64,000 bases of DNA. It comes from a virus. Taxonomy: Duplodnaviria > Caudoviricetes. The position numbers were made by a program, and so were the translations under genes. The DNA is taken from positions 192,001-256,000 of the IMG/VR virus record IMGVR_UViG_3300009031_000221; one strand, 5' to 3'. Positions within the stretch are counted from its first letter, which is position 1. Every line of letters starts with the position of its first letter. Positions 1-64,000 of this stretch are shown in pieces. The notes below the pieces were generated by a model, which saw nothing but the letters and a program-made list of their open reading frames with translations, did not search any database and was not told where the DNA came from.

Positions 1-559
1 TAGATGTAAATCAATACTACGGGACTCCTACGGAGTCCCTCTACCTACAAGATCCTCTTATCTAGAGAATCTGTCCCGTAGGAAAAGGGATTGTCCAAAG
101 AACAGGTATCAGCCTTATTGGGATTCATCAGCCTTCTGAATCTCCGGGCTATACCCTCGCCTCCGTTCTAAGCCAAAGCCTGGAATGAGGAGGAAACCGC
201 TTCGCGGCCTACCAACCTGAGAGGGAGAAGGTGACTCCCCGCAAGGAAGGTTTTTTGGTTTTCCCCTCGGTAGGGGAAGTATCTAAGTCAGAGGACGCCC
301 ACATAACTCAATGGTGTTCCTACTTGTTACCAAGCTGCTTACCTTCGAGAAGAACTCCGGGACTGGAATTCTCAACTAGACCTCCGAGTTATGAAACCCA
401 TCGTTGAACCTCCTAAAAGGATACCGTTGGGAAACAGCGAACCAGAGCGGTAGAAGCACTCGATCCTCGCACAGAGGATCGTGACCTAAACATCGAACCG
501 GCTGCATAATGGACTTGATCCCTAGTAGGAGTCAAGTCCATTTTGGCAGCGACATCAAA

Positions 560-1768
560 TTAACGGCACAATAGAACTGGAATCTGATCGAGAGCCTGAC
601 GTAGGGTAAACATGGAAGCTACACGGTGGGCTGCAGCGCTAGTCTTACCCATGTCTTCTTCGATGGCTTCGATCGCATCAGGGAGATCTCCCTCAAACCC
701 TTCGGACTCCATCTTGTAGGCAAGCGCCTGCGATAGAGCCCTATTAGCCTGCAACATAGCGGAAAATTTAGGCCAAGCCTTCTTCCAATGATTGCTATAG
801 AATGATCCCTTAGCTATATGTGTTAGAAATGCCATGTCGTTGAGATCGGGAATTCTCCCAATCTTGATTCCACGCCTATTGGTTTCCGCATCAAATGATG
901 CCTCCAATTCCTGCTTCCACTTATCGAATCCTTCGGTATCTCCTGGTAATTCTGGATTCTTCCCTATAATTTCCATTATCCAATTGGATTTAAGGGTGTT
1001 GTAATCAATGTTACTAGTGACGATATCTAGCCATAGGGTCATGGGCTTGGAAATGCTAAATGCTTCACGCATGACTTCTTGGATTTTCCTAGAACCTGGA
1101 TCAGTACCGTGAATCAGGTTGCCTAATAGGAAGTCCGCACTGCTCTGGCTGGGCTTCGTATCCGAGAAGTCGATAACGGCTCCCTCATCATCCGTAGGCA
1201 TTTCGCTTTCAAGCCGAACGCTCTTGTTGTGATCGCTGACTCGACGAATGAACAATGCCCCAAGGGCTCCACGGGCAAGTGCCTCAGGCAATTCGGTTCC
1301 ATCCAGGATTTTGTTACGAAGGTGTTTGCCCATCTCATAGGCAGGTCGAAGGCGTTCCTTTGGTGAATCCGCCTTGAGGGGAACGCCCATGATGGCATTG
1401 TTGAATACGTCTAGCGGCTCAAGTCCCTTGATGAGGGGGTACTTGATGATCGTCCCCTTCAGGATCTTTTCTAGAATGATGAACATCCCCGATGATTCCG
1501 GGCTGAACCATGCCGGATTCACTTTTTGCTCCCGCAAGGTACGGCTTGCCTTGGCGAGTCCAAGTTTGCCTTGCTTCCACCAGGTATCTAGTGGGACGCC
1601 TGCAGCACCCTCTAGAACCTGTGCCCGTAGCATCTGGTCATACAACTGCTTCTCGTTGGCAACGATCCAACGTGCTGCTAGCCGGATTTGAGGTCGTTGT
1701 TCAGGACTTGCGTGTGCAAAGTCATTCCGAAGTTGCTGAAGCGCTAGACGGGCGATCTTGATGTTCAT
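560..1768 (-). CDS. Hypothetical protein, possibly late or virion
   Basis: 402-aa ORF; N-terminal AHASPEQRPQIRLA and C-terminal HRVASMF resemble motifs shared by other minus-strand genes here. Confidence 0.75.
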   Translation of the reverse strand: MNIKIARLALQQLRNDFAHASPEQRPQIRLAARWIVANEKQLYDQMLRAQVLEGAAGVPLDTWWKQGKLGLAKASRTLREQKVNPAWFSPESSGMFIILEKILKGTIIKYPLIKGLEPLDVFNNAIMGVPLKADSPKERLRPAYEMGKHLRNKILDGTELPEALARGALGALFIRRVSDHNKSVRLESEMPTDDEGAVIDFSDTKPSQSSADFLLGNLIHGTDPGSRKIQEVMREAFSISKPMTLWLDIVTSNIDYNTLKSNWIMEIIGKNPELPGDTEGFDKWKQELEASFDAETNRRGIKIGRIPDLNDMAFLTHIAKGSFYSNHWKKAWPKFSAMLQANRALSQALAYKMESEGFEGDLPDAIEAIEEDMGKTSAAAHRVASMFTLRQALDQIPVLLCR

Positions 1769-2059
1769 GGCATAATCCTGGGCCTACGCAGGCCTATCTG
1801 GGGGATGCTATAGGCCCGCAACCGAATAGGGAAGGGGGAGCCCGTCGATTTTGAAGGGTTGACTTTTGAGCCGGGAATGGTAAAGTCGTTGCATCATCCA
1901 ACGGAAGGTCGGGGGATGAGATTCTGCCCTACAACCTATACCATCTAGTTTGATTCAACTTTCCTGTGACGGTACCACGCTCAAACGAGCCTTGTTCTTA
2001 CCCGTCACGATCAACGCCAAGACGCGCCCTCTAAGCAGGCTGCGTCCCTGGAGGACAAC

Positions 2060-3196
2060 ATGAGTGCATCCCTTCCCCAGTTGGGGAATTTGACCTTTCG
2101 CGATCCATTGCTTCGCATTCTCGGTATCGCAACCCAACTGACTCCCAACGTTTTCATTCCCTTCAACGATGACTTGATTCACCAAGTCATCGCGGATGCC
2201 GGTTTTGATCTCGACAACCTCGCCCAGTACGGAACCCCGGAACAGGGTTGGAATCTGTCAAATCAGACCAAGCCCGCCAGTTTGGTTCGCCGTGTGGCAT
2301 TGTGCTACCGATTCTCACATAAGATCAACGTCCCCCTTACTGTCGCCGGCGGAACCCGGGGTCAGTGGGCATTGACGGAAGCCGGAGTGGAAGCGGCATT
2401 GGATTTGCTCCTCGAGGATTCCGTTCTGACTGCCCCTCAGGTTGTCCAGGATGCCCCACACGCCCCGATCTTCGTGGAAGCGCCTATCGCCCCGGTCGTG
2501 GTCGCGGAAGCGCCTAAGGCTAAGCGGAAGCCGAATGTCACATCGAACTTCTTGGGTCAACGCATTTCAGAAACGGGCGGGGACAAAGGCACCCTGATGT
2601 CTATCATGCGTCGTGCCGTGATCAAGCACCTGCCCGTATCGCATACGGCTGGAATTGTTGACGATCACATTCAGAACTGTTTCTGCCGGATGATTTCACG
2701 GGACTCTCTGGCAAATCGTTTGGAAGAAGGCGGGGTTATCAGCGATCATGCATTGGCAATGTTTGCGGTTCGGGCTGGATTCACGGACATCCGAGATTCT
2801 GCGACCGACCCGGTATGCCGGGAACTCTATGGCGCCCGTACTGAAAAGGAACGGGACAATGGCGTGGTCCTTCCCCCGTCTACGGACAAGCGGGTGACTT
2901 GGTCTACGGATGAAGGCGAATCCTCCGTATGGTTGACCATTGCGGATGATGCGGCTGGCCCTGAGGACATCGTGACGTTTCAACGGATGTGGGAACGGCT
3001 GGAGAATACCATTCGGGTCAAGAAGCCGCACGTCAGCGAACGCTACATCAACATCCTGCGGATGCGTATCAACGGATGCACGATGAAGGACATTGCCGAA
3101 AAGGAAAATGTGTCCCCTTTCCGTGCCGCTGCACTCATGGCTGAAGTTCGCCGAGTGTTGAAGAGCGCTGTGGACGGGAACAGCTTGGCTATCTAG
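2060..3196 (+). CDS. Sigma-70-like factor with N-terminal Mrr_N-like winged helix
   Basis: C-terminal HTH RYINILRMRINGCTMKDIAEKENVS is sigma region 4-like; N-terminal GQWALTEAG motif; helical middle region. Confidence 0.6.
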   Translation: MSASLPQLGNLTFRDPLLRILGIATQLTPNVFIPFNDDLIHQVIADAGFDLDNLAQYGTPEQGWNLSNQTKPASLVRRVALCYRFSHKINVPLTVAGGTRGQWALTEAGVEAALDLLLEDSVLTAPQVVQDAPHAPIFVEAPIAPVVVAEAPKAKRKPNVTSNFLGQRISETGGDKGTLMSIMRRAVIKHLPVSHTAGIVDDHIQNCFCRMISRDSLANRLEEGGVISDHALAMFAVRAGFTDIRDSATDPVCRELYGARTEKERDNGVVLPPSTDKRVTWSTDEGESSVWLTIADDAAGPEDIVTFQRMWERLENTIRVKKPHVSERYINILRMRINGCTMKDIAEKENVSPFRAAALMAEVRRVLKSAVDGNSLAI

Positions 3197-3552
3197 AGCG
3201 CGTCCCATGCATCTTCAAGATCTTCTTCGGAGGGGACATTAGCTGCCATCTCAGCTACCACCTTCGGATCGAGTACTTGACCTCGCATCACAAATGAATC
3301 TGTCTCCGCCATACCGACCATGTCGAACACGCCCTCATCCGGCACCTTCATGCCGGTATGTGCTAATTGGCGTACGAAGAACAATATGACGTGACGTGCC
3401 TCTGCCATCGTCAACCCATCCCCCAATAGGGAATCCACAAATCTCTGAGTGTTTGCTGCAATGGCCTTTGACCACAACGCTTGGCCCGCAAGTTGGCGAA
3501 CGTAGATTTCCCATTCTTGTAGAGTCTTAGGGTTCATGGTTTTTCCTTCCAC
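3193..3552 (-). CDS. Hypothetical protein
   Basis: 119-aa ORF overlapping its upstream neighbour in operon style. Confidence 0.7.
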   Translation of the reverse strand: MEGKTMNPKTLQEWEIYVRQLAGQALWSKAIAANTQRFVDSLLGDGLTMAEARHVILFFVRQLAHTGMKVPDEGVFDMVGMAETDSFVMRGQVLDPKVVAEMAANVPSEEDLEDAWDAL

Positions 3553-3857
3553 CTAGGGGACTTGGTTCCATTTACTTTGATGGAATCGATATAATCGGCT
3601 CCATCACCATCGAACCCTCCAATAGATTTGGGGTGCCATTTGCCATCTATTAGAGATCCATAGTCGCCATCAGGGTCTACCAATCCACATGAATGCCCTA
3701 CACTCCCACACCATTGGAGATAGGTTAGGATCTTGATAATTCCTTCTGCCCCCTCTCCGCCTTCGCGCACAACTTCGATGGTTGTTGGATTTTTCAGGGT
3801 GCGTCCAGCAATGTGGTGCATCCAGCGCTTTGTGACATTGGCTACTAGATTTTTCAT
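3534..3857 (-). CDS. Hypothetical protein
   Basis: 107-aa ORF, ATGA overlap with the helicase stop. Confidence 0.65.
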   Translation of the reverse strand: MKNLVANVTKRWMHHIAGRTLKNPTTIEVVREGGEGAEGIIKILTYLQWCGSVGHSCGLVDPDGDYGSLIDGKWHPKSIGGFDGDGADYIDSIKVNGTKSPRWKEKP

Positions 3858-6800
3858 GCCGCTCCTGGAGGAGCCGAACGACCTGAATAGGGGGAAGCGG
3901 CTAACTCAAGCATCTTGCGATCCAACTTCATCACAGATGCCTGTTCTTTGGTCAAGGATGACCACTCCTCTCCTAGTGCAAACCCTTGAGATTCCTTGAT
4001 GATAGCGTCGAACAGATCGGCACTCATTTCCTGGAAGGCCTGACGGATTTGATCCAACGTCGCATCGAATTCGTTCTTGGTTTCCTGATATACGGTATCG
4101 AGAGTGATTTCGGTGACGGGGCTGTCCTGTCCTTGACGCCATGCTCGAGCCGTCCGTTGCTTCATGGACTCCGCATTCCAAGTATCCCGGTCAAGGTGAA
4201 TCACGGTATTGAATGCCTGGAGGTTTTGCCCATACTTGTAGCTATTGCCTAACAAGGTCAAGGATTTGATCCCCGCGTCGGGAGAAATGATCTCCTGAAG
4301 GGCAAACGTCTGCCAGTCCCCGGCAGAATACTTGACGTTATCAGGAGATACGGGCAAGTCCATATATCGACGATAGGACTTCTTGACGAAAGGCAACTTG
4401 ATGCGTTCTAGCCCTTGCTTCTGTGCAATGTAGGCATCCGCTTCCCCTGGTTCACGAAGAATCTTGCGAACGACGTCCTCATCCATGCGAAGAACAACCT
4501 CAGTTAAAGGATTTCCTCCATCGAATATGTGGATTTCATTGTCAAGTGCTAGGGCATGTTTGCCCCCAACCCGTTCTGCCATATGGCTTGCGGACATCCA
4601 ACAGAACTTCTTGTCATCGCTGAATAACAAGGTGCGGCTTCCACCTTTGGAACGTTCAAGTCGCTTCTTGATGATGTCCTCTGCACTTTGGATCTTTGGA
4701 TTCCCTACACGGTCAGCTATAGCCCGTAGAACATCGGGTTGCATTTTGGCTTTCCAGAACGCCAGTATACGGGCAAGCACGGCAGGGACAGGACCGGAAT
4801 CCCCTTTGGCATTAACATATTTCCCTGTCTCGATCATGTTCGCAATACTACGCAATGCCACGTCCGGGTAATTGGATAGATCATTCATCAACTTCATGAC
4901 AGGTGCGAGCTTCGGCGCCGTTAGCATGACCTCCATTTCTTTGGAGGCTTCTGTAGGTTTACCTGAACCAATGTCCCGGTCACGGAAGGACTTGACCATG
5001 GTACCTAGGGCTGCCGCAAATTGCTTTGTCACGCCCCGATATACCTGTTCAACCGATGGATCCATTGTAATGGCTTGTGTGCCATCGCGAAGGGTCTGAA
5101 GAGGTGTTTCTCCTGCAACAATGTCTACATCCTGCTTATCCCCAAAGAACACATTACGGCGGACCCACACTGCCAAGTCTCGCTTCGTATTGGGGTTTTG
5201 CTTCACCCCAAGGATACGCCCGCCAACCGTTTCGCAATAGCGTTCCCGGAATTTCCGCATTTCTTTGTTGTTAGCCTTGGCTATGGGATCATCCCCATTC
5301 AAGGTCTTGTTGTTGCAAACGGCAGCTAGGATATATGCCTCCATCGGATCGGAATCGATAGGTGAGGCAGTCATGCAAATCTTGTGCGGGTGCCATAGCT
5401 GAAGGGCGGGTTCAGCCTTTACGGAAGGCGTTTTACGGCTCTTGGAAAGTAGCTCCTGTGCCTCATCAAAAAACACTGCTACATAAAGGGCAGGATCCCA
5501 AGGGTTTTCCATCCAGAATTCTACACTGGATATTGCTTTCGGGGGTTTGCCTGACTTGACAGCAGTCTTGAATTCCGTGTAAGAAATCCGATCCGTTCGG
5601 GATATAATCGCTCCCGCATCGGAAAGGAATGTTCGCATCTCTTTGGTCAAATTCCCCTTGAGCCCTGAAGGACATACGTACAGGAATCGCCCATTGGTAT
5701 GAATGACAGATCCATCGGGCTTCGTATAGGAAGCATTGTCATCCGCCAAACCATCCCGAATCATTTTCTGCATGGTCGCAATTGCGGTTAGGGTTTTACC
5801 TACCCCGGTATCAAGACCACATACGCCCTTGTTGCCGTTGGCATCAAGCCAAGCTAATGCCTGCTTTTGCTTGGTGCTCAACACAACCGGGCTCATGCCC
5901 CCATCGCGATTCTTACGGGCAGTCTTGAATCCCCCGATGCTATCCGCAGTGTAATAGCCGAGATTGGTTCGTGCCGTGGCCTGTTCTGCGTATGCCAAGT
6001 CCTTGTAATAATCCTGTACCTGTTTGAGGGCTTCCGTAGAAAGCGCCATCCCCTTCAGGGCATCCAGAACAAGTCCGAAATCCTTGGGATCAAAGAAGAA
6101 CCCTGATGCCCGAGTATCCGTCAAGGGAACCCACTCAATGGATGGAACACAACCCTTCTTGGAATACCAAGATTGAGAATTGCAGGACAGGAGCTTCATA
6201 GCATCCCGTAATTCTGCCATTGCTGTCGTATTTGGAATCCGCACATACAAACGATTGGATTGTGTCTTAAGGGTTTCCCCGTCAGGCATTGTGCGAATAT
6301 CGTCCGGGGTTCCTACGGATACGTAGGGTTCACGGTTTCGAGCGTCGATCTTCCTGGGGCATGCCTTGGATTTCCCTTCTACCGGGTCATAGGAATAGGC
6401 AGTGCCTTCTACCATGCGCCCCGTTTCATTGACTACATCGTCAAGTAGACATCCCTTGAAACGCCCGCTGATGATAACCTTGACCGATGTGACGTGAGGA
6501 TTATCACTATCAATAGCCAGGGGTTTACGACGGACAGGGAATATCCGGGTCATTTGACCCTGCTTGGCCTTGTCATCCGTGATGGATACCATTTCTACAG
6601 GCCCAACGAGCCCGTCAACGTCCTCATCCGATAGGGTTCGGATATTTGCTACCGGCAATGTGGAACGATTATGTGCTCGGCTAAGAATCTGATTGGCCTT
6701 GTTGACGGCAGTACGACGGTCAATGAATTCTCGAGGGGTCAGAATGGAACCGTCCAAGTCGTAGACGTGCTTTTCCTGGGTTTCCGGATCAACCCCAAAC

Positions 6801-7474
6801 AGAACCTTACGCCCTGCGAGGAATCCTTCACGAGCCTCTAGCTTGCCGCCATAGGTGATACGGCGTTTGATGGTAGCTGTGATTTCATCTAGTTCCTGAT
6901 TGTGCCGTGTGATGAGGTCATACGCTTCAGGATTCACGTCACGGATCTTTTCAGCCTTTTCTTGCTTCGGACCCATTCGCCTGAAGGTTGCCCACTTCCG
7001 GCGTCCTGTTTGACGGGCATTGATGTAGATCCCCTTATCTCGTGCCGCGGCCTCAATGATGGGGACGAGGATGTTATTGATCTTCATCCAGGTCAGGCTG
7101 TCATCCACGCGCCCGCTAGCCAAACGCCCAAGGAATAGGCTCAAGTCCGTTCGGCTCTCCGCAATCATATTGACAACAAGCGGGGACAAAGGACGGCCAT
7201 CAAAAGGACTTGTTACCTGAACAAGCCTATTTGCCGCCATGATGTACTGCTGCTTGATATCACTAGGGGCGGGTTCGCCAAGTTCAATCCGTTTGAGCAT
7301 TGGATAAAACTCGAAGAATTCCAATCCTCGCTGAGTGAAAGTTCGGCGAAACCGATCCATCAAGGATCGGGGAATCAGATTGTCTGCTACGAGTTCGTCC
7401 CTGTCATCCAGTTCGGGAACAGGGTCATCCTCTGCCGCGAACTTCAACAGAATCTCGGTGGCAACGTCGTGCAT
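3854..7474 (-). CDS. Large SF2 (SNF2-like) helicase/ATPase
   Basis: Walker A GLDTGVGKT, Walker B FFDEAQE, motif III MTASP, motif VI QRTARAWRQGQ. Confidence 0.85.
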   Translation of the reverse strand: MHDVATEILLKFAAEDDPVPELDDRDELVADNLIPRSLMDRFRRTFTQRGLEFFEFYPMLKRIELGEPAPSDIKQQYIMAANRLVQVTSPFDGRPLSPLVVNMIAESRTDLSLFLGRLASGRVDDSLTWMKINNILVPIIEAAARDKGIYINARQTGRRKWATFRRMGPKQEKAEKIRDVNPEAYDLITRHNQELDEITATIKRRITYGGKLEAREGFLAGRKVLFGVDPETQEKHVYDLDGSILTPREFIDRRTAVNKANQILSRAHNRSTLPVANIRTLSDEDVDGLVGPVEMVSITDDKAKQGQMTRIFPVRRKPLAIDSDNPHVTSVKVIISGRFKGCLLDDVVNETGRMVEGTAYSYDPVEGKSKACPRKIDARNREPYVSVGTPDDIRTMPDGETLKTQSNRLYVRIPNTTAMAELRDAMKLLSCNSQSWYSKKGCVPSIEWVPLTDTRASGFFFDPKDFGLVLDALKGMALSTEALKQVQDYYKDLAYAEQATARTNLGYYTADSIGGFKTARKNRDGGMSPVVLSTKQKQALAWLDANGNKGVCGLDTGVGKTLTAIATMQKMIRDGLADDNASYTKPDGSVIHTNGRFLYVCPSGLKGNLTKEMRTFLSDAGAIISRTDRISYTEFKTAVKSGKPPKAISSVEFWMENPWDPALYVAVFFDEAQELLSKSRKTPSVKAEPALQLWHPHKICMTASPIDSDPMEAYILAAVCNNKTLNGDDPIAKANNKEMRKFRERYCETVGGRILGVKQNPNTKRDLAVWVRRNVFFGDKQDVDIVAGETPLQTLRDGTQAITMDPSVEQVYRGVTKQFAAALGTMVKSFRDRDIGSGKPTEASKEMEVMLTAPKLAPVMKLMNDLSNYPDVALRSIANMIETGKYVNAKGDSGPVPAVLARILAFWKAKMQPDVLRAIADRVGNPKIQSAEDIIKKRLERSKGGSRTLLFSDDKKFCWMSASHMAERVGGKHALALDNEIHIFDGGNPLTEVVLRMDEDVVRKILREPGEADAYIAQKQGLERIKLPFVKKSYRRYMDLPVSPDNVKYSAGDWQTFALQEIISPDAGIKSLTLLGNSYKYGQNLQAFNTVIHLDRDTWNAESMKQRTARAWRQGQDSPVTEITLDTVYQETKNEFDATLDQIRQAFQEMSADLFDAIIKESQGFALGEEWSSLTKEQASVMKLDRKMLELAASPYSGRSAPPGAA

Positions 7475-7489
7475 AGGTTCCCCTGATTT

Positions 7490-9670
7490 TTAGTCTTCCC
7501 AGATGATCCAATCTTCAACGGTCTTGGGGCCTACCGAAGCGGTCTTGCGTTCGGCATCTGGATAGCTGGAATGAAGCATCTTGGCGTAGACACAACCCGC
7601 CTGCTTCGAGTGTTCCTTGAGGAACCCTGTGATCAGGTTATGTGCATCCGCCTTGCGGCTATGCAAATCAGATGTCATTGTACCGGCATTTTCACGGACA
7701 CTCGAGCATGCATGAAGCCCTAGGCTCGCGGTCTTGGTGGAATAGCCGTAGAGGCCATACTTCCGTGCAGCAACCTTATCAATGGGCTTACCCACATCGG
7801 CGGCTACGCGGAGTTCTGCCAAGCGCATTGTCGATGCAATCCTAGGGCCAATGCTCTTCATAGCTTCCACGAGGATCTTGGCAGGCAATGAGTTGCTCCG
7901 CTTTGCATGCGCCGCAAGGAATGGTGCAACGTTCTCATCCTTCTTGTAGGCAGCCTTGGCAATCTTCGATGCCATACGGGTCAACTTGCTAATGGAACCT
8001 TCGCAGCAGGACTGAATCGAACGGGTGAAACCGTAGAGTCCTGTAGGGGCAACTGCGGCAACCTTGACTCCATTGATCTCATCCCATTGAGTTTCCAATG
8101 CCGTCTTGAATTGATCCGCATGTTCCTTGTTCTGCTTCTTCCAATCTGCCGCGTCCTCAGGGCTCATGTTTTCCGTTGGGTCGGCGGGCTTACCCTTCTC
8201 GAACTTGCCTTCCTTGGCGTCATTGTCCTCTTCGGATGCACGGAATGGGAATGGTTTACGGCTAGGCTGCTTGGGTGCGGGGCCTTGCTGCGTTTCGGGC
8301 TTCCGGAACCTTGGTAGAAGCGTGACCTTCAATCCAGCCCTACGTCCGACAGCCAGTATTCCAGGGGTGGCTTCCTGAAGTGCCCCCTCAGGAAGCTCTA
8401 GGTGAACAACGGTTTCCCGTTGCAACCCCTGCATTTCCTGACCCCGGGTCAAAGGTGGGCTGTACTCAGGGCTAACCACACGGATAAATCCATCATCATG
8501 CGGAATCCCCTCATCATCCTTGAATGGAAAATCGAAACCCATGAGGTCGTTGATGGTGTCCCGATTGAAAGGCTTGTTACCTACGAATGAAAAGTAGGCA
8601 TGTTCAACTTTGTGCGAATATCCCGCTTCCTTGTGCTTGTCCTTGACAACATCTTTGTACTTCTCGGTATTGGCTTCCCACGCTTTGCATTCCGATTCGT
8701 CCAAATTATCAGGACAACCCTCAGCTAGCATTTCCAATTCCGCAATCGCATCCGAGGCACGTCGATCTTCCAATCCCGGAATCATTGATCCTTCGCCTTC
8801 CTCATCCCGTGGGTCGGCGTAATCAACATCCCCTTCGTTCCAAGTGGCTTCCTTGAACTTATCCTTGTATCTGTCCGTATTGGCTTCCCATTCTTTGCAT
8901 TCGGACTCATCCAAGTTGTCGGGGCAACCCTCAGCCATGAATTCCAATTCTGCGAACTCATCATTTGCCAATCGATATTCCATTCCAGGCATCATAGATC
9001 CTTCCCCTTCCTCATCCCGGGGGTCATCGAACTTGTCGATTTCACCTTCGTTCCAAGTAGCAATAGGGTCCAACTTGTTGGGACCACTATCGCCCTTTGT
9101 ATTTTCATCCCCTGCCTTCTTGCCCTCGTAATACAACGCGGCAAGTCTATTGGCGGCATGATCTTCCGCAGTGAAATACTGTGACGTAGGCATGGTGCAA
9201 CTCTCTGCTCCAGGGTTCTTGTACTTGCAGTAGATTGACCATGCGGTTGCCCAGGCCTTAGCGTCATCATAGTCCGGATTCGATTCCTTGACTTCCTTGA
9301 CGTAGCGCTCAACATCCGCAGGGATGTCCCCAATGGCCAACTTGGAAAGGGCGAAATGTGCTGTATCTACGCTGCCATACTTCGATGATTCATCATGAAT
9401 TTCCAACTTGTCCCAACCTAATTTGGCTACAGCCTTTTGCAGTTTGTCCTCAGCCGTATAGGACGGTTCATCGCCCTTGCCCAAGACGGTGAATTGATAA
9501 CGGTGTTCTTTATCCGCGGCGGTCTTGAACTTGTCCCCATGTAGGTCATTCATTTCCTTCCACTTCTTGGCATCCTCGGGAGACATGTTCTGAGTAGGGT
9601 CGGCGGGAACGCCTTCTTCAAAGCGTGCAATCCGCTCAAGTTCCGTCATCAGGGTGTTGCTGTCATTCAT
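7490..9670 (-). CDS. Acidic repeat-rich mosaic protein, candidate internal virion protein
   Basis: 726 aa; two copies each of PADPTxNMSPEDA, EGCPDNLDESEC and DPRDEEGEGSM modules. Confidence 0.75.
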   Translation of the reverse strand: MNDSNTLMTELERIARFEEGVPADPTQNMSPEDAKKWKEMNDLHGDKFKTAADKEHRYQFTVLGKGDEPSYTAEDKLQKAVAKLGWDKLEIHDESSKYGSVDTAHFALSKLAIGDIPADVERYVKEVKESNPDYDDAKAWATAWSIYCKYKNPGAESCTMPTSQYFTAEDHAANRLAALYYEGKKAGDENTKGDSGPNKLDPIATWNEGEIDKFDDPRDEEGEGSMMPGMEYRLANDEFAELEFMAEGCPDNLDESECKEWEANTDRYKDKFKEATWNEGDVDYADPRDEEGEGSMIPGLEDRRASDAIAELEMLAEGCPDNLDESECKAWEANTEKYKDVVKDKHKEAGYSHKVEHAYFSFVGNKPFNRDTINDLMGFDFPFKDDEGIPHDDGFIRVVSPEYSPPLTRGQEMQGLQRETVVHLELPEGALQEATPGILAVGRRAGLKVTLLPRFRKPETQQGPAPKQPSRKPFPFRASEEDNDAKEGKFEKGKPADPTENMSPEDAADWKKQNKEHADQFKTALETQWDEINGVKVAAVAPTGLYGFTRSIQSCCEGSISKLTRMASKIAKAAYKKDENVAPFLAAHAKRSNSLPAKILVEAMKSIGPRIASTMRLAELRVAADVGKPIDKVAARKYGLYGYSTKTASLGLHACSSVRENAGTMTSDLHSRKADAHNLITGFLKEHSKQAGCVYAKMLHSSYPDAERKTASVGPKTVEDWIIWED
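8660..9075 (-). repeat. About two tandem 210-bp (70-aa) repeats inside the 726-aa ORF
   Basis: AEGCPDNLDESECK...DPRDEEGEGSM(I/M)PG unit recurs with a 70-aa period. Confidence 0.8.
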
Positions 9671-9737
9671 GGTGTGTTCCTCAGGTTCCGATCGTCTACT
9701 TGGGGTTATTGTATCAGGTGGCTACCGAATCCCCGGA

Positions 9738-11810
9738 TCAAACGGGGACAATGGAGGTCTGGATTTTAGGAACCGCCCATCGTGCAATTGCATTCTTGGC
9801 GGCGTTCATAGACAATTTAGTTGTTATTTCCGCAGGGATGGTGATTCCAAATTGTCCTTCGAGCCCATTCAATTCACCTTTGACAGTGTTCATGATGGTG
9901 GGACTCCGCCCAGCCAATCCCGATAGCTTCTGAGCCAATGTCATGGATGGAGTGTACGGCCCTGCCCATTTGGACTTCCCCCAATGAGGAGAAAGGACAA
10001 TTCCCTTTCCTGGCATGAATGCCGGGGATGCACCTTCCGGGGGCAGAATTCGGTATTGCAATACAAGGACTTTCCCTTGAGGGAGCAAACGAACGCCCAA
10101 GTTATGTGCGGGAAGCCACCAACCCATAGGCCCCTTGGGGAACCGTACTGCATTGGCATTCATGTATGTGATGAACTCATCCGTAGGAGTACGGGGTGCC
10201 GTATCTGCTCCCCACCAAGCATCCGCAACTCGCATGGAAGCCAAACGCGGAGATTCCGGGCGCTTCAAATCATCCGTCCCTTGCTCATGCAGGAACTGAT
10301 TCTGCAACCGTCGCATTACGTCCGTGCCGCCGGCGAGGGGTTCATCATAGCCATGGTCAATCTCGTTGGGGTAGATCGGCTTGCCCCCAGGATTGCCTGA
10401 GTAGGTTGCTAGATGAATGTGTGATGGCACATACATATTGGCCCGCGGAAATACGTTTGCCATGGATTTGGATTTATCCTTTTTCCACCATTCCATAGTG
10501 TCGTGTACAAGCGCTTCTGCAACTGCAAAGCTACTAAGGGGATCCTTGTATCGCCAAACTTCATCATCCGGGGTTTGTACGAATACCACGTATTCATAGC
10601 CATGAGTGATTGGGTCGGATTGATCCCCATGAGCATTGTCTTCCGTAATACGGAATGTCAAACTTGTGACGGTGCCTTTCCTATCCCATTGTCGCGTGCC
10701 ATAGCCTGTAGACTTTTCAACCCAATTGAGCTTAGGGTTGACATTAGGTTGAAATAGTTGCTTCTTTGCGGGGGTAACCGGAATAGAAGCGTCCCGAAGT
10801 GCGGCTAGCATAATGCCTTTGACATCGCCATGATCTGATCCCGCCAAGTGTGCTTTGAATCCCCCTGGAATCATCGGGTCAGGGGTGAAATACACGTCTA
10901 CCGTTTGGTCAAAATCTGACCTAGGATCCGCTTTTGGATTGTCCAAGATAACCGTGAACCCATTATGCGGTGACCCCTTCAAGGTGGAATCATGGAACGC
11001 ATGCATGATTTTCTTAGCTGTATCTGCATCGACTCGAAGTGTAAGGTTGTCTAGCGTCGCGCCTGCTACCTTATCGGCAGATTCTTTGTCTCCAGGGCGT
11101 TGCTTGTGCTTTTCCTTGCGGCTACGTCCCTTGTCAACATCCTTTTCACGATTCTGATGCCCGCCGGCGCCCCAACCACGTGTGCCACGTTCCCGTTCGT
11201 AGGGATTGCGCGCAGGATCAAGTTGTACCGTTTTGCTGTCTTTGGTTGAGGCTACCATTTGTCGTCCTTCAGGGCTGATCTCCCGTTCTACCGCCATCGC
11301 CGGCCTGCGAACAAGGTAATTGTCCCACTTTTCATACCACTTGCCGTAAAACTCTGCCTTGGGCACAACACGGACAAGTTGGTCAGGGTCAGGGATATTC
11401 GGGTCGGCTACATAGACATTGTCGTCGTCAACGTCATAAATAACGGAGGCATGTGACCAGGGCCTACCTTCAGGGTTCCACGCAATCATGACAGCAACAC
11501 CGCGATCTGTATATGCCTTGACTTGAGCCAAGGTTGCAGGGCATATCAATGTGGTGCGTGCCCCGAAGTGCTGTGCCGCTGCAAATGCCTGTTCCCAAGA
11601 TGCACCCTGCATTGGGGCGGCTCCCATGACTTTGTTGACATCATCTTCCCCCGCATTCTGAATATCGAGGGCCTCCAAGCACATCGACAGGCTAGTAGCC
11701 ATGCAAGTGTACTGCGACCGTTGGCGCTTGGGATTGAGCGGTGCCGAAGCGGATTTATCCATGAGGATCCCCAGGCCGAAAACAACGTGGCCTATTGAGG
11801 GGGACATCAT
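9738..11810 (-). CDS. Mosaic protein with N-terminal C39-like (papain-fold) cysteine peptidase
   Basis: QRSQYTCMATSL (Gln and catalytic Cys), WSHASVI (His), VYVADPN (Asp). Confidence 0.75.
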   Translation of the reverse strand: MMSPSIGHVVFGLGILMDKSASAPLNPKRQRSQYTCMATSLSMCLEALDIQNAGEDDVNKVMGAAPMQGASWEQAFAAAQHFGARTTLICPATLAQVKAYTDRGVAVMIAWNPEGRPWSHASVIYDVDDDNVYVADPNIPDPDQLVRVVPKAEFYGKWYEKWDNYLVRRPAMAVEREISPEGRQMVASTKDSKTVQLDPARNPYERERGTRGWGAGGHQNREKDVDKGRSRKEKHKQRPGDKESADKVAGATLDNLTLRVDADTAKKIMHAFHDSTLKGSPHNGFTVILDNPKADPRSDFDQTVDVYFTPDPMIPGGFKAHLAGSDHGDVKGIMLAALRDASIPVTPAKKQLFQPNVNPKLNWVEKSTGYGTRQWDRKGTVTSLTFRITEDNAHGDQSDPITHGYEYVVFVQTPDDEVWRYKDPLSSFAVAEALVHDTMEWWKKDKSKSMANVFPRANMYVPSHIHLATYSGNPGGKPIYPNEIDHGYDEPLAGGTDVMRRLQNQFLHEQGTDDLKRPESPRLASMRVADAWWGADTAPRTPTDEFITYMNANAVRFPKGPMGWWLPAHNLGVRLLPQGKVLVLQYRILPPEGASPAFMPGKGIVLSPHWGKSKWAGPYTPSMTLAQKLSGLAGRSPTIMNTVKGELNGLEGQFGITIPAEITTKLSMNAAKNAIARWAVPKIQTSIVPV

Positions 11811-11831
11811 AGGAGGATCATCGAAACTTGA

Positions 11832-12089
11832 TTAGCAAATATCGGCGGGTTCTTGAGGGGCTAGAATTAGGGGCCATTCTGTATCGGATTCCCCGACTTC
11901 AAGTCCAAGTTCTACTCCATCAACTATGCCTTGTTCATATCCGGTCTGTAGCCCCATGTGATATGCCATCGTGAAAGCATCTTCTGCTCGGTCAGGCATA
12001 TGCACAACAGGCACGGGCTTATGGAGCATTGCTAGAAATCGATTCCAAATCCGGTCTTTTCGAGCATTTAGTATTTCAAAGGCATTCAT
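11832..12089 (-). CDS. Hypothetical protein
   Basis: 85-aa ORF in a tightly packed minus-strand run. Confidence 0.6.
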   Translation of the reverse strand: MNAFEILNARKDRIWNRFLAMLHKPVPVVHMPDRAEDAFTMAYHMGLQTGYEQGIVDGVELGLEVGESDTEWPLILAPQEPADIC

Positions 12090-12090
12090 T

Positions 12091-12531
12091 TTACTCCCCC
12101 TCTGTAGGAGGCCTGTGCTGGAGTGCCACCATGGTCATCATCTCATGAATGGTATCCGGGACTATAGCTGGAATGGTTGTCACAAGCATCTCTGTACAAG
12201 CGGCTGTCAATTCCTCTCGCATTGCAATTTGAGCCGCATCATCCCCAGCTAGATATCGAATAATCAGATCATTGTCCCGTGTCATTGCCGTCAGGATGCA
12301 CATATAAGCTTCCCGACGAAGTGCCTCCACAAGGAGTGCATGTGCTATTGCTCGAGTCCCCTTACCAGGCCATGAATCAAGCAATTCAGCATCGGCGCTT
12401 GATGCGGGTGTTTGATAAGACCAAATATGCCCCGTGAGATCCCGACATATCCGTACATTCAATGCGACGGTAGTTCCGGTAGGATGTTGTCCTGTAGGAG
12501 CCCATAATGCATCTGGGGGGATATTGCTCAT
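12091..12531 (-). CDS. Hypothetical protein
   Basis: 146-aa ORF, ATGA overlap with the groEL stop. Confidence 0.7.
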   Translation of the reverse strand: MSNIPPDALWAPTGQHPTGTTVALNVRICRDLTGHIWSYQTPASSADAELLDSWPGKGTRAIAHALLVEALRREAYMCILTAMTRDNDLIIRYLAGDDAAQIAMREELTAACTEMLVTTIPAIVPDTIHEMMTMVALQHRPPTEGE

Positions 12532-14174
12532 GGTTCATCCCGGAGTACGATTGCCGTTTCAACGGTGAGGATAGTAGCCGCCACGGATACTGCCGCTTTG
12601 ATTGTAGCAAGGGCAACAGCGGTCGGGTCCATAATCATGGGATCCACGGAAAAGTCCCGATAGGTTTCGGTCAAAGCATCCCATCCAACCCAACCGTATC
12701 CTGGGGTGTTCAAGTCATCGACTTTTGACCATGCATCCAGGACGTTGTATACAACAACAGTGCCCTCCTCACCGGCATTGTTGGCAATGACTTCAAGGGG
12801 ACGCATCAAAGCACGACGGACAATATTGCGCCCGTAGTCTTCCGCCGTGATACAATCCTTGTTCTGATATGTCCCCGTGTTGTTTAGCCTGATCCCATTG
12901 GACAATGCCGATGCTGCCCGCAGATAGGCGATTCCGCCTCCAGGCACAACACCATCGCGAAGAGCGGCACGGACGGAACCCAGGGCATCCTCAACACGGG
13001 CACGCCGTTCCTTGAGGGCTACTTCAGTAACACCTCCAATCTTGAGGATTGCCATGCCGCCAGACAACTTGGCGAGGCGTTCCTTGATCCGGTCACGGTC
13101 ATAGTCCGATGCGGAATGTTCTACCTGAGCCCGAAGGGTTGCAATTCGATCTTGTACGGCTTCCGTAGCCTCATCATGTGCAATCAAAAGGGTAGACTTG
13201 GGTTTGAATGTGATTTTCCGGAGCGACCCAAACCATTCAGGGTTCCATACCGTATGATCCAGCCCCGCATTAGGATCTACAAAGGTAGCTCCCGTGATAG
13301 CGGCAATGTCTTGAAGGTATTCCTCTTTACGGAACTGCAGCCCCGGTGCGCCAACCGCTACGGACTTCATGATATCCTTGACATCATTGACAACCATGGT
13401 TGTCAATGCGTCCCCTTCAGCAACCATGCAGAATACAACCAAAGGATTGTCGGGCCACTGGCTTGCAACCTCGAGCAAGTCCTGTACGTCTTCCAATGTA
13501 CGCAGGCGCCCATGGATGACTGCTACTAGAGGGTTGTCAATGACACGCTCGAGTTGATCCCCAAGGAATGCATCGCTACAAGGGCCTTGATCAAGCTCCA
13601 TGCCTTCTTTGAATTCCAGGGTGACTTCCATCCCGACACCATCTTCGATGGTTACGGTTCCGTCCTTGCCAACCGCCATGCATGCTTCCGCCATATTCTG
13701 TGCAACTTCTACGTCACCATTGCTGGCGAGCATTGCAATACGTTCAAGGTCGGCTTGATCCTTGATTTGATGTGTCATCCCACGAATGGCATCCATCGCC
13801 AAATCACGTGCGGCGAACATCCCACGGACGAGACCTCCAGGGTCTTGACCGCATGCAATCATCTTGTGCCCTTCCTGAAGCATTGAAGCCGTTAGGACTG
13901 CAACGGTTGTAGTTCCATCCCCAACCTCATTGTTCACAGCGATGCACGCTTCCTTGAGCATTTGACATCCCTGATTTTCAATGTGATCCTCAAGGGATAC
14001 TTCACGGGCTACCGTCACACCATCCTTGGTGGCAAGCATTCCGGCAAAGCGTTCCATGATACATGTGCGTCCGCCAGGGCCATAGGTGACTGCCACCGCT
14101 TGTGCGATCTTGTTCGCCCCCCGAAGTAAACGGGTTCGTGCGTCATTTCCGGTATAGATGTTTCGTGCGCTCAT
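12528..14174 (-). CDS. groEL: Divergent group I chaperonin (GroEL-like); likely start MSARNIY at 14174
   Basis: TKDGVTVAREV, GDGTTT, KERLAKLSGG, DGVVPGGG motifs. Confidence 0.95.
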   Translation of the reverse strand: MSARNIYTGNDARTRLLRGANKIAQAVAVTYGPGGRTCIMERFAGMLATKDGVTVAREVSLEDHIENQGCQMLKEACIAVNNEVGDGTTTVAVLTASMLQEGHKMIACGQDPGGLVRGMFAARDLAMDAIRGMTHQIKDQADLERIAMLASNGDVEVAQNMAEACMAVGKDGTVTIEDGVGMEVTLEFKEGMELDQGPCSDAFLGDQLERVIDNPLVAVIHGRLRTLEDVQDLLEVASQWPDNPLVVFCMVAEGDALTTMVVNDVKDIMKSVAVGAPGLQFRKEEYLQDIAAITGATFVDPNAGLDHTVWNPEWFGSLRKITFKPKSTLLIAHDEATEAVQDRIATLRAQVEHSASDYDRDRIKERLAKLSGGMAILKIGGVTEVALKERRARVEDALGSVRAALRDGVVPGGGIAYLRAASALSNGIRLNNTGTYQNKDCITAEDYGRNIVRRALMRPLEVIANNAGEEGTVVVYNVLDAWSKVDDLNTPGYGWVGWDALTETYRDFSVDPMIMDPTAVALATIKAAVSVAATILTVETAIVLRDEP

Positions 14175-14236
14175 GTTCCAATCCAAGGCAAGCGTGCCCA
14201 CATTGGAACAATACCCCGAAAAGGTGATCGGTAAGG

Positions 14237-15034
14237 CTACTGATAAGCTATGCGACCGATCCAACGTCCTGCAACACGGGATGCCGAGGAATTAGATGCT
14301 AAAACTGGAAATGCCCGATAGAATTCCTTGACCGCTTTCTTCCATTTGCCCGGTGCCAGCTTTTTCCACACTGCCATTTGTATGGAAGCAGTCCCTGCAA
14401 TCAATTTCATCAGGTAATCCCGTTGGTCCTGATCCTCCTCCACCCCTTTCAGGTGCTTCCGGGCTTGATTGATTATGTCGTTCAGTTGGGGATAGAATTC
14501 CACGTCATCCAATAGGTAATTCTCTTCGTAGGTCCTGCGGGAGTCATAAAGCTGAAGTGCCTGACTATGCTGGGGTGTCATGATGTGCTGGGAAGGCATT
14601 CCCGGTCGGGGAGCCACTGAATCCGAAAGCTTTGCCAAGTCCGCCATGAAGGACTGGGTTACGTGCTGTAGCTCATGCCTGACATCATCCGATAACCTAT
14701 CTACATCATGTTTGTATTTGAAACGCAGTATGATCGTCAGGTTATGGGTTTTCGGATCCCAAGTACCGGTTCCACGATCTTGAGCCTTCGCCACTCTCAC
14801 GATGACTTTGATAGCCTTCCATTCAGGGGGTAACTTCTTCAACGATTTGATTAGCGGGGATTCGGCATATCGCCACCCGATTAGATCCATTGGGAAAGTC
14901 CGAATTGCGGACTTGTTCATATTGGGTCCGAAGGCAGCCCGCCAATCAGCGTTTGCAGCCAACACCCATTCCGTGATGTCATTGACCATCGCGGGAGGAG
15001 GTTCTAGAAGTCCTGCATCTATTGATATGCTCAT
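14237..15034 (-). CDS. Putative zinc metalloprotease-like protein
   Basis: VRHELQHVTQ HExxH motif and downstream YLLDDVEFY. Confidence 0.55.
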   Translation of the reverse strand: MSISIDAGLLEPPPAMVNDITEWVLAANADWRAAFGPNMNKSAIRTFPMDLIGWRYAESPLIKSLKKLPPEWKAIKVIVRVAKAQDRGTGTWDPKTHNLTIILRFKYKHDVDRLSDDVRHELQHVTQSFMADLAKLSDSVAPRPGMPSQHIMTPQHSQALQLYDSRRTYEENYLLDDVEFYPQLNDIINQARKHLKGVEEDQDQRDYLMKLIAGTASIQMAVWKKLAPGKWKKAVKEFYRAFPVLASNSSASRVAGRWIGRIAYQ

Positions 15035-15243
15035 ATATCACTAGGAGGTTCGTGTGTTAGCGGTTCTAGCACGGAACTGAACTGAGGTGCATGAACCAGG
15101 AACGCGGCAATGCGTCGCCTCAGCACCCCGTCATCCGGAGGTCGACAACATGTCCCGGTAATCTGCTTCCGATACCTGCCTAGCTCAGGATTGGCACGGA
15201 TGACTGCCACGAACTGAGAGTAGAGTAACGTGATCGTATTCAT
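15031..15243 (-). CDS. Hypothetical protein
   Basis: 70-aa ORF abutting both neighbours; IRANPEL motif. Confidence 0.55.
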   Translation of the reverse strand: MNTITLLYSQFVAVIRANPELGRYRKQITGTCCRPPDDGVLRRRIAAFLVHAPQFSSVLEPLTHEPPSDI

Positions 15244-15857
15244 TAGGACACATAGACCAAGCAGCCAAACTTCCCGTTTTCCTTGCGATGAAACGTGAAA
15301 ACCAGCAATGAATTGATGATTCGGATGTTGGTGAATGGATCCGATGTCTTGAAAGCTAACTTCAAATTTGCTTGCCCGTCATCCGCACGGAAGATATGCG
15401 AATCAATGATGTCATCCACAACAATGTTGAATCCCGCTAGTACGTCCCAGGCAACGCTGTACCCTTGTTCCGCCTTATCAAAGGACTTGTTCTCATCTAA
15501 CCCTGCCAATCGAAACGCATTCCCAATCTGTCGTTTGATCCTTGGGTCCATCCGGTTAGGGGAAGCAGCAGTTCTCCCGGATGCAGAAGCTTCTACATCA
15601 AGAGATCGAGCGGCATGATCTAAAGTTCCCGTAGCCCGTTGCATGACATCTACGACTTTGTTAACATGGCCATTATCGTCAGCGATGGATCCGTAACCTT
15701 CCCCATGCCCACCTGGATGTCGTGCCGTCAATACCAGTACGGCATTTTCGATCAGGTTGTTCGCTTCACGGAGCTGATCCGCAGCCCAGTGAAGGTTATC
15801 CCTATCAGATGTATCCGCTTTTAGGTATCTAGTGGCTACTCGTTGGAATGATTTCAT
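15243..15857 (-). CDS. Hypothetical protein, possibly late or virion
   Basis: 204 aa; starts MKSFQRVATRYLKA; RBS-like GAGAGGA upstream. Confidence 0.7.
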   Translation of the reverse strand: MKSFQRVATRYLKADTSDRDNLHWAADQLREANNLIENAVLVLTARHPGGHGEGYGSIADDNGHVNKVVDVMQRATGTLDHAARSLDVEASASGRTAASPNRMDPRIKRQIGNAFRLAGLDENKSFDKAEQGYSVAWDVLAGFNIVVDDIIDSHIFRADDGQANLKLAFKTSDPFTNIRIINSLLVFTFHRKENGKFGCLVYVS

Positions 15858-15986
15858 CTTGTCCTCTCATGACGTACACCATGAGGAGAGGATAAGCGGG
15901 CTACCGAAACACGGATCCATTTGGTGTCATTTCTATAGGTTATGTAGAAGGGCGAAAAAAAAACGACTCGAGGGCTGGATGGTAGA

Positions 15987-16012
15987 CTTACTATTCGATT
16001 GGGATGCGTAGA
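15987..16012 (+). promoter_or_regulatory. Phage-type promoter motif CTTACT-N13-GCGTAGA ahead of the tRNA operon
   Basis: One of 18 copies with fixed spacing, each oriented toward downstream genes. Confidence 0.75.
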
Positions 16013-16020
16013 TAGAACAC

Positions 16021-16049
16021 TTGACAGCCGCACCGTGGAGGTGTAGGGT
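16021..16049 (+). promoter_or_regulatory. Sigma70-like promoter
   Basis: TTGACA-17 bp-TAGGGT with TG extension. Confidence 0.55.
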
Positions 16050-16074
16050 GTTCAATGTGAGGACAAGAAACGTG

Positions 16075-16179
16075 ATGAAGACCTTAACCACATCCTTTAC
16101 CGAGCGCAGTACCGTGACAAAGGGCGAGTCCCTTACGTCATGGTATCTGTTGTCGCCCGAGGGGGTGGGAGGTCGCTGA
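16075..16179 (+). CDS. 34-aa leader peptide MKTLTTSFTERSTVTKGESLTSWYLLSPEGVGGR
   Basis: GAGGA RBS upstream; translated by hand; followed by a terminator hairpin. Confidence 0.6.
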   Translation: MKTLTTSFTERSTVTKGESLTSWYLLSPEGVGGR

Positions 16180-16202
16180 ACGATTGAATCGTCTGCACCT
16201 TG

Positions 16203-16234
16203 AAACCCTCTCCGGCAACGCCCGAGAGGGTTTT
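16203..16234 (+). terminator. Attenuator-type intrinsic terminator
   Basis: AAACCCTCTC/GAGAGGGTTT 10-bp stem followed by T; its 5' arm can alternatively pair with 16149-16166. Confidence 0.65.
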
Positions 16235-16265
16235 CGCGTTTCTAGGGCCTTCGCGGCCCGCTGAA

Positions 16266-16280
16266 CTTTGACAACTGAAT
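16266..16280 (+). promoter_or_regulatory. boxA-like antitermination sequence
   Basis: CTTTGACAACTGAAT resembles rRNA-leader boxA; near-identical copies at 42461-42475 and 61716-61729 on the minus strand. Confidence 0.5.
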
Positions 16281-16342
16281 ACGTTGTATCTTCGTGCCGG
16301 GGACACCCGTCTTAGGACGTAATGGTGTCCCCGGCACGCGAT

Positions 16343-16426
16343 GCCCGGGTGATGAAACTGGTAGACTTCCCTGTCTCAGAAGCAGGGGCTCGTAAGGGCG
16401 TGCGGATTCGACTTCCGCCTCGGGCA
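16343..16426 (+). tRNA. tRNA-Leu(CAG)
   Basis: Cloverleaf with long variable arm; anticodon loop CUCAGAA. Confidence 0.85.
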
Positions 16427-16452
16427 CTATGGTAGATTTGGCTACCGACAAC

Positions 16453-16535
16453 GGGGGTATTGGGCAGGTGGTGAGCCCAATTGACTGTAAATCAATCGCC
16501 TTTCGGCTGTGGTAGTTCGATTCTACTTGCCCCCA
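16453..16535 (+). tRNA. tRNA-Tyr(GTA)
   Basis: Cloverleaf; loop CUGUAAA. Confidence 0.9.
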
Positions 16536-16577
16536 CCTAATAGTTGACAGGCTTGCGAAACTCCCATACCATGAGGT

Positions 16578-17117
16578 ATGAGAAATACGCCCTATCCCGA
16601 GATACCTTGTGAATACTGCAAAAATCCTTTTTCCCCAAAGGATCCTCGATCCCGGTACTGTTCGCTATCTTGTGCCGGAAAGGTCGTTGGTCGTCGTCGG
16701 ATTATTTCTGATGAAACAAGGGTTAAAATGGCAGTTGCCCGGAAAACCTTCTGGGATAATCACGATAATCCGCAGAAGGGCAATCCAGACCACGCTCAAG
16801 CCGTGGGTCAAAGTACAAAGGGTAAATACAAGAAAAACCCGGCATCTATTTTGGATCTCAGTTCTCGCACGGTGCGTAAACTGTTACAACGGATCAATCC
16901 TGGGTGCTCAAGATTCCAATGTGGATGGAAAGAAGGTATAGGAGACATTCACCATATCAACGGGAGGAAGGTGGCAGATGCAAATGGGCACTGGAATTTA
17001 TCCTATCTATGCCCTAATTGCCATCGTTTAGTACATGAAGGCAAGGTTCCCAAAGATGAATTGGTCACAATTCAAACCCAATTGGGAGAAACTTGGTTCG
17101 ATCATTATTACGGGTGA
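16578..17117 (+). CDS. Free-standing HNH endonuclease with zinc fingers
   Basis: CEYC..CSLSC; IHHING..N..NLSYLCPNCH; own TTGACA-17-TACCAT promoter at 16544. Confidence 0.85.
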   Translation: MRNTPYPEIPCEYCKNPFSPKDPRSRYCSLSCAGKVVGRRRIISDETRVKMAVARKTFWDNHDNPQKGNPDHAQAVGQSTKGKYKKNPASILDLSSRTVRKLLQRINPGCSRFQCGWKEGIGDIHHINGRKVADANGHWNLSYLCPNCHRLVHEGKVPKDELVTIQTQLGETWFDHYYG

Positions 17118-17129
17118 TCGAATCCCCAC

Positions 17130-17210
17130 GGCACCATTGAGCAAAGGCCGCTCGTGACTCTGTAAAAGTCATCTTTCACCGGGGAGGTGGTTCGATACCA
17201 CCTGGTGCCA
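17130..17210 (+). tRNA. tRNA-Tyr(GTA), second copy
   Basis: Cloverleaf; loop CUGUAAA. Confidence 0.8.
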
Positions 17211-17263
17211 CCCCGGGTTCCTGGACTAATCCGAAAGGTTCAAAATCCAGGAACCCGTATAAT

Positions 17264-17356
17264 GGATCCGTGGCCGAGAGGCTTATGGCGCTCGTTTCGA
17301 AAACGAGATGTCGGTGATGAGCCGGCACACAGGTTCAAATCCTGTCGGATCCGCCA
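17264..17356 (+). tRNA. tRNA-Ser(CGA)
   Basis: Long variable arm; loop UUCGAAA; encoded CCA. Confidence 0.9.
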
Positions 17357-17427
17357 ACGTCTGCTATGTTGCAACAGGGAAGCAATACCTCCGGGTATGT
17401 CGGGTTCGAATCCCGAGGCGTTATTAT

Positions 17428-17517
17428 GGAGATGTGGCCGAGCCCGGCTTATGGCGTCAGTCTTGAAAACTGAAGGGTGTAAAAGCTCCAGGGGTTCGAA
17501 TCCCTTCGTCTCCGCCA
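17428..17517 (+). tRNA. tRNA-Ser(TGA)
   Basis: Loop CUUGAAA; encoded CCA. Confidence 0.9.
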
Positions 17518-17529
17518 GTGTCTAACCAA

Positions 17530-17622
17530 GGAAGCGTACCCAAGTGGTTAAGGGGGCGGTTTGCTAAACCGTTAGGTCGTCTAGAAAACGGCGCGTGGGT
17601 TCAATCCCCACCGCTTCCGCCA
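17530..17622 (+). tRNA. tRNA-Ser(GCT)
   Basis: Loop UUGCUAA; encoded CCA. Confidence 0.9.
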
Positions 17623-17631
17623 GTGTCCGAT

Positions 17632-17719
17632 GTCATCGTGGGGAAATTTGGTAGACCCATTAGCTTGAGGTGCTAACGCTCGCAAGGGCATACGGGTTCG
17701 ACTCCCGTCGATGACACCA
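17632..17719 (+). tRNA. tRNA-Leu(GAG)
   Basis: Loop UUGAGGU; encoded CCA. Confidence 0.9.
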
Positions 17720-17831
17720 GTTCATAGGATAAGTGTTGAACATATGTGTGAAGCGGGCGCCCGTAAATCACACGGATAATCCGTCCTGATAGTATCGGGA
17801 AAATTCAGGTCAAACCCTGATGAGCTAAAAT

Positions 17832-17923
17832 GGAAACGTCGTCTAGTGGCCGAGGGCACCCGCTTGGAAAGCGGGCGATCATGTAAAAGTGGTCCGGGAG
17901 TTCGAATCTCCCCGTTTCCGCCA
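17832..17923 (+). tRNA. tRNA-Ser(GGA)
   Basis: Loop UUGGAAA; encoded CCA. Confidence 0.9.
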
Positions 17924-17935
17924 GTGTGTAAGAAT

Positions 17936-18007
17936 GCCCCTATCCGCTAGTGGTTAGGCGACCGGATTCTCAATCCGTCAACATCGGTTCAAATCCGATT
18001 AGGGGCA
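17936..18007 (+). tRNA. tRNA-Glu(CTC)
   Basis: Loop UUCUCAA. Confidence 0.85.
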
Positions 18008-18020
18008 CTGAGTAAATAAT

Positions 18021-18091
18021 GGGTTGGGTGCTGGGCACGGATTGGTCTCCAAAACCGATCTTCGAGGGTTCGATTCCCTCCCTTCTCGCCA
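18021..18091 (+). tRNA. Atypical tRNA-Trp(CCA)
   Basis: Loop CUCCAAA; very short D-arm GUGC-UGG-GCAC; two U-U mismatches in the acceptor stem; encoded CCA. Confidence 0.6.
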
Positions 18092-18092
18092 T

Positions 18093-18235
18093 GAGGGGTA
18101 CGCCAAACGGATTGGCACAAGCATTGAAAACTTGAAAACAGTAAACATGCTTCACAACTCGTCAACATTCCTTCGGGAATGCCGACAATCAGTTAAGCAC
18201 ACACGCAATAGTAGGTTCGACTCCTACACCCCCCA
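18093..18235 (+). ncRNA. tRNA-like RNA carrying the conserved inserted stem module (remote copy)
   Basis: Acceptor, D and T arms present; insert UGCUU..ACUCGUC..GACAAUC..AAGCA-CACACG. Confidence 0.7.
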
Positions 18236-18421
18236 CTAATTCGGATCCGGCAATGATTCAAATAGGATTTCACCGTCCTCGCGGAGCCATGCAATGACAT
18301 GACCCGAAAGTACTAGATTAATCAATGCCTGATCAATTTCAGGAGTAGCTGAAGGTGGCAAGGCCCTTAGATGGGCAACGGCATCTTCTACGGAGATAGG
18401 TTCAAGAGTCAAAGGGGGCAT
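18236..18421 (-). CDS. Small hypothetical protein antisense within the tRNA operon
   Basis: 61-aa ORF filling a gap between tRNAs. Confidence 0.4.
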   Translation of the reverse strand: MPPLTLEPISVEDAVAHLRALPPSATPEIDQALINLVLSGHVIAWLREDGEILFESLPDPN

Positions 18422-18450
18422 ATCGGCACCTCAGAGATATTGTACCATAT

Positions 18451-18524
18451 GCTTGGGTAGCTCAGCAGGTAGTAGCACTAGACTGAAAATCTAGGTGTCG
18501 TCGGTTCAATTCCGACCCCAAGCA
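18451..18524 (+). tRNA. tRNA-Phe(GAA)
   Basis: Loop CUGAAAA. Confidence 0.85.
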
Positions 18525-18538
18525 CTTGAATTGTAAAT

Positions 18539-18614
18539 GCTTCATTAGCTTTGATGGTCAAAGCGTCGGCTTGAAACCCCGAAGAATTCCGTTCGATACG
18601 GAGATGGAGCACCA
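18539..18614 (+). tRNA. Atypical tRNA-Phe(GAA)
   Basis: Loop UUGAAAC with a C-C mismatch in the stem; encoded CCA. Confidence 0.6.
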
Positions 18615-18616
18615 TC

Positions 18617-18688
18617 GAATGTCGTAGTTCAACGGTAGAACTGGGACTGAACGTCTTGCATGAGGGATTCAATCGCCCTCCGCATTCG
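18617..18688 (+). pseudogene. Degenerate tRNA (Phe-like)
   Basis: Good D-arm; 5-nt anticodon loop and 9-nt T loop. Confidence 0.45.
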
Positions 18689-18693
18689 AGTTG

Positions 18694-18762
18694 TTTGGAA
18701 GTGCCCGGTGGCAGGGCGGCGGTGTGATACCGTGTGGGATGGTTCGATTCCATCATCCAAAG
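18694..18762 (+). pseudogene. Degenerate tRNA (His-like, GUG in a non-canonical loop)
   Basis: Canonical T arm GAUGG-UUCGAUU-CCAUC; irregular anticodon loop. Confidence 0.45.
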
Positions 18763-18769
18763 TTTCTAA

Positions 18770-18842
18770 GCCCGGATAGCTCAGTTGGTAGAGCGGAAGC
18801 CTGAAGAGCTTCGCGTCGGCGGTTCAACTCCGTCTCCGGGCG
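18770..18842 (+). tRNA. tRNA-Phe(GAA)
   Basis: Loop CUGAAGA. Confidence 0.9.
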
Positions 18843-18847
18843 CTGAT

Positions 18848-18932
18848 GGGGATGTGGGCTGTCAAGGAGAATTGGCACATCCGGCAGACTTAAAATCTGC
18901 CGCCTTTGAGGGTTCGAATCCCTTTGTCCTCA
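18848..18932 (+). tRNA. Atypical tRNA-Leu(TAA)
   Basis: Loop CUUAAAA; enlarged D region; short variable arm. Confidence 0.65.
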
Positions 18933-18947
18933 CTGTAGTGGTAAAAT

Positions 18948-19021
18948 GCTGGGGTAGCCCAATTGGCAGAGGCAATAGGTTTAGGCCCTATACGGTGTGG
19001 GTTCGAATCCCATCTTCAGCA
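18948..19021 (+). tRNA. tRNA-Leu(TAG), short variable arm
   Basis: Loop UUUAGGC. Confidence 0.85.
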
Positions 19022-19033
19022 CTAGAACACTAT

Positions 19034-19110
19034 GCAAGCGTAGCCCAATTGGCAGGAGGCAACAGTTTCAAAAGCTGTGCAGTGTGGGTTCGAATCCCAT
19101 CGCTTGTACC
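19034..19110 (+). tRNA. tRNA-Leu(CAA), short variable arm
   Basis: Loop UUCAAAA. Confidence 0.85.
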
Positions 19111-19120
19111 GTAACTTAAT

Positions 19121-19204
19121 GCAATCGTGGCGGAACGGTCTACGCAGGGGTCTCAAAAACCCCCGGTCTAAAAAACCTTGTGAGTTCGAATCTCACCGAT
19201 TGCA
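19121..19204 (+). tRNA. tRNA-Leu(CAA), long variable arm
   Basis: Loop CUCAAAA. Confidence 0.9.
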
Positions 19205-19213
19205 CTTTCAATA

Positions 19214-19885
19214 GTGCGGCTATTAGCCCTACATGATATGGCTACTATTCCATCAAAAGAGCATTTAGCTAATCTATACCAGATCCTTTCGGATTCGGCA
19301 ATTGCCGAATCCTTTTCGGTAAGTCCTGCGACTGTTCTCCGTTGGCGGAGACATTACGGCATTCTATCTAAACCGAGAGGTCCAAGGGCGATTTCGGGGC
19401 AATTGAGTTTCCGGGATATATCAGACGAGGCAATCAAAGCAGCGATCCCAATGTGTTTCTCAGTGATGGAGGTATGCCGTAAAGTCGGTCTATGTGAAAC
19501 GGGACAAGGGCACACCAAAATGAAAGTGAAGATTTCCCATCTAGGGGTAGATACTTCACATTTTGGAACACAACACCCTCGTACATTAGGTCTGAAGGGA
19601 TACCAGCAATCCCTTCAGAGCCTATTAGTTGAAGGGTCTATTGCCCAGTCCAACAAGTTGAAACAGAGATTGCTGAAGGAGGGCATTCTGGCAGAAGAAT
19701 GTTCTCAATGTTATTGTTTGCCGGTATGGTTAGGCAAGCCCTTGACGTTGCAACTTGATCATATCAGTGGTGATTCTACGGATAATAGATTGGGTAATCT
19801 TCGTCTCCTTTGCCCCAATTGTCACTCGCAAACGGTAAACTATGCGGGTAGAAACAAATCTAGATCAGATAAGGCGCATCCATGA
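19214..19885 (+). CDS. Free-standing HNH endonuclease with N-terminal HTH
   Basis: CSQC..LQLDHISGDSTDNRLGNLRLLCPNCH. Confidence 0.9.
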   Translation: MRLLALHDMATIPSKEHLANLYQILSDSAIAESFSVSPATVLRWRRHYGILSKPRGPRAISGQLSFRDISDEAIKAAIPMCFSVMEVCRKVGLCETGQGHTKMKVKISHLGVDTSHFGTQHPRTLGLKGYQQSLQSLLVEGSIAQSNKLKQRLLKEGILAEECSQCYCLPVWLGKPLTLQLDHISGDSTDNRLGNLRLLCPNCHSQTVNYAGRNKSRSDKAHP

Positions 19886-20577
19886 ACCGAAATTTCCTTG
19901 TCCCAGAAATCAAGCAACACGCTAACCAAGACGAACAGAAGTTGGAACAACAACGGGTTGATGCCGTTGTGATTGCCATCGACCCTTGGTTCCGTGAACA
20001 GTCCGCATTGACGGCGCTTGACTACATGGAAGAAATGGGCATTGCCAACGTGGCAGCAGCCCCGGTCATGGTAGCCCGAACCGGAACGGCTCAAGGAGAA
20101 TTCCAGAAGCGGTTGGAAAGTCTGGCGGACATGAACTTTACTACCGTTACGGAATACCACGAATACCTTGACGAGATTGTGCATCGTCGAGAGAAGGGGT
20201 CAACCCTGATTCAGTGGGAATCGGAAAGCCTCGTCGGCTTCGTAGACCATGAGAAGGATTATCGTGTTGTGATTGCCATTCAGGATATTCGTCGCAGTCG
20301 TAGAGAAGCGAAGAATGACCCGCGTCTCATGGAAATCTACGAGAGTTTGGCCAAGCCCCTCCACCTGGAGGATGCTGCCGCAGTAATTGGTTCTAGCTGG
20401 TCTCCCGGCACTCGAGCATACATCCTTGGCCCCGCTGAGTACGGACTTCAGGCGGGATTCATCGATGACGATGTTGTGCAAACACCTCTTACGAATGATG
20501 TGTGGGACTCGGATTCGATTGTAGGTTCCTTCGCAAAGGAAGTGCCTGAGATTGGCGGGGAACGCCCCGTGAGATAG
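19882..20577 (+). CDS. Hypothetical protein
   Basis: 231-aa ORF, ATGA overlap with the HNH gene. Confidence 0.7.
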   Translation: MNRNFLVPEIKQHANQDEQKLEQQRVDAVVIAIDPWFREQSALTALDYMEEMGIANVAAAPVMVARTGTAQGEFQKRLESLADMNFTTVTEYHEYLDEIVHRREKGSTLIQWESESLVGFVDHEKDYRVVIAIQDIRRSRREAKNDPRLMEIYESLAKPLHLEDAAAVIGSSWSPGTRAYILGPAEYGLQAGFIDDDVVQTPLTNDVWDSDSIVGSFAKEVPEIGGERPVR

Positions 20578-20581
20578 CCAC

Positions 20582-20653
20582 GCCGTTGTAGTTCAGTGGC
20601 AGAACGCGACTTTCGTACAGTCGATGTCGGGGGTTCGATTCCCTCCTACGGCT
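20582..20653 (+). tRNA. tRNA-Thr(CGT)
   Basis: Loop UUCGUAC. Confidence 0.8.
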
Positions 20654-20726
20654 CTGTTGACAAAGCTCGTGTACCATGTGTACAAGGAGTTCCGGTGCCG
20701 TCCTTACAAGGGGCGGCACCAGCGTT

Positions 20727-20799
20727 GCCCGCATAGCTCAGTTGGAAGAGCACCTCATTTGTAACGAGGTGGTCGGGAGTTCGATTCTCTCTGTGGGCA
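20727..20799 (+). tRNA. tRNA-Thr(TGT)
   Basis: Loop UUUGUAA. Confidence 0.9.
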
Positions 20800-20811
20800 C
20801 TGTTTCTATAT

Positions 20812-20885
20812 GCTTCAGTATTTCAGTGGCAGAAGCCTTCCTTGGTAAGGAAGTGGTCGTGGGTTCGATCCCCACCTGAAGCTCC
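20812..20885 (+). tRNA. tRNA-Thr(GGT)
   Basis: Loop UUGGUAA. Confidence 0.85.
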
Positions 20886-20893
20886 GTTTCTAA

Positions 20894-20966
20894 GGCCTTG
20901 TCGTCTAACGGTTAGGACATAGCCCTCTCAAGGCTAGAACGCGGGGTTCAAATCCCCCCAAGGTCA
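20894..20966 (+). tRNA. tRNA-Glu(CTC)
   Basis: Loop CUCUCAA. Confidence 0.9.
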
Positions 20967-20986
20967 CTTAAACCCTAGAGGTAATC

Positions 20987-21532
20987 ATGTCCATTCTTGC
21001 AGTTGATGTGTCCTACCAAGAGGATGTTGCCCAAGTCGCGGGCGTCCTGATTGAAAAATGGGAAGACACTGCAATCATTCAATCACACGTATTCACGATG
21101 CCCTGTCCTGCCCCCTATGAACCTGGGGCATTCTACAAGCGGGAACTTCCATGCATTCTAGCTTTGTTGGATCGCATGAAGGCCCCAGGGGTGATTAATC
21201 CAGAAAAGCCCGACTTCATCATCATTGATGGCTATGTGGACTTGGGCAAAGACCATCCCGGTTTGGGAAGGCACCTAGTAAATGCCCTCGGGCATGCCAA
21301 TGTCATTGGGGTTGCCAAGACAGCATTCAAAGATGCTCCTCACAAGGAGTGCCTTCGTGGCAAGAGCAAGAATCCTCTGTACATTACATCTGCCGGGGTT
21401 AGCGTGCACTTGGCAGATGTAGCTATCCGACTCATGCACGGACCCTATCGCATCCCCACTATTCTCAAGGAAGTAGATAGGCTAAGCCGCAGCCCAATGG
21501 AAGTGGCCCGGACGGACGAGGGGCTGGTTTGA
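20987..21532 (+). CDS. nfi: Endonuclease V family protein
   Basis: AVDVSY, YEPGAFYKRELP, IIDGY, IGVAK motifs. Confidence 0.85.
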   Translation: MSILAVDVSYQEDVAQVAGVLIEKWEDTAIIQSHVFTMPCPAPYEPGAFYKRELPCILALLDRMKAPGVINPEKPDFIIIDGYVDLGKDHPGLGRHLVNALGHANVIGVAKTAFKDAPHKECLRGKSKNPLYITSAGVSVHLADVAIRLMHGPYRIPTILKEVDRLSRSPMEVARTDEGLV

Positions 21533-21587
21533 AAACTAGCATGATGCGATAAGCGTCACAAGGGTTCGATTCCCTTTGCTTCCGCCA
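21499..21587 (+). tRNA. tRNA-Ser(TGA)-like with irregular anticodon loop, overlapping the nfi 3' end
   Basis: GGAAG../CUUCC-G-CCA acceptor, long variable arm, T arm; 6-nt loop UUGAAA. Confidence 0.6.
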
Positions 21588-21607
21588 GATACAACGTATT
21601 CAGATGA

Positions 21608-22117
21608 TCAATGCTTTCGCAGCAATGGCACAATATGCTTACGGAGTTCTGGTTTAGCCGTAGCGAGGCGGATCAGGTTATGCCGCAGGCTAGACGCCAT
21701 GAAGTCCCGATTGCTAACACCATGATATTTACTAGGGTTCGACGAATATTCTGCGTTTTCCCGTAAATCTTCTAGCGCATCCTCAAATGCTTCATGGGCT
21801 TCGCGTTCACTGACGGCCTTTTGCATGGCTTCGCGAATTGCGGATTCTAGATCCTTCGTGAATTGCGGCGTGTCCTCTCCATTATCGAAGACCTCTTCGA
21901 CGGCATCCGATTCAGATTTAGCGGATGTCAGGTGTTTGGCTACCTTGTCTAGCATCCATTCTGTTGCATCAAATCCATGGAAGAAGACCCGCCAGCCCTC
22001 CCATCTAGAAGCTGTGTCGGTTTCCCTCTGGATCAAAGGAATGATGGCAGCCTTGAACTTTGGGTCGTGAGGCAAGGCACGTTCAAGGGCAACAATGGTG
22101 GGATCTGGCTGTGGCAT
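21608..22117 (-). CDS. Hypothetical protein, possibly late or virion
   Basis: 169 aa; C-terminal LRHNLIRLATAKPELRKHIVPLL motif. Confidence 0.7.
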   Translation of the reverse strand: MPQPDPTIVALERALPHDPKFKAAIIPLIQRETDTASRWEGWRVFFHGFDATEWMLDKVAKHLTSAKSESDAVEEVFDNGEDTPQFTKDLESAIREAMQKAVSEREAHEAFEDALEDLRENAEYSSNPSKYHGVSNRDFMASSLRHNLIRLATAKPELRKHIVPLLRKH

Positions 22118-22163
22118 GGTATTCCTCCAACGACAAGTGCCGATAGAAGGAATACCATAAGGG

Positions 22164-22607
22164 CTAGAGCAGCTTCAGTAGCCCCGTGATCTTATCGATG
22201 GATTCGGCTTCTGCGGGACCGATTGCCAAGGCAGTCCAAGTCGGGACGCCATGGAACTCTGTGAAGCCGCTGTCTTGGATAGCGGCACAGGGCAAGCCCG
22301 CGGCCAGGGCAATGTCTCGGAGGGCGAGGAATTCATCTTCCGATCCAATCCCAACGCAAATCTTGGTGAATGAACCGTCTAGCCATTGCTGCATGGCGGA
22401 TGACATACGCAGCATGAATGCCCGTTCCTCATCTTCCATGAGTTCGGCAGTCTGGCAAAACGTGTAGCCTTCCCATTTACGGTTGGCAAACCCGTAGCTC
22501 CCGGCATCCAACAGAACCTTCATGCTGGCATGTGCTGCCTGAGCGCACATCTTGCCCTTACGCATGTTGAGATCCGTGCGAAGTACGATGACCTGTTTTA
22601 CTGGCAT
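22164..22607 (-). CDS. pth2: Peptidyl-tRNA hydrolase, Pth2 family
   Basis: KQVIVLRTDLNMRKGKMCAQAAHA, DSGFTE, IGP motifs. Confidence 0.92.
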   Translation of the reverse strand: MPVKQVIVLRTDLNMRKGKMCAQAAHASMKVLLDAGSYGFANRKWEGYTFCQTAELMEDEERAFMLRMSSAMQQWLDGSFTKICVGIGSEDEFLALRDIALAAGLPCAAIQDSGFTEFHGVPTWTALAIGPAEAESIDKITGLLKLL

Positions 22608-22613
22608 GGTGTC

Positions 22614-22898
22614 CTAATCGTCGGTAGAGAACCGGTATGAATATTCAGAGGCTAGCTGAAATACTTCATCCCGTTCTTCTTTCGTCAGGTCTACTGATTC
22701 CCTCGTATCCACGCGAGTGGTTGCCAATGGAATCAGTATACCGGGGCTGGCCGCAGTCAGCTGAAAGCTATCAGGGTAACGGTATTCAAACGTTGCTTGA
22801 ATGGTTGGGGCGTCGGCTTCGAGGGATTCCCTCTCGAATTGCACTGACACAATGGTACGCTTGTCAGCTGAGCGTGAGTGGGTTGTATGTGATCGCAC
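22614..22898 (-). CDS. Hypothetical protein
   Basis: 94-aa ORF downstream of the promoter motif at 22923-22948. Confidence 0.55.
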   Translation of the reverse strand: MRSHTTHSRSADKRTIVSVQFERESLEADAPTIQATFEYRYPDSFQLTAASPGILIPLATTRVDTRESVDLTKEERDEVFQLASEYSYRFSTDD

Positions 22899-22932
22899 TG
22901 GTAGACTCCTGTATGATATCTATCTACGCATC

Positions 22933-23334
22933 CTATCGTTGAAGTAAGCCTGCGGTTTGTTCGCGTTGGATTGCATCTGGCCCCTGATTCAGATCGAGGC
23001 AAATCTGATCAATGGCTGCCAATACTTGATCTCGATTAGAACCCGTAGCGATGGAAAACGACAACCCTTTATAGTTGTTTGCCATAATCCGGTACAGCGG
23101 CCTATCATAGACATGGTACCTGTGCCTGCCTGTCCACTGGTAATCTTGCTTGCCCAGCCACATGATCAGGACGCTGACTATACCGGGCTTGGACATGAGG
23201 GACGCCGTCTTGGATACGTACCTATGAACATCCATCAAGCGCTTGACGCTATCATCATCATTGAAAACGAAGTTGAGGATATCGGACATATCGCGTGATT
23301 CCAATCGTTCCGTATTGTTCTTCCAAGTACTCAT
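22933..23334 (-). CDS. Hypothetical protein
   Basis: 133-aa ORF, ATGA overlap with the vWA gene. Confidence 0.65.
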   Translation of the reverse strand: MSTWKNNTERLESRDMSDILNFVFNDDDSVKRLMDVHRYVSKTASLMSKPGIVSVLIMWLGKQDYQWTGRHRYHVYDRPLYRIMANNYKGLSFSIATGSNRDQVLAAIDQICLDLNQGPDAIQREQTAGLLQR

Positions 23335-26117
23335 TTTGACGTGTCCTTTACGATCTTGCCTCGCTTGGTTGCCTGCATGTCTACGATCTCATTCATCTTC
23401 GCAAGGAGGAGTTTGGGGAAGTCTGCCATCGAAGCCGTCCAAACGGAATCGCTGAATGTGGTCTGTACGTACTGTGCCCCGTATCCAAGGCCAACGCCAA
23501 TGACGTTAATCCCTGCTTCCTTCGCCAAGCGGACTTGATACTTGATGACTTCCATGTGCCCCCAGTCCGGGCATCCATCGGTAACTACAAACAAGAACCT
23601 ATGCGCTTCCTTGCGAAATGACAGGGCATTGAGGGCATATTGAACCCCATCTGACATGGGGGTTCCACCAAGAGCTTTCGTGTTTGCAAAGCGCCACCGC
23701 ACGGCACGGAACTTCTCATTGAATCCCTTGAAGATGTCATAATCTACGGAGGCCGACCGGTGATATTGGTCTTCTTCTCCGGAAGGGATAGCAAACCCAT
23801 GTGCCCCATTGCGGAATCCCAGTGCCAGTGTCGGGCAGTTCATTGCGTCAAGAGGTTCAACCAGTGCTACCATGATGCGAGTGGCGTCCTTCCGCAGAGA
23901 AGACATTGACCCGGATTCATCAAGAACTACGGCACATGCCATGGTCATGTCAACGGTTTCCCCGCGACGATCAAATGCCCGCCTTGGCTTCATACCGCAT
24001 ACGAGGGCAGATTTCGTATCTACAAGGTATCGAGAAGATAGACGTTTGCCCTTCTCAACGCCCCGGGAGGTGCCCGTCATTTCAATGGAACGGATCATCG
24101 TACGCAACCGCGAGCGCAAGTATGCGATTTCCGCCTTGACAGACTTGATGATAATGTCCGCGGCGGTCTTGTCTCCTTCGATTCCTTTGGCTGATGGAGG
24201 GACTACAAGGGCCTGATCCATGGATGTATCATAGGGACGCCAAGGCGCCTCGCCTACTTCAACATCATCTTCTTTGTCCGTCGCCGCATTGACACCCTCC
24301 TCGAGGGCGGTTCCTGCATCCTTCAGCCCGGTTCCTTCCCCATTCTCTGCCTGTGCAAGCGCATCATCGGCAAGGCTAGACCAATCATTGTCTACCTCGC
24401 CGGAGGTATCCATATGCCCGCCTGCACTCTTGCCCCCGTAACCGTCCTTTAATTCATGCGAATCATCTTGGGCATTGGCGGGATCATGCCCTTCTGGATA
24501 TTCATTGTCGTCATGCCCGCCCCCATCTCCGCTAGGTCCGTCCCCGGTCGTGCCTTTCCCATCGGCGTCGGAACCGGATTCACCTTCACCCTTGCCTTCG
24601 CCTTCACCATCTTTGCCTTCACCCTCGCCTTCACCTTCGCCTTCCTTATCACCATCTTTGCCTTCGCCCTCGCCTTCGCCTTCGGATCCTTCAACACCTT
24701 CGGATCCTTCACCGGAACTGTCTTTGCCGGGGTCATTCCCTTTCGATTTATCGTCTCCGGGTTTGTCACCATTTTCATTGCCGGGTTCCTTCTTACCGGG
24801 TTCCTTCTTACCGGGTTCCTTCTTACCGGGTTCCTTCTTACCGGGTTCCTTCTTACCGGTGCCCGATCCTTCATCAGGATCGGATTTATCCGCTTTGGAC
24901 CCAGACCCGCCTTTGCCCTTGTCACCTTTGCCCTGTTGAGGTTCCGGATCGCTAGGGTCAAGATCATCATCATCAAATCCATCGATGTCAGGGACACCGG
25001 AATTATCAGGATCTTTGGAATCCGGTGGGGGTGGCTTGGGGGGTTGCTTCTTCTTGGGCTTCATGTCGATTTCTTCTTGCCAACCACATACGGTGCAAGT
25101 AACCGTGCCTTTTCCCTTGACTTGTCCCCCGTGACCATCGGAGACAGGACGTACCTTGAGTTTGGATCCGTCCGCCCCGCAAGCAGGACAAACGGTTTTC
25201 CCGTCCCCGGGGTCACCATCATCCCCTTGCTGTTCATCCTCGTTGCTATTGCTCAACTCCGCCAGTGTGGAAATAACATCCATGGCAAGGCGGAGGCATC
25301 CGGTATCGTCCGCAATAGTTAGGTCAATAGATTCATCCAGGAAAGGAGTCAACGGCCCATCTAGGACGATATTTACCGCCTTGAGGTTATCCTTACGGTA
25401 ACGCTCAATCGCAATCCGTTGCTTTTCGGTGTTGTAGCCCAGTCCGAAATCTCGGAAGGCTCCTGTTAGGACAGACAACGCTCCAGGCTTGCCGCCATGA
25501 CCACGAAGATTTGTTTGGGACTCCTCCTCCTGGAAGAGGATGTAATCCTGAAGGTCATGCATCTTGGTGTCAATGCCTTCATATTCCTCACGTCCTCGGC
25601 GTTCAATGCGGATGTCCTCAATGATGTTAGTCCATTCCAGCAATGCCTGGACGTACTTGGACCAGTCCTTGACCTTTGCCCATCGTGCAAGAATGTCTTT
25701 GGTCAGTTCATTCGGTTCCAGATTACGCTTGCACGAGTACTTCGTGTGCAATGCCTCATGGTATGCCCCGCCTACCAGTGCCATCGCTACTCGTTGCGGT
25801 AACACGTCCGGAGTGTTGGCGATGACAATCTCTCGGTCACGGGGGGCGATCTGTTTGGCGTTTGCCTGCACAATCCATTTGGAAACATCCACCTTAGTAG
25901 GTGTACATTTCGGATGTGCCTTGGCCCAGCTGCACATGATGTCAACAAGAAATCGGAGAGTCCAACGATCCTTATTGTAGAAGCGATGGCCTTTAGATAT
26001 AACGCGAGGCGATGCGGAACCCAGGATTCCCAAGACCGATGCCTTATGGGTAGCCCGGTAATTGGCACCCTTTTCTACGGGTGCAATGTCGCGGGTATCG
26101 CCGGGTTGAATGTGCAT
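23331..26117 (-). CDS. CobT-like vWA protein with HExxH motif, zinc ribbon and acidic linker; likely start near 26117-26120
   Basis: MIDAS VLDESGSMS, GGTP, VVTDG; YHEALH; CPACG..CTVCG. Confidence 0.8.
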   Translation of the reverse strand: MHIQPGDTRDIAPVEKGANYRATHKASVLGILGSASPRVISKGHRFYNKDRWTLRFLVDIMCSWAKAHPKCTPTKVDVSKWIVQANAKQIAPRDREIVIANTPDVLPQRVAMALVGGAYHEALHTKYSCKRNLEPNELTKDILARWAKVKDWSKYVQALLEWTNIIEDIRIERRGREEYEGIDTKMHDLQDYILFQEEESQTNLRGHGGKPGALSVLTGAFRDFGLGYNTEKQRIAIERYRKDNLKAVNIVLDGPLTPFLDESIDLTIADDTGCLRLAMDVISTLAELSNSNEDEQQGDDGDPGDGKTVCPACGADGSKLKVRPVSDGHGGQVKGKGTVTCTVCGWQEEIDMKPKKKQPPKPPPPDSKDPDNSGVPDIDGFDDDDLDPSDPEPQQGKGDKGKGGSGSKADKSDPDEGSGTGKKEPGKKEPGKKEPGKKEPGKKEPGNENGDKPGDDKSKGNDPGKDSSGEGSEGVEGSEGEGEGEGKDGDKEGEGEGEGEGKDGEGEGKGEGESGSDADGKGTTGDGPSGDGGGHDDNEYPEGHDPANAQDDSHELKDGYGGKSAGGHMDTSGEVDNDWSSLADDALAQAENGEGTGLKDAGTALEEGVNAATDKEDDVEVGEAPWRPYDTSMDQALVVPPSAKGIEGDKTAADIIIKSVKAEIAYLRSRLRTMIRSIEMTGTSRGVEKGKRLSSRYLVDTKSALVCGMKPRRAFDRRGETVDMTMACAVVLDESGSMSSLRKDATRIMVALVEPLDAMNCPTLALGFRNGAHGFAIPSGEEDQYHRSASVDYDIFKGFNEKFRAVRWRFANTKALGGTPMSDGVQYALNALSFRKEAHRFLFVVTDGCPDWGHMEVIKYQVRLAKEAGINVIGVGLGYGAQYVQTTFSDSVWTASMADFPKLLLAKMNEIVDMQATKRGKIVKDTSK
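24781..24855. repeat. Five perfect 15-bp tandem repeats encoding (KKEPG)5
   Basis: CCGGGTTCCTTCTTA x5. Confidence 0.95.
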
Positions 26118-26138
26118 TACATAGGCCTCCAGGATGTA

Positions 26139-26205
26139 TCTACGCATCCTGTCCTGAAAGTAAGCGGGAACGGGTAGGACTTACTTTCAGTCAAGGGTGC
26201 GTAGA
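26139..26205. promoter_or_regulatory. Back-to-back pair of the phage promoter motif (26139-26164 minus; 26180-26205 plus)
   Basis: Both match CTTACTT-N12-GCGTAGA and face away from each other. Confidence 0.75.
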
Positions 26206-26231
26206 TAGGACAGCAAGCAAGCGGAGGCTAC

Positions 26232-27470
26232 GTGAGTGCAACGAATCCAAATAGTATCCCATGTCGTGAGTGCGGGATAGAGGTACTTGATTACCTCCCC
26301 AATCACTTGACAGAGCAACATGGGATTTCCACGGAGGTTTATACCGTTAGGTATCCTGGGGCTGTGACGATCTCCCAGCGTTTGCTGGATCGATTTGCGG
26401 CCCTCAAGGTTCCTCGTCGGGAAACCCCGAGGCATCCCAAAGACCTGACGATTCCTTTCGCTAACATCATATTCCCCGTCAACCCGGATGTTGAAGAGGA
26501 AGCTTGCCTCCCTTTGCCTGACCAGTACCGAATCCCGAAGCACGGATCTCTAGGGGAAGATGTGCAGCACGTTGCCATTGCCCTCAAGCACCGTCGGTCG
26601 ATTTATGTATGGGGCATGCCCGGTACCGGTAAGGACGCACTGTTTCACGCATGGTCAAGTCTGACTCGCACCCCGGCAATCATCCGTCAAGTCCAGCCCG
26701 GAACCGATATTGAATCATGGTTTTTCAGCCGTGGGTTCAATACCAACGGCACCGTATGGGAGGAAGGCGAAGTACTCAAGGCATTGAGGGATGGCTATCT
26801 TGCATCCCAGTATTCGGATCATATCCGTGTCAACCGGCGGATTCCTTACATGCTATTGCTGACGGACTTTGATCGTGCCGAACGGGATCAAGCTGAACAT
26901 CTCCGGTTGGTTGGGGACAGTATTCAGGGACGTGTTCCTGGTCCCGCTGGCAAAGTGTACAAGGTATTCGGTGGAACCATCATCGCCGCAACGGGAAATA
27001 CCGCCGGCGGGGGCGATGAACGGGGACGCATGATCTCCGCGAACCCTCTGGACGCATCCCTGTTGGAACGCTTTCAACGGAAAATCCAATTCCACTACAT
27101 GAGTTGGGAGGATGAAGGCCCCGTTGTTCGTGCCAAGTTCGGCCCATTGTTCCAACGGTTTCCTACAGCGGAACACAAATGCCGCGAAGTTACCAAGGCT
27201 TTGCGTGATGCTGTCGTGAATGATGATATTCATGGCGAATTCAGCCATCGTGCTTTGTGTAACATCTTGAGCCATGCCTCGGATATCGTAGAAGAGAACC
27301 AGGGCAAGGCTTTGCCGAAGAATCTTTTGGGGGTTGCATCCCGCGTTTGGATGGATGGTCTTCCCGATGAGGATAACCGTTTGGCGGCAAAGCGTCTTAT
27401 TGATCCTCACTTTGCATCTTTGGATGACGCTACCCCAGCAGGTATCAAGCCCACAGGACTTCGCAAATGA
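26232..27470 (+). CDS. CobS/MoxR-like AAA+ ATPase with N-terminal zinc finger
   Basis: Walker A GMPGTGKD, LLLTDFDRA, AATGNT, LLERF; CREC..HLTEQH. Confidence 0.8.
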   Translation: MSATNPNSIPCRECGIEVLDYLPNHLTEQHGISTEVYTVRYPGAVTISQRLLDRFAALKVPRRETPRHPKDLTIPFANIIFPVNPDVEEEACLPLPDQYRIPKHGSLGEDVQHVAIALKHRRSIYVWGMPGTGKDALFHAWSSLTRTPAIIRQVQPGTDIESWFFSRGFNTNGTVWEEGEVLKALRDGYLASQYSDHIRVNRRIPYMLLLTDFDRAERDQAEHLRLVGDSIQGRVPGPAGKVYKVFGGTIIAATGNTAGGGDERGRMISANPLDASLLERFQRKIQFHYMSWEDEGPVVRAKFGPLFQRFPTAEHKCREVTKALRDAVVNDDIHGEFSHRALCNILSHASDIVEENQGKALPKNLLGVASRVWMDGLPDEDNRLAAKRLIDPHFASLDDATPAGIKPTGLRK

Positions 27471-28381
27471 CAATGACAACCCCTCCAAATTTGACGGCAA
27501 AGGACTTCCGCACTCCACTTCTCAAGGTGCTCGGAATCCTATCGAACTTCAAGGAGTCCGTTGAGGTTCCTTTGGATAGTACGTACGACCCCATCTTCAC
27601 CATGATGGGCATTGCACGTACTGAACATCTGGAGAAGCGAATCCAATGGGCTTTCAATGAAATGAAAGGCTCAGGGCTTGCGGTAGGTAGGCGTGCCAAG
27701 TGGGCTCTCACACAGCAGGGTGTAGACGCTGCACAAGGCCTTGTAGCCGCTTCCACGCCAATTACCGTCCCCATGCCTGCCGATCCTACATCAGACGATT
27801 CTACGGGCAATCCTGTGGCGTCTGTCGGGTATCACCCAGACCCTTACATTCGGCACTTGGCGTTGAATGACCATCCGTGCCTTGGATTCTTCACGTCACA
27901 GAGCCCCATTTGCTCGACTTGTCTTGCCCGTTTGGAATGCATGAATGCCATGGCTGCCAAGCTTGCGGGATTGGCTTTGGAGATTGTTCAGGAAGAGGCT
28001 ATTGCGGCGGAGAACGCAAGGCGTGCTGCTTTGCCTCCCCCTTCAATCGCTAGTGTCGTAGCAGGGTCTGTAGGCCCGGCGCCAGTACCGGGCTTTGCGG
28101 GAACGACGGTAGCATCCGCGGTAGCCAACGGCACGGCTAACGTTGGAACCAACGGTAATGTTGTGGTTGCGAAGACCCCTGCAAATATGATGGTCACGAA
28201 CAAGATTCCCGCCGGCGCCAAGATCATTCCGATGACTTGCCAAGCTCAGGCTTTGTGTGCAGGTTGCCGTGTCAACATCGACTTGGGGGCTGATGCCGTA
28301 TGGGTTCGGGGTACTGGTAACGGCGGCAAGTCCTCTGATATGTACCACAAACCATGCTATGAACAGGCGAGCCAGAACTAA
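27467..28381 (+). CDS. Protein with Mrr_N-like winged helix and Cys-rich domains
   Basis: N-terminus LTAKDFRTPLLKVL..KWALTQQG parallels 2060-3196. Confidence 0.6.
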   Translation: MTMTTPPNLTAKDFRTPLLKVLGILSNFKESVEVPLDSTYDPIFTMMGIARTEHLEKRIQWAFNEMKGSGLAVGRRAKWALTQQGVDAAQGLVAASTPITVPMPADPTSDDSTGNPVASVGYHPDPYIRHLALNDHPCLGFFTSQSPICSTCLARLECMNAMAAKLAGLALEIVQEEAIAAENARRAALPPPSIASVVAGSVGPAPVPGFAGTTVASAVANGTANVGTNGNVVVAKTPANMMVTNKIPAGAKIIPMTCQAQALCAGCRVNIDLGADAVWVRGTGNGGKSSDMYHKPCYEQASQN

Positions 28382-28382
28382 C

Positions 28383-28877
28383 ATGAAAGTACCTGCAACA
28401 CATGCCGAAACAATTCGGCAAGCCATCCAATCCATGGGGAACATGGATCGGGAAGTCGCGAATGAGATCCCGAAGATGCCTAAGGAGGATCTTGTCATCC
28501 TTGGGCAACGGCTATGGTGGCTCATCAAACGGGCGACTCGTACCCTCGATCCTATCAAGGCACGCTTCCGCGAATTGGCAATTCAACAGGCATCGGGTGT
28601 CGCAGGCAACCAACGATTTGAAGCTACGGATGGATCTCACTGTATCGTGGTTATTCAGAACGTAACTCCAGTAGTTCGCAAGGATTCCGATATGGCTAAG
28701 TTGCGGGCGTCAATTGGGGATGTCCTGTTCGATCAATGCTTTGATACCGTCACTGTGTATAAGCCCAAGAAGAATATTCAAGAACTGGTAGCAGGTATGC
28801 CGCCAGATAACGCCAATTCCATCATGTCCATCCTGGATATGGCTGATGGAACCCCAAAGGTAATGTTCAAGGACTGA
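28383..28877 (+). CDS. Hypothetical protein; likely start MKVPATH
   Basis: Starts 1 nt after the upstream stop. Confidence 0.7.
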   Translation: MKVPATHAETIRQAIQSMGNMDREVANEIPKMPKEDLVILGQRLWWLIKRATRTLDPIKARFRELAIQQASGVAGNQRFEATDGSHCIVVIQNVTPVVRKDSDMAKLRASIGDVLFDQCFDTVTVYKPKKNIQELVAGMPPDNANSIMSILDMADGTPKVMFKD

Positions 28878-28887
28878 GGAGGTCATC

Positions 28888-29571
28888 ATGATTTTGCTAG
28901 AGATTTTCGCATTCGGTACTGTAGGCTTCTGGGCCTTGTGTGCTTTGGTTTGGATTTTGTTGACGGCTGCTGTGGAGTTCGAGAAGCCCGGGCTGGCGAC
29001 GTTCTCCTTGCTGGTAGCATTCGGGGCATTGTCCTACTTTGGCATCATCGACGTTCAGGCCTTGATCTCCAATCCTTGGATGGTGGTCAAAGGCGTCAGC
29101 GGCTACTTGCTGGGCGGACTCATTTGGGCGGCTTGCAAGTGGGTGTTTTACGTCCGCTCCGTTGGCAGGAAGTATGATGATGACAAGCGGCAATTCCTGG
29201 AGTCTCAGACTCCTCCAATTGAAGGGATGAATATCCCTGATGACTTCTTGGAGAAGTGGCAGCAGCACATTCGGTACCGCCCTGAAATCAAGAAGCCCAA
29301 TGCCCGCAATAGCAAGGCACGCATCATGACCTGGATGGTGTACTGGCCTTGGTCTTTCGTATGGACAATGATCGATGATCCGATCAAGAATGCGTTTCAC
29401 AGTATCCTGCACTGGACTCAGGGCATGTTCCAAAGGGTGTCCGATCAGTTGTGGGGCAATCGTGATGAGGACTTCCGTGCCCCTCCGCCGAAGAAGGCGG
29501 AACCTGTTCCGGAAGAATCCCCAGATGGATATCCATCCCAGTACCCGACTCGTCAGTATCGGGGTCGTTGA
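28888..29571 (+). CDS. Membrane protein
   Basis: Several hydrophobic segments; GGAGG RBS. Confidence 0.75.
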   Translation: MILLEIFAFGTVGFWALCALVWILLTAAVEFEKPGLATFSLLVAFGALSYFGIIDVQALISNPWMVVKGVSGYLLGGLIWAACKWVFYVRSVGRKYDDDKRQFLESQTPPIEGMNIPDDFLEKWQQHIRYRPEIKKPNARNSKARIMTWMVYWPWSFVWTMIDDPIKNAFHSILHWTQGMFQRVSDQLWGNRDEDFRAPPPKKAEPVPEESPDGYPSQYPTRQYRGR

Positions 29572-29579
29572 GAGGTGAT

Positions 29580-30728
29580 ATGAGTAAATGGTCTTGGCCT
29601 TTGCCTAACGTTGTCCCTTGGCAAATCCCGTCAACATTGCATTACGACGGATTTGCATACCAGAGATCCCACGGGATCAATACGGGAGTTGACCTGTATT
29701 GTCCGCTGGATCATCCTGTGTGTGCCGTGGAAAAGGGAATCATCACCGATATTTTCCAACAGCCCTGTTGTGGATCTACCGTGATGGTTGAAGGCGCAAC
29801 GGGGGTGATTGTTTATGGCAACCTCAATCTTGGGCATGTTCAGGTTGTAGGCCAACGTATCTCCCGTGGGGACACCCTGGGTTCCGTAGACTCTCGAGGG
29901 AAGCGGCTGTACATCGGTCTCTATGATGCCGGATACCGCAGCCGTCCTTCCCCATGGACAACATGGGAGGATAAACCTCGAGAGTTGATGGACCCTACGC
30001 CCTGGTTGCGGGAAGCGTGGACTCGTGTAACCTCCAGGTTTCATCGGGACGGCATGCCTGTACCTATGGATGTTGGACCCCGTAAGCAGTTGATGCACGA
30101 GTTGCAAAGCCATCCGATCTGGCATTATCCCGTGCTCGTGCAAACCCCGCCCTCAGGCAATATCGAGGATCATTGGAAGGAACCCGACAATCCGGATCTT
30201 CGTGATGAGGGGTTCAAGCAGCTATGCGAACCCGGGCCTGATTGGATCGAAACCATGGAGGATTACGGTGGGGGCATGAGCGAATGCCTTTGCTATGACT
30301 TCGTGTACGTTGACCCTACATTGGAACGGATTGTCGGTAACCAAGGGTGGGATAAGGATTGCCGAAATACGGACTTCCGCGTTTGGATTGAAGGCGGTGG
30401 TTGGGACGATCAATCCAAATGCGATTATGGAATTGCACCTGAAGGGGGTTGGACGGAGTACAACAAGTGGATTAGTTGCCACGACACGGATCTGGATTGC
30501 GGCGCCCATACGATGGAGGACGCACTTCTGGAGTTGGCAGTCCGCGTTATTTGGTACTACGGCACGGATGGGAAAGAGCATCGTCCAGATGTTCCTGAGA
30601 AGTGTGGTGGAGACTTCGACCCGAATGACAAATCGAAGTGGGTGAACCATTGCATGGATGCCGGGGATGGATTTTGCTCCAAGTGTGGCTATCTGATCCA
30701 GGATCGGATCTCGGCAGAAGACGAATGA
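29580..30728 (+). CDS. Degenerate M23-peptidase-like domain fused to an acidic Cys-rich domain
   Basis: NTGVDLY..PVCAVEKG..VGQRISRGDTLGSV; the metal-binding His residues appear replaced. Confidence 0.55.
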   Translation: MSKWSWPLPNVVPWQIPSTLHYDGFAYQRSHGINTGVDLYCPLDHPVCAVEKGIITDIFQQPCCGSTVMVEGATGVIVYGNLNLGHVQVVGQRISRGDTLGSVDSRGKRLYIGLYDAGYRSRPSPWTTWEDKPRELMDPTPWLREAWTRVTSRFHRDGMPVPMDVGPRKQLMHELQSHPIWHYPVLVQTPPSGNIEDHWKEPDNPDLRDEGFKQLCEPGPDWIETMEDYGGGMSECLCYDFVYVDPTLERIVGNQGWDKDCRNTDFRVWIEGGGWDDQSKCDYGIAPEGGWTEYNKWISCHDTDLDCGAHTMEDALLELAVRVIWYYGTDGKEHRPDVPEKCGGDFDPNDKSKWVNHCMDAGDGFCSKCGYLIQDRISAEDE

Positions 30729-30988
30729 CAGATTCAAACAAGTTCGCCAAATTGCATGAAATCGGTTATACCGTACAAGTAACTTGTGGGTTATGTATCC
30801 ATGGGGACTTTGGAGAATCGGGTAATTGGGGTGGTTGCACCCTGCACAAGGACGATTGCATTAGGCGTGTATGTCCAGTTCTGGGGCTAACCGTACTCAG
30901 AATGGGCAACTGCTCGAATGGTGTGTTCGATCAGATCCTTGTGGAGAAGCTTGGTTCCTATCAGGAGCTTGTCAAATGTCGAAAATAA
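30725..30988 (+). CDS. Small Cys-rich hypothetical protein; start MTDSNKF
   Basis: ATGA overlap with the upstream stop. Confidence 0.55.
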   Translation: MTDSNKFAKLHEIGYTVQVTCGLCIHGDFGESGNWGGCTLHKDDCIRRVCPVLGLTVLRMGNCSNGVFDQILVEKLGSYQELVKCRK

Positions 30989-31203
30989 CCCCGCGAGACA
31001 TCGCAGAATCTGTAGCTGGATTGCGTGATACCGCCAAGGATCTACGGTCAGCCGCCGCCACTTCCGTTCAGGATGGTGGCGCGGCTGGCCCCGTCGTAGT
31101 CATGCGAATGGGTGCCGTGATGAATCACGCCGCCTACCTGGATCAGGTGGCGAATGAACTGACGATGTTGATCCCGGATACGCCGATCAAGCCGCTGAAG
31201 TAG
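30976..31203 (+). CDS. Hypothetical protein; start MSKITPR
   Basis: GGAG RBS upstream. Confidence 0.55.
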   Translation: MSKITPRDIAESVAGLRDTAKDLRSAAATSVQDGGAAGPVVVMRMGAVMNHAAYLDQVANELTMLIPDTPIKPLK

Positions 31204-31822
31204 CCTTCAGTTCATTGAAGCGGGCGATAAAGGCCAGCGCTGCAATATCTGATGGCAAGAATTGTACCTTTAGATGTGCCACGGCTTCCGGGATGGTAGG
31301 GATTCCCCAATTGTCATTCGTAATCGAAGGCATCGCGGCCTTCTCAAGCGCCAAGGCAATGACATCCGCCGCCTGAACCTCAGGATAGGTGTAGAAGTCT
31401 GTCCCATCGCTCAAGGCTTTGGATACGGCAAGGTTGATACGGCGCTCCAAATCACCCCATGTGATGATGTCGCCATTCTTCATGACGACCTTGATGAACT
31501 TCCGCACCGGGGCTTGAATGTCGTGTGTGTATGCCTCACATGCGTCATGGAGCAATCCCGCCAGGGCGACTCCGGACTCAGGCCACAGAATGTCGATGAT
31601 CTGTGAAACCAGTACACTGTGTTCTGCTACAGTGATTGGCCCAATCTGTCCGCCATATCGGAATTTGTATGACAGCCCGTAAATAATGTCATCTAGATGA
31701 ATGGCTGATGCCTTCGGTTCCATGACGTTGAAGTATGCGCCAGAATGCGTCGGAATGCATCCGTCATACTTCGCAGGCCTACGAAAGGACTGAATGATAG
31801 CAGATGGGCGAATTGAACTCAC
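31187..31822 (-). CDS. HD-domain hydrolase, YfbR-like 5'-deoxynucleotidase family
   Basis: TVAEHSVLV, LLHDACEAY, VQAAD. Confidence 0.8.
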   Translation of the reverse strand: MSSIRPSAIIQSFRRPAKYDGCIPTHSGAYFNVMEPKASAIHLDDIIYGLSYKFRYGGQIGPITVAEHSVLVSQIIDILWPESGVALAGLLHDACEAYTHDIQAPVRKFIKVVMKNGDIITWGDLERRINLAVSKALSDGTDFYTYPEVQAADVIALALEKAAMPSITNDNWGIPTIPEAVAHLKVQFLPSDIAALAFIARFNELKATSAA

Positions 31823-31932
31823 AGTATCCTCCTAGAAGCGAGGATACGTGACCCTCGGAAAATCTACCTTACCCTCGGGGCCAATGCTTTGTATCACATT
31901 GGCCCCGAGAGTGGTAGTCCTTCCGGGATGAT

Positions 31933-32481
31933 TTACGGAGTCAACGCCCCGTGCCAGTACTGGATGGAACCGAAGTAATCCATCCAAGACTTGGGCATCG
32001 TGTCCGGGTTGCCCCAGGACGTGAAGATGTCGCCACCGGGCAAGGACTTCGGCACGATGGGCTGCGTACGCAGCGTCATCCGTGCCTGCTCCGGCGTGCG
32101 ATCCTTCTTCTTCTGGTTGCAGGGCATGCAGCATACAACGATGTTCGTCCAAACCGTCTTGCCACCTTGTGCCTGGGGCACAACATGGTCATAGGTGAAC
32201 TCCGACATGGACACCTTCAGACCGCAGTACTGGCAAGTACCATGGTCACGGAGCCAAACGGACTTCCGATTGAACTTCACTCCACGCTTGAAGAATCCGG
32301 CAACCTTGCGTACGAAACGGATGACCGATGGCATCTGGAATACTTCGGATACCGTGTGAATCACACGATCCTCATACTCTTCGACGACTTCGACGCGACC
32401 CGTAAGTACCCACGTCATGGCCTTCTGCCACGAAACGCGAGTGATGGGCTGGTAGGATTGGGAGAGAACAAGCGTGTCCAT
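31933..32481 (-). CDS. HNH endonuclease, McrA-like
   Basis: LRDHGTCQYCG, TYDHVVPQAQGG, WTNIVVCCMPCN. Confidence 0.9.
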   Translation of the reverse strand: MDTLVLSQSYQPITRVSWQKAMTWVLTGRVEVVEEYEDRVIHTVSEVFQMPSVIRFVRKVAGFFKRGVKFNRKSVWLRDHGTCQYCGLKVSMSEFTYDHVVPQAQGGKTVWTNIVVCCMPCNQKKKDRTPEQARMTLRTQPIVPKSLPGGDIFTSWGNPDTMPKSWMDYFGSIQYWHGALTP

Positions 32482-32558
32482 GATAAGCCTCGTTACTGTC
32501 TGTGTCTCAAGGGAGATCTCCTGCTAAAAAGAATGAGCATTGCGAACCAACTAGAACC

Positions 32559-32632
32559 GGTCGGGGTGGAGGGATTTGAACCCCCGACATCTTGCTCCCA
32601 AAGCAAGCGCGCTACCCCTGCGCTACACCCCG
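32559..32632 (-). tRNA. tRNA-Pro(TGG)
   Basis: Loop UUUGGGA. Confidence 0.9.
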
Positions 32633-32703
32633 AACTACTAGGAGAACGATAACACGTTCTCCGTCTATTATCTACGCTGTTGATGGGGAAAGTAAGTCTC
32701 TAG

Positions 32704-32775
32704 CACCCCTGGCAGGACTCGAACCTGCATAAACTGGTTCCGAAGACCAGCGCCCTTCCATTGGGCGTCAGGGGC
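32704..32775 (-). tRNA. tRNA-Arg(TCG)
   Basis: Loop CUUCGGA. Confidence 0.85.
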
Positions 32776-32776
32776 A

Positions 32777-32854
32777 TGGTGACCTTGGGGGGATTTGAAC
32801 CCCACGTTCTCAGCTTGAAAGGCTGGTGTCCTAACCGGATTAGACGACAAGGCC
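32777..32854 (-). tRNA. tRNA-Glu(TTC)
   Basis: Loop CUUUCAA; encoded CCA. Confidence 0.9.
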
Positions 32855-32869
32855 GGTGCTATGACGGCT

Positions 32870-33139
32870 TCATGCCGCCTTGATATGTTCCCGTTGGGCA
32901 AGAATCGCCTTGAGGCGATCCTGGTAATCCCTGAAGGGGGTCATCAGTGCCGTGAACTCATCCGGAGTTCCCTGAATGTATTCTCCGCAGCAGTCGCAGA
33001 CGAGGTGCGCCCGGTAGCGGCAGGTCCACCGACGGGACACCTTCATGATGTGAAGCAAGTTCTTGGTATTCCGCTTCACCAACATCTCATCGGGGAGGAT
33101 GGTCAAGCTACCTGGGAAAGGTTGTACTGTTCTTGGCAT
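32870..33139 (-). CDS. Small hypothetical protein with CxxC
   Basis: 89-aa ORF between tRNAs; GGAGG RBS. Confidence 0.55.
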   Translation of the reverse strand: MPRTVQPFPGSLTILPDEMLVKRNTKNLLHIMKVSRRWTCRYRAHLVCDCCGEYIQGTPDEFTALMTPFRDYQDRLKAILAQREHIKAA

Positions 33140-33167
33140 GACCCCTCCTGTTCACAAGTATCGTTAG

Positions 33168-33305
33168 TGCCGCCCCTTGGATTCGAACCAAGATGTGCAG
33201 GTTCACCGAATCGCCAGTTGTCACACGGCAAAGCCGTGAAGGAAGTGGTGTAACTTACCGAACTAGACGGTTCCCCACAACCCTTACCGTTAGGGCGAAA
33301 GCGAC
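33168..33305 (-). ncRNA. tRNA-like RNA with a long multi-hairpin insert
   Basis: Acceptor GUCGCUU/GGGCGGC, D arm, T arm CUUGG-UUCGAAU-CCAAG; about 85 nt between the D and T arms. Confidence 0.6.
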
Positions 33306-33315
33306 ATTGACCTAG

Positions 33316-33388
33316 CGTGCCTAGCAGGACTCGAACCTGCAATCTCTTCCTTCGGAGGGAAGTGCCTTATCCATTGGGCTATAAGCAC
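33316..33388 (-). tRNA. tRNA-Arg(CCG)
   Basis: Loop CUCCGAA. Confidence 0.9.
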
Positions 33389-33707
33389 ATTTGACCGGAA
33401 TAGTGTTGCCAATTCCCAATGTCACCATCAGGAGTCACCGGTCGATGAGGGTATTACACGCGGTGTGGGTTATAGCCAAGTCCCTAGACTGGATGTACCA
33501 CTCGGGTCCTCTTTATTAGGTTTGTCATCCCCTTTCGGGTTTAGCCTACAATGACAGCTACATTGAACGGATTTGATCCCACTTTACTTTTCCTATGATA
33601 TTGCACATCTGAAAAGGTGGGTCGGATACCGTTTTTCCCGCTGTGTCTATCCTAGACCAATCTTGCGATCGGCTTTACGGAATACCCTTCAGCGCGAAGC
33701 TGAAGGA

Positions 33708-33781
33708 TGGTGGCCCCTGAGGGAATCGAACCCCCGAAAGCAGCGTGTAAAGCTACCGTCTTACCACTAAACGAAAGAGCC
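33708..33781 (-). tRNA. tRNA-Val(TAC)
   Basis: Loop UUUACAC; encoded CCA. Confidence 0.85.
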
Positions 33782-33790
33782 ATAACCTTA

Positions 33791-34190
33791 GGTGGATCCG
33801 GCGGGAGTCGAACCCGCGTCCGAAGACACATCAACAAGCCTTCTACGTGCGTAGCCTCTATAATTTACCCCGCTCCCGAAGGGTTGGGCTGACTCTGAAA
33901 TCCCCAGATAGAGACACGGGTAAATCAGAACAGGATCTTTGCTATCTGTCAACTTCATGATCCTACCCCGCTAGCACGGGCAAGCCATTATTCCATCCTG
34001 TTTCAGCCTTGCCACCCAATGGTCACTGGTGGGACTGTCACTAACGCTGTGTATTAAGCAGCGGCGGCGAAAGAAGTGAATTCAACGTTGTCGTTGGCAT
34101 TTACTTTTGTGCTTACTTGTTAACCCGGCCAACAAGCTCCGGGGCACGCAAACTCACCTCAGTTGCCCCCGTCGAAACCGGGACGGACCC
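33791..34190 (-). ncRNA. ssrA: tmRNA, tag (A)ANDNVEFTSFAAAA
   Basis: 5' GGGUCCGUCCCGGUUUCGACGGG; 3' T arm and CGGAUCC-A-CC; G3-U70 pair; tag ORF at about 34056-34100. Confidence 0.93.
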
Positions 34191-34236
34191 AAGGACGGTC
34201 AATGACCCGGGACGCACCCGGAATGACCAAAGACAC

Positions 34237-34310
34237 TGGAGCGGAATACGGGACTCGAACCCGTTTAGCCAGCTTGGAAGGCTGGAGCCCAACCCATGGG
34301 CCAATTCCGC
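34237..34310 (-). tRNA. tRNA-Gly(TCC)
   Basis: Loop CUUCCAA; encoded CCA. Confidence 0.85.
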
Positions 34311-34658
34311 ATACGATTTCAAGGACATCACAAAGGTGTGCTATTACGCCAAATGCTCTACGGGTCTTGCCAGACATTGTACCTATCCTATCCCATACTT
34401 TCAGAACTTAGTTCCTGGGCTGCGCCCCCGAAACGTATCTGGCAAACTGTACTTGTCCTTCCCCGAACGATATCGCCTAGTCCCTGGGCGGGTAGTAAAT
34501 CTATCGTTTTGCAACTCATTATAGGATGGCTGCCGCTAGGCCCACCTCCCTATGTGATTGTCCTTACTGCAGCAACGCGAAGTCCCTGCATGTTCAGCCA
34601 GTCGCAACCAGCTTCATCCTATCTACGCACTATCGAGGAAAAGTAAGTCCCCCGAGGG

Positions 34659-34731
34659 TAGGCTTGATGGGATTTGAACCCATGACATCTACTATGTGAA
34701 AGTAGCGCTCTAACCGCTGAACTACAAGCCT
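34659..34731 (-). tRNA. tRNA-Val(CAC)
   Basis: Loop UUCACAU. Confidence 0.9.
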
Positions 34732-34735
34732 ATCG

Positions 34736-34805
34736 GGAGGCGCCTGTGAGAATCGAACTCACCTACCAAGTTTTGCAGACTTGGGCCTTCCCAGAAGAAA
34801 GCGCC
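34736..34805 (-). tRNA. tRNA-Cys(GCA)
   Basis: Loop CUGCAAA; U discriminator; short D arm. Confidence 0.75.
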
Positions 34806-34813
34806 ATTTTCGG

Positions 34814-34891
34814 TACGCCGTGTGGGGATCGAACCCACCTGAACCATCTACCCTTTCGACCGTTTATAAGACGGAGGGGATACCAGCGCAT
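34814..34891 (-). pseudogene. Degenerate tRNA-Ile(TAT)-like
   Basis: Loop CUUAUAA, long variable region, intact T arm; acceptor and D arms pair poorly. Confidence 0.45.
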
Positions 34892-34939
34892 TTGGTATCC
34901 CGGGTATGTCTGTATGAACCATTCACATTCTCCTCTCGG

Positions 34940-35012
34940 TAGGGGCGGAGGGATTTGAACCCCCGACCAGACCGTTATGAGCGGCCAGCTCTAACCGCTG
35001 AGCTACACCCCC
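34940..35012 (-). tRNA. tRNA with CAT anticodon (Ile2 or Met)
   Basis: Loop CUCAUAA. Confidence 0.85.
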
Positions 35013-35021
35013 AATTTTCAG

Positions 35022-35094
35022 TTGCTGTGGGCGGGATCGAACCGCCGACAACCAGGATATGAATCTGGCGCTCTACCAACTGAGCTACACAGCA
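35022..35094 (-). tRNA. tRNA-Met(CAT)
   Basis: Loop UUCAUAU. Confidence 0.8.
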
Positions 35095-35309
35095 AACGTG
35101 CCCCACGGGGCATTGTCTCACCTTTCCGTATAGGATGCAACCCCTATATCATACCCATCTTTGTTTTGTGTGCCTTATCGCACTACATCGTGGGCAATGT
35201 CCAATTCCGTGAACGGTATTCTCCTTGACTCGATTTGGGATTGCGTATACCACTTGTTGAGGTTTCCGATGAAACCCCAAGATGCACATCACCTTTCCCA
35301 AATCCCACT

Positions 35310-35663
35310 TCATACCTGTGAGGGATACTTCCGTTGAAGTACCCGCAGTTGTTCTCGTTCCAAATCTTCGGCCCGTTTGCGTCGGGCTTCCGTATCCTTC
35401 GCAAGCTTGGCACCCTTGGCGTCTTTGACTTCTTGTACTAGGACTGCCAAGTCCGTAACAATTTTCTCAACCATTTCGAATTCTACAATTTCCGCATCCG
35501 CATAATTCGCGTAATGGTGTGACGAAGGCCACATTCCCGCCAAGTGCGTTTTGATGTGCCCCAAGGATGACCATGTCTTCCCACGGGTTGTCCATCGGGG
35601 CATTGGTCCACCTGACGAAAACAGGTTCGTAGTGCCTTTCTTGCGGATCTTGTAAACCTTCAT
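35310..35663 (-). CDS. Hypothetical protein
   Basis: 117-aa ORF; GGAGA RBS. Confidence 0.7.
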   Translation of the reverse strand: MKVYKIRKKGTTNLFSSGGPMPRWTTRGKTWSSLGHIKTHLAGMWPSSHHYANYADAEIVEFEMVEKIVTDLAVLVQEVKDAKGAKLAKDTEARRKRAEDLEREQLRVLQRKYPSQV

Positions 35664-35683
35664 CGAACATCTCCTACAAACGG

Positions 35684-35756
35684 CTGGGGTGGAAGGAGTC
35701 GAACCTTCAAATCCCTGGGTCAGAACCAGGTGCGGTTGCCATTTTGCTACACCCCA
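35684..35756 (-). tRNA. tRNA-Gln(CTG)
   Basis: Loop UUCUGAC. Confidence 0.85.
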
Positions 35757-35772
35757 ATCAGGAGCAATTTCA

Positions 35773-35846
35773 TGGTAGGGGTGGAAGGATTCGAACCTTC
35801 ATAGCGGGGACCAAAATCCCGCGTCCTGCCTTTGGACGACACCCCC
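35773..35846 (-). tRNA. tRNA-Gln(TTG)
   Basis: Loop UUUUGGU; encoded CCA. Confidence 0.8.
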
Positions 35847-35895
35847 GTCATAAGTGTTCAAGAACACCTATTTAGTGAACAAAGCTCCTACCTAG

Positions 35896-35968
35896 TGCGC
35901 CGGGAGGGGCTCGAACCCTCGACCAATAGATTAAAAGTCTACTGCTCTACCAACTGAGCTACCAGCAC
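35896..35968 (-). tRNA. tRNA-Lys(TTT)
   Basis: Loop CUUUUAA. Confidence 0.9.
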
Positions 35969-36483
35969 TTCTCTACTTCATCGTATTCATACAAGGTATC
36001 GCTGTCAATCCCTGCCTTCTCTTCCCCTTGCGGTTCCCTCGCCTTGTCCATACGCCTACCGCAAACGATTAGCGTATTCCTCCTGTCTGCTTCGTAGGCG
36101 AGAAGCTCACGTTGTAGCAGATGTTGGAAGAATCCAGGTGTACCACAAGCCGTGCCCCCCGTGTTGCACCCAACGTATGCAACCACACTCGCCCGCTCGA
36201 GGATCTCGACAAGACCGTCGATGGCACGACTGTTTGTTGGCCATGCAACGAAGGCCACATCCACCGAGTCCATGAAATCCGCGAAGTACCCATGGATCAC
36301 CTCGATTTGTGGATGCTTCCGCATCCGTGATATTTCCTTGTCCAAAGCCACCGCACGAGTAGCCCCAAGGGAAATGATGTATCGAGACCATTCTCCCGAC
36401 CCGGCACCTAAGTCTGTCACGACCCGGTTCCGAATGAATGGGATCAAGGTTTCCTTTTGCTTGTCGGTTAACCCACCAAACAC
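35959..36483 (-). CDS. Class I SAM-dependent methyltransferase-like protein
   Basis: VVTDLGAGSG motif I; VALDKE motif II. Confidence 0.7.
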   Translation of the reverse strand: MFGGLTDKQKETLIPFIRNRVVTDLGAGSGEWSRYIISLGATRAVALDKEISRMRKHPQIEVIHGYFADFMDSVDVAFVAWPTNSRAIDGLVEILERASVVAYVGCNTGGTACGTPGFFQHLLQRELLAYEADRRNTLIVCGRRMDKAREPQGEEKAGIDSDTLYEYDEVEKCW

Positions 36484-36534
36484 AGATCACCTCATCCGAG
36501 TGATCTACGCACTTGCTGCCAGAAGTAAGTCTGG

Positions 36535-37286
36535 CTAGATGATTCGGAGGACGATGGCAGTGATATTGTCGTTCCCGCCATTCGTATTTGCCTGTCGAAT
36601 CAATTCGTAGACCGCCTGCTTGGGATCGGGATTCGATTCCATGATTCGCAGGATCTCATCGTCTTCGACTTCCCCAGACAAGCCATCCGAACACAGCAAG
36701 TACATGTCCCCAGACTGGGCATCGATCGTCATGATCGGCACCTTGACGGAATCACTCAACCCACAGGCCTGTGTGATGATGTTCTTATGCGGGCACGTGG
36801 CTACCTGTTCCTTGGTGATATACCCTGCATCGAGGTAATGCTGTACTGCCGAATCTTGGTCAACTGATCCAATGACCCGTCCCGCAGTCGATAGATACGG
36901 CTATCCCCCACATGGCCAACCGTGACGTTGTCTTCCCCAACCATCAAGGCAACAACGGTCGTGCCCATGCGATTGACGCGAACATTCCCCTCTGACATGT
37001 TCTTGGAGAAGATCTCAAAGTTCGCCCAATGAATGCACCCATGGATCAGGTTCTCATTGGGGGTCAAGCCCGATTGAACTGACCAAGGGGCTACGGCTTC
37101 CGGATCCGCCAATGCACTTAGAGTCCGTTGGAACGTATCGACAAGCATCTGAGAGGCCACTTCCCCGTCGATATGTCCGCCCATCCCATCCGCGACAACA
37201 AACACCCTATCGGCAATGAGAAGATTGTCCTCATTGTGAGGGCGCCTTTTACCTACATCCGTTTGACCGGCAACTTCGTACTTCAT
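36535..37286 (-). pseudogene. PP2C-family Ser/Thr phosphatase split by a frameshift at about 36855
   Basis: NED, VADGMGG and GHVGDSR in frame 1; KNIITQACG, LLCSDGL and GGNDNIT in frame 2. Confidence 0.85.
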
Positions 37287-37322
37287 GTGAGGCCTCCGAT
37301 ACTTGAGCGGATAGGGGATCTA

Positions 37323-37790
37323 TCAGACGGGCATGAGTTCGCGAACCAGGGTTAAGGTTTCGCCCAACCAGTTCGTCCCCTGCCACCGACTGCGATCCTC
37401 TGCACGGGGATCGTCACGGGGCAAACCAATTCCCCAGACTTTGTCGTAAGGGCTAGCCTCAACCAGGGTCGTACCCTTGGTTGCCAACAGGAGAACCTTC
37501 AGGTCAGGGTTTTGCGCGTACTTCGCCATGCTGGCACGGAATACAACATCCTTGGCGACACTGTTCCACTTGTCCGCATTGAACCCTTTGACGGAACGCC
37601 CAAGGCGCTTCATCTCCTTGGGATCCGAGGTTGCCATGATCATGAGGGCGGCGTCCTTGTCATCAAAGAGCCTTGCCTTCTCAACCATCATGTATTGTTC
37701 AGCACACGTGTAGTGGTATCCGTCAATCTTGAATCTTGACGGATACCACTGGCTGAAAGGTCCGTCCCAGAAGAATGTGAACTTTTCCAT
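37323..37790 (-). CDS. NADAR (YbiA-like) family protein; start MEKFTFF
   Basis: PFSQWY, TCAEQYMM, KRLGRSV, LVEASPYDKVWGIG, GTNWLG. Confidence 0.9.
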   Translation of the reverse strand: MEKFTFFWDGPFSQWYPSRFKIDGYHYTCAEQYMMVEKARLFDDKDAALMIMATSDPKEMKRLGRSVKGFNADKWNSVAKDVVFRASMAKYAQNPDLKVLLLATKGTTLVEASPYDKVWGIGLPRDDPRAEDRSRWQGTNWLGETLTLVRELMPV

Positions 37791-37797
37791 GCTTTCC

Positions 37798-38622
37798 TTA
37801 GATGATCCGCACGAGGGGTCGGATCCTGTCCGGCCATGCCGCACCGTTGATTGCCTCATGAATGTCCGACTCGCGGTACCGGGCAGAGAAGTGCGTCAGC
37901 ACCAATGCCTGGGTGTCGAAGATCTCCGCACGATCCACCAGTTCCTGCAAATGCGTGTGACCACGCTCATCTGCATGAGCCGGAGTTCTATCCCCGGCTG
38001 AATAGGTCGCCTCAGTGATAATCACCTGAGCGTGACGGATGTCCTCAACCCGATCCCACACCGAGACTCGAGTGTCCCCCGTGTAAACCAACCGGGTCAC
38101 GGGATTTACCGTGGAAACTTCCACGCCCTGCGAACGCAATCGGGCAATCTCATCGCCCGGCATCCCAAGGTATTCCGCTTTCAGCTTCTTGCGAGTCTCG
38201 ATGATTCGGTATCCCTGCGACTCGATCCGATGGTCGGTGATGAACGGACGAACGGACAACCCCTTGCCCAGGTCATACGTGACCTCAGGAGGCAGCGGAA
38301 CGATGGTGCAAGGGATTTGCTCGCCGTTTTTCGCACCCTCCAGGGCACCCCAAACCTTGAACAGGGACTGCAGGCTAGGAGCGAGACCGGGAGGAACGAT
38401 GAACACGGAAGGGGTCATCCCCAGCAGGGCACGCCTCGCCGCATGCATGGTGATAGCACCGATATGATCCATATGACCGTGCGTGATCAGTACGGTTTGG
38501 CAGTTGACGGCATCAACCGTCATCATGCCAATGTCCAAGGCAATGCCCATCTGCGGCAACGTGATGCACGTTTCCATACCGCTAACGGAGACACCTTGCA
38601 TTTGGATTCCCGCACAAATCAT
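37798..38622 (-). CDS. Metallo-beta-lactamase fold RNase Z-like tRNA 3' processing nuclease
   Basis: THGHMDH, DHRIESQGY, YTGDT, EATY, HTH, LTHFSARY. Confidence 0.85.
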   Translation of the reverse strand: MICAGIQMQGVSVSGMETCITLPQMGIALDIGMMTVDAVNCQTVLITHGHMDHIGAITMHAARRALLGMTPSVFIVPPGLAPSLQSLFKVWGALEGAKNGEQIPCTIVPLPPEVTYDLGKGLSVRPFITDHRIESQGYRIIETRKKLKAEYLGMPGDEIARLRSQGVEVSTVNPVTRLVYTGDTRVSVWDRVEDIRHAQVIITEATYSAGDRTPAHADERGHTHLQELVDRAEIFDTQALVLTHFSARYRESDIHEAINGAAWPDRIRPLVRII

Positions 38623-38841
38623 CGAAAGTTCCTAGTAGACATGATGTCCGCTATAGGATCTACGCTAAACTGATAAGAAGTAAGTGGCCGACACAAGAAG
38701 ATTAGTCCGCACGAAGTCTCGTAACTGCTTAATGCAGTCCGTTAGCACTAGTGACAACCCCATTTAGAGTGTTGCCCCCATCCCATTCGCGGTTGCCCGG
38801 TTAGGTACCTTAGCGACGATAGTAAATCTTCCTGGCCGGCC

Positions 38842-38915
38842 GGTGGATCCTGCGGGAGTCGAACCCGCGACTCTGCAATGCGAATGCAGTGTTTTCCCAA
38901 CTGAACTAAGGACCC
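38842..38915 (-). tRNA. tRNA-Ala(CGC)
   Basis: Loop UUCGCAU; G3-U70. Confidence 0.9.
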
Positions 38916-39142
38916 GTATGTTCACACTTCTCCATATTGAATCTACCTGGATAGTGCAACTGCTTCCACAAAGGCAAATCTCCATCACAGTTGTAATGAA
39001 TTGCCCAGTTACCTACGAAACATGCGAAGTGCGGGGATCGATAGGGCGATCGGATATACCCATTGATTCCCGTCATGGTGCCGATTCTACCATTAGGCCA
39101 GTAGTACAACCATGCTAATGCTGCACCGGTCAAGCAGTTCAT
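38906..39142 (-). CDS. Hypothetical protein
   Basis: 78-aa ORF, ATGA overlap with the upstream gene. Confidence 0.45.
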   Translation of the reverse strand: MNCLTGAALAWLYYWPNGRIGTMTGINGYIRSPYRSPHFACFVGNWAIHYNCDGDLPLWKQLHYPGRFNMEKCEHTGP

Positions 39143-39432
39143 CGGGGGAACACAAGGATGGTGAACCCATCCAACGTTCCATCAGGGAACGTTGCCGCAA
39201 TCTTGGCCTTGAATGATTCAACATCACCTTGCCGAAGAATGACTTCCAGCTTGTTTGACCGCAATAGATCCGTTGAATACTTGAATTCTTTGCCCGGTTT
39301 CAACATCGTGCGGAACTTGATCCGCGTTGAGTACTTTTCCGGGTGCCGAACCATTTCTTCAAATGTGGCTTGGCTTGGACTACGGCTGGGGGCACAATCG
39401 TTTGGTTCGCGAATGAAGCGATTCTTTCCCAT
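39139..39432 (-). CDS. Hypothetical protein
   Basis: 97-aa ORF downstream of the cytochrome gene. Confidence 0.6.
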   Translation of the reverse strand: MGKNRFIREPNDCAPSRSPSQATFEEMVRHPEKYSTRIKFRTMLKPGKEFKYSTDLLRSNKLEVILRQGDVESFKAKIAATFPDGTLDGFTILVFPR

Positions 39433-39450
39433 GTGCCCCCAGTCCCGTAA

Positions 39451-40068
39451 TTACTTCGTGTGGCACGCCAAGCAAAGGCTGCTGCCGGTATTGAGCATGC
39501 GGAGGAACTTGCCCTTCGAGTTGTCATGCACGCTATGGCATGTCGCACACTGCAACTGGGCGCTGAACAGCGGGAGCATCGAAGCTGCATCCACGAACTT
39601 GTCGTTGACCGGAGTCTTCAATCCACCATCTGCCGTTGCCAAAGCCGCATCGTAGACGAACGAAATTGGATGGTCATTGGTCAAATCGGTACCAACCTTC
39701 GCACCCCCCGGATCCATCATGTGCGAACCCGAGTTGTTCGCGTAGGAATCCACTGCAACCGTGCCGTCATGGCAGGACAGGCACAGTTTGGAATTGCCCG
39801 TAGGTTGCCCCAAGACCGCATTCAATGTGCTGCTGCTGTACGTGCTGAACGTAGCCATGGTCACGGCATGGTTCCACAGCGGAGCGCCCGGAACGGCTGC
39901 CGCATTGTGAGGCGTATGGCAGAAGATGCAAACCTGGGTCGTGCCCCAGCCCTTGGACGACAGGTCGTGAGGAGTGCCCACGATCCCTGCGAATGCCGGG
40001 GACTTCCACTCCGGAAGAGCCAACAAACCCAACAATACAACGAGAACGAACAATGATTTACGGAACAT
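39451..40068 (-). CDS. Exported tetraheme c-type cytochrome, OmcE-like
   Basis: Signal peptide ending AFA; four CxxCH (CIFCH, CLSCH, CATCH, CLACH); HDLS, PLWN and GTDLTNDHP motifs. Confidence 0.9.
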   Translation of the reverse strand: MFRKSLFVLVVLLGLLALPEWKSPAFAGIVGTPHDLSSKGWGTTQVCIFCHTPHNAAAVPGAPLWNHAVTMATFSTYSSSTLNAVLGQPTGNSKLCLSCHDGTVAVDSYANNSGSHMMDPGGAKVGTDLTNDHPISFVYDAALATADGGLKTPVNDKFVDAASMLPLFSAQLQCATCHSVHDNSKGKFLRMLNTGSSLCLACHTK

Positions 40069-40175
40069 GCTGCCTCCCTATTGGGGCTTATTTGTTCATG
40101 CCCCGTGATTTACCCTAATGATAGGCGGAATACCACCCTACAACGTCTACGCATTTCTATGAAGAAGTAAGCCTA

Positions 40176-40436
40176 TCAGATGTCGCTTTGTTGACGCTGA
40201 TGTGCCCAATCCCGCTGGCGTTCAATGCAAAGGTCGGATTCCATGACGGCACCGGCGGAAAGAACCAGCCAACCATCCGTCCATTCTCCATCTTCTTCCT
40301 TGAGCTTCGTGTACTTGCCGACGACGGCCTTGCCCGTAGGAATCCAAGCCGTCTGCTTGGTGCTTTCGCGTTGAAGTTCGCATTGGGTATGTGTCGTATG
40401 CTTTGCCATCGGATGCTCCTGAGGTGAATTTGCCAT
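40176..40436 (-). CDS. Hypothetical protein
   Basis: 77-86-aa ORF; AGGAG RBS before MAKHTT. Confidence 0.55.
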   Translation of the reverse strand: MANSPQEHPMAKHTTHTQCELQRESTKQTAWIPTGKAVVGKYTKLKEEDGEWTDGWLVLSAGAVMESDLCIERQRDWAHQRQQSDI

Positions 40437-40685
40437 GTTCGGGGGGTTTAAAGACTGTTACGTTTCGCGGTCTCCCAGGCATGGGAACTATTCCGCCGTC
40501 GATCCCCGAACTACTTGCCCCCGAAATCGCCCCGATCCCTGCCGTTTCTATTGCTAGATTTTGACAGGGCGTGGCTTCGTGGAGGGCTACACGTTTTGAT
40601 ATATCATTCGTTTGTGGAATAAGCGGGCATTGCCGCAAACCCCGATAGTTCCACTATACCCCAGTATGAGTTAGGAGGTCAACAA

Positions 40686-41204
40686 ATGGCGACAATCAAT
40701 AAGACATGTGAGAACTGCACGAAAGAATTCCAGGCCGAAATACGGGAAGTTAACCGAGGCTTTGGTAGATTCTGTACTAGGGCTTGCTCAGGTGCTTTTT
40801 GGGCGACAAGGCGATCCCGGACGACGGCTACTTCGGTTGTTTGCGCTTACTGCAAACAGGATTTCCTGAAGACACCTTCCAAAATGAAGAATGCTAAGAG
40901 TGGCATGTATTTTTGTTGTCGTGAACACAAGGATCTGGCACAACGCCTTGGAGGCATTGTCGCCATACATCCAGAACATTACGGAGATGGCCATGCAGAG
41001 TATCGGAATGTTGCATTCCGTAATTACCCTTCGATTTGCAATCGATGCGGCTATCAACGATTCCCTGATGTTCTCGTCGTTCACCATAAGGATCGAAACA
41101 GGAACAACATTTCCATTAGCAATTTGGAGATTCTTTGCCCCAATTGTCACGGGGAAGAGCACTTTGTTGCCAAGGATGGAATCTGGAGAAATCAAATAAA
41201 GTAG
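40686..41204 (+). CDS. HNH endonuclease with zinc fingers, antisense to the surrounding tRNA cluster
   Basis: CENC, CAYC, VHHKDRNRNNISISNLEILCPNCH; GGAGG RBS. Confidence 0.9.
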   Translation: MATINKTCENCTKEFQAEIREVNRGFGRFCTRACSGAFWATRRSRTTATSVVCAYCKQDFLKTPSKMKNAKSGMYFCCREHKDLAQRLGGIVAIHPEHYGDGHAEYRNVAFRNYPSICNRCGYQRFPDVLVVHHKDRNRNNISISNLEILCPNCHGEEHFVAKDGIWRNQIK

Positions 41205-41277
41205 TGGAGTTGACAGGGATCGAACCTGCGACATTCGGCTTGCAAAGCCGACGCTCTCCCAACTGAGCTACAACCCC
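41205..41277 (-). tRNA. tRNA-Ala(TGC)
   Basis: Loop UUUGCAA; G3-U70. Confidence 0.9.
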
Positions 41278-41527
41278 AAAATGATATACCGGGAAACATT
41301 AATGATAACGGTACGGGCGGAAATGAGGGTTCCCCCGTACCTGTAACATGTCTGCCCCTCATACATACACGGTTCAGAGTGGCGAATCCCCGTGCTAGCA
41401 CCATTTCCTTCTTATGCCACCATCATGTTCCTTTCAGGCGGACAAGATCCTCTTTGCATCATTCCCCCTAGAAAGGAACTTAGCCTCACCTCCAAACCGG
41501 TCGACTCGGCGGTGGGCAAGGCACAAA

Positions 41528-41601
41528 GGAGCGGGCGATGGGATTTGAACCCACGACTTTCGGCTTGGGAAGCCGTTACTCTACCGCTGAGTTACGCCCG
41601 C
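41528..41601 (-). tRNA. tRNA-Gly(CCC)
   Basis: Loop UUCCCAA. Confidence 0.9.
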
Positions 41602-41787
41602 ACAGTACAGGGCCGTATTGGTGAAGACCAACCGTTTATTCGCACCCTGCAAGGCCGTGTTATATCACCACTAGGGCCTCACCGGCATAGCCCTAGTTGA
41701 ACTGGTGCGTGTCCCTATCTATCAGGTTGTCGTTCAATTGGGATACACGCGAAACCCAATTGACACTTAGGCAACCTAACAGGTTCT

Positions 41788-42015
41788 CTACACTCGTCGA
41801 ACTACAACACCGTCTTTTACCGAGGGTCGCCCTTGAGCTTCCCAGGCACGCTTGCATGTGCGGCATTCGCATTTACATACATGCGGCAATGTAATGTTCC
41901 GATCTGCGTCGGAACCAAGCACAAGATCATCTAATGTGGTCACAACCACTGGACAATCCATGTGATCACGTTCCCATTCATCTAACGAACCCCAAACAGC
42001 ACACTTGTTATCCAT
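41788..42015 (-). CDS. Small Cys/His-containing hypothetical protein
   Basis: 75-aa ORF. Confidence 0.5.
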   Translation of the reverse strand: MDNKCAVWGSLDEWERDHMDCPVVVTTLDDLVLGSDADRNITLPHVCKCECRTCKRAWEAQGRPSVKDGVVVRRV

Positions 42016-42229
42016 TTACCTTTGCCTTCTTCGAATTTGCTACCGAACTACACCCTTCGTGGGGACAAAGGACACAGCATATGCTCGGTAGCCACACATA
42101 GGGCCTAGACGGTCTACTTCCCAACACAGGAACTCGACTCTATAAGCCTCCACCACTGGATTTAACTCGCCACCCACTTTCGCAGATGCCCTGTCCTACA
42201 AATCCAGAAAGGACTTCCTTCTACGGAGG

Positions 42230-42302
42230 TGGAGTAGATGGGACTTGAACCCATTACCTCCTGCATGCCATGCAGGCGCTCTCCCAGGTGAGCTACTACC
42301 CC
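42230..42302 (-). tRNA. tRNA-Ala(GGC)
   Basis: Loop AUGGCAU; G3-U70. Confidence 0.85.
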
Positions 42303-42480
42303 ATTCCCCAGTGGACTAAATTATTTCCACTGGGTTGCTCTTGACCTACCAAAGCAGAAGGCCGTTGTGTTCATTGACCAAGGTGTACGGTCACCCCGTG
42401 GTATAGGTTTACCGCCCATACCATAACCGGGTCAGCGGTAAACCAACCCGAAGTCTATTTTTCAGTTGTCAAAGACACGG

Positions 42481-42556
42481 TTGCGGAGGCTGGATTTGAA
42501 CCAGCGATTTTGAGGTTATGAGTCTCATGAGGACGGCCTGACTCCTCTACCCCGCA
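42481..42556 (-). tRNA. tRNA-Met(CAT), initiator-like body
   Basis: UGCGGGG acceptor; loop CUCAUAA. Confidence 0.8.
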
Positions 42557-42586
42557 AACTTGGAACTCCATTATCAAAGAATTCGG

Positions 42587-42659
42587 TGGGCCTGGGTGGA
42601 ATCGAACCACCGACAACACGCTTATCAGGCGTGGATTCTAACCGCTGAACTACAGGCCC
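42587..42659 (-). tRNA. tRNA-Ile(GAT)
   Basis: Loop CUGAUAA. Confidence 0.9.
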
Positions 42660-42772
42660 TTCCTGAGAGGTGCACTACTTTATGCTACCTAGATGCTCCG
42701 CACCCAGGACAGGTAGCGAACCTGTATCTCCCCTCATCCTATCTACGCATTACCGGCCAGAAGTAAGTCTAC

Positions 42773-44179
42773 CTACGCTTTGAAAGTCAAGATAGGCCTC
42801 ATCTTTGCCACCTTCGACAATATACCCGCCGTTACCTGGGATTGTATCACGGGACCAATGTCCTTGTACGCGGCGGGCGCTTCCTCGATTTTACGCTCAT
42901 ACCGCAATGAAATGCAATCCACACCGTCTAACCCAAGGTTGCCTTCGCGTTTCATGTCCACTCGGGATTGACTTCGACCCGCACCGTGACTTGCCGACAG
43001 CAAGTGTTCTTCCGAACCCAACCCCTTGCAAACATACGATGCTGACCCCATGGACCCAGGAATGAGAAGCCAATCTCCCAGGTTCGCCGGGCAAGCCCCC
43101 TTGCGTTGAATCCATGTCCCCGAATGTTCCAAAGTGATGTTGTGCGGAATGTCTGTAATCATCGGGCACTCCAGGTCGTCCCCGAACACTTGTCGCATTC
43201 TCAATCGGGCAATCTCGGCAATCAACATGCGATTGACCCAGGCATAGTTGACAGCCGTAGCTTCTGCCGTCAAGTAATCCAGTTGACCTTCATCCTCCAG
43301 CAATGGAAACATGTGGCTAGTAGGGAATGGACGCTTGGTTGCTTCCCAGGCCTTACGTGCCCGAGTTTGAGCGTTCTGCCCAACATACAACCCGACGAAT
43401 CGGGAACCCGTATGCGCCATGAACCCGACTTGCCCTACCTTGATTCCCAGGGCATACGCCGCATGCCTATCTAGGATTTCTTCTACGACCTGGAATTCTA
43501 CGAAGTGGTTGCCCCCTCCAATAGTTCCCAACCCGTCATCCCGAATGATCTTGGATCCTATGCCGTCTACCAAGCCTTGAGGGGCGTACTTAACATCTCC
43601 ACGGGCAATGTTTGTGTACTGAACTCGATCACACTCCTCGTGCAACTGCTCAATGCGGGAAGCCTGCGTCATGCCATGCTTCCAACCATCATTGTCCTGG
43701 GCCTCGAGCCACCCAAGTAATCCGTCCGTGAACATCGCCTTTTGGACGCTTACGGTTTGTGCCACATCTCGAGTGCCAAAGAAGTAATCCCCCTTCAGCA
43801 ATTCGACCAAGGCGTCCCGCTTTGCCAGGAACTGATCAATGGTCAAATCCGTGAGGTGCAATCTCATGCCACAGTTGATGTCCGTACCAATGGCTGCCGG
43901 AATCAGAAACTGTGTTTGAACTACGGAACCAATGGCAACGCCCGCATCTCCAGGATGGAAATCCGGTGTGGCACAACATCGAGTGACGCCTTCCAAAGAA
44001 GCCAGATTGGCTAGCTGTAGAAGGGCTTTGTTCTCAACCGGCAATTCGTCTGGAAGCAATACATCCGCATAGGGAAGGTGGTCATGATTGGCAATACGAA
44101 CTTGCCAACCGCCATCGACCTTACGAACATCGAGGCCTTCTTTGACTAGAGCCTTTAGAAGGCGATCGTGATTTGCCAT
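42773..44179 (-). CDS. rtcB: RtcB-family RNA ligase
   Basis: TPDFHPG, GTDINCG, GGGNHF, HTGSR, PHN, RKGA, SHGAGR motifs. Confidence 0.93.
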   Translation of the reverse strand: MANHDRLLKALVKEGLDVRKVDGGWQVRIANHDHLPYADVLLPDELPVENKALLQLANLASLEGVTRCCATPDFHPGDAGVAIGSVVQTQFLIPAAIGTDINCGMRLHLTDLTIDQFLAKRDALVELLKGDYFFGTRDVAQTVSVQKAMFTDGLLGWLEAQDNDGWKHGMTQASRIEQLHEECDRVQYTNIARGDVKYAPQGLVDGIGSKIIRDDGLGTIGGGNHFVEFQVVEEILDRHAAYALGIKVGQVGFMAHTGSRFVGLYVGQNAQTRARKAWEATKRPFPTSHMFPLLEDEGQLDYLTAEATAVNYAWVNRMLIAEIARLRMRQVFGDDLECPMITDIPHNITLEHSGTWIQRKGACPANLGDWLLIPGSMGSASYVCKGLGSEEHLLSASHGAGRSQSRVDMKREGNLGLDGVDCISLRYERKIEEAPAAYKDIGPVIQSQVTAGILSKVAKMRPILTFKA

Positions 44180-44180
44180 G

Positions 44181-44762
44181 TCATGCCAGCCGTGTCACCG
44201 TCAACGGTGTGATTTGAAGGCTGCGCTTGGTGCCCTTGCGGAGGAACTGCTGGACAACGATCGCCATCTGCGATGCCGCGAGTCCGTGGAAGGGCAGGTT
44301 CTCCCCGTCCTCACACGTTGCTTGTCCAGGTGCCCCTTCCTCATCTGGAACGAAGTGCTCATCCCAAACAACCCGGGCAAACGTACCATCCGCCGACAAA
44401 GCGCCATGCAAACATGGGATGCCATTGGGCTGAACGAACCCTTGGATGATGCGGCGTGCCTCTGCATTGTCCGTGCAGTCAATGACTAGCCCTGCGCCTC
44501 CCAGGATGACCTGTACGTTGTCCTTGGTCAGTTGGTGCGGGGTAGCATCGATCTTGATGCCGAACAGCCCTGCCATCGCTTGCTGAAGCCCCAGTGCCTT
44601 GTTGCGTGCCTTGCTCAGCCCCGTGTGGAACTGAGACATGATGTTCTTCTGCTCGACGCGATCGAAGTCAACAACCTTCAGCCCTTGCTTCCAGTTGCGA
44701 CCGAAGAGAACCAGGTGAGAACCCAATGCCCCTACGCCAACGATTACGATTTGTCCCGCCAT
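44181..44762 (-). CDS. ThiF/E1-like adenylating enzyme; start MAGQIV
   Basis: IVGVGALGS, VVDFDRVEQKN, VIDCTDN; candidate catalytic Cys in ATCED. Confidence 0.85.
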   Translation of the reverse strand: MAGQIVIVGVGALGSHLVLFGRNWKQGLKVVDFDRVEQKNIMSQFHTGLSKARNKALGLQQAMAGLFGIKIDATPHQLTKDNVQVILGGAGLVIDCTDNAEARRIIQGFVQPNGIPCLHGALSADGTFARVVWDEHFVPDEEGAPGQATCEDGENLPFHGLAASQMAIVVQQFLRKGTKRSLQITPLTVTRLA

Positions 44763-44851
44763 GATTGATACCTCAGTTGGGCGCATAGGCACCATGAATC
44801 AGGTCATCCGTGACCTTGCATCATCTACGCGGAATCATCAGGAAGTAAGCC

Positions 44852-45091
44852 TTAGACTACTGAACATGCGTACAATACGACGCACCCCAAGATTCCGCAT
44901 GCAATCCCGCCTGCGAATACCGCAAGACGGCGCTTGCCACTATTAGTGGCCTTCAGGGCATCTCGTTCTACCGTCAACTTCTTATTATCGAGTTTCAACT
45001 TCTCGATTTCTTGCAAAGCCTCCCGGTACAGAAGCTGCCAAGCGGCATCCATGTTGATTCCCGAGTGCGGCGTACAACCTGAGCAAATCAT
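44852..45091 (-). CDS. Small coiled-coil membrane-anchored protein
   Basis: Heptad pattern followed by a hydrophobic C-terminus. Confidence 0.55.
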   Translation of the reverse strand: MICSGCTPHSGINMDAAWQLLYREALQEIEKLKLDNKKLTVERDALKATNSGKRRLAVFAGGIACGILGCVVLYACSVV

Positions 45092-45100
45092 TGTGTCCCC

Positions 45101-45451
45101 TTAGCAGTAATCTTTCAGTGATTCTACAGTTAGATAGCCCGCTTTGCGTAAACGAATGCGAACTTCGACGTACATATGTCCCGTCAATGGGCAATCACTA
45201 TTCCATCCGCCCCGTGAATCATGGCCGTCATTGATCTCAACCATTTCGATTTCACAATCATCAGGGTTGTCAATGTCGCCGTCCGTGACGAATCCTCGAA
45301 CATCGAAACAATCATTAGACCCAACGGCATGCATTTCCAATGCGGTGGAATCAACATCTCCTCCAGGTTGAAGGAGCTTGATTGTCCATCGGGGGTCGGA
45401 CAACAACTTGATGATGTCTTCCGTTTTCCAATGCGTGTTGGTGATATCCAT
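45101..45451 (-). CDS. Hypothetical protein; start MDITNTH
   Basis: GAGGA RBS; overlap with the upstream stop. Confidence 0.6.
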   Translation of the reverse strand: MDITNTHWKTEDIIKLLSDPRWTIKLLQPGGDVDSTALEMHAVGSNDCFDVRGFVTDGDIDNPDDCEIEMVEINDGHDSRGGWNSDCPLTGHMYVEVRIRLRKAGYLTVESLKDYC

Positions 45452-45759
45452 CAGCGGTTCCTCGATTTGCCTTGACCCCGATTTGCCTTGGCTGCCTTTT
45501 GGCGTTCGATCTTGCCTTCCAACTTGCCGGGAATATGCGGACGAGTTGCAAGTTCGACCCGCAATTCTTCCATGCGATTCAAGTCTTTGGCACGGTATGC
45601 CCGCCACAAGGCATCTTCCGCCGGGGATAGATCCCACGGAGGGGTTTCGCATACCACTCGAAGATCATGCAATTCGTTCAACAGATCTCGCGTATGCCGT
45701 TTGCTATCAGGCAAATGCGGAGGTACGGTGCCTCGTGGGGTTAGGTCATTCATTTTCAT
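45451..45759 (-). CDS. Hypothetical basic protein
   Basis: 102-aa ORF in operon context. Confidence 0.6.
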   Translation of the reverse strand: MKMNDLTPRGTVPPHLPDSKRHTRDLLNELHDLRVVCETPPWDLSPAEDALWRAYRAKDLNRMEELRVELATRPHIPGKLEGKIERQKAAKANRGQGKSRNR

Positions 45760-45763
45760 GTAA

Positions 45764-46492
45764 CTAGCGACTCCGAATCTTCTGACGCGGGATCAAGTGC
45801 AGCGTATCCGCAACCTTCTCGTTGGCCTGCTGTGCGAACCCGATGAGGTTGCGGCTGACCTTGAGGTAGTAGGGATGCTTCAACCATTCCTTGTAGGGCA
45901 AGTTGCTACGAGTCTTGTTGCACTTGCGGCAAGCTGCCACGAGGTTGTCCGGAGTAGAAGGCCCGCCTTCTTCCCAGCAAACCAGGTGGTCAACCGTCAG
46001 AGGAACGTCATCCAGACCACAGTAGCGGCAACGGTAGCCGTCACGCTTGTAGACCTTCCATGAAGTGCCCTGGTCGATTTGACGTTGCGACTTCCGCACG
46101 ACAGTCTTGACGATCTTGCCGTCTTCGCCCGGTGCCAGCATCTCCACGTCAAGGTGGTCCGTTTGCTGGATGAACATCAACCATTCGGCATGATTCATGT
46201 TCAATGCCACGGTAGGCTTGTCAACGGCATCGTGCTCGTCCGGGAACATGACCAAGTAGGTCTTGTCCCGATCGGAGTACACCATCCCAGACATTTGGAT
46301 ATCGGTGCCGATGCGAAGGATGTTGAGGTCGGACAATGGAATGCGTGGCGTAGTCATGTGAAGTTCCTTCATTTCTTGTGCGGTATTCCATATGCGGGAT
46401 GTGATTTCGGCGCTTGACTCTTTAGGGCGATTGTCCCAATCACGATACAAGCGGCGAACTTCTTCATTGAACTCAGGATCAACGATGGACAT
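45764..46492 (-). CDS. HNH endonuclease, McrA-like C-terminal domain
   Basis: RDGYRCRYCG, TVDHLV, NLVAACRKCN. Confidence 0.85.
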   Translation of the reverse strand: MSIVDPEFNEEVRRLYRDWDNRPKESSAEITSRIWNTAQEMKELHMTTPRIPLSDLNILRIGTDIQMSGMVYSDRDKTYLVMFPDEHDAVDKPTVALNMNHAEWLMFIQQTDHLDVEMLAPGEDGKIVKTVVRKSQRQIDQGTSWKVYKRDGYRCRYCGLDDVPLTVDHLVCWEEGGPSTPDNLVAACRKCNKTRSNLPYKEWLKHPYYLKVSRNLIGFAQQANEKVADTLHLIPRQKIRSR

Positions 46493-46498
46493 GAATTC

Positions 46499-46786
46499 CT
46501 ACTTGGCGTTCTTGACCATATCTGCGGGATTCAATGCCTGAAGCTTGAGCAAGCTCTTGGCGATTGCCTTTTCCTTCTTGGCGATCTTCTTGGTGATCTG
46601 GACTACTGCTTCAGCTTCCGTGATAGCATAATCACCCTCAAAGATAAGTCCCCCATACCACTTGGGGCCACGAAAGCACTTCTTGGATTTCCCGACAATA
46701 GACGAGACTTCCTCTCCTGCGATCTTGGTCACACCCGTTGTCAGGGCATACTTGGTCACAAACACTTCGCCAACGTGCATTGTCAT
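46499..46786 (-). CDS. Hypothetical protein; start MTMHVG
   Basis: GAAGGG RBS-like sequence upstream. Confidence 0.55.
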   Translation of the reverse strand: MTMHVGEVFVTKYALTTGVTKIAGEEVSSIVGKSKKCFRGPKWYGGLIFEGDYAITEAEAVVQITKKIAKKEKAIAKSLLKLQALNPADMVKNAK

Positions 46787-46790
46787 GTTA

Positions 46791-47048
46791 TCACCCTTCC
46801 TGGTCGTATGCGTCGTAGTGACTGAAGTCATGCGGGATGTCCCCCGCCTGGAGTTCCACGAACGTACGGCACTGGCAGTACTTGCATCCGATTGGAGACA
46901 TGTTCTCGTAGGTATCGAAGTGCCGTTCGTAGTTATGCCCACACTTACAGATCCGTTCGTCACCATATTTCGGATTGTATTCCCGAACTTCGACGATGAC
47001 GATTCGTTTCTTCTTGATGATGTATGGGGGTTCAGGTTTCGTTTTCAT
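46791..47048 (-). CDS. Small Cys-rich protein; start MKTKPE
   Basis: CKCGH..CKYCQC; follows the promoter motif at 47055-47080. Confidence 0.6.
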   Translation of the reverse strand: MKTKPEPPYIIKKKRIVIVEVREYNPKYGDERICKCGHNYERHFDTYENMSPIGCKYCQCRTFVELQAGDIPHDFSHYDAYDQEG

Positions 47049-47164
47049 GGTACATCTACGCATTACGCCCTGAAAGTAAGTTAGATGCCAAAGCGCCTGT
47101 GGGATCACGTAGGATCCCACAGGCGCCCGGGAAAGTCACTTCCGCCGAACGGATTTCGTGGTCC

Positions 47165-47461
47165 TCACCCGAAGGCTAGATCACAACCAAACGGCGTCTT
47201 GGGGCGCAGGAAGATGCGGTTGTCCGGAACTTCATCGTTGGACGGGAAGCGATCCACAACGAAGTCCGCGAAGTTCGCGTTCTGGTCGGCGGGAATACCC
47301 GGGATGCCGTTCTGCACAGCCTCCTGAGCGAGGCGGCGAAGATCATCCGCGCCAAGGTCGAAGGGAACAGCCTCAACGAGATCTCCGTTGTTGCCTGCCC
47401 AAGTGATGTTGAAACGTGCCTCGTTCTGAGCAAAAAGACGGTCTGCCATATTGTCCTCCAT
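47165..47461 (-). CDS. Candidate ubiquitin-like (beta-grasp) protein
   Basis: About 95 aa; ends IFLRPKTPFG-CDLAFG; directly downstream of the JAB gene. Confidence 0.55.
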   Translation of the reverse strand: MEDNMADRLFAQNEARFNITWAGNNGDLVEAVPFDLGADDLRRLAQEAVQNGIPGIPADQNANFADFVVDRFPSNDEVPDNRIFLRPKTPFGCDLAFG

Positions 47462-47465
47462 CTAT

Positions 47466-47870
47466 CTAGCGGGAAATCGCCCGCAGTTCTTCTAGGTCTT
47501 CCAGAATCAGTTCTCGCGGAAACCCCATGGCTTCCCCGTTGCATGTATCCAAGGCCCCATAGCCTTGGTGTTCTTCGTCGTAGTACATGAAGACGAACGT
47601 CTTCACATCTGTGAAAGTTGCGATAGGCCACATCAGGTTTCGCCCGAGGCCTAGTTCAATCGCACGGAACGTAGTCACGTCCGTATATGAACACCAGGAC
47701 TCCCCATCCCACGGATGAGTATGAGCCACCCCGCCAAGGTTATGGCGATTATCCCAGATGATTTCCCACAGGTTGCGGGAGTCCGGAATAGCTCCGCCGG
47801 TCCGACCCTTTGGCACATGCCAATGGAGGGTCTTACCTGCCTTGTCGAATACCAATGCGTTCTCCATCAT
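47466..47870 (-). CDS. JAB/MPN metallopeptidase
   Basis: GVAHTHP..CSYTD matches HxH-x7-SxxD. Confidence 0.75.
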   Translation of the reverse strand: MMENALVFDKAGKTLHWHVPKGRTGGAIPDSRNLWEIIWDNRHNLGGVAHTHPWDGESWCSYTDVTTFRAIELGLGRNLMWPIATFTDVKTFVFMYYDEEHQGYGALDTCNGEAMGFPRELILEDLEELRAISR

Positions 47871-47899
47871 ATCGGAACCTCGTTACAGTGACGTTGCAT

Positions 47900-49000
47900 G
47901 CCCCCATGCATTACCCGCAGGCCGGAGTATCATATTTCACTCCAGGATCCCCACAAACGTATGGGTTTCGAACCCTCCGTCACGTTCATTCGCCCTTTCG
48001 GGGCTCGAATCATATGCACGGTTAGATACCACCCTATCCGTGCAAATCCAGTGAGGGGGCTCTTGGTAAAGTCCCCCCAACCCTGGTAACTCCCTATGTT
48101 ATTGGGGCCGGTTCGGGTTCCGGCACTTCACTGCAGCTAACCGCAGCGCCCAAATTCGATTGTGGGGCTATCACGGCTTACCCACCAACGCACTCCATCC
48201 GTTCTTGTGTGAGTTCTCCCACAGAAGTACCGATTTGAGGCTGGGTTCCGGTTATCCCGGTCACACTCATGGAAGGCGTTCCATGCCAGCTTAGGCCCGA
48301 TCCCGGCCATACGTGCAGCGTGTAGGTTCGGTCAACCCCACGTTTCAATGAGCGCTGGTAGCTTAGGTCTCTACGTTGCAGTCACGCTGCAATCCGCCTA
48401 CCAGTCTTACCTAGACCTTAGACCCCATCGTATTTTGGACACGGTTTCCCGTGTCACACACTTCGTCCACACCTATTGAGCTAGGATAGAAGCTAACTCC
48501 CGATGTTATTGGGGACGGTACGGGTTCCGTGATTTCGCTGAGGGGTTTAGCCTGCAACGCCCAATATTGTTGACAGGACGTACCCATCATCGTATTTGCC
48601 CCCTGTTTGAGCTTATGTCATCCGGGGGCGCAATGACGTAATTTGCTCTTTACCTATACCCAGTTGTCTCCCGTAGGAGATCGTATTTATGGCTGTCCCG
48701 AATGTAAAACTAGGACTATCGCCAGCCACATGCGACCCTTTTTCCCACCCACTACGGTGAGTTCACCTCGTCAGAAGGGCTCCGACTAGGGGCAGTGAAC
48801 CCCTGGTATGTTGCCTCATACGTTATGAGGTCGTTCTGGATGGAGGCTAGGGATCACACCCCCCTAGCATGTCCCGCCCACGTTCGACGGGTCTATTCAA
48901 CGGCGGTCGCCGTGCCCCAACCCTAGTAGACAACCCCGCTCGAGGGTGTCGTCGATTGTTCATATGAATCGGACTGCCAGCCCTGTTCGGCTCCGCAAAG
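47900..49000 (-). ncRNA. Candidate large structured ncRNA, copy 1
   Basis: No convincing ORF; many hairpins, internal repeats and covarying stems. Confidence 0.55.
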
Positions 49001-49009
49001 GGGTGCCTA

Positions 49010-49700
49010 CTAGGGGCCAGTGATCCCGACCCATATGTCCCCGACTGGGAGCTACCCAGCCGGATGGCTTATGCATGCCTGCATTCGCCAAAGTTCTATC
49101 GTGTTGGGCACTGACCGGGATGGACGGGCCTCACACCCGCAACCACCCCGTCTTGCCGACGGGTCCTCTGCAAATCTCTTTTCCCTCCAGGTAGCCTCAC
49201 CTTCGGTACTAAGAAATCCGGGATCCTCCTGAACGGGCCTTGGCCAAGGTTTGCCGTTAATTCGGATTGCCTACTTGCAGCTACACGCCGGGTCAATGCC
49301 CAACAGTTCAAGGCAGAACAGGATCCAGAAGCAACCGGTTTGCCCTCCGGAGGATCCTCACAGTGTTACTCTCTAGCGGGGGTTCGATCTTTTGGACGGG
49401 CAAGTCCTCAACCGCCGTACCGCCTCGGACAAAGTGGGGCTTTCAGTTCAGGGCACATTTTCAGCCCCTACCCTATCTTCCGCACCCTGTTCTGCCGTGA
49501 ACATGTTCTGCCGAGAGTGAAATGAGGGAGCTTTACGGCATCCACACGGTATTGGCTCCTTTTACAGGGAGCACGAATAGGGCACTGCAGACCCTTTGAC
49601 ACCGCAGTAAAAAGCATCTCCCGTCTGCCACGACCCCTTGCGGGCCACTTCACTCTCGGCAGAACTTCTAGAGCCTGAGGCGGTTCGCAACCGCCCTCTT
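49010..49700 (-). ncRNA. Three consecutive end-paired structured domains of 160-205 nt
   Basis: Terminal stems 49102-49118/49288-49305, 49312-49322/49486-49496 and 49505-49524/49646-49665; promoter motif at 49707-49732. Confidence 0.55.
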
Positions 49701-49734
49701 GTTCCATCTACGCGGCAGCCCCTGAAGGTAAGCC

Positions 49735-50480
49735 CCGCCACGGTCGTATTTGCCTCCCTGAGTGGGCTTCCAGCATCCGGGAGGCATGATGGATAGAAAA
49801 CGCCCTTTACCTATACACGGTAATGCCCCACGTCTGCGGCATCGTTCTGCTGTGGCACTAGGGCTGCGTCCCTAGCATGGCTCGCGTCCACGTTCGACGG
49901 GCCACTACAGCAAGAGTGCTGTAACCACGGCTTGGTTGACCATCCCCGTGCGGGGGATATCAGTCGTATTTGCGTGGCAACGGGTTGGCTACCGTATCAA
50001 TCCTGGCCATTGCAGACCCGAATCCCGCCATCGCAATTACCCCCACCACATGGGCGACGGCTGCGATACGGTGCCTCGGTTTAACGCCGAGGCTCGATCC
50101 ACACACTGTTTAGGGCTTGTGTCCGCACAGGACGGCCCTTCGTTCTTTGACCAGCCCAGGGTTCGTCCTGAACCTCCGCCCTGTTGGGCGGCGTGCTTCT
50201 TACACCATCTGATCGCAACTAGGCATCTTCGGGTAGCGAGCCAGAAGATGTAGGTGCTGGTTTCGAACCCAACACCTTGTTCCCCATCGTTCGGGGGGAA
50301 GGGGCCGAAGCCCCCGCCCCAAGTCCTTGGATTTGCCCAACCCCCATTACACTGCTTCAGCTACCAAAGCCCGCTTTGCAGTCCCGACCTTCAAGGGTGT
50401 CGTCCCCTAACATCCTTTACGCGATTTGGCATGGACACAGAGTCGAACCCTGTTCGGAAAGCTCGCAGCCTCCCGTCCAT
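49735..50480 (-). ncRNA. Candidate large structured ncRNA, copy 2 (partial paralog of copy 1)
   Basis: Shares blocks with 48590-48891; promoter motif at 50487-50512. Confidence 0.55.
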
Positions 50481-50531
50481 GATCCATCTACGCATGAACC
50501 ACCTGAAGTAAGCCCAGGGTTCAGATCTTTT

Positions 50532-50639
50532 TCAGTCGTCGTCATCCCAGTCATCCCGGTCGTCCCGATCAACGCCCCAGTCGGGGTTCGCACCAGGACC
50601 AGGGTCGCCCGCAACGTGACGCCACACAACCAGTTTGCC
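50532..50639 (-). pseudogene. Displaced duplicate C-terminus of the 53122-54120 gene
   Basis: Encodes GKLVVWRHVAGDPG plus an acidic tail, same peptide as 53161-53202 with synonymous differences. Confidence 0.8.
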
Positions 50640-50668
50640 ACCACGTTGGACATCCAACTTTCGGATAT

Positions 50669-51919
50669 TTACAGGCTTTCCCGAACCAATGGATCCCCGC
50701 CGCAGACTTTGCATGGCACCAGCGTCTTCAAGGATTCTTCGGTGACGGTGACGTTTTGTTTGGTGCCTATGGTTGCCACGTATCGGCATTCAGGAGCGTG
50801 AACAACCGTGGAATGCGATGATTTTACCACTAGATTTCCGATGATGTCAGCCAAGGTCAAGCGGGCTTCCACTTTTACCAAGTTGGTGATCTGACGATCT
50901 TCATCATCCAACCCAAGGATCTCATTGATCAGATCTGTGCTTCGCGGGTGGCCGTACCTAGCAGCTTTGCGTTGTTGGATTTCATTCAAGTCTTTCCACA
51001 TGCCCATGCCGGATGCTTTTGCCGATGCTTCTAGTCTGTTGTAAGTGTCCAGCACGAAAGGTTCGATTGGGAACACGTCTAAGACTTCTGCACACCCTTC
51101 TTCCAGAAGGGTTTCACCCATCAATCTTCCATCCACTAGGATGTGGGCGGTCAAGCGTCCATACCGATCGTAGACCCATCCTTGTTGAACTTGTTCGGCA
51201 TCCAAGCGGATGGAAATGTTGGTGGCTTGACGAAGGATGCGTTCCGCCATGTGGGTTGCCTGCAATCCGTAGTGCCCAATGGATTTGGTTGGGTGGCACG
51301 TCTCCGGGCAGTCAAAACCAACAAGGCGAACCTTGAAGTTTTCACCCGTGGATGGGATAGCCACCCGAACCGTATCGCCGTCAATGATGTCCGTCAAAGA
51401 ACAGGGGACGGCCTTTGTTCCAAATTTCGGGGAAGGCCATTTGTTCTGGGTCACAAGCCCCAAACATTCCTGCTTGTACTTGGCAGTCCGCTCTTGAACT
51501 TGTGCATCCCGATCTTTTCCGATGTCGTCCCCAAACATGGTGGCTACCGTAGCCACTAGTGGTTTCTGTGCAAACAGCTCTGCCCTACGGACCTGGTTTT
51601 CCCGCATCTTGGTTAGGTACTTGCGAGCCCTCGATGAATTTCCGTTTGTGATTGCTTGGATTTGACGCGATGTGTTGTTACCCAACAATGGTTCTAGATC
51701 GTCCCGTGCAATACCAAGACCTGCAAGTACGGTTTGTGTCGCTCGTTCTTGCTGTTGCAGTTGCCGACCAAAGGCTTTCAGGTCTTCCCCTTTGGCTTTC
51801 AGGTCTTCTTCCACACCACGCATTCGCTTCCCCCATGTTGTGAACGGGATCAGGTGTGGCAAAACCAAAAGCACAAGGATCCCAAGCCAAGCTAGTGTTC
51901 CCCATGTTGCGTATTCCAT
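50669..51919 (-). CDS. Membrane-anchored thermonuclease (SNase family)
   Basis: N-terminal TM helix; IDGDTVRV, RLVGFDCPE, DRYGRL. Confidence 0.85.
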   Translation of the reverse strand: MEYATWGTLAWLGILVLLVLPHLIPFTTWGKRMRGVEEDLKAKGEDLKAFGRQLQQQERATQTVLAGLGIARDDLEPLLGNNTSRQIQAITNGNSSRARKYLTKMRENQVRRAELFAQKPLVATVATMFGDDIGKDRDAQVQERTAKYKQECLGLVTQNKWPSPKFGTKAVPCSLTDIIDGDTVRVAIPSTGENFKVRLVGFDCPETCHPTKSIGHYGLQATHMAERILRQATNISIRLDAEQVQQGWVYDRYGRLTAHILVDGRLMGETLLEEGCAEVLDVFPIEPFVLDTYNRLEASAKASGMGMWKDLNEIQQRKAARYGHPRSTDLINEILGLDDEDRQITNLVKVEARLTLADIIGNLVVKSSHSTVVHAPECRYVATIGTKQNVTVTEESLKTLVPCKVCGGDPLVRESL

Positions 51920-51961
51920 GACATTCGTCCTTGCGGGGCATCATCCGTGCCCATGTCTTAT

Positions 51962-53125
51962 CTACGCGGGGCGGACAGAAAGTAAGCCTTTGGCATCAAC
52001 TTTCCGTGAAGTTAACGCTTCCTCGGGTGCCATACCTCGTGCTAGACGACTTCGTATCCAAGCAGCACTTAGGTCCACTTCCTCGATCCAGGCTGCCAAG
52101 CACTGAGTCCTACCCCATGCCTTGATCATCAGGTTATCGTTTCGGTTACGCATCTGTTCCTGATTTGTGGCCCAACGAACATTCCCTGGGTGATACCCCT
52201 TATCGTTGTCTATTCGGTCAAGAGTGTGTTTCGCAGATGGGGCATGTCCAACGTGTTCCAGGAAAGATGCAAAGCCGCCTGGGGATTTCCACCCTTCATG
52301 TAGGGTTCGTTTTCCATCACGGCATCTCCGCACCATCTGATACCAATGTTTGTATTCCTTGGATGCCGATGGAGTATGTGCCCGTGAATCTCTACCTTGT
52401 ATGGATTCAGGCGTAGGGTCTCTACGAAGATTCGGGGTGGACACAATTTGTTCTGGAGTCCAGCCAAGGGCCAACCTTGCAGCCAAAGTGTTCGTTTTGA
52501 TGCCGATCTCTTCGGCCCATGCTGTCAGACTTTGCGTCCTCCCGAGGGCTTGTAGAAATCTGGTTTTGGATGTGTTTCTAGCCTGTTCTTTAGGGGATGC
52601 CCAACGGACATTCCCTGGCACATACCCCAAGTTATTGTCAATCCTATCCAGGGTGTTGTGCCCTTTTGGAGACACACCTACATGATCCAGAAAGGATACA
52701 AATCCGTCATGCCCAACCCACTCAGGGTGTACGACAACACCTTTGCCACCGTATTCTGGGTAGGCTGTAGAGGTGTGCCTGAGACATCGATCCAGCATGC
52801 CCTGCCAGGATTTGTATTCCGGGGTGTCTGACTTCCCATGTGTGCTTTCCCAACCGGCCGCCTGGAGTCTCTCAGGTGACCAGCAACCACATGAGGTGGT
52901 GTTCCCGGATTGAATGTGGTCCAAACGGGTTACGAATTGCCGTCCACAGTCGCATTGCACCGTGACTTCGTATCTCTTTGTCCCTGCTCTCCTGATGGAT
53001 TCACTCAGGACAAGAATCCTGCCAAATCGTTCGCCTTTCCATGATTTCTTGTTTCTCATGTGGACAAGGTAACACAATCTCCCTTTCGTGTCCAACATTC
53101 GCACAATCAAATATGTGGCGTTCAA
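51962..53125 (-). CDS. Homing-type endonuclease with two tandem HNH-like modules; likely start MRNKKSW at 53059
   Basis: Two copies of TLDRIDN..GY.PGNVRWA; CDCG..SCGC. Confidence 0.85.
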   Translation of the reverse strand: MNATYLIVRMLDTKGRLCYLVHMRNKKSWKGERFGRILVLSESIRRAGTKRYEVTVQCDCGRQFVTRLDHIQSGNTTSCGCWSPERLQAAGWESTHGKSDTPEYKSWQGMLDRCLRHTSTAYPEYGGKGVVVHPEWVGHDGFVSFLDHVGVSPKGHNTLDRIDNNLGYVPGNVRWASPKEQARNTSKTRFLQALGRTQSLTAWAEEIGIKTNTLAARLALGWTPEQIVSTPNLRRDPTPESIQGRDSRAHTPSASKEYKHWYQMVRRCRDGKRTLHEGWKSPGGFASFLEHVGHAPSAKHTLDRIDNDKGYHPGNVRWATNQEQMRNRNDNLMIKAWGRTQCLAAWIEEVDLSAAWIRSRLARGMAPEEALTSRKVDAKGLLSVRPA

Positions 53126-54120
53126 TCCTCCCAGTCATCTTGATCCCAATCACCACGTCCTCCTGGATCCCCTGCGACATGTCTCCAAACTACGAGTTTT
53201 CCTTCCCGCAGTGCCTCCTGAATTACCGCCGGGAGTGACTCAAGCGTCAGAAGGGTATCGCCTTTTTGCCCTGTGGCATGATCCGTCAAACACACCCCAG
53301 CATCCACGATGCGAAGGTTCATGTCGCATACGCATTCCAACCTACGGGTCATGAAACGGTACTGCACAACCATCTCACCCTTGTTGAAGGCCGGACGGCT
53401 ATCCAGCAATTCCGCACCCGACACTGCCAACGCAGCCCTTGCAGCCGCAGGAAAGTCATGTGCCGCCATTGCACGCCGGCCGGCCCCCGTGCCCATGTTC
53501 TTACGTGCCTCAACCATCTTCTCTTCGGCAATGCGCTTCTTCTCTGCTTCATCCCGAAGGCGCCGACATTCCTTTTCCCAGGCCTCCGCCTTGAGCCGTT
53601 GCGTGGTCAACCAACGGAAAGCAAGATCAAGTGCCGGTGTCACGGCTTGGATATGATCCAGGTTTTCCAATCGATCCTGATATGCCGCCGTGACTTCCAT
53701 CTCAGGCCCTTGCGGGAACTCCTGACGGATGTAACACAGGGCATTTGTTTGAGGGATACGAACCGCAACGGCACGGCTGAACCGATCCATGCCGGCTTCA
53801 ACGAGGAACACTGGAATGGTTTGCTCAATCAACTTGTCAGGGTTGGGATCAACGCGGGCTTGATCCGAGATCAATCGATCCCCTACAAGGTAGCCGCGCA
53901 CAACCTTGAGGCCTTGCTCGAAGTCTGGATCGGGATCAACCTGTGTACGTCCAACCAACGTAGCATCCCTGCCACCTGAGGTCTTGAACTTGTACCATCC
54001 GTGTTCCGGTGGGAGACGACCCTGAATATCCCACGTGCGGTCACGCCAGTAGACCTTGCGGCCCCCAGTCCATGGAAGCGTTCGCTCCGTGTCCGTTTCT
54101 AGTAGGTCTTGCCATCCCAT
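53122..54120 (-). CDS. Conserved hypothetical protein with a candidate E2-like C-terminal domain
   Basis: IVDAGVCLTD..TLESLPAVIQEAL resembles the UBC GxICL motif and following helix; inference. Confidence 0.5.
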   Translation of the reverse strand: MGWQDLLETDTERTLPWTGGRKVYWRDRTWDIQGRLPPEHGWYKFKTSGGRDATLVGRTQVDPDPDFEQGLKVVRGYLVGDRLISDQARVDPNPDKLIEQTIPVFLVEAGMDRFSRAVAVRIPQTNALCYIRQEFPQGPEMEVTAAYQDRLENLDHIQAVTPALDLAFRWLTTQRLKAEAWEKECRRLRDEAEKKRIAEEKMVEARKNMGTGAGRRAMAAHDFPAAARAALAVSGAELLDSRPAFNKGEMVVQYRFMTRRLECVCDMNLRIVDAGVCLTDHATGQKGDTLLTLESLPAVIQEALREGKLVVWRHVAGDPGGRGDWDQDDWED

Positions 54121-54437
54121 CAGATATCACCCAGCAATTTATGCATCCGTAAGGCTTCGGCTTGAAAAGCCGACTTCATTCTAATTGGGGAAAGGGTACC
54201 CCAATTGTGCCGATCCAAAGCCATTACCCACTTGGCACCTTCCAACGAACATGTCAAATTTCCTAGAGGCGTATCGCAAGCCCAGTACGCGAAATCTGTG
54301 CAATTGGCAAGCAACTCATTGCTCGAGAAATCACTTTCCGCCCACTGCCAATTCGCTCCAGGCAACGCCTTCAAGGCCTCTGCCAACCCCTTGGTCTTTT
54401 GATCTTTCGCTCGTTGTGCGGGTTTATTGTTCAACAT
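54120..54437 (-). CDS. Hypothetical protein
   Basis: 105-aa ORF with overlapping stop/start. Confidence 0.6.
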   Translation of the reverse strand: MLNNKPAQRAKDQKTKGLAEALKALPGANWQWAESDFSSNELLANCTDFAYWACDTPLGNLTCSLEGAKWVMALDRHNWGTLSPIRMKSAFQAEALRMHKLLGDI

Positions 54438-54999
54438 TCCAGTACTTCTTGATTTCAGGCAAGTGCCTGTTGATGGCCTCTTTCAAGGCCTTCTCCGCCA
54501 TCTTCGCATTCTCGACGTTCTTTTGTCCGTAGGGAACCTGCTTGATCTTCCGGAACCCCAAGTTGCCTTTGGGGGAGAGGCTGACCATAGATCCAACCGT
54601 GGCGTATGCCAGATGAAGATACATCCTACCAAACATCCCCCGGCTGTCCGAGTAGACCGGATCCACATTCAAGGACAACCTCACAGGGGCATCAAACTCA
54701 AACGTGTCCTCGGCTACAACCGTCAGCGGAACATTCTTGAGCCAGAAGTTCTGGACTTCGTTGAAGGTATCAGGCGGGGCATCCGACAGGGGTTGCCCAA
54801 TGGCTTCCCAGGAAGTGCCGTTGTTGATGAAGCTCAGGTTGAATGAATGCCGTGCCCAACCGACGAATACGGTGCACTGGGCTTGAACGCCTTCCTGCTT
54901 CGAGCCCTTATGAGGGAATCGATCCACACGCCACACCTTCAAGGTGTGTTTTTGGGGCGTGGTATCCTCCCATGAAGCCCATTTGCCGTTGTCGATCAT
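54424..54999 (-). CDS. Hypothetical protein
   Basis: 191-aa ORF in operon context. Confidence 0.65.
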   Translation of the reverse strand: MIDNGKWASWEDTTPQKHTLKVWRVDRFPHKGSKQEGVQAQCTVFVGWARHSFNLSFINNGTSWEAIGQPLSDAPPDTFNEVQNFWLKNVPLTVVAEDTFEFDAPVRLSLNVDPVYSDSRGMFGRMYLHLAYATVGSMVSLSPKGNLGFRKIKQVPYGQKNVENAKMAEKALKEAINRHLPEIKKYWNVEQ

Positions 55000-55002
55000 T
55001 GG

Positions 55003-55485
55003 TTAACCCCGCGTATGCTTGAATGGCCGCATCGGCATGACCGTACGATCGAGTTCCTCGTACAAGGCCTTGAGGCGGGTACGAAGGGCGCGTCCCTTCT
55101 TCGCCGCTGCCGGGCGGCTGATCTCGTTATCGCAGTGGAGATTCTCGGGGGAAAGGGCGGATAGGGTGATGTGAATTTCGCGAATGACCACTTCCCGGCT
55201 ACGCTTTGGGGTGGTGCCGTACACGATATCCCCAATGATCTTGTCAACCTTCGCCACATGATCCGCCGGCATTGGAAAGGGACTCAGCATCCCACGCACT
55301 ACCGGGGTCATAAGGGAAGCGGGGACATTCCACAAGGAACCCGCCTTGGACGTACTGCCACGGCTTTCCAACAGTTCCACCTTGCACTTTTTCGCATTGA
55401 CCTTGACGATCTTGCCCAGGGATTTCTCACCATGGGTAAGGCCAAACGTGACTTGGAGGCCAACCTTGCACTCGTAGTGTTCCAT
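55003..55485 (-). CDS. Hypothetical protein with N-terminal SH3/KOW-like segment
   Basis: GKIVKVNAKKCKVEL; follows the promoter motif at 55525-55550. Confidence 0.6.
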   Translation of the reverse strand: MEHYECKVGLQVTFGLTHGEKSLGKIVKVNAKKCKVELLESRGSTSKAGSLWNVPASLMTPVVRGMLSPFPMPADHVAKVDKIIGDIVYGTTPKRSREVVIREIHITLSALSPENLHCDNEISRPAAAKKGRALRTRLKALYEELDRTVMPMRPFKHTRG

Positions 55486-55557
55486 CGTAGGTTCCTTAAG
55501 GCATCATCTGCGCCTCGTGTAACATCTACGCTACTAGGGACGAAAGTAAGTCCGGTA

Positions 55558-55869
55558 TCACCACTGCGGTACAACCCGCTTTTCCGTAGTGACCTGATCC
55601 GTCGAAACTACATGGCCGCAGACGGTGCAAGTCTTTGTCCACTTGGGCTTTTCCTGCCGAGGGACGAACACGTCAAGGAATTTCGGCCCTACATGGTAAT
55701 GACCGGGTGCCGTATATGCCTCAGTGATTTCGGGGGTATAGATCCCGTTCGGATTGTCCCATTGATGGACGCAATCACGACGGATGCTAGCTAGTTGGTT
55801 CTTCAGGCGTGTTGTTGCATACTCGGCATCTGCCACATCTCGTACTAGTTTTTCAATGTCGTATCGCAT
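55558..55869 (-). CDS. Hypothetical protein with zinc ribbon
   Basis: CVHQW..CTVCGH; GGAGG RBS. Confidence 0.65.
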   Translation of the reverse strand: MRYDIEKLVRDVADAEYATTRLKNQLASIRRDCVHQWDNPNGIYTPEITEAYTAPGHYHVGPKFLDVFVPRQEKPKWTKTCTVCGHVVSTDQVTTEKRVVPQW

Positions 55870-55950
55870 CGTAGGGTTCCTCCTTGAAAGGGGAAATCAA
55901 TGCCCGGGGTGAGATGATGGACGGTCTCACCCCGGGCATTGACATTACTT

Positions 55951-63187: not shown

Positions 63188-63751
63188 ATGGGTCGGGGTC
63201 CGGAACATGTCATTATTTCCATTCGCAAATCCAAGCAAACAGCGGTCCTATACAAAGGTGGGTGCTGTGTTATTTGCGGGTACGACCGATGTATGTCGGC
63301 TTTGGATTTTCACCACTTGGATCCTTCCCAGAAGGATTTCGGGATTGCGGGTGGTGCCAAAAGTTGGATTCGGATGGTGCCCGAGTTGAACAAATGCGTT
63401 TTGCTTTGCAATCGTTGCCACTCCGAAGTTCACGACGGGATGGCAACTATCACCTCGACAGGCCCTAGCCCTGAACAAGGGTTGGAAGCGGTCAAGGAAG
63501 CAGGGTTGCTTTTCGGGAGGCACCACATCACGAAAGATCCAAACCTTTGCGGTTCTTGTGGCAAGGCCGCTTGGTCCAAGTCCTCGTTGTGCAAGGAATG
63601 CTGGGCACAGGGGCAGCCATCTAAGATCACATGGCCAACCTTTGTGGATCTGGTCGGCATGGTGGCCGAAACTAATATCCGACAGGTGGCCAAAAAACTA
63701 GGGGTCTCGGACCCGTCTGTCGCAAAGCGGATCAAACGGGGATACGTTTAG
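63188..63751 (+). CDS. HNH endonuclease, antisense to the tRNA cluster
   Basis: CVICG, LDFHHLDP, KCVLLCNRCH, C-terminal HTH. Confidence 0.85.
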   Translation: MGRGPEHVIISIRKSKQTAVLYKGGCCVICGYDRCMSALDFHHLDPSQKDFGIAGGAKSWIRMVPELNKCVLLCNRCHSEVHDGMATITSTGPSPEQGLEAVKEAGLLFGRHHITKDPNLCGSCGKAAWSKSSLCKECWAQGQPSKITWPTFVDLVGMVAETNIRQVAKKLGVSDPSVAKRIKRGYV

Positions 63752-63824
63752 TGGGTCTGACAGGAATCGAACCTGCAACACTCGGTGTAAAAGACCGCTA
63801 CGCTAGCCGTTACGTCACAGACCC
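63752..63824 (-). tRNA. tRNA-Lys(TTT)
   Basis: Loop CUUUUAC. Confidence 0.75.
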
Positions 63825-63914
63825 ATTGCGTTTGAAGGGATCTGCGGGCTGTTTATGTCGATGCACGGGAACCTCCTTCTTAGCAAGGGTTGTGAGTTAG
63901 GCACCAGACACAGG

Positions 63915-63987
63915 TGAACCGGAAAGGAGTTGAACCTTCAACATACTGATTAAGAGTCAGCTACTCTGCCAATTGAGTTACCGGTCC
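63915..63987 (-). tRNA. tRNA-Lys(CTT)
   Basis: Loop CUCUUAA. Confidence 0.9.
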
Positions 63988-64000
63988 ATTTACTTACGGT

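Follow-up and report, generated by a model that had tools for sequence, protein, structure and literature searches.

The window analysed here is a 64,000-nt stretch that covers bases 192001-256000 of a 536-kb IMG/VR phage record. ARAGORN made 53 tRNA or tmRNA calls in this window, whose genes include a chaperonin, PTH2, an endonuclease V-like protein, several HNH proteins and RtcB. Inside a tRNA operon on the plus strand lies a tRNA-shaped RNA gene of 143 nt (18093-18235, +), referred to below as E1. It was delimited by sequence, fold and Rfam alignment and has an extra arm in its variable region. The arm contains a conserved module of 58 nt (18148-18205, +), which was recognized by the scores of two covariance models (R1 and R2), the family consensus and covariation.

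Genomic setting and structure of E1

Upstream, a tRNA-Trp(CCA)-like gene (18017-18091, +) whose G-CCA is encoded ends 1 nt before E1. ARAGORN called this gene, and the Rfam results at the gathering score did not include it. On inspection by eye, its D loop is 3 nt long and its acceptor stem contains two U.U mismatches; its counterpart in a related phage contig, L002 (5003-5074), looks regular. No terminator-like site was predicted on the plus strand from 15.8 to 19.2 kb. Because of this and of the 1-nt gap from the upstream CCA, E1 is likely co-transcribed with the neighbouring tRNAs, as far as can be judged from the sequence.

Further upstream, an attenuator-like region (16021-16245, +) combines a TTGACA promoter with a short ORF and a terminator hairpin (16206-16245) that ends in a U-run. 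The short ORF is rich in Thr, Ser, Leu, Phe, Glu, Tyr and Trp codons, which are read by downstream tRNAs. An HNH gene and a promoter-like site with 10/12 matches (16544-16572, +) lie between the attenuator and E1, and transcription from this site could reach genes beyond 16.6 kb without passing the attenuator. In the preliminary description, E1 was said to be co-expressed with an attenuator-controlled operon. Joint transcription with the neighbours stands as likely, whereas control of E1 by the attenuator is possible and, because the promoter-like site intervenes, uncertain.

On the other side, a 61-aa ORF on the minus strand (18236-18421) abuts the 3′ end of E1. A GAGGTG ribosome site and an extended -10-like box, TGgTACAAT, go with this ORF, for which Pfam and PHROG searches gave no match. 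In L002, this place is taken by an antisense gene for a 254-aa HNH endonuclease (L002:4086-4850, +). The site just after an E1-type element seems to attract inserted genes. About 3 kb downstream of E1, ARAGORN called a tRNA with a four-base anticodon (tgaa; 21498-21586, +), which overlaps the end of the endonuclease V-like ORF (20987-21532) and was not reported by Rfam at the gathering score.

E1 follows the normal order of a tRNA. The 5′ strand of the acceptor stem, GAGGGGU (18093-18099, +), pairs with ACCCCCC (18228-18234) with one A2.C71 mismatch. The discriminator is A at 18235, and CCA is not encoded. Positions 8 and 9 are AC, with an A in place of U8. The D arm (18102-18116, +) has the stem GCCA/UGGC and the loop AACGGAU, which contains GG. 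The anticodon-like arm, CAAGC-AUUGAAA-ACUUG (18118-18134, +), can be drawn in two ways, either with 4 bp and a 9-nt loop, or with five positions closed by C.A and the 7-nt loop AUUGAAA; the Rfam tRNA alignment flags this pair as non-standard. An A-rich spacer of 13 nt, AAAACAGUAAACA (18135-18147, +), stands ahead of the module, and spacers of the AACAGCAA type are found upstream of the module in the flanks of E1's relatives. The T arm, GUAGG-UUCGACU-CCUAC (18211-18227, +), is canonical and begins 5 nt past the module tail.

The module itself is closed by helix P1, UGCUU/AAGCA (18148-18152 with 18195-18199). Inside P1, a 5′ loop that ends in AACUC, and hence in CUC, faces AAUCAGUU; the full loops read CACAACUC and AAUCAGUU. 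The inner helix P2, GUC..GAC, starts with G and ends with C, which is followed by A, and it is capped by AUUCC-UUCG-GGAAU. The tail CACACG occupies 18200-18205. All the features given in the preliminary description, namely the acceptor stem, D arm, 9-nt loop option, UGCUU/AAGCA stem, ACUCGUC opposite GACAAUC, CACACG tail and T arm, were found in place.

Two further observations concern the ends of these elements. The spacer before P1 (AACAGUAA in E1, 18135-18147; AACAGCAA in relatives) resembles the tail after the 3′ strand of P1 (ACACGCAA or ACAAGCA, 18200-18209), so that the closing stem has similar A/C-rich motifs on both sides. In many family members, among them E1 (18235-18239) and those of L002, L011, L010, L038 and L066, the acceptor strand is immediately followed by the 3′ end CCCC-A-CUA, which takes the place of an encoded CCA. 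This common 3′ end may be a shared processing signal.

The minimum free energy fold of E1 is a cloverleaf plus the extra arm, with -37.3 kcal/mol and z = -3.1; none of 200 shuffled sequences was as stable. The Rfam tRNA model (RF00005) aligned E1 end to end, from position 1 to position 71, with a score of 24.3 bits, which is below the gathering score of 29. In this alignment, an insert of 70 nt falls between positions 44 and 45, that is, between the anticodon arm and the T arm. ARAGORN did not call E1 as a tRNA, either with the module present or with the module excised. Several marks of a canonical tRNA are accordingly lacking in E1: a gathering-level Rfam score or an ARAGORN call, U8, a fully paired acceptor stem and a standard pair closing the anticodon loop.

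The module and its family

The module plan of E1 is repeated in eight modules at 59405-61645 on the minus strand. They belong to a cluster of eight to nine module copies (59405-61702, -), most of which are set in tRNA-shaped bodies. The modules of the cluster, all on the minus strand, are E2 (61592-61645), E3 (61285-61350), E4 (60979-61046), E5 (60221-60273), E6 (59950-60013), E7 (59791-59854), E8 (59572-59638) and E9 (59405-59489).

Several details of the cluster were noted. The E8 and E9 modules precede whole tRNA genes (Ile-AAU and Lys-UUU; 59334-59575, -) and do not lie within a tRNA body. Their ACACG tail continues into the opening bases of the acceptor stem, and similar cases occur in two other phage loci (L010:8810 and L050:9187). 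A TTGACA is placed 18-19 nt ahead of the 5′ ends of E2 and E5 (61720-61745 and 60335-60365, -), as if each of these two owned a promoter. E1 appears to have no promoter of its own and to depend on read-through of the operon. The spacers of the cluster (59100-61560, -) contain recurring GTAATCCGG-like boxes in small hairpins, and GATGTTGAGAACA.

To align the eight cluster modules, we used MAFFT, which misaligned the variable hairpin. Because of this failure, covariance model R1 was seeded from only the three well-aligned copies, E4, E6 and E7, with a hand-checked structure, and the remaining copies were aligned with Infernal. Model R2 was built from 25 modules of other phages, none of them from the window, which were found with R1 in 63 huge-phage loci. 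R2 is independent of E1 but not of the cluster, because its training set was found using R1.

In a search of both strands of the window with filters off, R1 gave the E1 module 26.7 bits (E 4.8e-4), the second match outside the training set after E2, and R2 gave it 28.2 bits (E 2.5e-5) in the window, the E-values being rough because the calibration was short. With R1 and R2 alike, E1 was the sole match of the window with E < 0.1 outside 59.4-61.7 kb. R2 also recovered E2-E9, with E3 and E9 found weakly (14 and 13.6 bits; E 0.13-0.16). The membership of E1 in the 59.7-61.7-kb family, as originally proposed, is borne out by these scores. The test set at that time, recovery of E1 by a model made from other copies, had a positive outcome with the three-copy R1.

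Other searches were less useful. Regex and helix descriptor scans of the window and of the 536-kb genome were either too strict, missing E1 because its P1 is bulged, or too loose, matching coding sequence. A prefiltered R2 search of the 536-kb genome returned five places and missed E1 and E2; its sole extra candidate was at genome positions 12091-12127 (E 0.56).

In the 63 huge-phage loci, R2 found 92 matches, of which 77 were distinct. In the R2 alignment, standard pairs filled 88.7% of the cells, compared with 58.3% after shuffling and 23-46% when the partners were slid, a margin that is still large given that such counts are biased towards structure by an alignment fitted to the model. Two-sided changes were seen in 13 out of 13 modelled pairs, with a covariation score of 0.78 versus 0.24. 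Together with seven compensatory changes relative to the L002 element described below, these compensated pairs agree with the earlier proposal that the module is under selection.

Some letters are also conserved. [quoted passage not shown] The family consensus of the tail is YACA(C/A)G. The order module, tail, T arm and 3′ strand of the acceptor is the main layout of the family, found in at least 59 of the 77 members, and E1 conforms to it.

Two further candidate readings were tried and rejected. A mobile element acting at the DNA level with inverted ends was dismissed since the sequences of P1 and P2 vary among copies yet stay paired. Readings of the module or of E1 as a ribozyme, a riboswitch or a CRISPR repeat had no Rfam support.

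The Ro60-like protein and related phages

A gene on the minus strand (55951-57957) has an ORF of 668 aa, or 632 aa when started from 57849, the shorter form being the recorded one. Its product has an N-terminal ring-like helical domain and a vWA domain with a DxSxS motif. More than 1762 homologues belong to this protein family, and the best 120 of them are 56-80% identical. Pfam gave only a weak VWA_2 match on the protein. Pfam TROVE (PF05731) matched neither the protein nor any of the precomputed domains of the best 120 homologues, and a sequence-level search for Ro60 with phmmer, a profile against PDB, Pfam and PHROGs gave nothing beyond vWA. The Ro60 likeness of the protein is therefore visible solely by fold comparison.

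With a full-length AlphaFold model (pLDDT 82), the nine best Foldseek matches were Ro60/TROVE proteins, which aligned over 527-560 columns with E-values of 5e-8 to 5e-6 and low TM scores of 0.3-0.45. A model of the N-terminal 420 aa (pLDDT 86.6) was compared with 48,161 representative chains by VIA-align. Only Ro60 chains reached Z >= 8: 1YVP from Xenopus (11.5), 2NVO, which is Deinococcus Rsr (9.4), and 9L5Y from a Thermus phage (9.2). The next-best of the 48,161 chains had a Z of 6.7. Against Xenopus Ro60 1YVP, 290 residues of the domain were aligned with an rmsd of 4.5. Foldseek with the N-terminal domain alone gave a weak match to Rsr (E 0.065, probability 0.99). The vWA domain reached a Z of about 15, and D435, S437 and S439 of the MIDAS DxSxS are invariant. 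The predicted structure has the combination by which Ro60/TROVE proteins are defined, a helical ring plus a vWA domain with a MIDAS DxSxS. On these models, the protein is read as a distant Ro60-like protein that lies outside Pfam TROVE. An RtcB RNA ligase gene, which provides an RNA-repair context, is located at 42773-44179 (-; Pfam RtcB, E 2.7e-89).

The 63 loci searched with R2 were fetched with the ORF of this Ro60-like protein. A module lies within 10 kb of the Ro60-like gene in 42 of them. It is on the strand of the gene in 75 of the 77 distinct matches, at a median of 816 nt where it is upstream and of 4.1 kb where it is downstream. All module matches at E <= 0.01 in five whole related records are beside the Ro60-like gene, in a prefiltered search that loses some matches. 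The complete 436-kb genome of another relative, G002, has no Ro60-like gene and no module match at E <= 1. The module is tied in position and strand to the Ro60-like gene in related huge phages. E1 departs from this rule, as it is 38 kb from the gene and on the opposite strand. E1 is also 41 kb from the cluster and on the other strand, in line with the earlier statement that it is not a local tandem duplicate.

To compare the same position in related phages, we used the chaperonin gene (12528-14264, -) as an anchor, which led to syntenic tRNA operons in three other phage contigs, L002, L003 and L073. The chaperonin of L002 is 53% identical, and directly after its tRNA-Trp(CCA) gene there is an element of 137 nt (4851-4987, -). 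Segment for segment, the element is collinear with E1: its spacer has 13 nt, the loops on either side have 8 nt, the cap is UUCG, the tail reads CACAAG, the linker has 4 nt and the 3′ end is CCCCCCACUA. R2 gave its module 27.1 bits (E 6e-5). Seven two-sided compensatory changes separate E1 from the L002 element, three in the T stem, two in the D stem, which is GCGU/AUGC in L002, and two in P2. The anticodon arm was not kept; in L002 it has three of five pairs and the loop UUCCAAA, which reads CCA. The global identity of E1 to other members is about 64-69% throughout and does not single out the L002 element; orthology of the two is based on position, collinear segment lengths and the common 3′ end CCCCCCACUA.

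At the E1 site, L003, which is from G002, has a 17-nt gap after tRNA-Trp and no element. The operon of L073 has no module, though this contig, which is also represented by the locus L011, has a Ro60-like gene. The preliminary description suggested a look at the same position in related phages; there is an element after tRNA-Trp in L002 and none in the operons of L003 and L073. From this comparison, the operon copy is old, kept in one lineage and dispensable in others. Its proposed movement as a tRNA-like unit found no support. There is no sign of mobility, the site is fixed and common to one relative while two syntenic operons lack the element, and the module matches in the five whole related genomes all stay near the Ro60-like gene.

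Further relatives were sought in three ways. An exact-pattern scan of IMG/VR for the E1-type 3′ end returned the L002 contig again and no other. A scan of metagenomes with a chaperonin profile gave bacterial GroELs and one short phage contig that stops before the tRNA operon. Megablast and blastn against GenBank phages gave ordinary tRNA genes only and no close relative.

Interpretation of E1 and its family

We consider E1 to be probably a non-decoding, Y-RNA-like tRNA mimic which is made with the tRNA operon and docks the Ro60-like protein; both expression and binding are steps that we infer. E1 would be transcribed within the plus-strand tRNA operon, as suggested by the single nucleotide between its start and the CCA of the tRNA-like gene upstream. 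The tRNA-processing enzymes would excise it, and it would fold into an L-shape with an extra arm. This arm would then dock the Ro60-like protein that is encoded 38 kb away on the other strand, and a partner enzyme or host factor would meet the tRNA-shaped body as a look-alike of a tRNA. A parallel would be found in known Y RNAs, by which Ro60 is tethered to other proteins. Because an RtcB ligase gene is nearby, the likely field of action would be RNA quality control, or the repair or protection of tRNAs during infection.

The bodies around the module bear on what kind of mimicry this would be. When the module was excised in silico, ARAGORN read 55 of 87 family members as tRNA-shaped, and E1 was not among them. 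Over 20 different anticodons occur among the excised bodies, nine of which have a wrongly sized loop, and in the printed flanks several relatives are seen by eye to lack U33 in the anticodon loop. The varied anticodons, the odd loops, the missing U33 and the unconserved anticodon arm of L002 favour mimicry of shape for E1. Some other family members could still be chargeable.

Such charging can also be imagined for E1, which would then be a working tRNA, for example a class II-like one reading UCA with the anticodon UGA, whose variable arm serves as an identity or recruitment element or as a handle for a repair enzyme. A dense tRNA operon with four tRNA-Ser genes beside E1 is a fitting place for it, and the canonical T loop, the GG of the D loop, the possible 7-nt loop AUUGAAA with U33 and A37 and the 55 excised relatives called by ARAGORN are all in its favour. 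However, E1 scores below the Rfam threshold and is not called by ARAGORN with or without its module, and it has A8, A2.C71 and an anticodon loop closed by C.A. The window already contains a regular tRNA-Ser(UGA) at 17428-17517, the anticodon arm of the L002 counterpart is different, poorly paired and reads CCA, and relatives without U33 exist, which together make this reading improbable. We also give a low probability to the module being an intron-like or processing element, which would be excised, with RtcB joining the flanks to free a mature tRNA, or which would direct cleavage next to its YACACG tail. The phage does encode RtcB, the module occurs at several positions of the tRNA body and ahead of whole tRNAs, and many bodies are tRNA-like once it is removed. 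Bulge-helix-bulge introns have two 3-nt bulges with a 4-bp helix between them at the exon-intron junctions, but no such structure is found here, where a simple P1 helix with 8-nt loops facing each other lies between the junctions. A group I intron would have to be far longer than this insert of about 70 nt, and no Rfam intron or ribozyme matched it. Excision would leave a 17-nt remnant in the variable region of E1, whose body is not tRNA-like by ARAGORN, and the conserved loops and tight linkage to the Ro60-like gene suit a docking site for a protein better.

The remaining alternative also appears improbable to us. On this reading, a duplicated cluster member strayed into the tRNA operon, lost its function and is now decaying, and E1 would be what is left of it. 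Decay would account for the distance from the Ro60-like gene and the other strand, for the weak anticodon arm and the acceptor mismatch, for a family score in the middle to low range (28 bits, compared with 35-44 for the best copies) and for the absence of E1 from two syntenic operons. However, L002, even with a chaperonin only 53% identical, keeps a counterpart at the site, and the differences between the two are compensatory changes rather than random decay. Docking of the Ro60-like protein by a non-decoding mimic is the reading that we retain in the comparisons below.

YrlA-type Y RNAs of bacteria and phages combine a Ro60-binding stem with a tRNA-like domain and are encoded at most about 4 kb from the Ro60 gene on the same strand (PMC4201824). 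In the Thermus phage phiLo, Yrl1 and Yrl2 lie upstream of the Ro60 gene, and a CGAA motif in an internal loop is recognized (PMC12135203). For a few phages, a survey of jumbo phages mentioned TROVE proteins that have a tRNA-like partner, but it gave no description of such RNAs (PMC7824862). Like YrlA, members of the E1 family are small RNAs with tRNA-like D and T arms and a stem/internal-loop/stem element. The family also resembles YrlA in standing beside, and on the strand of, a protein with the Ro60-fold ring plus vWA, in having several copies per genome and in having RtcB nearby.

The two differ in architecture. E1 keeps the normal tRNA order, has both of its ends in the acceptor stem and has its arm growing from the variable region, so that the module is internal, whereas YrlA is permuted, with its ends forming the Ro-binding stem and its acceptor closed by a loop. 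The GNCGAAN0-1G or CGAA motif (PMC4201824, PMC12135203) is absent from E1, where the conserved letters are CUC-G, C-A and YACA(C/A)G. The presumed partner of E1 is not found by Pfam TROVE, and E1 is 38 kb from its gene on the other strand. The Rfam model RF02553, with a gathering score of 69 bits, had no match up to E 10 in 18080-18450 and a chance-level match of 16.3 bits in the cluster. Binding by a Ro-like protein, which the preliminary description put forward for testing, is a reasonable lead: the link in position and strand and the Ro60-ring fold speak for it, while the known motif is absent.

E1 shares with class II tRNAs, as modelled in RF00005, the cloverleaf, the T loop UUCGA, the GG of the D loop, the location in a tRNA operon and an arm that grows from the variable region. 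In contrast to them, its variable region is 75 nt long versus at most about 24, its score is below the Rfam threshold, U8 is missing, the acceptor and anticodon stems have mismatches and the counterpart does not keep the anticodon arm. In engineered "tRNA scaffold" RNAs, a tRNA body carries a grafted structured RNA of foreign origin, which can thereby be expressed stably. E1 would be similar in that a tRNA body gives processing and stability to a grafted functional hairpin; it differs from these constructs in being natural and conserved, in carrying the graft in the variable region instead of the anticodon arm and in being tied to a specific protein gene. Within the literature that we covered, which was incomplete, no normal-order tRNA whose variable region bears a docking arm was described.

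The role of the tRNA-like half of bacterial Y RNAs is an open question (PMC4201824), and a large natural family of this kind offers many variants with which to probe it. In this family, a docking arm would be placed on otherwise ordinary tRNA bodies of many "identities", beside a highly conserved Ro60-like protein. E1 indicates that a module-bearing unit can reside, and persist, away from the protein gene in a regular tRNA operon. It also provides a single-copy target for knock-out or expression work that would not disturb the cluster. More broadly, and only as a tentative suggestion, huge phages may possess an undescribed Ro60 particle with normal-order tRNA partners that carry the docking arm in the variable region, one of which would be wired into a translation-sensing operon. 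If this were true, the supply of particle RNA would track the demand for tRNA, for example in the protection or repair of tRNAs or in the supply of decoys under attack by host defences.

Follow-up and report, generated by a model that had tools for sequence, protein, structure and literature searches.

The cytochrome locus

The window (the whole stretch of DNA analysed, 64 kb) carries on its minus strand a gene for a predicted secreted cytochrome of 205 aa, P0001, with a signal peptide, four CxxCH motifs and four extra histidines, just as an earlier note on this DNA had described it (Table 1). By inspection and alignment, the N-terminus combines a basic n-region (MFRK), a 14-residue hydrophobic core and a predicted cleavage site: the mature start GI(V/A)GTxHDLS is kept across relatives while the leaders vary, and P0001 reads GIVGTPHDLS at this point. 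P0001 is the sole multiheme ORF of the phage genome. The orphan ORF of 97 aa that follows it is probably co-transcribed, has neither a family nor a link to nanowire clusters, and shares with the other flanking ORF (86 aa) the absence of homologues in any of the loci compared. Downstream of this unit lie a metallo-beta-lactamase-fold protein with a weak match to the Anti-Pycsar protein Apyc1, a NADAR protein and a PP2C phosphatase, forming a candidate counter-defence cluster.

Table 1. Positions of the features discussed, counted from the first letter of the window.
Feature	Position	Strand	Basis or remark
CDS of the OmcE-family tetraheme cytochrome P0001, 205 aa, stop codon included	39451..40068	minus	phmmer vs PDB
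Predicted Sec signal peptide, residues 1-27, cleavage between AFA and G	39988..40068	minus	inspection
H34 (HDLS), non-motif heme ligand at the N-terminal end, residue 7 after the predicted cleavage site	39967..39969	minus	alignment
Heme motif 1, CIFCH, C47-H51	39916..39930	minus	alignment
Distal-ligand His H54 (CHTPH), after heme motif 1	39907-39909	minus	alignment
H67 (WNH)	39868-39870	minus	
Heme motif 2, CLSCH, C96-H100	39769..39783	minus	alignment
H133 (NDHP), non-motif heme ligand, invariant	39670..39672	minus	aligns with NDHP of 7TFS and 9YUQ
Heme motif 3, CATCH, C174-H178	39535..39549	minus	alignment
Distal-ligand His H181 (CHSVH), after heme motif 3	39526-39528	minus	alignment
Heme motif 4, CLACH, C199-H203	39460..39474	minus	alignment
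Orphan ORF, 97 aa, starting 18 nt past the cytochrome stop	39139..39432	minus	probably co-transcribed
Candidate counter-defence cluster, three ORFs	37798-38622, 37323-37859, 36801-37286	minus	domain matches
RBS, GGGAGG	40073-40078	minus	
Structured 5' UTR	40069..40143	minus	MFE -27.5 kcal/mol, z -2.5
Second hairpin, GGGGC...GCCCC	40083-40104	minus	
Hairpin GGGUGG-UAUU-CCGCCU	40123-40138	minus	contains the earlier-proposed 'motif'
Phage-specific bipartite promoter-like motif, GGCTTACTT-N13-CGTAGA, fixed 28 nt	40146..40173	minus	recurrence
Copies of the bipartite motif in the window	22923-22950, 40146-40173, 44824-44851, 49707-49734, 50487-50514, 51961-51988	minus (all)	
Phage tmRNA, tag ANDNVEFTSFAAAA	33791-34190	minus	
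PTH2 peptidyl-tRNA hydrolase	22164-22607	minus	
GroEL	12528-14264	minus	
RtcB	42773-44179	minus	

A member of the OmcE family

To which cytochrome family does P0001 belong? A phmmer search of all PDB sequences returned 7TFS over the full length (E 1.8e-31) and 9YUQ over residues 16-205 (E 6e-25), the third-best match being already at E 0.37. 7TFS represents the OmcE nanowire of G. sulfurreducens as modelled from cryo-EM (PMC12954529), and 9YUQ is the OmcE nanowire bundle of D. soudanensis (PMC13712944). Pfam and NCBIfam see generic paired-CXXCH or multiheme domains only (Paired_CXXCH_1 at E 2e-10 in Pfam, with weak matches to Cytochrome_C7 and c3).

The features conserved in OmcE are four CxxCH regions and four further heme-ligating histidines (PMC13712944). 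In an alignment of 55 relatives, all 8 of the 8 cysteines and all 8 of the 8 histidines that act as heme ligands are invariant, and H34, H54, H133 and H181 of P0001 each align with the matching histidine in both 7TFS and 9YUQ; H34, which corresponds to the HDLS histidine of 7TFS, is present in 55/55 relatives and in every viral copy. The motif order of G. sulfurreducens OmcE, as given in the earlier note, is reproduced by the phmmer alignment with 7TFS. A ninth histidine, H67, is invariant in this compact subfamily of 55 sequences, its position being occupied by Arg or Lys in both solved OmcE proteins (PLWNR) and in three viral copies.

An AlphaFold2 monomer of P0001, computed without hemes, was of low confidence (pLDDT 59.5), unsurprisingly for a protein with about 80% coil whose fold forms around the hemes, and it was used for fold search only. 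With this heme-free model, Foldseek gave 7TFS as the sole significant PDB match (E 1.8e-8, 39% identity, TM 0.45). A complex prediction with two mature copies and four hemes scored 0.01, and is silent on binding either way. The proposed OmcE-family tetraheme identity is thus recovered by both the sequence and the fold search: at the level of sequence, P0001 is a member of the OmcE family, and its polymerisation is a prediction.

Could P0001 nevertheless be a periplasmic cytochrome that forms no filament, a small protein that carries electrons, stores them like a capacitor or buffers redox state or iron, and so eases the redox balance of the infected cell? Small tetrahemes are often periplasmic shuttles, such as cytochrome c3/c7, and the weak Pfam matches to Cytochrome_C7 and c3, together with a phage devoid of barrel or propeller genes, fit this possibility. 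Yet its only strong structural relatives are two OmcE filaments, and its nearest bacterial orthologue resides in a full nanowire cluster. An OmcE-type monomer would moreover be incompletely ligated, because one interface heme requires a histidine donated by the neighbouring subunit (PMC13712944, PMC9473688). A periplasmic role appears rather unlikely on these grounds, and an OmcE-type filament subunit is the reading retained below.

Phage genome and integrity of the locus

The source contig is a single IMG/VR virus record of 536,053 bp with a CheckV completeness of 100%, and the region at about 140-154 kb of the genome encodes, by PHROG models, a portal (1e-28), a large terminase (1.6e-27) and a head maturation protease, so that what had been called a phage-like genome is a genuine phage genome. 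The Pfam models Terminase_6C, Phage_sheath_1 and Cytochrom_C_asm found no match in it. Besides 53 tRNA genes and one tmRNA, the window encodes GroEL, RtcB, ThiF, NADAR, PP2C and several HNH endonucleases, a repertoire typical of huge phages; PTH2 peptidyl-tRNA hydrolase, GroEL and RtcB form a translation-maintenance set beside the tRNA arrays.

Closest homologues of P0001 are bacterial and every run that contains the stretch comes from one study, as might be expected if an assembly artefact or host contamination had mis-joined a bacterial gene to phage DNA. The host-derived or chimeric segment that the earlier note had raised as a danger was not found: contigs of four runs, assembled separately, span 36000-42285 and bridge both junctions with 0 differences, breaking at tRNA repeats only, and the identical protein occurs with the same neighbours on contigs assembled separately from other runs (Logan). 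All four bridging runs belong to one groundwater study, and the source sample may be among them. In addition, the GC content of the cytochrome gene (56.6%) lies between that of the phage (52.4%) and that of the closest bacterial orthologues (61-68%), its composition being partly shifted toward that of the phage, while a phage promoter motif stands upstream and the gene is surrounded on either side by phage genes and tRNAs, with tRNA-Ala genes flanking it. Given the same context in separate assemblies, the bridging contigs and the GC content, a chimera or host contamination is very unlikely, to the point of being scarcely credible, and the cytochrome gene sits in a genuine 536-kb tailed bacteriophage.

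This phage carries the cytochrome gene without its usual company. No cytochrome c assembly gene (Cytochrom_C_asm) was found in the genome, the partners encoded in the bacterial OmcE cluster L003 have no homologue in the 536-kb phage, and there is no credible heme-synthesis gene near the cytochrome. A PHROG match to 'porphyrin biosynthesis' (ORF 26232-27470) is without Pfam support, and no phage heme-synthesis gene is claimed. With neither an assembly gene nor cluster partners in the phage, export by the host Sec system and heme attachment by the host would be needed, and any wires would likewise need host export and assembly proteins.

Upstream signals

The earlier note had placed a putative late promoter at 40120-40134 (GGTATTCCGCCTATC). 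This motif turned out to be no recurrent element: it consists of the 3' arm and loop of a small 5'-UTR hairpin, and its 9-mer core GGTATTCCG, found in unrelated and mostly intragenic contexts, was rejected as a promoter since it has no consistent context. A bipartite motif located 12 nt further upstream is in contrast recurrent, with 31 copies in the genome versus 0.15 per shuffled genome. Most copies have an RBS and an ORF 16-114 nt downstream (28/31) and lie on the minus strand (27/31). All but one (30/31) fall between 214 and 524 kb and none near the portal/terminase module, hence the motif marks accessory genes; the 'late' timing finds no support, as the recurrent motif is absent from the structural-gene region.

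Two of the window copies (49707-49734 and 50487-50514) precede ORF-free regions that are probably non-coding RNAs. Between the motif and the cytochrome gene, the 5' UTR is structured, and short GC hairpins of similar form stand between many motif copies and the RBS (GGGCACGGATGATGCCC, GGGCAGGATGCCC, GGGGCATGAAC...GCCCC); they may represent a shared 5'-UTR element. A sigma-70 scan upstream of the cytochrome gene gave no site, and the phage-type motif and the RBS are the sole signals for its predicted expression. The runs listed as containing the stretch include no RNA run, and metatranscriptome-labelled runs of the same study contain next to none of the words of the stretch; both results are uninformative on expression.

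Bacterial relatives, origin and selection

The family is very large: one database gives more than 7,000 matches, and a second one 6,985 clusters at 50% identity. Among cellular genes, the closest are a pair from a single Myxococcales MAG (L011 and L012; 79% and 82% identity over the best tblastn segment, approximately 77% in the tree alignment), to which a DNA search adds a third paralogue, while the next organism in the tblastn scan stands at 49%. A metagenomic protein on a bacterial contig (P0002) is 83% identical to P0001 by BLASTP, and adjoins two NHL propellers, two multihemes, a family-less protein of 653 aa, a PPIase and a sigma-54 two-component system. The minimal omcE cluster has been defined as two multihemes, two beta-propeller lipoproteins and a large beta-barrel (PMC13712944), and judging from its gene content the P0002 locus is such a canonical cluster.

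In the tree, P0001 falls into a nine-member clade with bacterial genes (support 96/94) and is sister to the Myxococcales group; another member of this clade (P0008) is on a clearly bacterial contig. Against the bacterial relatives, dS is saturated, dN is approximately 0.18 and dN/dS approximately 0.1: the gene is under purifying selection. The pattern is read as an old capture from a Myxococcota-like host, followed by selective maintenance. Might the gene rather be a neutral passenger, captured recently from a host and without any role for the phage? Huge phages acquire many host genes, and the surroundings of this one are a mosaic of tRNAs and HNH endonucleases. Such a passenger is however distinctly improbable in view of ligands that remain intact at saturated dS and a dN/dS of about 0.1, of a composition that has moved toward the phage, of the acquisition of a phage-type promoter motif, and of the recurrence of OmcE-like genes in unrelated large phages; capture followed by maintenance is thus the origin that we favour.

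These relatives extend OmcE-like genes to Myxococcota-type hosts, a phylum absent from those with OmcE homologues in PMC13712944. Larger cytochromes, 520-920 aa long and bearing 9-12 CxxCH motifs (11 in most cases), are also present in many bacterial phyla, with an OmcE-like module as their N-terminal 200 residues or so (bacterial loci L020-L025, L027, L029, L031, L033, L035-L037, L039, L040, L042-L044, L049 and L050), and a profile search recovered proteins that reach 1,450 aa in length and in which OmcE-like stretches were matched up to four or five times (P0121, P0193, P0251).

A host clue from the tmRNA

The tag encoded by the phage tmRNA starts with ANDNVEF, the first seven residues of the ANDNVEFALAA tags of several Myxococcota, and the Myxococcales MAG has the tag ANDNVELALAA. 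Tags of the form ANDNVE(L/F/V)ALAA occur in 8/13 Myxococcota tmRNAs (those most similar to that of the phage), and 0/14 control tags begin that way (12 from Thermodesulfobacteriota, one from Acidobacteriota and one from Betaproteobacteria); across 121 Thermodesulfobacteriota genomes, the phage tmRNA matched at the universal 3' end only. The tag points to a Myxococcota host independently of the gene phylogeny, so that Myxococcota, one of the hosts suggested at the outset, is now backed by two independent lines. The tag is useful as a host marker; its tail is longer than in those tags and ends in AAAA rather than LAA, an altered degradation tail. As to provenance, the DNA runs that contain the phage represent one groundwater study, and the nearest bacterial relatives come from other sites.

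Recurrence in other large phages

Is this phage an isolated case? A protein 72% identical to P0001 (P0004) is encoded between gp32 and a UvsX/RecA-like gene, in a neighbourhood that includes a family A DNA polymerase and a T4 endonuclease V homologue, on contigs of approximately 190 kb present in dozens of sample blocks; the gene has a GC content of 43% and is adapted to its 40% GC locus. In IMG/VR, an alignment-based search gave eight loci where a single-sequence search gave nothing. They include L061 (304 kb, 49% identity to P0001), in which the gene lies among tRNA genes, near a tmRNA and tail-fibre and baseplate genes, in a record with TerL; L062 (166 kb, 42%), a 47%-complete fragment with primase and DnaB nearby, in which no TerL was found; L063 (181 kb, 45%), with direct terminal repeats, a CheckV completeness of 100% and TerL in the record; and L064-L067 (12-27 kb, 31-41%), from three smaller viruses, with no cluster partners nearby. 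In L061, the tmRNA is at 6651-7031 (tag AKENVVSYDFSYENVAAVAA) and the tRNAs are at 11055-19565; the match to TerL (record G247, 26865-29005) is split with an in-frame TAG, which may reflect an intron, a split gene or stop-codon recoding.

At least four large phage contigs besides this one therefore bear tetraheme OmcE-like genes, and TerL is present in two of these. Every viral copy retains the signal peptide and the complete ligand set, and the viral loci share essentially nothing else, either mutually or with the 536-kb phage. Viral copies occupy five positions in a tree of 168 rows, and although a single viral clade is not formally rejected (AU test, p = 0.105), independent acquisitions by phages are likely from this distribution. 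Searches of 50,697 GenBank phage records and 72,556 plasmids (PLSDB) gave no OmcE-like gene, and a literature search returned no report of a phage-encoded OmcE or nanowire cytochrome.

Proposed function

What could a phage gain from a single nanowire subunit? We propose an auxiliary gene that resupplies nanowire subunits and thereby sustains extracellular electron transfer in infection, a reading for which we see the chances as evenly poised. The phage would transcribe the gene from its own promoter during infection, the host Sec system would export the precursor, and the host cytochrome-maturation system would attach the four hemes, since the phage itself encodes no maturation gene. The OmcE cluster of the host (outer-membrane barrel, NHL propeller lipoproteins and partner multihemes) would then export and polymerise the phage subunit, with one histidine per subunit ligating the heme of the next, as in OmcE filaments. 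In this way the phage might keep the cell provided with an extracellular respiratory component that is needed in large stoichiometric amounts, even as host expression declines, and sustained extracellular electron transfer would mean energy through the long replication cycle of a huge phage, a benefit that would be analogous to that of psbA in cyanophages.

Export of the protein, its loading with heme, its polymerisation, the timing and the phage's benefit are all inferred. Filament formation is known for two Desulfuromonadia OmcE proteins only, which are approximately 40% identical to P0001 and outside its subfamily, and how much cytochrome filaments matter physiologically is itself under dispute (PMC11077965). 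As the phage encodes no assembly partner, export would be impossible if the true host had no compatible OmcE cluster.

Phage recognition of nanowires has been raised in PMC13712944, and this brings up another role, in which the phage subunit joins, caps or replaces the host nanowires, or fills the export channel, and thus alters a phage receptor, the outcome being superinfection exclusion or receptor masking and not an energy benefit. OmcE filaments are abundant and exposed on the surface, the subunit gene is carried alone and the machinery never, unrelated phages each have their own divergent copy, and the neighbours of the cytochrome gene are of an anti-defence type (the Apyc1-like metallo-beta-lactamase fold protein and NADAR). 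A cap or plug would however need neither the full set of heme ligands, all of which are kept, nor the purifying selection seen over the whole protein, and P0001 shows no extra histidine or truncation relative to its bacterial orthologues. To our knowledge no nanowire-binding phage has been described, and we consider surface remodelling improbable, while keeping subunit resupply as the working proposal.

Meaning

Nanowires made of cytochromes have been regarded as a trait of cells alone, and at least five large phage lineages carry an intact gene for an OmcE-type subunit. It is possible, if on the doubtful side, that the capture of nanowire subunit genes is a recurrent event among large phages in anoxic groundwater and lakes, and that these phages insert the encoded subunits into host filaments. 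If so, infected cells would bear partly virus-encoded 'wires', and phages would directly shape extracellular electron transfer, possibly also cell-to-cell electrical coupling, or would make the wire a receptor shield; such genes would be auxiliary genes of a new class, with an extracellular site of action. Recurrence, selection and the promoter motif would together provide independent evolutionary evidence that subunit supply limits host fitness during infection, and a single small gene offers a handle for testing whether subunit supply alone sets wire output. In iron-rich anoxic habitats, the list of processes open to modulation by viruses would then include extracellular electron transfer, and the recurrence of the gene suggests that phages tap their hosts' ability to breathe on minerals.

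Comparison with known systems

OmcE of G. sulfurreducens (GSU0618, 7TFS), whose filament structure was reportedly published by Wang et al. in 2022 in Nat Microbiol (as cited in PMC12954529 and PMC13712944), is like P0001 a secreted protein of approximately 200 aa with four CxxCH motifs, and has the same order of extra histidines (HDLS, CHTPH, NDHP, CHxVH) at approximately 39% identity. Several of its loop insertions are missing from P0001, as alignment gaps indicate, and polymerisation is only predicted for the latter. Its gene belongs to a cluster (two multihemes, two NHL propellers and a barrel), whereas P0001 is phage-encoded and alone. The OmcE homologue of D. soudanensis WTL (9YUQ) has the same ligand set as P0001, and its bundle-forming loops are not conserved in the family (PMC13712944). 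Closer still are the genes of the Myxococcales MAG (L011, L012) and of contig L003, which have the same length as P0001 and approximately 77-83% aa and 70-76% nt identity; at least one of them lies in a full nanowire cluster beside a sigma-54 two-component system. They differ in their GC content, 61-68% against 57% for the phage copy, which also has a phage promoter motif.

The nearest precedents on mobile elements are the NapC/NirT multiheme of amoC-phages and the multihemes of archaeal Borgs and related elements. The former is likewise host-derived, carried singly by a large phage, and groups with the homologues of the predicted host; P0001 belongs to another family than NapC/NirT and reaction-centre proteins, and is predicted to be an extracellular subunit of a polymerising type, in contrast to a membrane quinol dehydrogenase. 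In Methanoperedens, Borgs and jumbo extrachromosomal elements encode multiheme cytochromes (PMC9605863, PMC13444090), and both resemble the present phage as giant mobile elements with cytochromes of extracellular electron transfer. They are however archaeal and non-viral, and their multihemes are large, whereas the gene described here, carried by a tailed bacteriophage with portal and terminase, encodes a four-heme subunit of the nanowire type.

What the first reader, a model, noticed from the sequence alone, without database searches (positions are those of the whole stretch)
47900..50480. 2.6-kb ORF-poor block with two paralogous large ornate RNA candidates
Seen: blocks 48831-48891 and 49842-49901 share UCGUUCUG, a CUAGGG/CCCUAG hairpin with a different loop, and CCACGUUCGACGGG (plus-strand reading). 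CTTTACCTATAC occurs at 48648 and 49804. TCGTATTT (AAAUACGA in the RNA) occurs five times (48428, 48590, 48681, 49744, 49964). An internal repeat 48087-48152 / 48494-48563 shows a covarying hairpin (CCGG/CCGG versus ACGG/CCGU) with a conserved AACCCG loop that could pair with several GGGUU tracts. Two phage promoter motifs (49707, 50487) point into the block. Established: GOLLD and ROOL are large structured RNAs found near phage tRNA clusters. Inference: two related large RNAs, either divergent members of those classes or a new class.
Basis: partly seen in the sequence, partly recalled or inferred. Interest (0 to 1): 0.72.

Follow-up and report, generated by a model that had tools for sequence, protein, structure and literature searches.

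The report
Mosaic structured-RNA island in huge phage
A 2.6-kb gene-free stretch of a 536-kb groundwater phage is a real, conserved island of a dozen folded non-coding RNA modules with no known family, sitting between the phage's Ro60-like and RtcB RNA-repair genes; it is a mosaic of separate modules, not simply two sister giant RNAs.

Summary
The block (47871-50513, minus strand) is non-coding. Alignments with six related huge phages show indels that are mostly not multiples of three and no codon periodicity, whereas the adjacent JAB gene is strongly periodic. Two genome-typical phage promoters fire leftward into the block. No minus-strand terminator-like site or further promoter precedes the JAB gene. 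Rfam gives nothing, even at E<=10, so it is not GOLLD, ROOL, OLE, HEARO or Y RNA. The block is a mosaic of at least 12 modules. They include a 5' multi-hairpin domain, three abutting "end-paired" domains (MFE z=-9.8) and a three-way-junction module "X" present twice. There are also a twice-present two-hairpin module and a twice-present "T-unit" ending in hairpin-CAAAUACGA. Relatives carry different subsets at the same site, with gaps from 0 to 2.7 kb, and several modules show compensatory changes. I read it as a polycistronic array of structured RNAs that also forms the JAB leader, possibly partnering the Ro60-like and RtcB genes. Function is untested and no RNA data exist. Other first readers of this scan flagged the same stretch.

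The parts
50486..50513 (-). Promoter P1. Read on the minus strand it is GCTTACTT, 12 nt, GCGTAGAT.
   Evidence: It scores 36.3 bits in a weight matrix built from about 100 genome copies of the motif. It is homologous to promoters at the same place in L125, L127 and L132.
50426..50479 (-). tRNA-like mini-element at the start of the P1 transcript. It has a 7-bp end stem and two hairpins, one with a GGGUUCGAC T-loop-like sequence, and it ends in GCCA. It is an insertion specific to the window.
   Evidence: Fold of -25.4 kcal/mol, z=-2.6. It is absent from the aligned relatives. The Rfam tRNA model does not hit it.
50100..50425 (-). 5' domain of unit A, made of many hairpins. It contains a window-specific insertion of about 150 nt (about 50150-50297) that carries T-loop-like hairpins.
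   Evidence: Conserved in L125, L132, L130 and L127. RNAalifold predicts 44 pairs, 9 of them with compensatory changes. One hairpin loop swaps GCAA/GAAA for UUCG.
49972..50099 (-). Middle part of unit A, unlike the middle domain of the relatives.
   Evidence: No blastn match to relatives. The alignment breaks down here.
49848..49971 (-). AAAUACGA site 1 (49964-49971) followed by module M3, copy A. M3 comprises hairpins, then a hairpin with the invariant loop GAACGUG, then the CUAGGG hairpin.
   Evidence: 75% identical to L133 over 128 nt. RNAalifold on 3 copies predicts 30 pairs, 6 compensatory.
49744..49822 (-). T-unit, copy A: GUAUAGGUAAAG, then a hairpin containing GGAUG, then CAAAUACGA (site 2).
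   Evidence: 90% identical to L125 and L132. In L132 it ends 12 nt before the JAB start codon.
49706..49733 (-). Promoter P2, with one mismatch in the upstream box.
   Evidence: Weight-matrix score of 32.2 bits. It is followed by the leader hairpin at 49676-49697, which relatives have after their first promoter.
49505..49665 (-). End-paired domain D1, with a 20-bp closing stem.
   Evidence: Inverted repeat I2, 95% complementary. The MFE fold keeps it as a closed domain. Found only in the window.
49306..49502 (-). End-paired domain D2, with a closing stem of about 23-26 bp whose sequence is conserved.
   Evidence: Homologs in L125, L131 and L133. 41 pairs, 14 with compensatory changes, 95.7% of cells paired, and 0 of 500 shuffles reach the observed score. 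One copy per genome.
49102..49305 (-). End-paired domain D3, with an 18-bp closing stem.
   Evidence: Inverted repeat I4, 89% complementary. MFE fold. Found only in the window.
48921..49101 (-). Domain D4, a set of hairpins partly closed by the 49015/48921 pairing.
   Evidence: Homologous to L125 and L133. Inverted repeats I3 and I5.
48831..48891 (-). Module M3, copy B.
   Evidence: Repeat families D6 and D10. 97% identical to L133 over 30 nt. Alignment.
48583..48688 (-). T-unit, copy B, bounded by AAAUACGA sites 3 (48681-48688) and 4 (48590-48597).
   Evidence: Repeat families D4, D8 and D15. Fold z=-2.65. Alignment.
48425..48566 (-). Module X, copy a. It has a three-way junction (P1-P3), a variable hairpin P4, hairpin P5 and CAAAAUACGA (site 5).
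   Evidence: Covariance model R1 scores 110.9 bits. Covariation counts.
48330..48424 (-). Module M8.
   Evidence: 78% identical to L130 over 98 nt.
48160..48215 (-). Leader-type motif R (ACAAGAACGGAUGGAGUGC ... GUGGGUAAGCCGUGAUAGCCCCAC).
   Evidence: 86% identical to L131, where it directly follows a promoter. A 26-nt core is 100% identical to sites before the HNH gene in L127, L129 and L130.
48002..48155 (-). Module X, copy b.
   Evidence: R1 scores 123.2 bits. These are the only two X copies in the genome.
47888..47983 (-). Last end-paired domain (GUGACG ... CGUCAC), directly before the JAB ribosome-binding site.
   Evidence: Fold (z=-1.6, which is weak). No homolog found.
47466..47870 (-). 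JAB-type peptidase gene. It has no promoter of its own, so it would be transcribed from P2 or P1.
   Evidence: 77 homologs found. Strong codon periodicity. The next promoter is at about 47086.

Best explanation
The block is a clade-specific island of structured non-coding RNA. It was inserted between a ~340-aa gene and the JAB peptidase gene, inside the phage's gene string Ro60-like ... JAB - small protein - HNH - ThiF/E1 - RtcB. Two phage-type promoters (P1, P2) start minus-strand transcripts. With no minus-strand terminator-like site and no further promoter, these should run on into JAB.

The RNA is a chain of at least 12 independently folding modules: a tRNA-like mini-element, a multi-hairpin 5' domain, three to four abutting end-paired domains, module X twice, M3 twice, the T-unit twice, and a leader-type motif. 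Related phages carry different subsets, copy numbers and orders of these modules at the same site.

Shown here: non-coding character, promoters, strand, conservation, compensatory base changes and modularity.

Inferred: the long transcripts are cut into several stable RNAs of about 90-200 nt. RNase III-type cleavage would act in the 18-26-bp closing stems and RNase P/Z at tRNA-like elements. The recurrent 'hairpin-CAAAUACGA' would be the junction. The last module also serves as the 5' leader of JAB.

More speculative: the RNAs act as scaffolds, decoys or substrates for the neighbouring Ro60-like and RtcB proteins, as Y RNAs do in the bacterial rsr-Y RNA-rtcB operons.
For: 1. Non-coding. In alignments with six relatives, 139 of 154 indels are not multiples of 3, and substitutions show no 3-periodicity (p=0.09-1). 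The adjacent JAB gene gives p=1e-5 to 1e-36. No long minus-strand frame opens in any stop-reassigned code.

2. Promoters and strand. P1 and P2 score 36 and 32 bits. There is no other site above 12 bits between about 47086 and 49706 and no terminator-like site on the minus strand. The minus strand of 48900-49700 folds at -369.8 kcal/mol (z=-9.8), against -307.6 (z=-4.9) for the plus strand. GNRA and UUCG loops and G-U pairs read correctly only on the minus strand.

3. Conservation at one site. Six relatives sequenced across the site plus one partial contig (L129), with JAB 64-80% identical, hold a gene-free gap of 0.26-2.7 kb between the ~340-aa gene and JAB. The gaps share collinear pieces with the block.

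4. Covariation. Module X has 9 copies, 23 pairs, 6 with double changes and 95% of cells paired, and 0 of 500 shuffles reach the score. D2 has 41 pairs with 14 double changes. The 5' domain has 44 pairs with 9 double changes.

5. Modularity. L132 has only unit A. L125 has unit A, D2, D4 and X. L131 and L133 have D2 and X without the 5' domain. L265 has a tRNA with an insert in the same slot.

6. Junction motif. A[AC][AC]UACGA after a hairpin is 16-fold enriched in the gaps.

7. Context. RtcB is clear (Pfam 2.7e-89). The 632-aa protein at 55951-57849 has Ro60/TROVE structures as its best full-length fold matches (E 2e-8 to 1e-6).
Against: There are no transcript data, so processing, discrete RNA species and even promoter activity are inferred. 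Only 6-8 related sequences exist, and they are related by descent, so the shuffle controls overstate significance. D1, D3 and the middle of unit A have no homolog at all. No Rfam Y RNA or tRNA model matches. The Ro60-like gene ends 5.4 kb upstream, further than the 4 kb typical of bacterial Y RNAs (PMC4201824). The fold match of the Ro60-like protein has low TM-scores (0.26-0.43). Because the last module always abuts the ribosome-binding site of the next gene, a purely cis-regulatory role is not excluded.
Confidence: 0.6

Rival explanations
1. Two (or a few) genuinely large ornate RNAs in the manner of GOLLD, ROOL or OLE. Unit A (P1 to 49744, about 735 nt) and unit B (P2 to about 48583, or on to JAB) would each act as one folded particle, perhaps multimeric. 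The module shuffling would be the peripheral variation usual in large RNAs.
For: Unit A has a collinear counterpart of about 570 nt in L125 and L132 (77% identity over about 780 nt between those two). The 5' domain and the 3' T-unit are shared with the window. Hairpins are inserted or deleted as in other large RNAs. The location in a phage tRNA island matches what is described for GOLLD and ROOL (PMC12286853). Complementary GGAUCC-containing inner loops of D2 and D3 could link those domains (I11).
Against: No long-range helix with covariation ties the 5' and 3' parts of unit A together. The middle of unit A is replaced in the window. D2, X, M3 and the T-unit occur in relatives without the rest of their 'unit'. 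D1-D3 are closed by their own end stems and abut one another. cmscan finds no GOLLD, ROOL or OLE.
Confidence: 0.22
2. A giant cis-acting 5' leader of the JAB / Ubl-like / E1 / RtcB mRNA. The modules, especially X and the T-unit, would sense a ligand, a protein or an RNA and set translation or stability of the downstream genes.
For: JAB has no promoter of its own. In relatives the last module ends a few to about 20 nt before the ribosome-binding site of the next ORF. The T-unit does so in L132, and X does so in L125, L127 and L130, where ...CCCAAAUACGA runs straight into AGGA. The T-unit has two mutually exclusive foldings, each with compensatory changes. Motif R is a leader element before the HNH gene in other phages.
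Against: No known riboswitch matches. No minus-strand terminator-like site and no conserved structure sequestering the ribosome-binding site was found. More distant relatives express JAB with no gap at all. Most modules lie 0.5-2.5 kb from the start codon, and one promoter unit (A) is followed by another promoter, not by a gene.
Confidence: 0.13
3. Non-functional debris: decayed tRNA genes, intron or mobile-element remnants, or spurious conservation from recent common ancestry.
For: T-loop-like hairpins and a tRNA-like mini-element are scattered in the block. Homing-endonuclease genes (HNH, LAGLIDADG) lie nearby in the window and in relatives. A 2.5-kb cassette was inserted just upstream. D1 and D3 have no homologs.
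Against: Compensatory changes keep helices paired. The T-unit is 90% identical while its flanks are about 75% identical. The folding z-score is -9.8. Promoters are retained. No group I or group II intron matches at E<=10.
Confidence: 0.04
4. Unrecognised small protein genes on either strand.
For: ORFs of 59-174 aa exist, for example 48411-48590 on the minus strand and 50277-50801 on the plus strand. A 250-aa ORF was called on the opposite strand in L125. Some AAAUACGA sites are followed by AUG.
Against: No codon periodicity on any phase and frame-breaking indels throughout. The ORFs are not conserved between relatives. The one real small ORF found, in L127 and L130, has no counterpart in the window.
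Confidence: 0.01

Closest known systems
Bacterial and phage Y RNAs (YrlA, YrlB, Yrn1, Yrn2) of rsr / Y RNA / rtcB loci (Chen et al. 2014, PMC4201824)
   Same: These are non-coding RNAs encoded on the same strand as a Ro60-type gene, and in some bacteria in one operon with rtcB. Several Y RNAs are made from one polycistronic precursor. They have long stems formed by the 5' and 3' ends, and tRNA-like parts (T-arm, CCA). Here the block lies between a Ro60-like gene (fold match) and RtcB. It has end-paired domains D1-D3 and a tRNA-like element ending in GCCA.
   Different: There is no Rfam Y RNA hit. The domains are 161-204 nt, not 80-130 nt. The block starts 5.4 kb from the Ro60-like gene. The GNCGAAN0-1G motif occurs at a rate not clearly above chance. 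Most modules (X, 5' domain, T-unit) have no Y-RNA counterpart. Binding to Ro60 is untested.
GOLLD and ROOL large ornate RNAs of phages and prophages (Rfam; Kretsch et al. 2025, PMC12286853)
   Same: These are phage-encoded, hundreds of nucleotides long, rich in hairpins, without ORFs, next to tRNA islands, and of unknown function.
   Different: There is no covariance-model match even at E<=10. The block shows no single conserved architecture. Instead it is a mosaic whose parts occur independently in relatives. Multimer formation is not testable here.
The tRNA look-alikes with a Y-RNA-like arm at 59295-61702 of the same window
   Same: They lie in the same genome and on the same strand, in the same RNA-rich region near the Ro60-like gene. 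In relative L265 a tRNA with a ~70-nt insert occupies the very slot of this block.
   Different: blastn finds no sequence similarity between the block and the rest of the genome. The Rfam tRNA model does not hit the block.

Membership tests
GOLLD (Rfam) | Match to the family covariance model | tested here: not met
   cmscan of the whole window at gathering score and of 47400-51000 at E<=10 gives no GOLLD hit.
ROOL (Rfam) | Match to the family covariance model | tested here: not met
   No ROOL hit. None in the seven relatives' loci either, at gathering score.
GOLLD / ROOL | Phage location near a tRNA island | tested here: met
   The window holds 52 tRNA genes and a tmRNA. This feature is contextual only and not sufficient for membership.
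GOLLD / ROOL | Homo-oligomeric RNA cage | not testable with these tools
   This needs native gels or cryo-EM of transcripts (PMC12286853).
Y RNA (YrlA type) | Match to the Rfam Y RNA or YrlA models | tested here: not met
   No hit at E<=10 in 47400-51000.
Y RNA (YrlA type) | Long stem formed by the 5' and 3' ends, enclosing a large internal region | tested here: met
   D1, D2 and D3 have closing stems of 20, about 23-26 and 18 bp. The D2 stem is kept in 4 phages, 6 of its 23 pairs with compensatory changes.
Y RNA (YrlA type) | Size of 80-130 nt | tested here: not met
   D1-D3 are 161, 197 and 204 nt.
Y RNA (YrlA type) | Encoded within about 4 kb of a Ro60 ortholog on the same strand (PMC4201824) | tested here: inconclusive
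   The block is on the same strand. The Ro60-like gene (fold match only, E 2e-8, TM 0.3-0.4) ends at 55951, which is 5.4 kb from P1. A 2.5-kb cassette inserted in between accounts for part of that distance.
Y RNA (YrlA type) | GNCGAAN0-1G motif near the 5' end | tested here: inconclusive
   The invariant 13-mer of M3 contains GUCGAACG, but the motif is expected about 2 times per 2.7 kb by chance and is seen 5 times. It does not lie in the end stems of D1-D3.
tRNA | Cloverleaf recognised by ARAGORN or the Rfam tRNA model | tested here: not met
   No tRNA call inside 47871-50513. Only partial T-arm and acceptor-like elements are present.
Riboswitch / cis-regulatory leader | Known aptamer class, or a conserved expression platform (terminator or RBS-sequestering helix) | tested here: not met
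   No riboswitch hit except a chance-level Glutamine-II match at 47549-47602, inside the JAB gene and outside the block (E=1.5). No minus-strand terminator-like site. A second ACCGUG after the start codon occurs in L127 only.

The most novel reading that the evidence does not exclude
The block encodes one or more new classes of phage RNA that work with the phage's own Ro60-like ring protein and RtcB ligase. It would be an operon-embedded, promoter-driven array of oversized Y-RNA-like, end-paired scaffolds and a new three-way-junction RNA (X). Unit A would be a new ornate RNA of about 570-740 nt. All of this is confined to one clade of groundwater and freshwater huge phages.
Probability: 0.3. 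Interest if true: 0.8.

Novelty: new variant of a known kind. Interest (0 to 1): 0.62.

Why it matters
Huge phages carry large tRNA and RNA-repair gene sets whose purpose is poorly understood. This island adds several conserved, covarying RNA structures with no family assignment. They are placed exactly between a Ro60-like gene and RtcB, and they are exchanged like cassettes between related phages. If the RNAs are stable products that bind Ro60-like or RtcB proteins, they would extend the Ro60/Y-RNA quality-control paradigm to a viral, multi-RNA form. They would also give testable candidates for how huge phages protect or remodel the host RNA pool. If unit A is a single particle, it would be a new large ornate RNA for structural study. 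If the island is only a leader, it would be one of the longest structured leaders known in a phage.

Tried and rejected
- **Short DNA patterns in IMG/VR.** The 14-mer CCACGTTCGACGGG gave more than 120 chance hits. The two-box pattern gave 3 chance hits in coding DNA. A unit-A pattern gave none. An X-core pattern in GTDB genomes gave none.
- **Other searches for relatives.** blastn against the GenBank phage collection found nothing. Single-protein searches for related loci with the SNase and JAB proteins found nothing.
- **Model R1 (module X).** Run on 100 sources (the window plus 99 related loci; the remaining loci were not searched), it found only the known clade plus one extra tandem copy in L131.
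- **More distant JAB loci.** These mostly have JAB directly after the upstream ORF, so they give no comparative data.
- **Contigs without DNA.** No DNA was obtainable for three contigs that have gaps of 2.7, 1.37 and 0.38 kb.
- **Expression.** No RNA holder is listed among public runs.
- **Reads laid on the block.** Two 2025 freshwater runs gave only four 151-nt contigs about 99% identical to the window, which adds no comparative information.
- **Similarity elsewhere in the genome.** blastn between the block and the rest of the genome, including the tRNA-like array at 59-62 kb, found none.
- **Paralogy of D1-D4.** Not detectable.
- **GNCGAAN0-1G Ro-binding motif.** Frequency not clearly above chance.
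- **CRISPR reading.** The CRISPR-DR37 hit (E=1.3, plus strand, single copy) was rejected as chance.
- **Global fold of unit A.** No long-range helix was supported.
- **Ro60-like protein by sequence.** phmmer against the PDB found nothing. Only the fold search links it to Ro60.
Full report
**Setting.** The window is bases 192001-256000 of a 536-kb virus record, GC 52%. It holds 52 tRNA genes and a tmRNA. Public runs that hold the stretch are groundwater metagenomes.

**Observation.**
- The two 14-mers CCACGTTCGACGGG and the two 12-mers CTTTACCTATAC are the only copies in the whole genome.
- Five of the genome's 26 TCGTATTT lie in the block.
- No minus-strand ORF exceeds 107 aa, and no stop-codon reassignment opens a long minus-strand frame.

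**Promoters and strand.** Listing the genome copies of ATCTACGC showed a genome-wide motif. Read on the gene strand it is ACTTACTTT, about 11 nt, then GCGTAGAT. A short hairpin, a ribosome-binding site and an ATG usually follow.
- A weight matrix built from 100 copies scores the two sites in the block at 36.3 bits (P1, 50486-50513) and 32.2 bits (P2, 49706-49733). The training range is 24.8-48.7 bits.
- No other site above 12 bits lies between about 47086 and 49706.
- No terminator-like site lies on the minus strand.
- Transcripts from P1 and P2 should therefore run leftward through the block into the JAB gene (47870-47466), which has no promoter of its own.
- The minus strand folds far better than the plus strand. 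For 48900-49700 it gives -369.8 kcal/mol (z=-9.8) against -307.6 (z=-4.9).
- Stable GNRA and UUCG loops and G-U pairs appear only in the minus-strand reading.

**Known families.** cmscan against Rfam 15 gives nothing in the block at gathering scores. At E<=10 there are only four chance-level hits, none of them GOLLD, ROOL, OLE, HEARO, Y RNA, tRNA, an intron or a ribozyme; one is a Glutamine-II riboswitch match (E=1.5) that lies outside the block.

**Relatives.** Short DNA patterns and single-protein searches in IMG/VR failed. The JAB protein has 77 homologs, many on contigs of 200-520 kb.
- Fetching those contigs showed conserved synteny. The order is a VWA/Ro60-like protein, then NUDIX and other genes, a ~340-aa protein, a gap, JAB, a small protein, HNH, ThiF and, where the locus reaches that far, RtcB.
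- The gap is 0.26-2.7 kb in the closest relatives (JAB about 64-80% identical). It is absent in most of the more distant ones, where JAB directly follows the upstream ORF.
- The block is therefore an addition specific to one clade.

**Non-coding and conserved.** blastn shows that the block is collinear, in pieces, with the gaps of L125, L127, L130, L131, L132 and L133.
- In these alignments 139 of 154 indels are not multiples of three.
- Substitutions show no 3-base periodicity (p=0.09-1). The neighbouring JAB gene gives p=1e-5 to 1e-36.
- The periodicity test does not depend on strand, so it also rejects the plus-strand ORFs and the 250-aa ORF called on the opposite strand in L125.

**Anatomy (minus strand, 5' to 3').**
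- *tRNA-like element.* After P1 comes a 54-nt tRNA-like mini-element ending in GCCA (50479-50426). It is an insertion found only in the window.
- *5' domain.* The multi-hairpin 5' domain (50425-50100) is shared with L125, L132, L130 and L127. It has 44 predicted pairs, 9 with compensatory changes. One hairpin swaps a GCAA/GAAA loop for UUCG, and whole hairpins are present or absent.
- *Middle of unit A.* This part (50099-49972) has no homolog.
- *M3, copy A.* After the first AAAUACGA site comes M3 (to 49848), shared with L133 and with the second window copy at 48891-48831. Its core is a hairpin with the invariant loop GAACGUG next to the CUAGGG hairpin, whose loop varies.
- *T-unit, copy A.* The T-unit (49822-49744) is 90% identical to L125 and L132. 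In L132 it ends 12 nt before the JAB start.
- *After P2.* A leader hairpin follows, then three abutting end-paired domains: D1 (49665-49505), D2 (49502-49306) and D3 (49305-49102). Their closing stems are 20, about 23-26 and 18 bp.
- *D2.* It is conserved in L125, L131 and L133. The stem sequence is almost invariant while the interior is largely different. It has 41 pairs, 14 with compensatory changes, 95.7% of cells paired, and 0 of 500 shuffles reach the score. Slid controls give 31-50% paired.
- *Remaining modules.* D4, M3 copy B and T-unit copy B (48688-48583) follow. Then come module X copy a (48566-48425), M8 (shared with L130) and motif R. Module X copy b (48155-48002) and a last small end-paired domain precede the JAB ribosome-binding site.
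- *Motif R.* It directly follows a promoter in L131 and lies before the HNH gene in L127, L129 and L130.

**Module X.** Aligned over 8 copies, it has an invariant helix UUGGG/CCCAA closing a three-way junction. After these come a hairpin P4, whose sequence is completely different between lineages, and hairpin P5. The tail is CCCAAAUACGA.
- A covariance model (R1) recovers all copies at 111-171 bits. It adds one more tandem copy in L131 and nothing in about 90 more distant loci. It finds only the two window copies in the whole genome.
- Pair counts are 95.4% paired, 6 pairs with changes on both sides, and 0 of 500 shuffles.

**Junction motif.** A[AC][AC]UACGA directly after a hairpin occurs 12 times in 11.8 kb of gaps. 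That is 16 times the genome rate. In relatives it is usually the last thing before the ribosome-binding site of the next gene. In the window it recurs five times at module borders.

**Modularity.** Relatives carry different subsets of the modules.

| Phage | Modules present at the site |
|---|---|
| L132 | unit A only |
| L125 | unit A, D2, D4, X |
| L130 | 5' domain, a middle domain, M8, X |
| L127 | 5' domain, about 560 nt of unique sequence, X |
| L131, L133 | D2 and X, without the 5' domain |
| L265 | one promoter and a 143-nt tRNA with an insert |

Paralogy between the window's two promoter units is limited to M3 and the T-unit. D1-D4 are not detectably paralogous. No long-range helix with covariation ties unit A into one fold.

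**Context.**
- RtcB (42773-44179) and ThiF (44181-44795) are clear Pfam matches.
- The protein at 55951-57849 has only a weak VWA hit by sequence. Its AlphaFold model has mean pLDDT 79. The best full-length fold matches of the model are Ro60/TROVE structures: 9kop, 2nvo, 1yvp and the Thermus phage phiLo Ro60 9l5y. Their E-values are 2e-8 to 1e-6, but TM-scores are only 0.26-0.43.
- Bacterial Y RNAs lie near Ro60 on the same strand. They can be made from polycistronic precursors, have end stems and mimic tRNA (PMC4201824).
- GOLLD and ROOL are phage RNAs near tRNA islands (PMC12286853).
- The block resembles both kinds in context and in some architecture, but it fails their model-based membership tests.

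**Conclusion.** The finding is real and the RNAs are new. The best-supported reading is a promoter-driven, polycistronic mosaic of independently folding RNA modules that also forms the long leader of JAB. Whether the products are several small RNAs, one or two large ones, or a regulatory leader cannot be settled without transcript data. None exist in the public runs searched.

**Overlap with this scan.** Other first readers flagged the same stretch as 'two tandem giant ornate ncRNAs', 'three adjacent end-paired domains' and 'a second pair of paralogous structured RNAs'.

Noticed in passing
window 50482-54120 (minus strand): The relatives' ~340-aa gene is continuous. In the window its first ~320 codons are at 54120-53162, while DNA homologous to its last ~40 codons lies at 50645-50532, in another frame (ORF ending ...DDWDDDD*). 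A 2.5-kb cassette sits in between. It carries a 387-aa ORF (51962-53125) and a SNase-domain ORF (50669-51919) with its own promoter at about 51992. This is an insertion near the 3' end of the gene. Whether it is an intron, an intein or a plain insertion was not resolved.
   Followed up: partly
L265:2098-2240: In a relative whose gap before JAB is only 260 nt, the slot holds one phage promoter and a 143-nt tRNA with a ~70-nt insert (Rfam tRNA, 39.8 bits). This is the same kind of insert-bearing tRNA as at 60188-61702 of the window.
   Followed up: partly
window 49744-49822 and 48583-48688: The T-unit can fold in two mutually exclusive ways: GCCUCCC...GGGAGGC, or GGGC-UUCUA-CAUC...GGAUG-UGGAA-GCCC. 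Both foldings show compensatory differences between copies, so it may be a conformational switch.
   Followed up: partly
window 49221-49232 and 49346-49357: Inner loops of neighbouring domains D3 and D2 are 12-nt complementary (92%). Both contain the palindrome GGAUCC, so a contact between domains or between molecules is possible (I11).
   Followed up: no
whole genome (G000), about 100 sites: Phage-specific promoter consensus: GACTTACTTT, about 11 nt, GCGTAGAT. Most copies are followed by a short GC hairpin, often with a GGAUGA-type loop, then AAGGAAC-N5-ATG. Some occur as back-to-back divergent pairs, for example at window 26138/26199.
   Followed up: partly
L127:9771-10004 and L130:5741-6004: A conserved small protein gene of about 77 aa lies between module X and JAB in two relatives, overlapping the JAB start. 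It has no counterpart in the window.
   Followed up: yes
L125 gap 8680-8795; L132 5300-5430: Between their first and second promoters, relatives have a unit of about 110-130 nt. It starts with the GGUUGCGAACC hairpin and ends in a perfect T-arm (GGUGG-UUCGAUU-CCACC) plus an acceptor-like strand. It is another tRNA-like RNA that Rfam does not recognise.
   Followed up: no
window 48064-48402 and 50108-50513: Two 2025 freshwater and sediment metagenome runs from other studies hold 151-nt contigs about 99% identical to parts of the block. The same phage lineage therefore occurs outside the source groundwater samples, at very low depth.
   Followed up: partly
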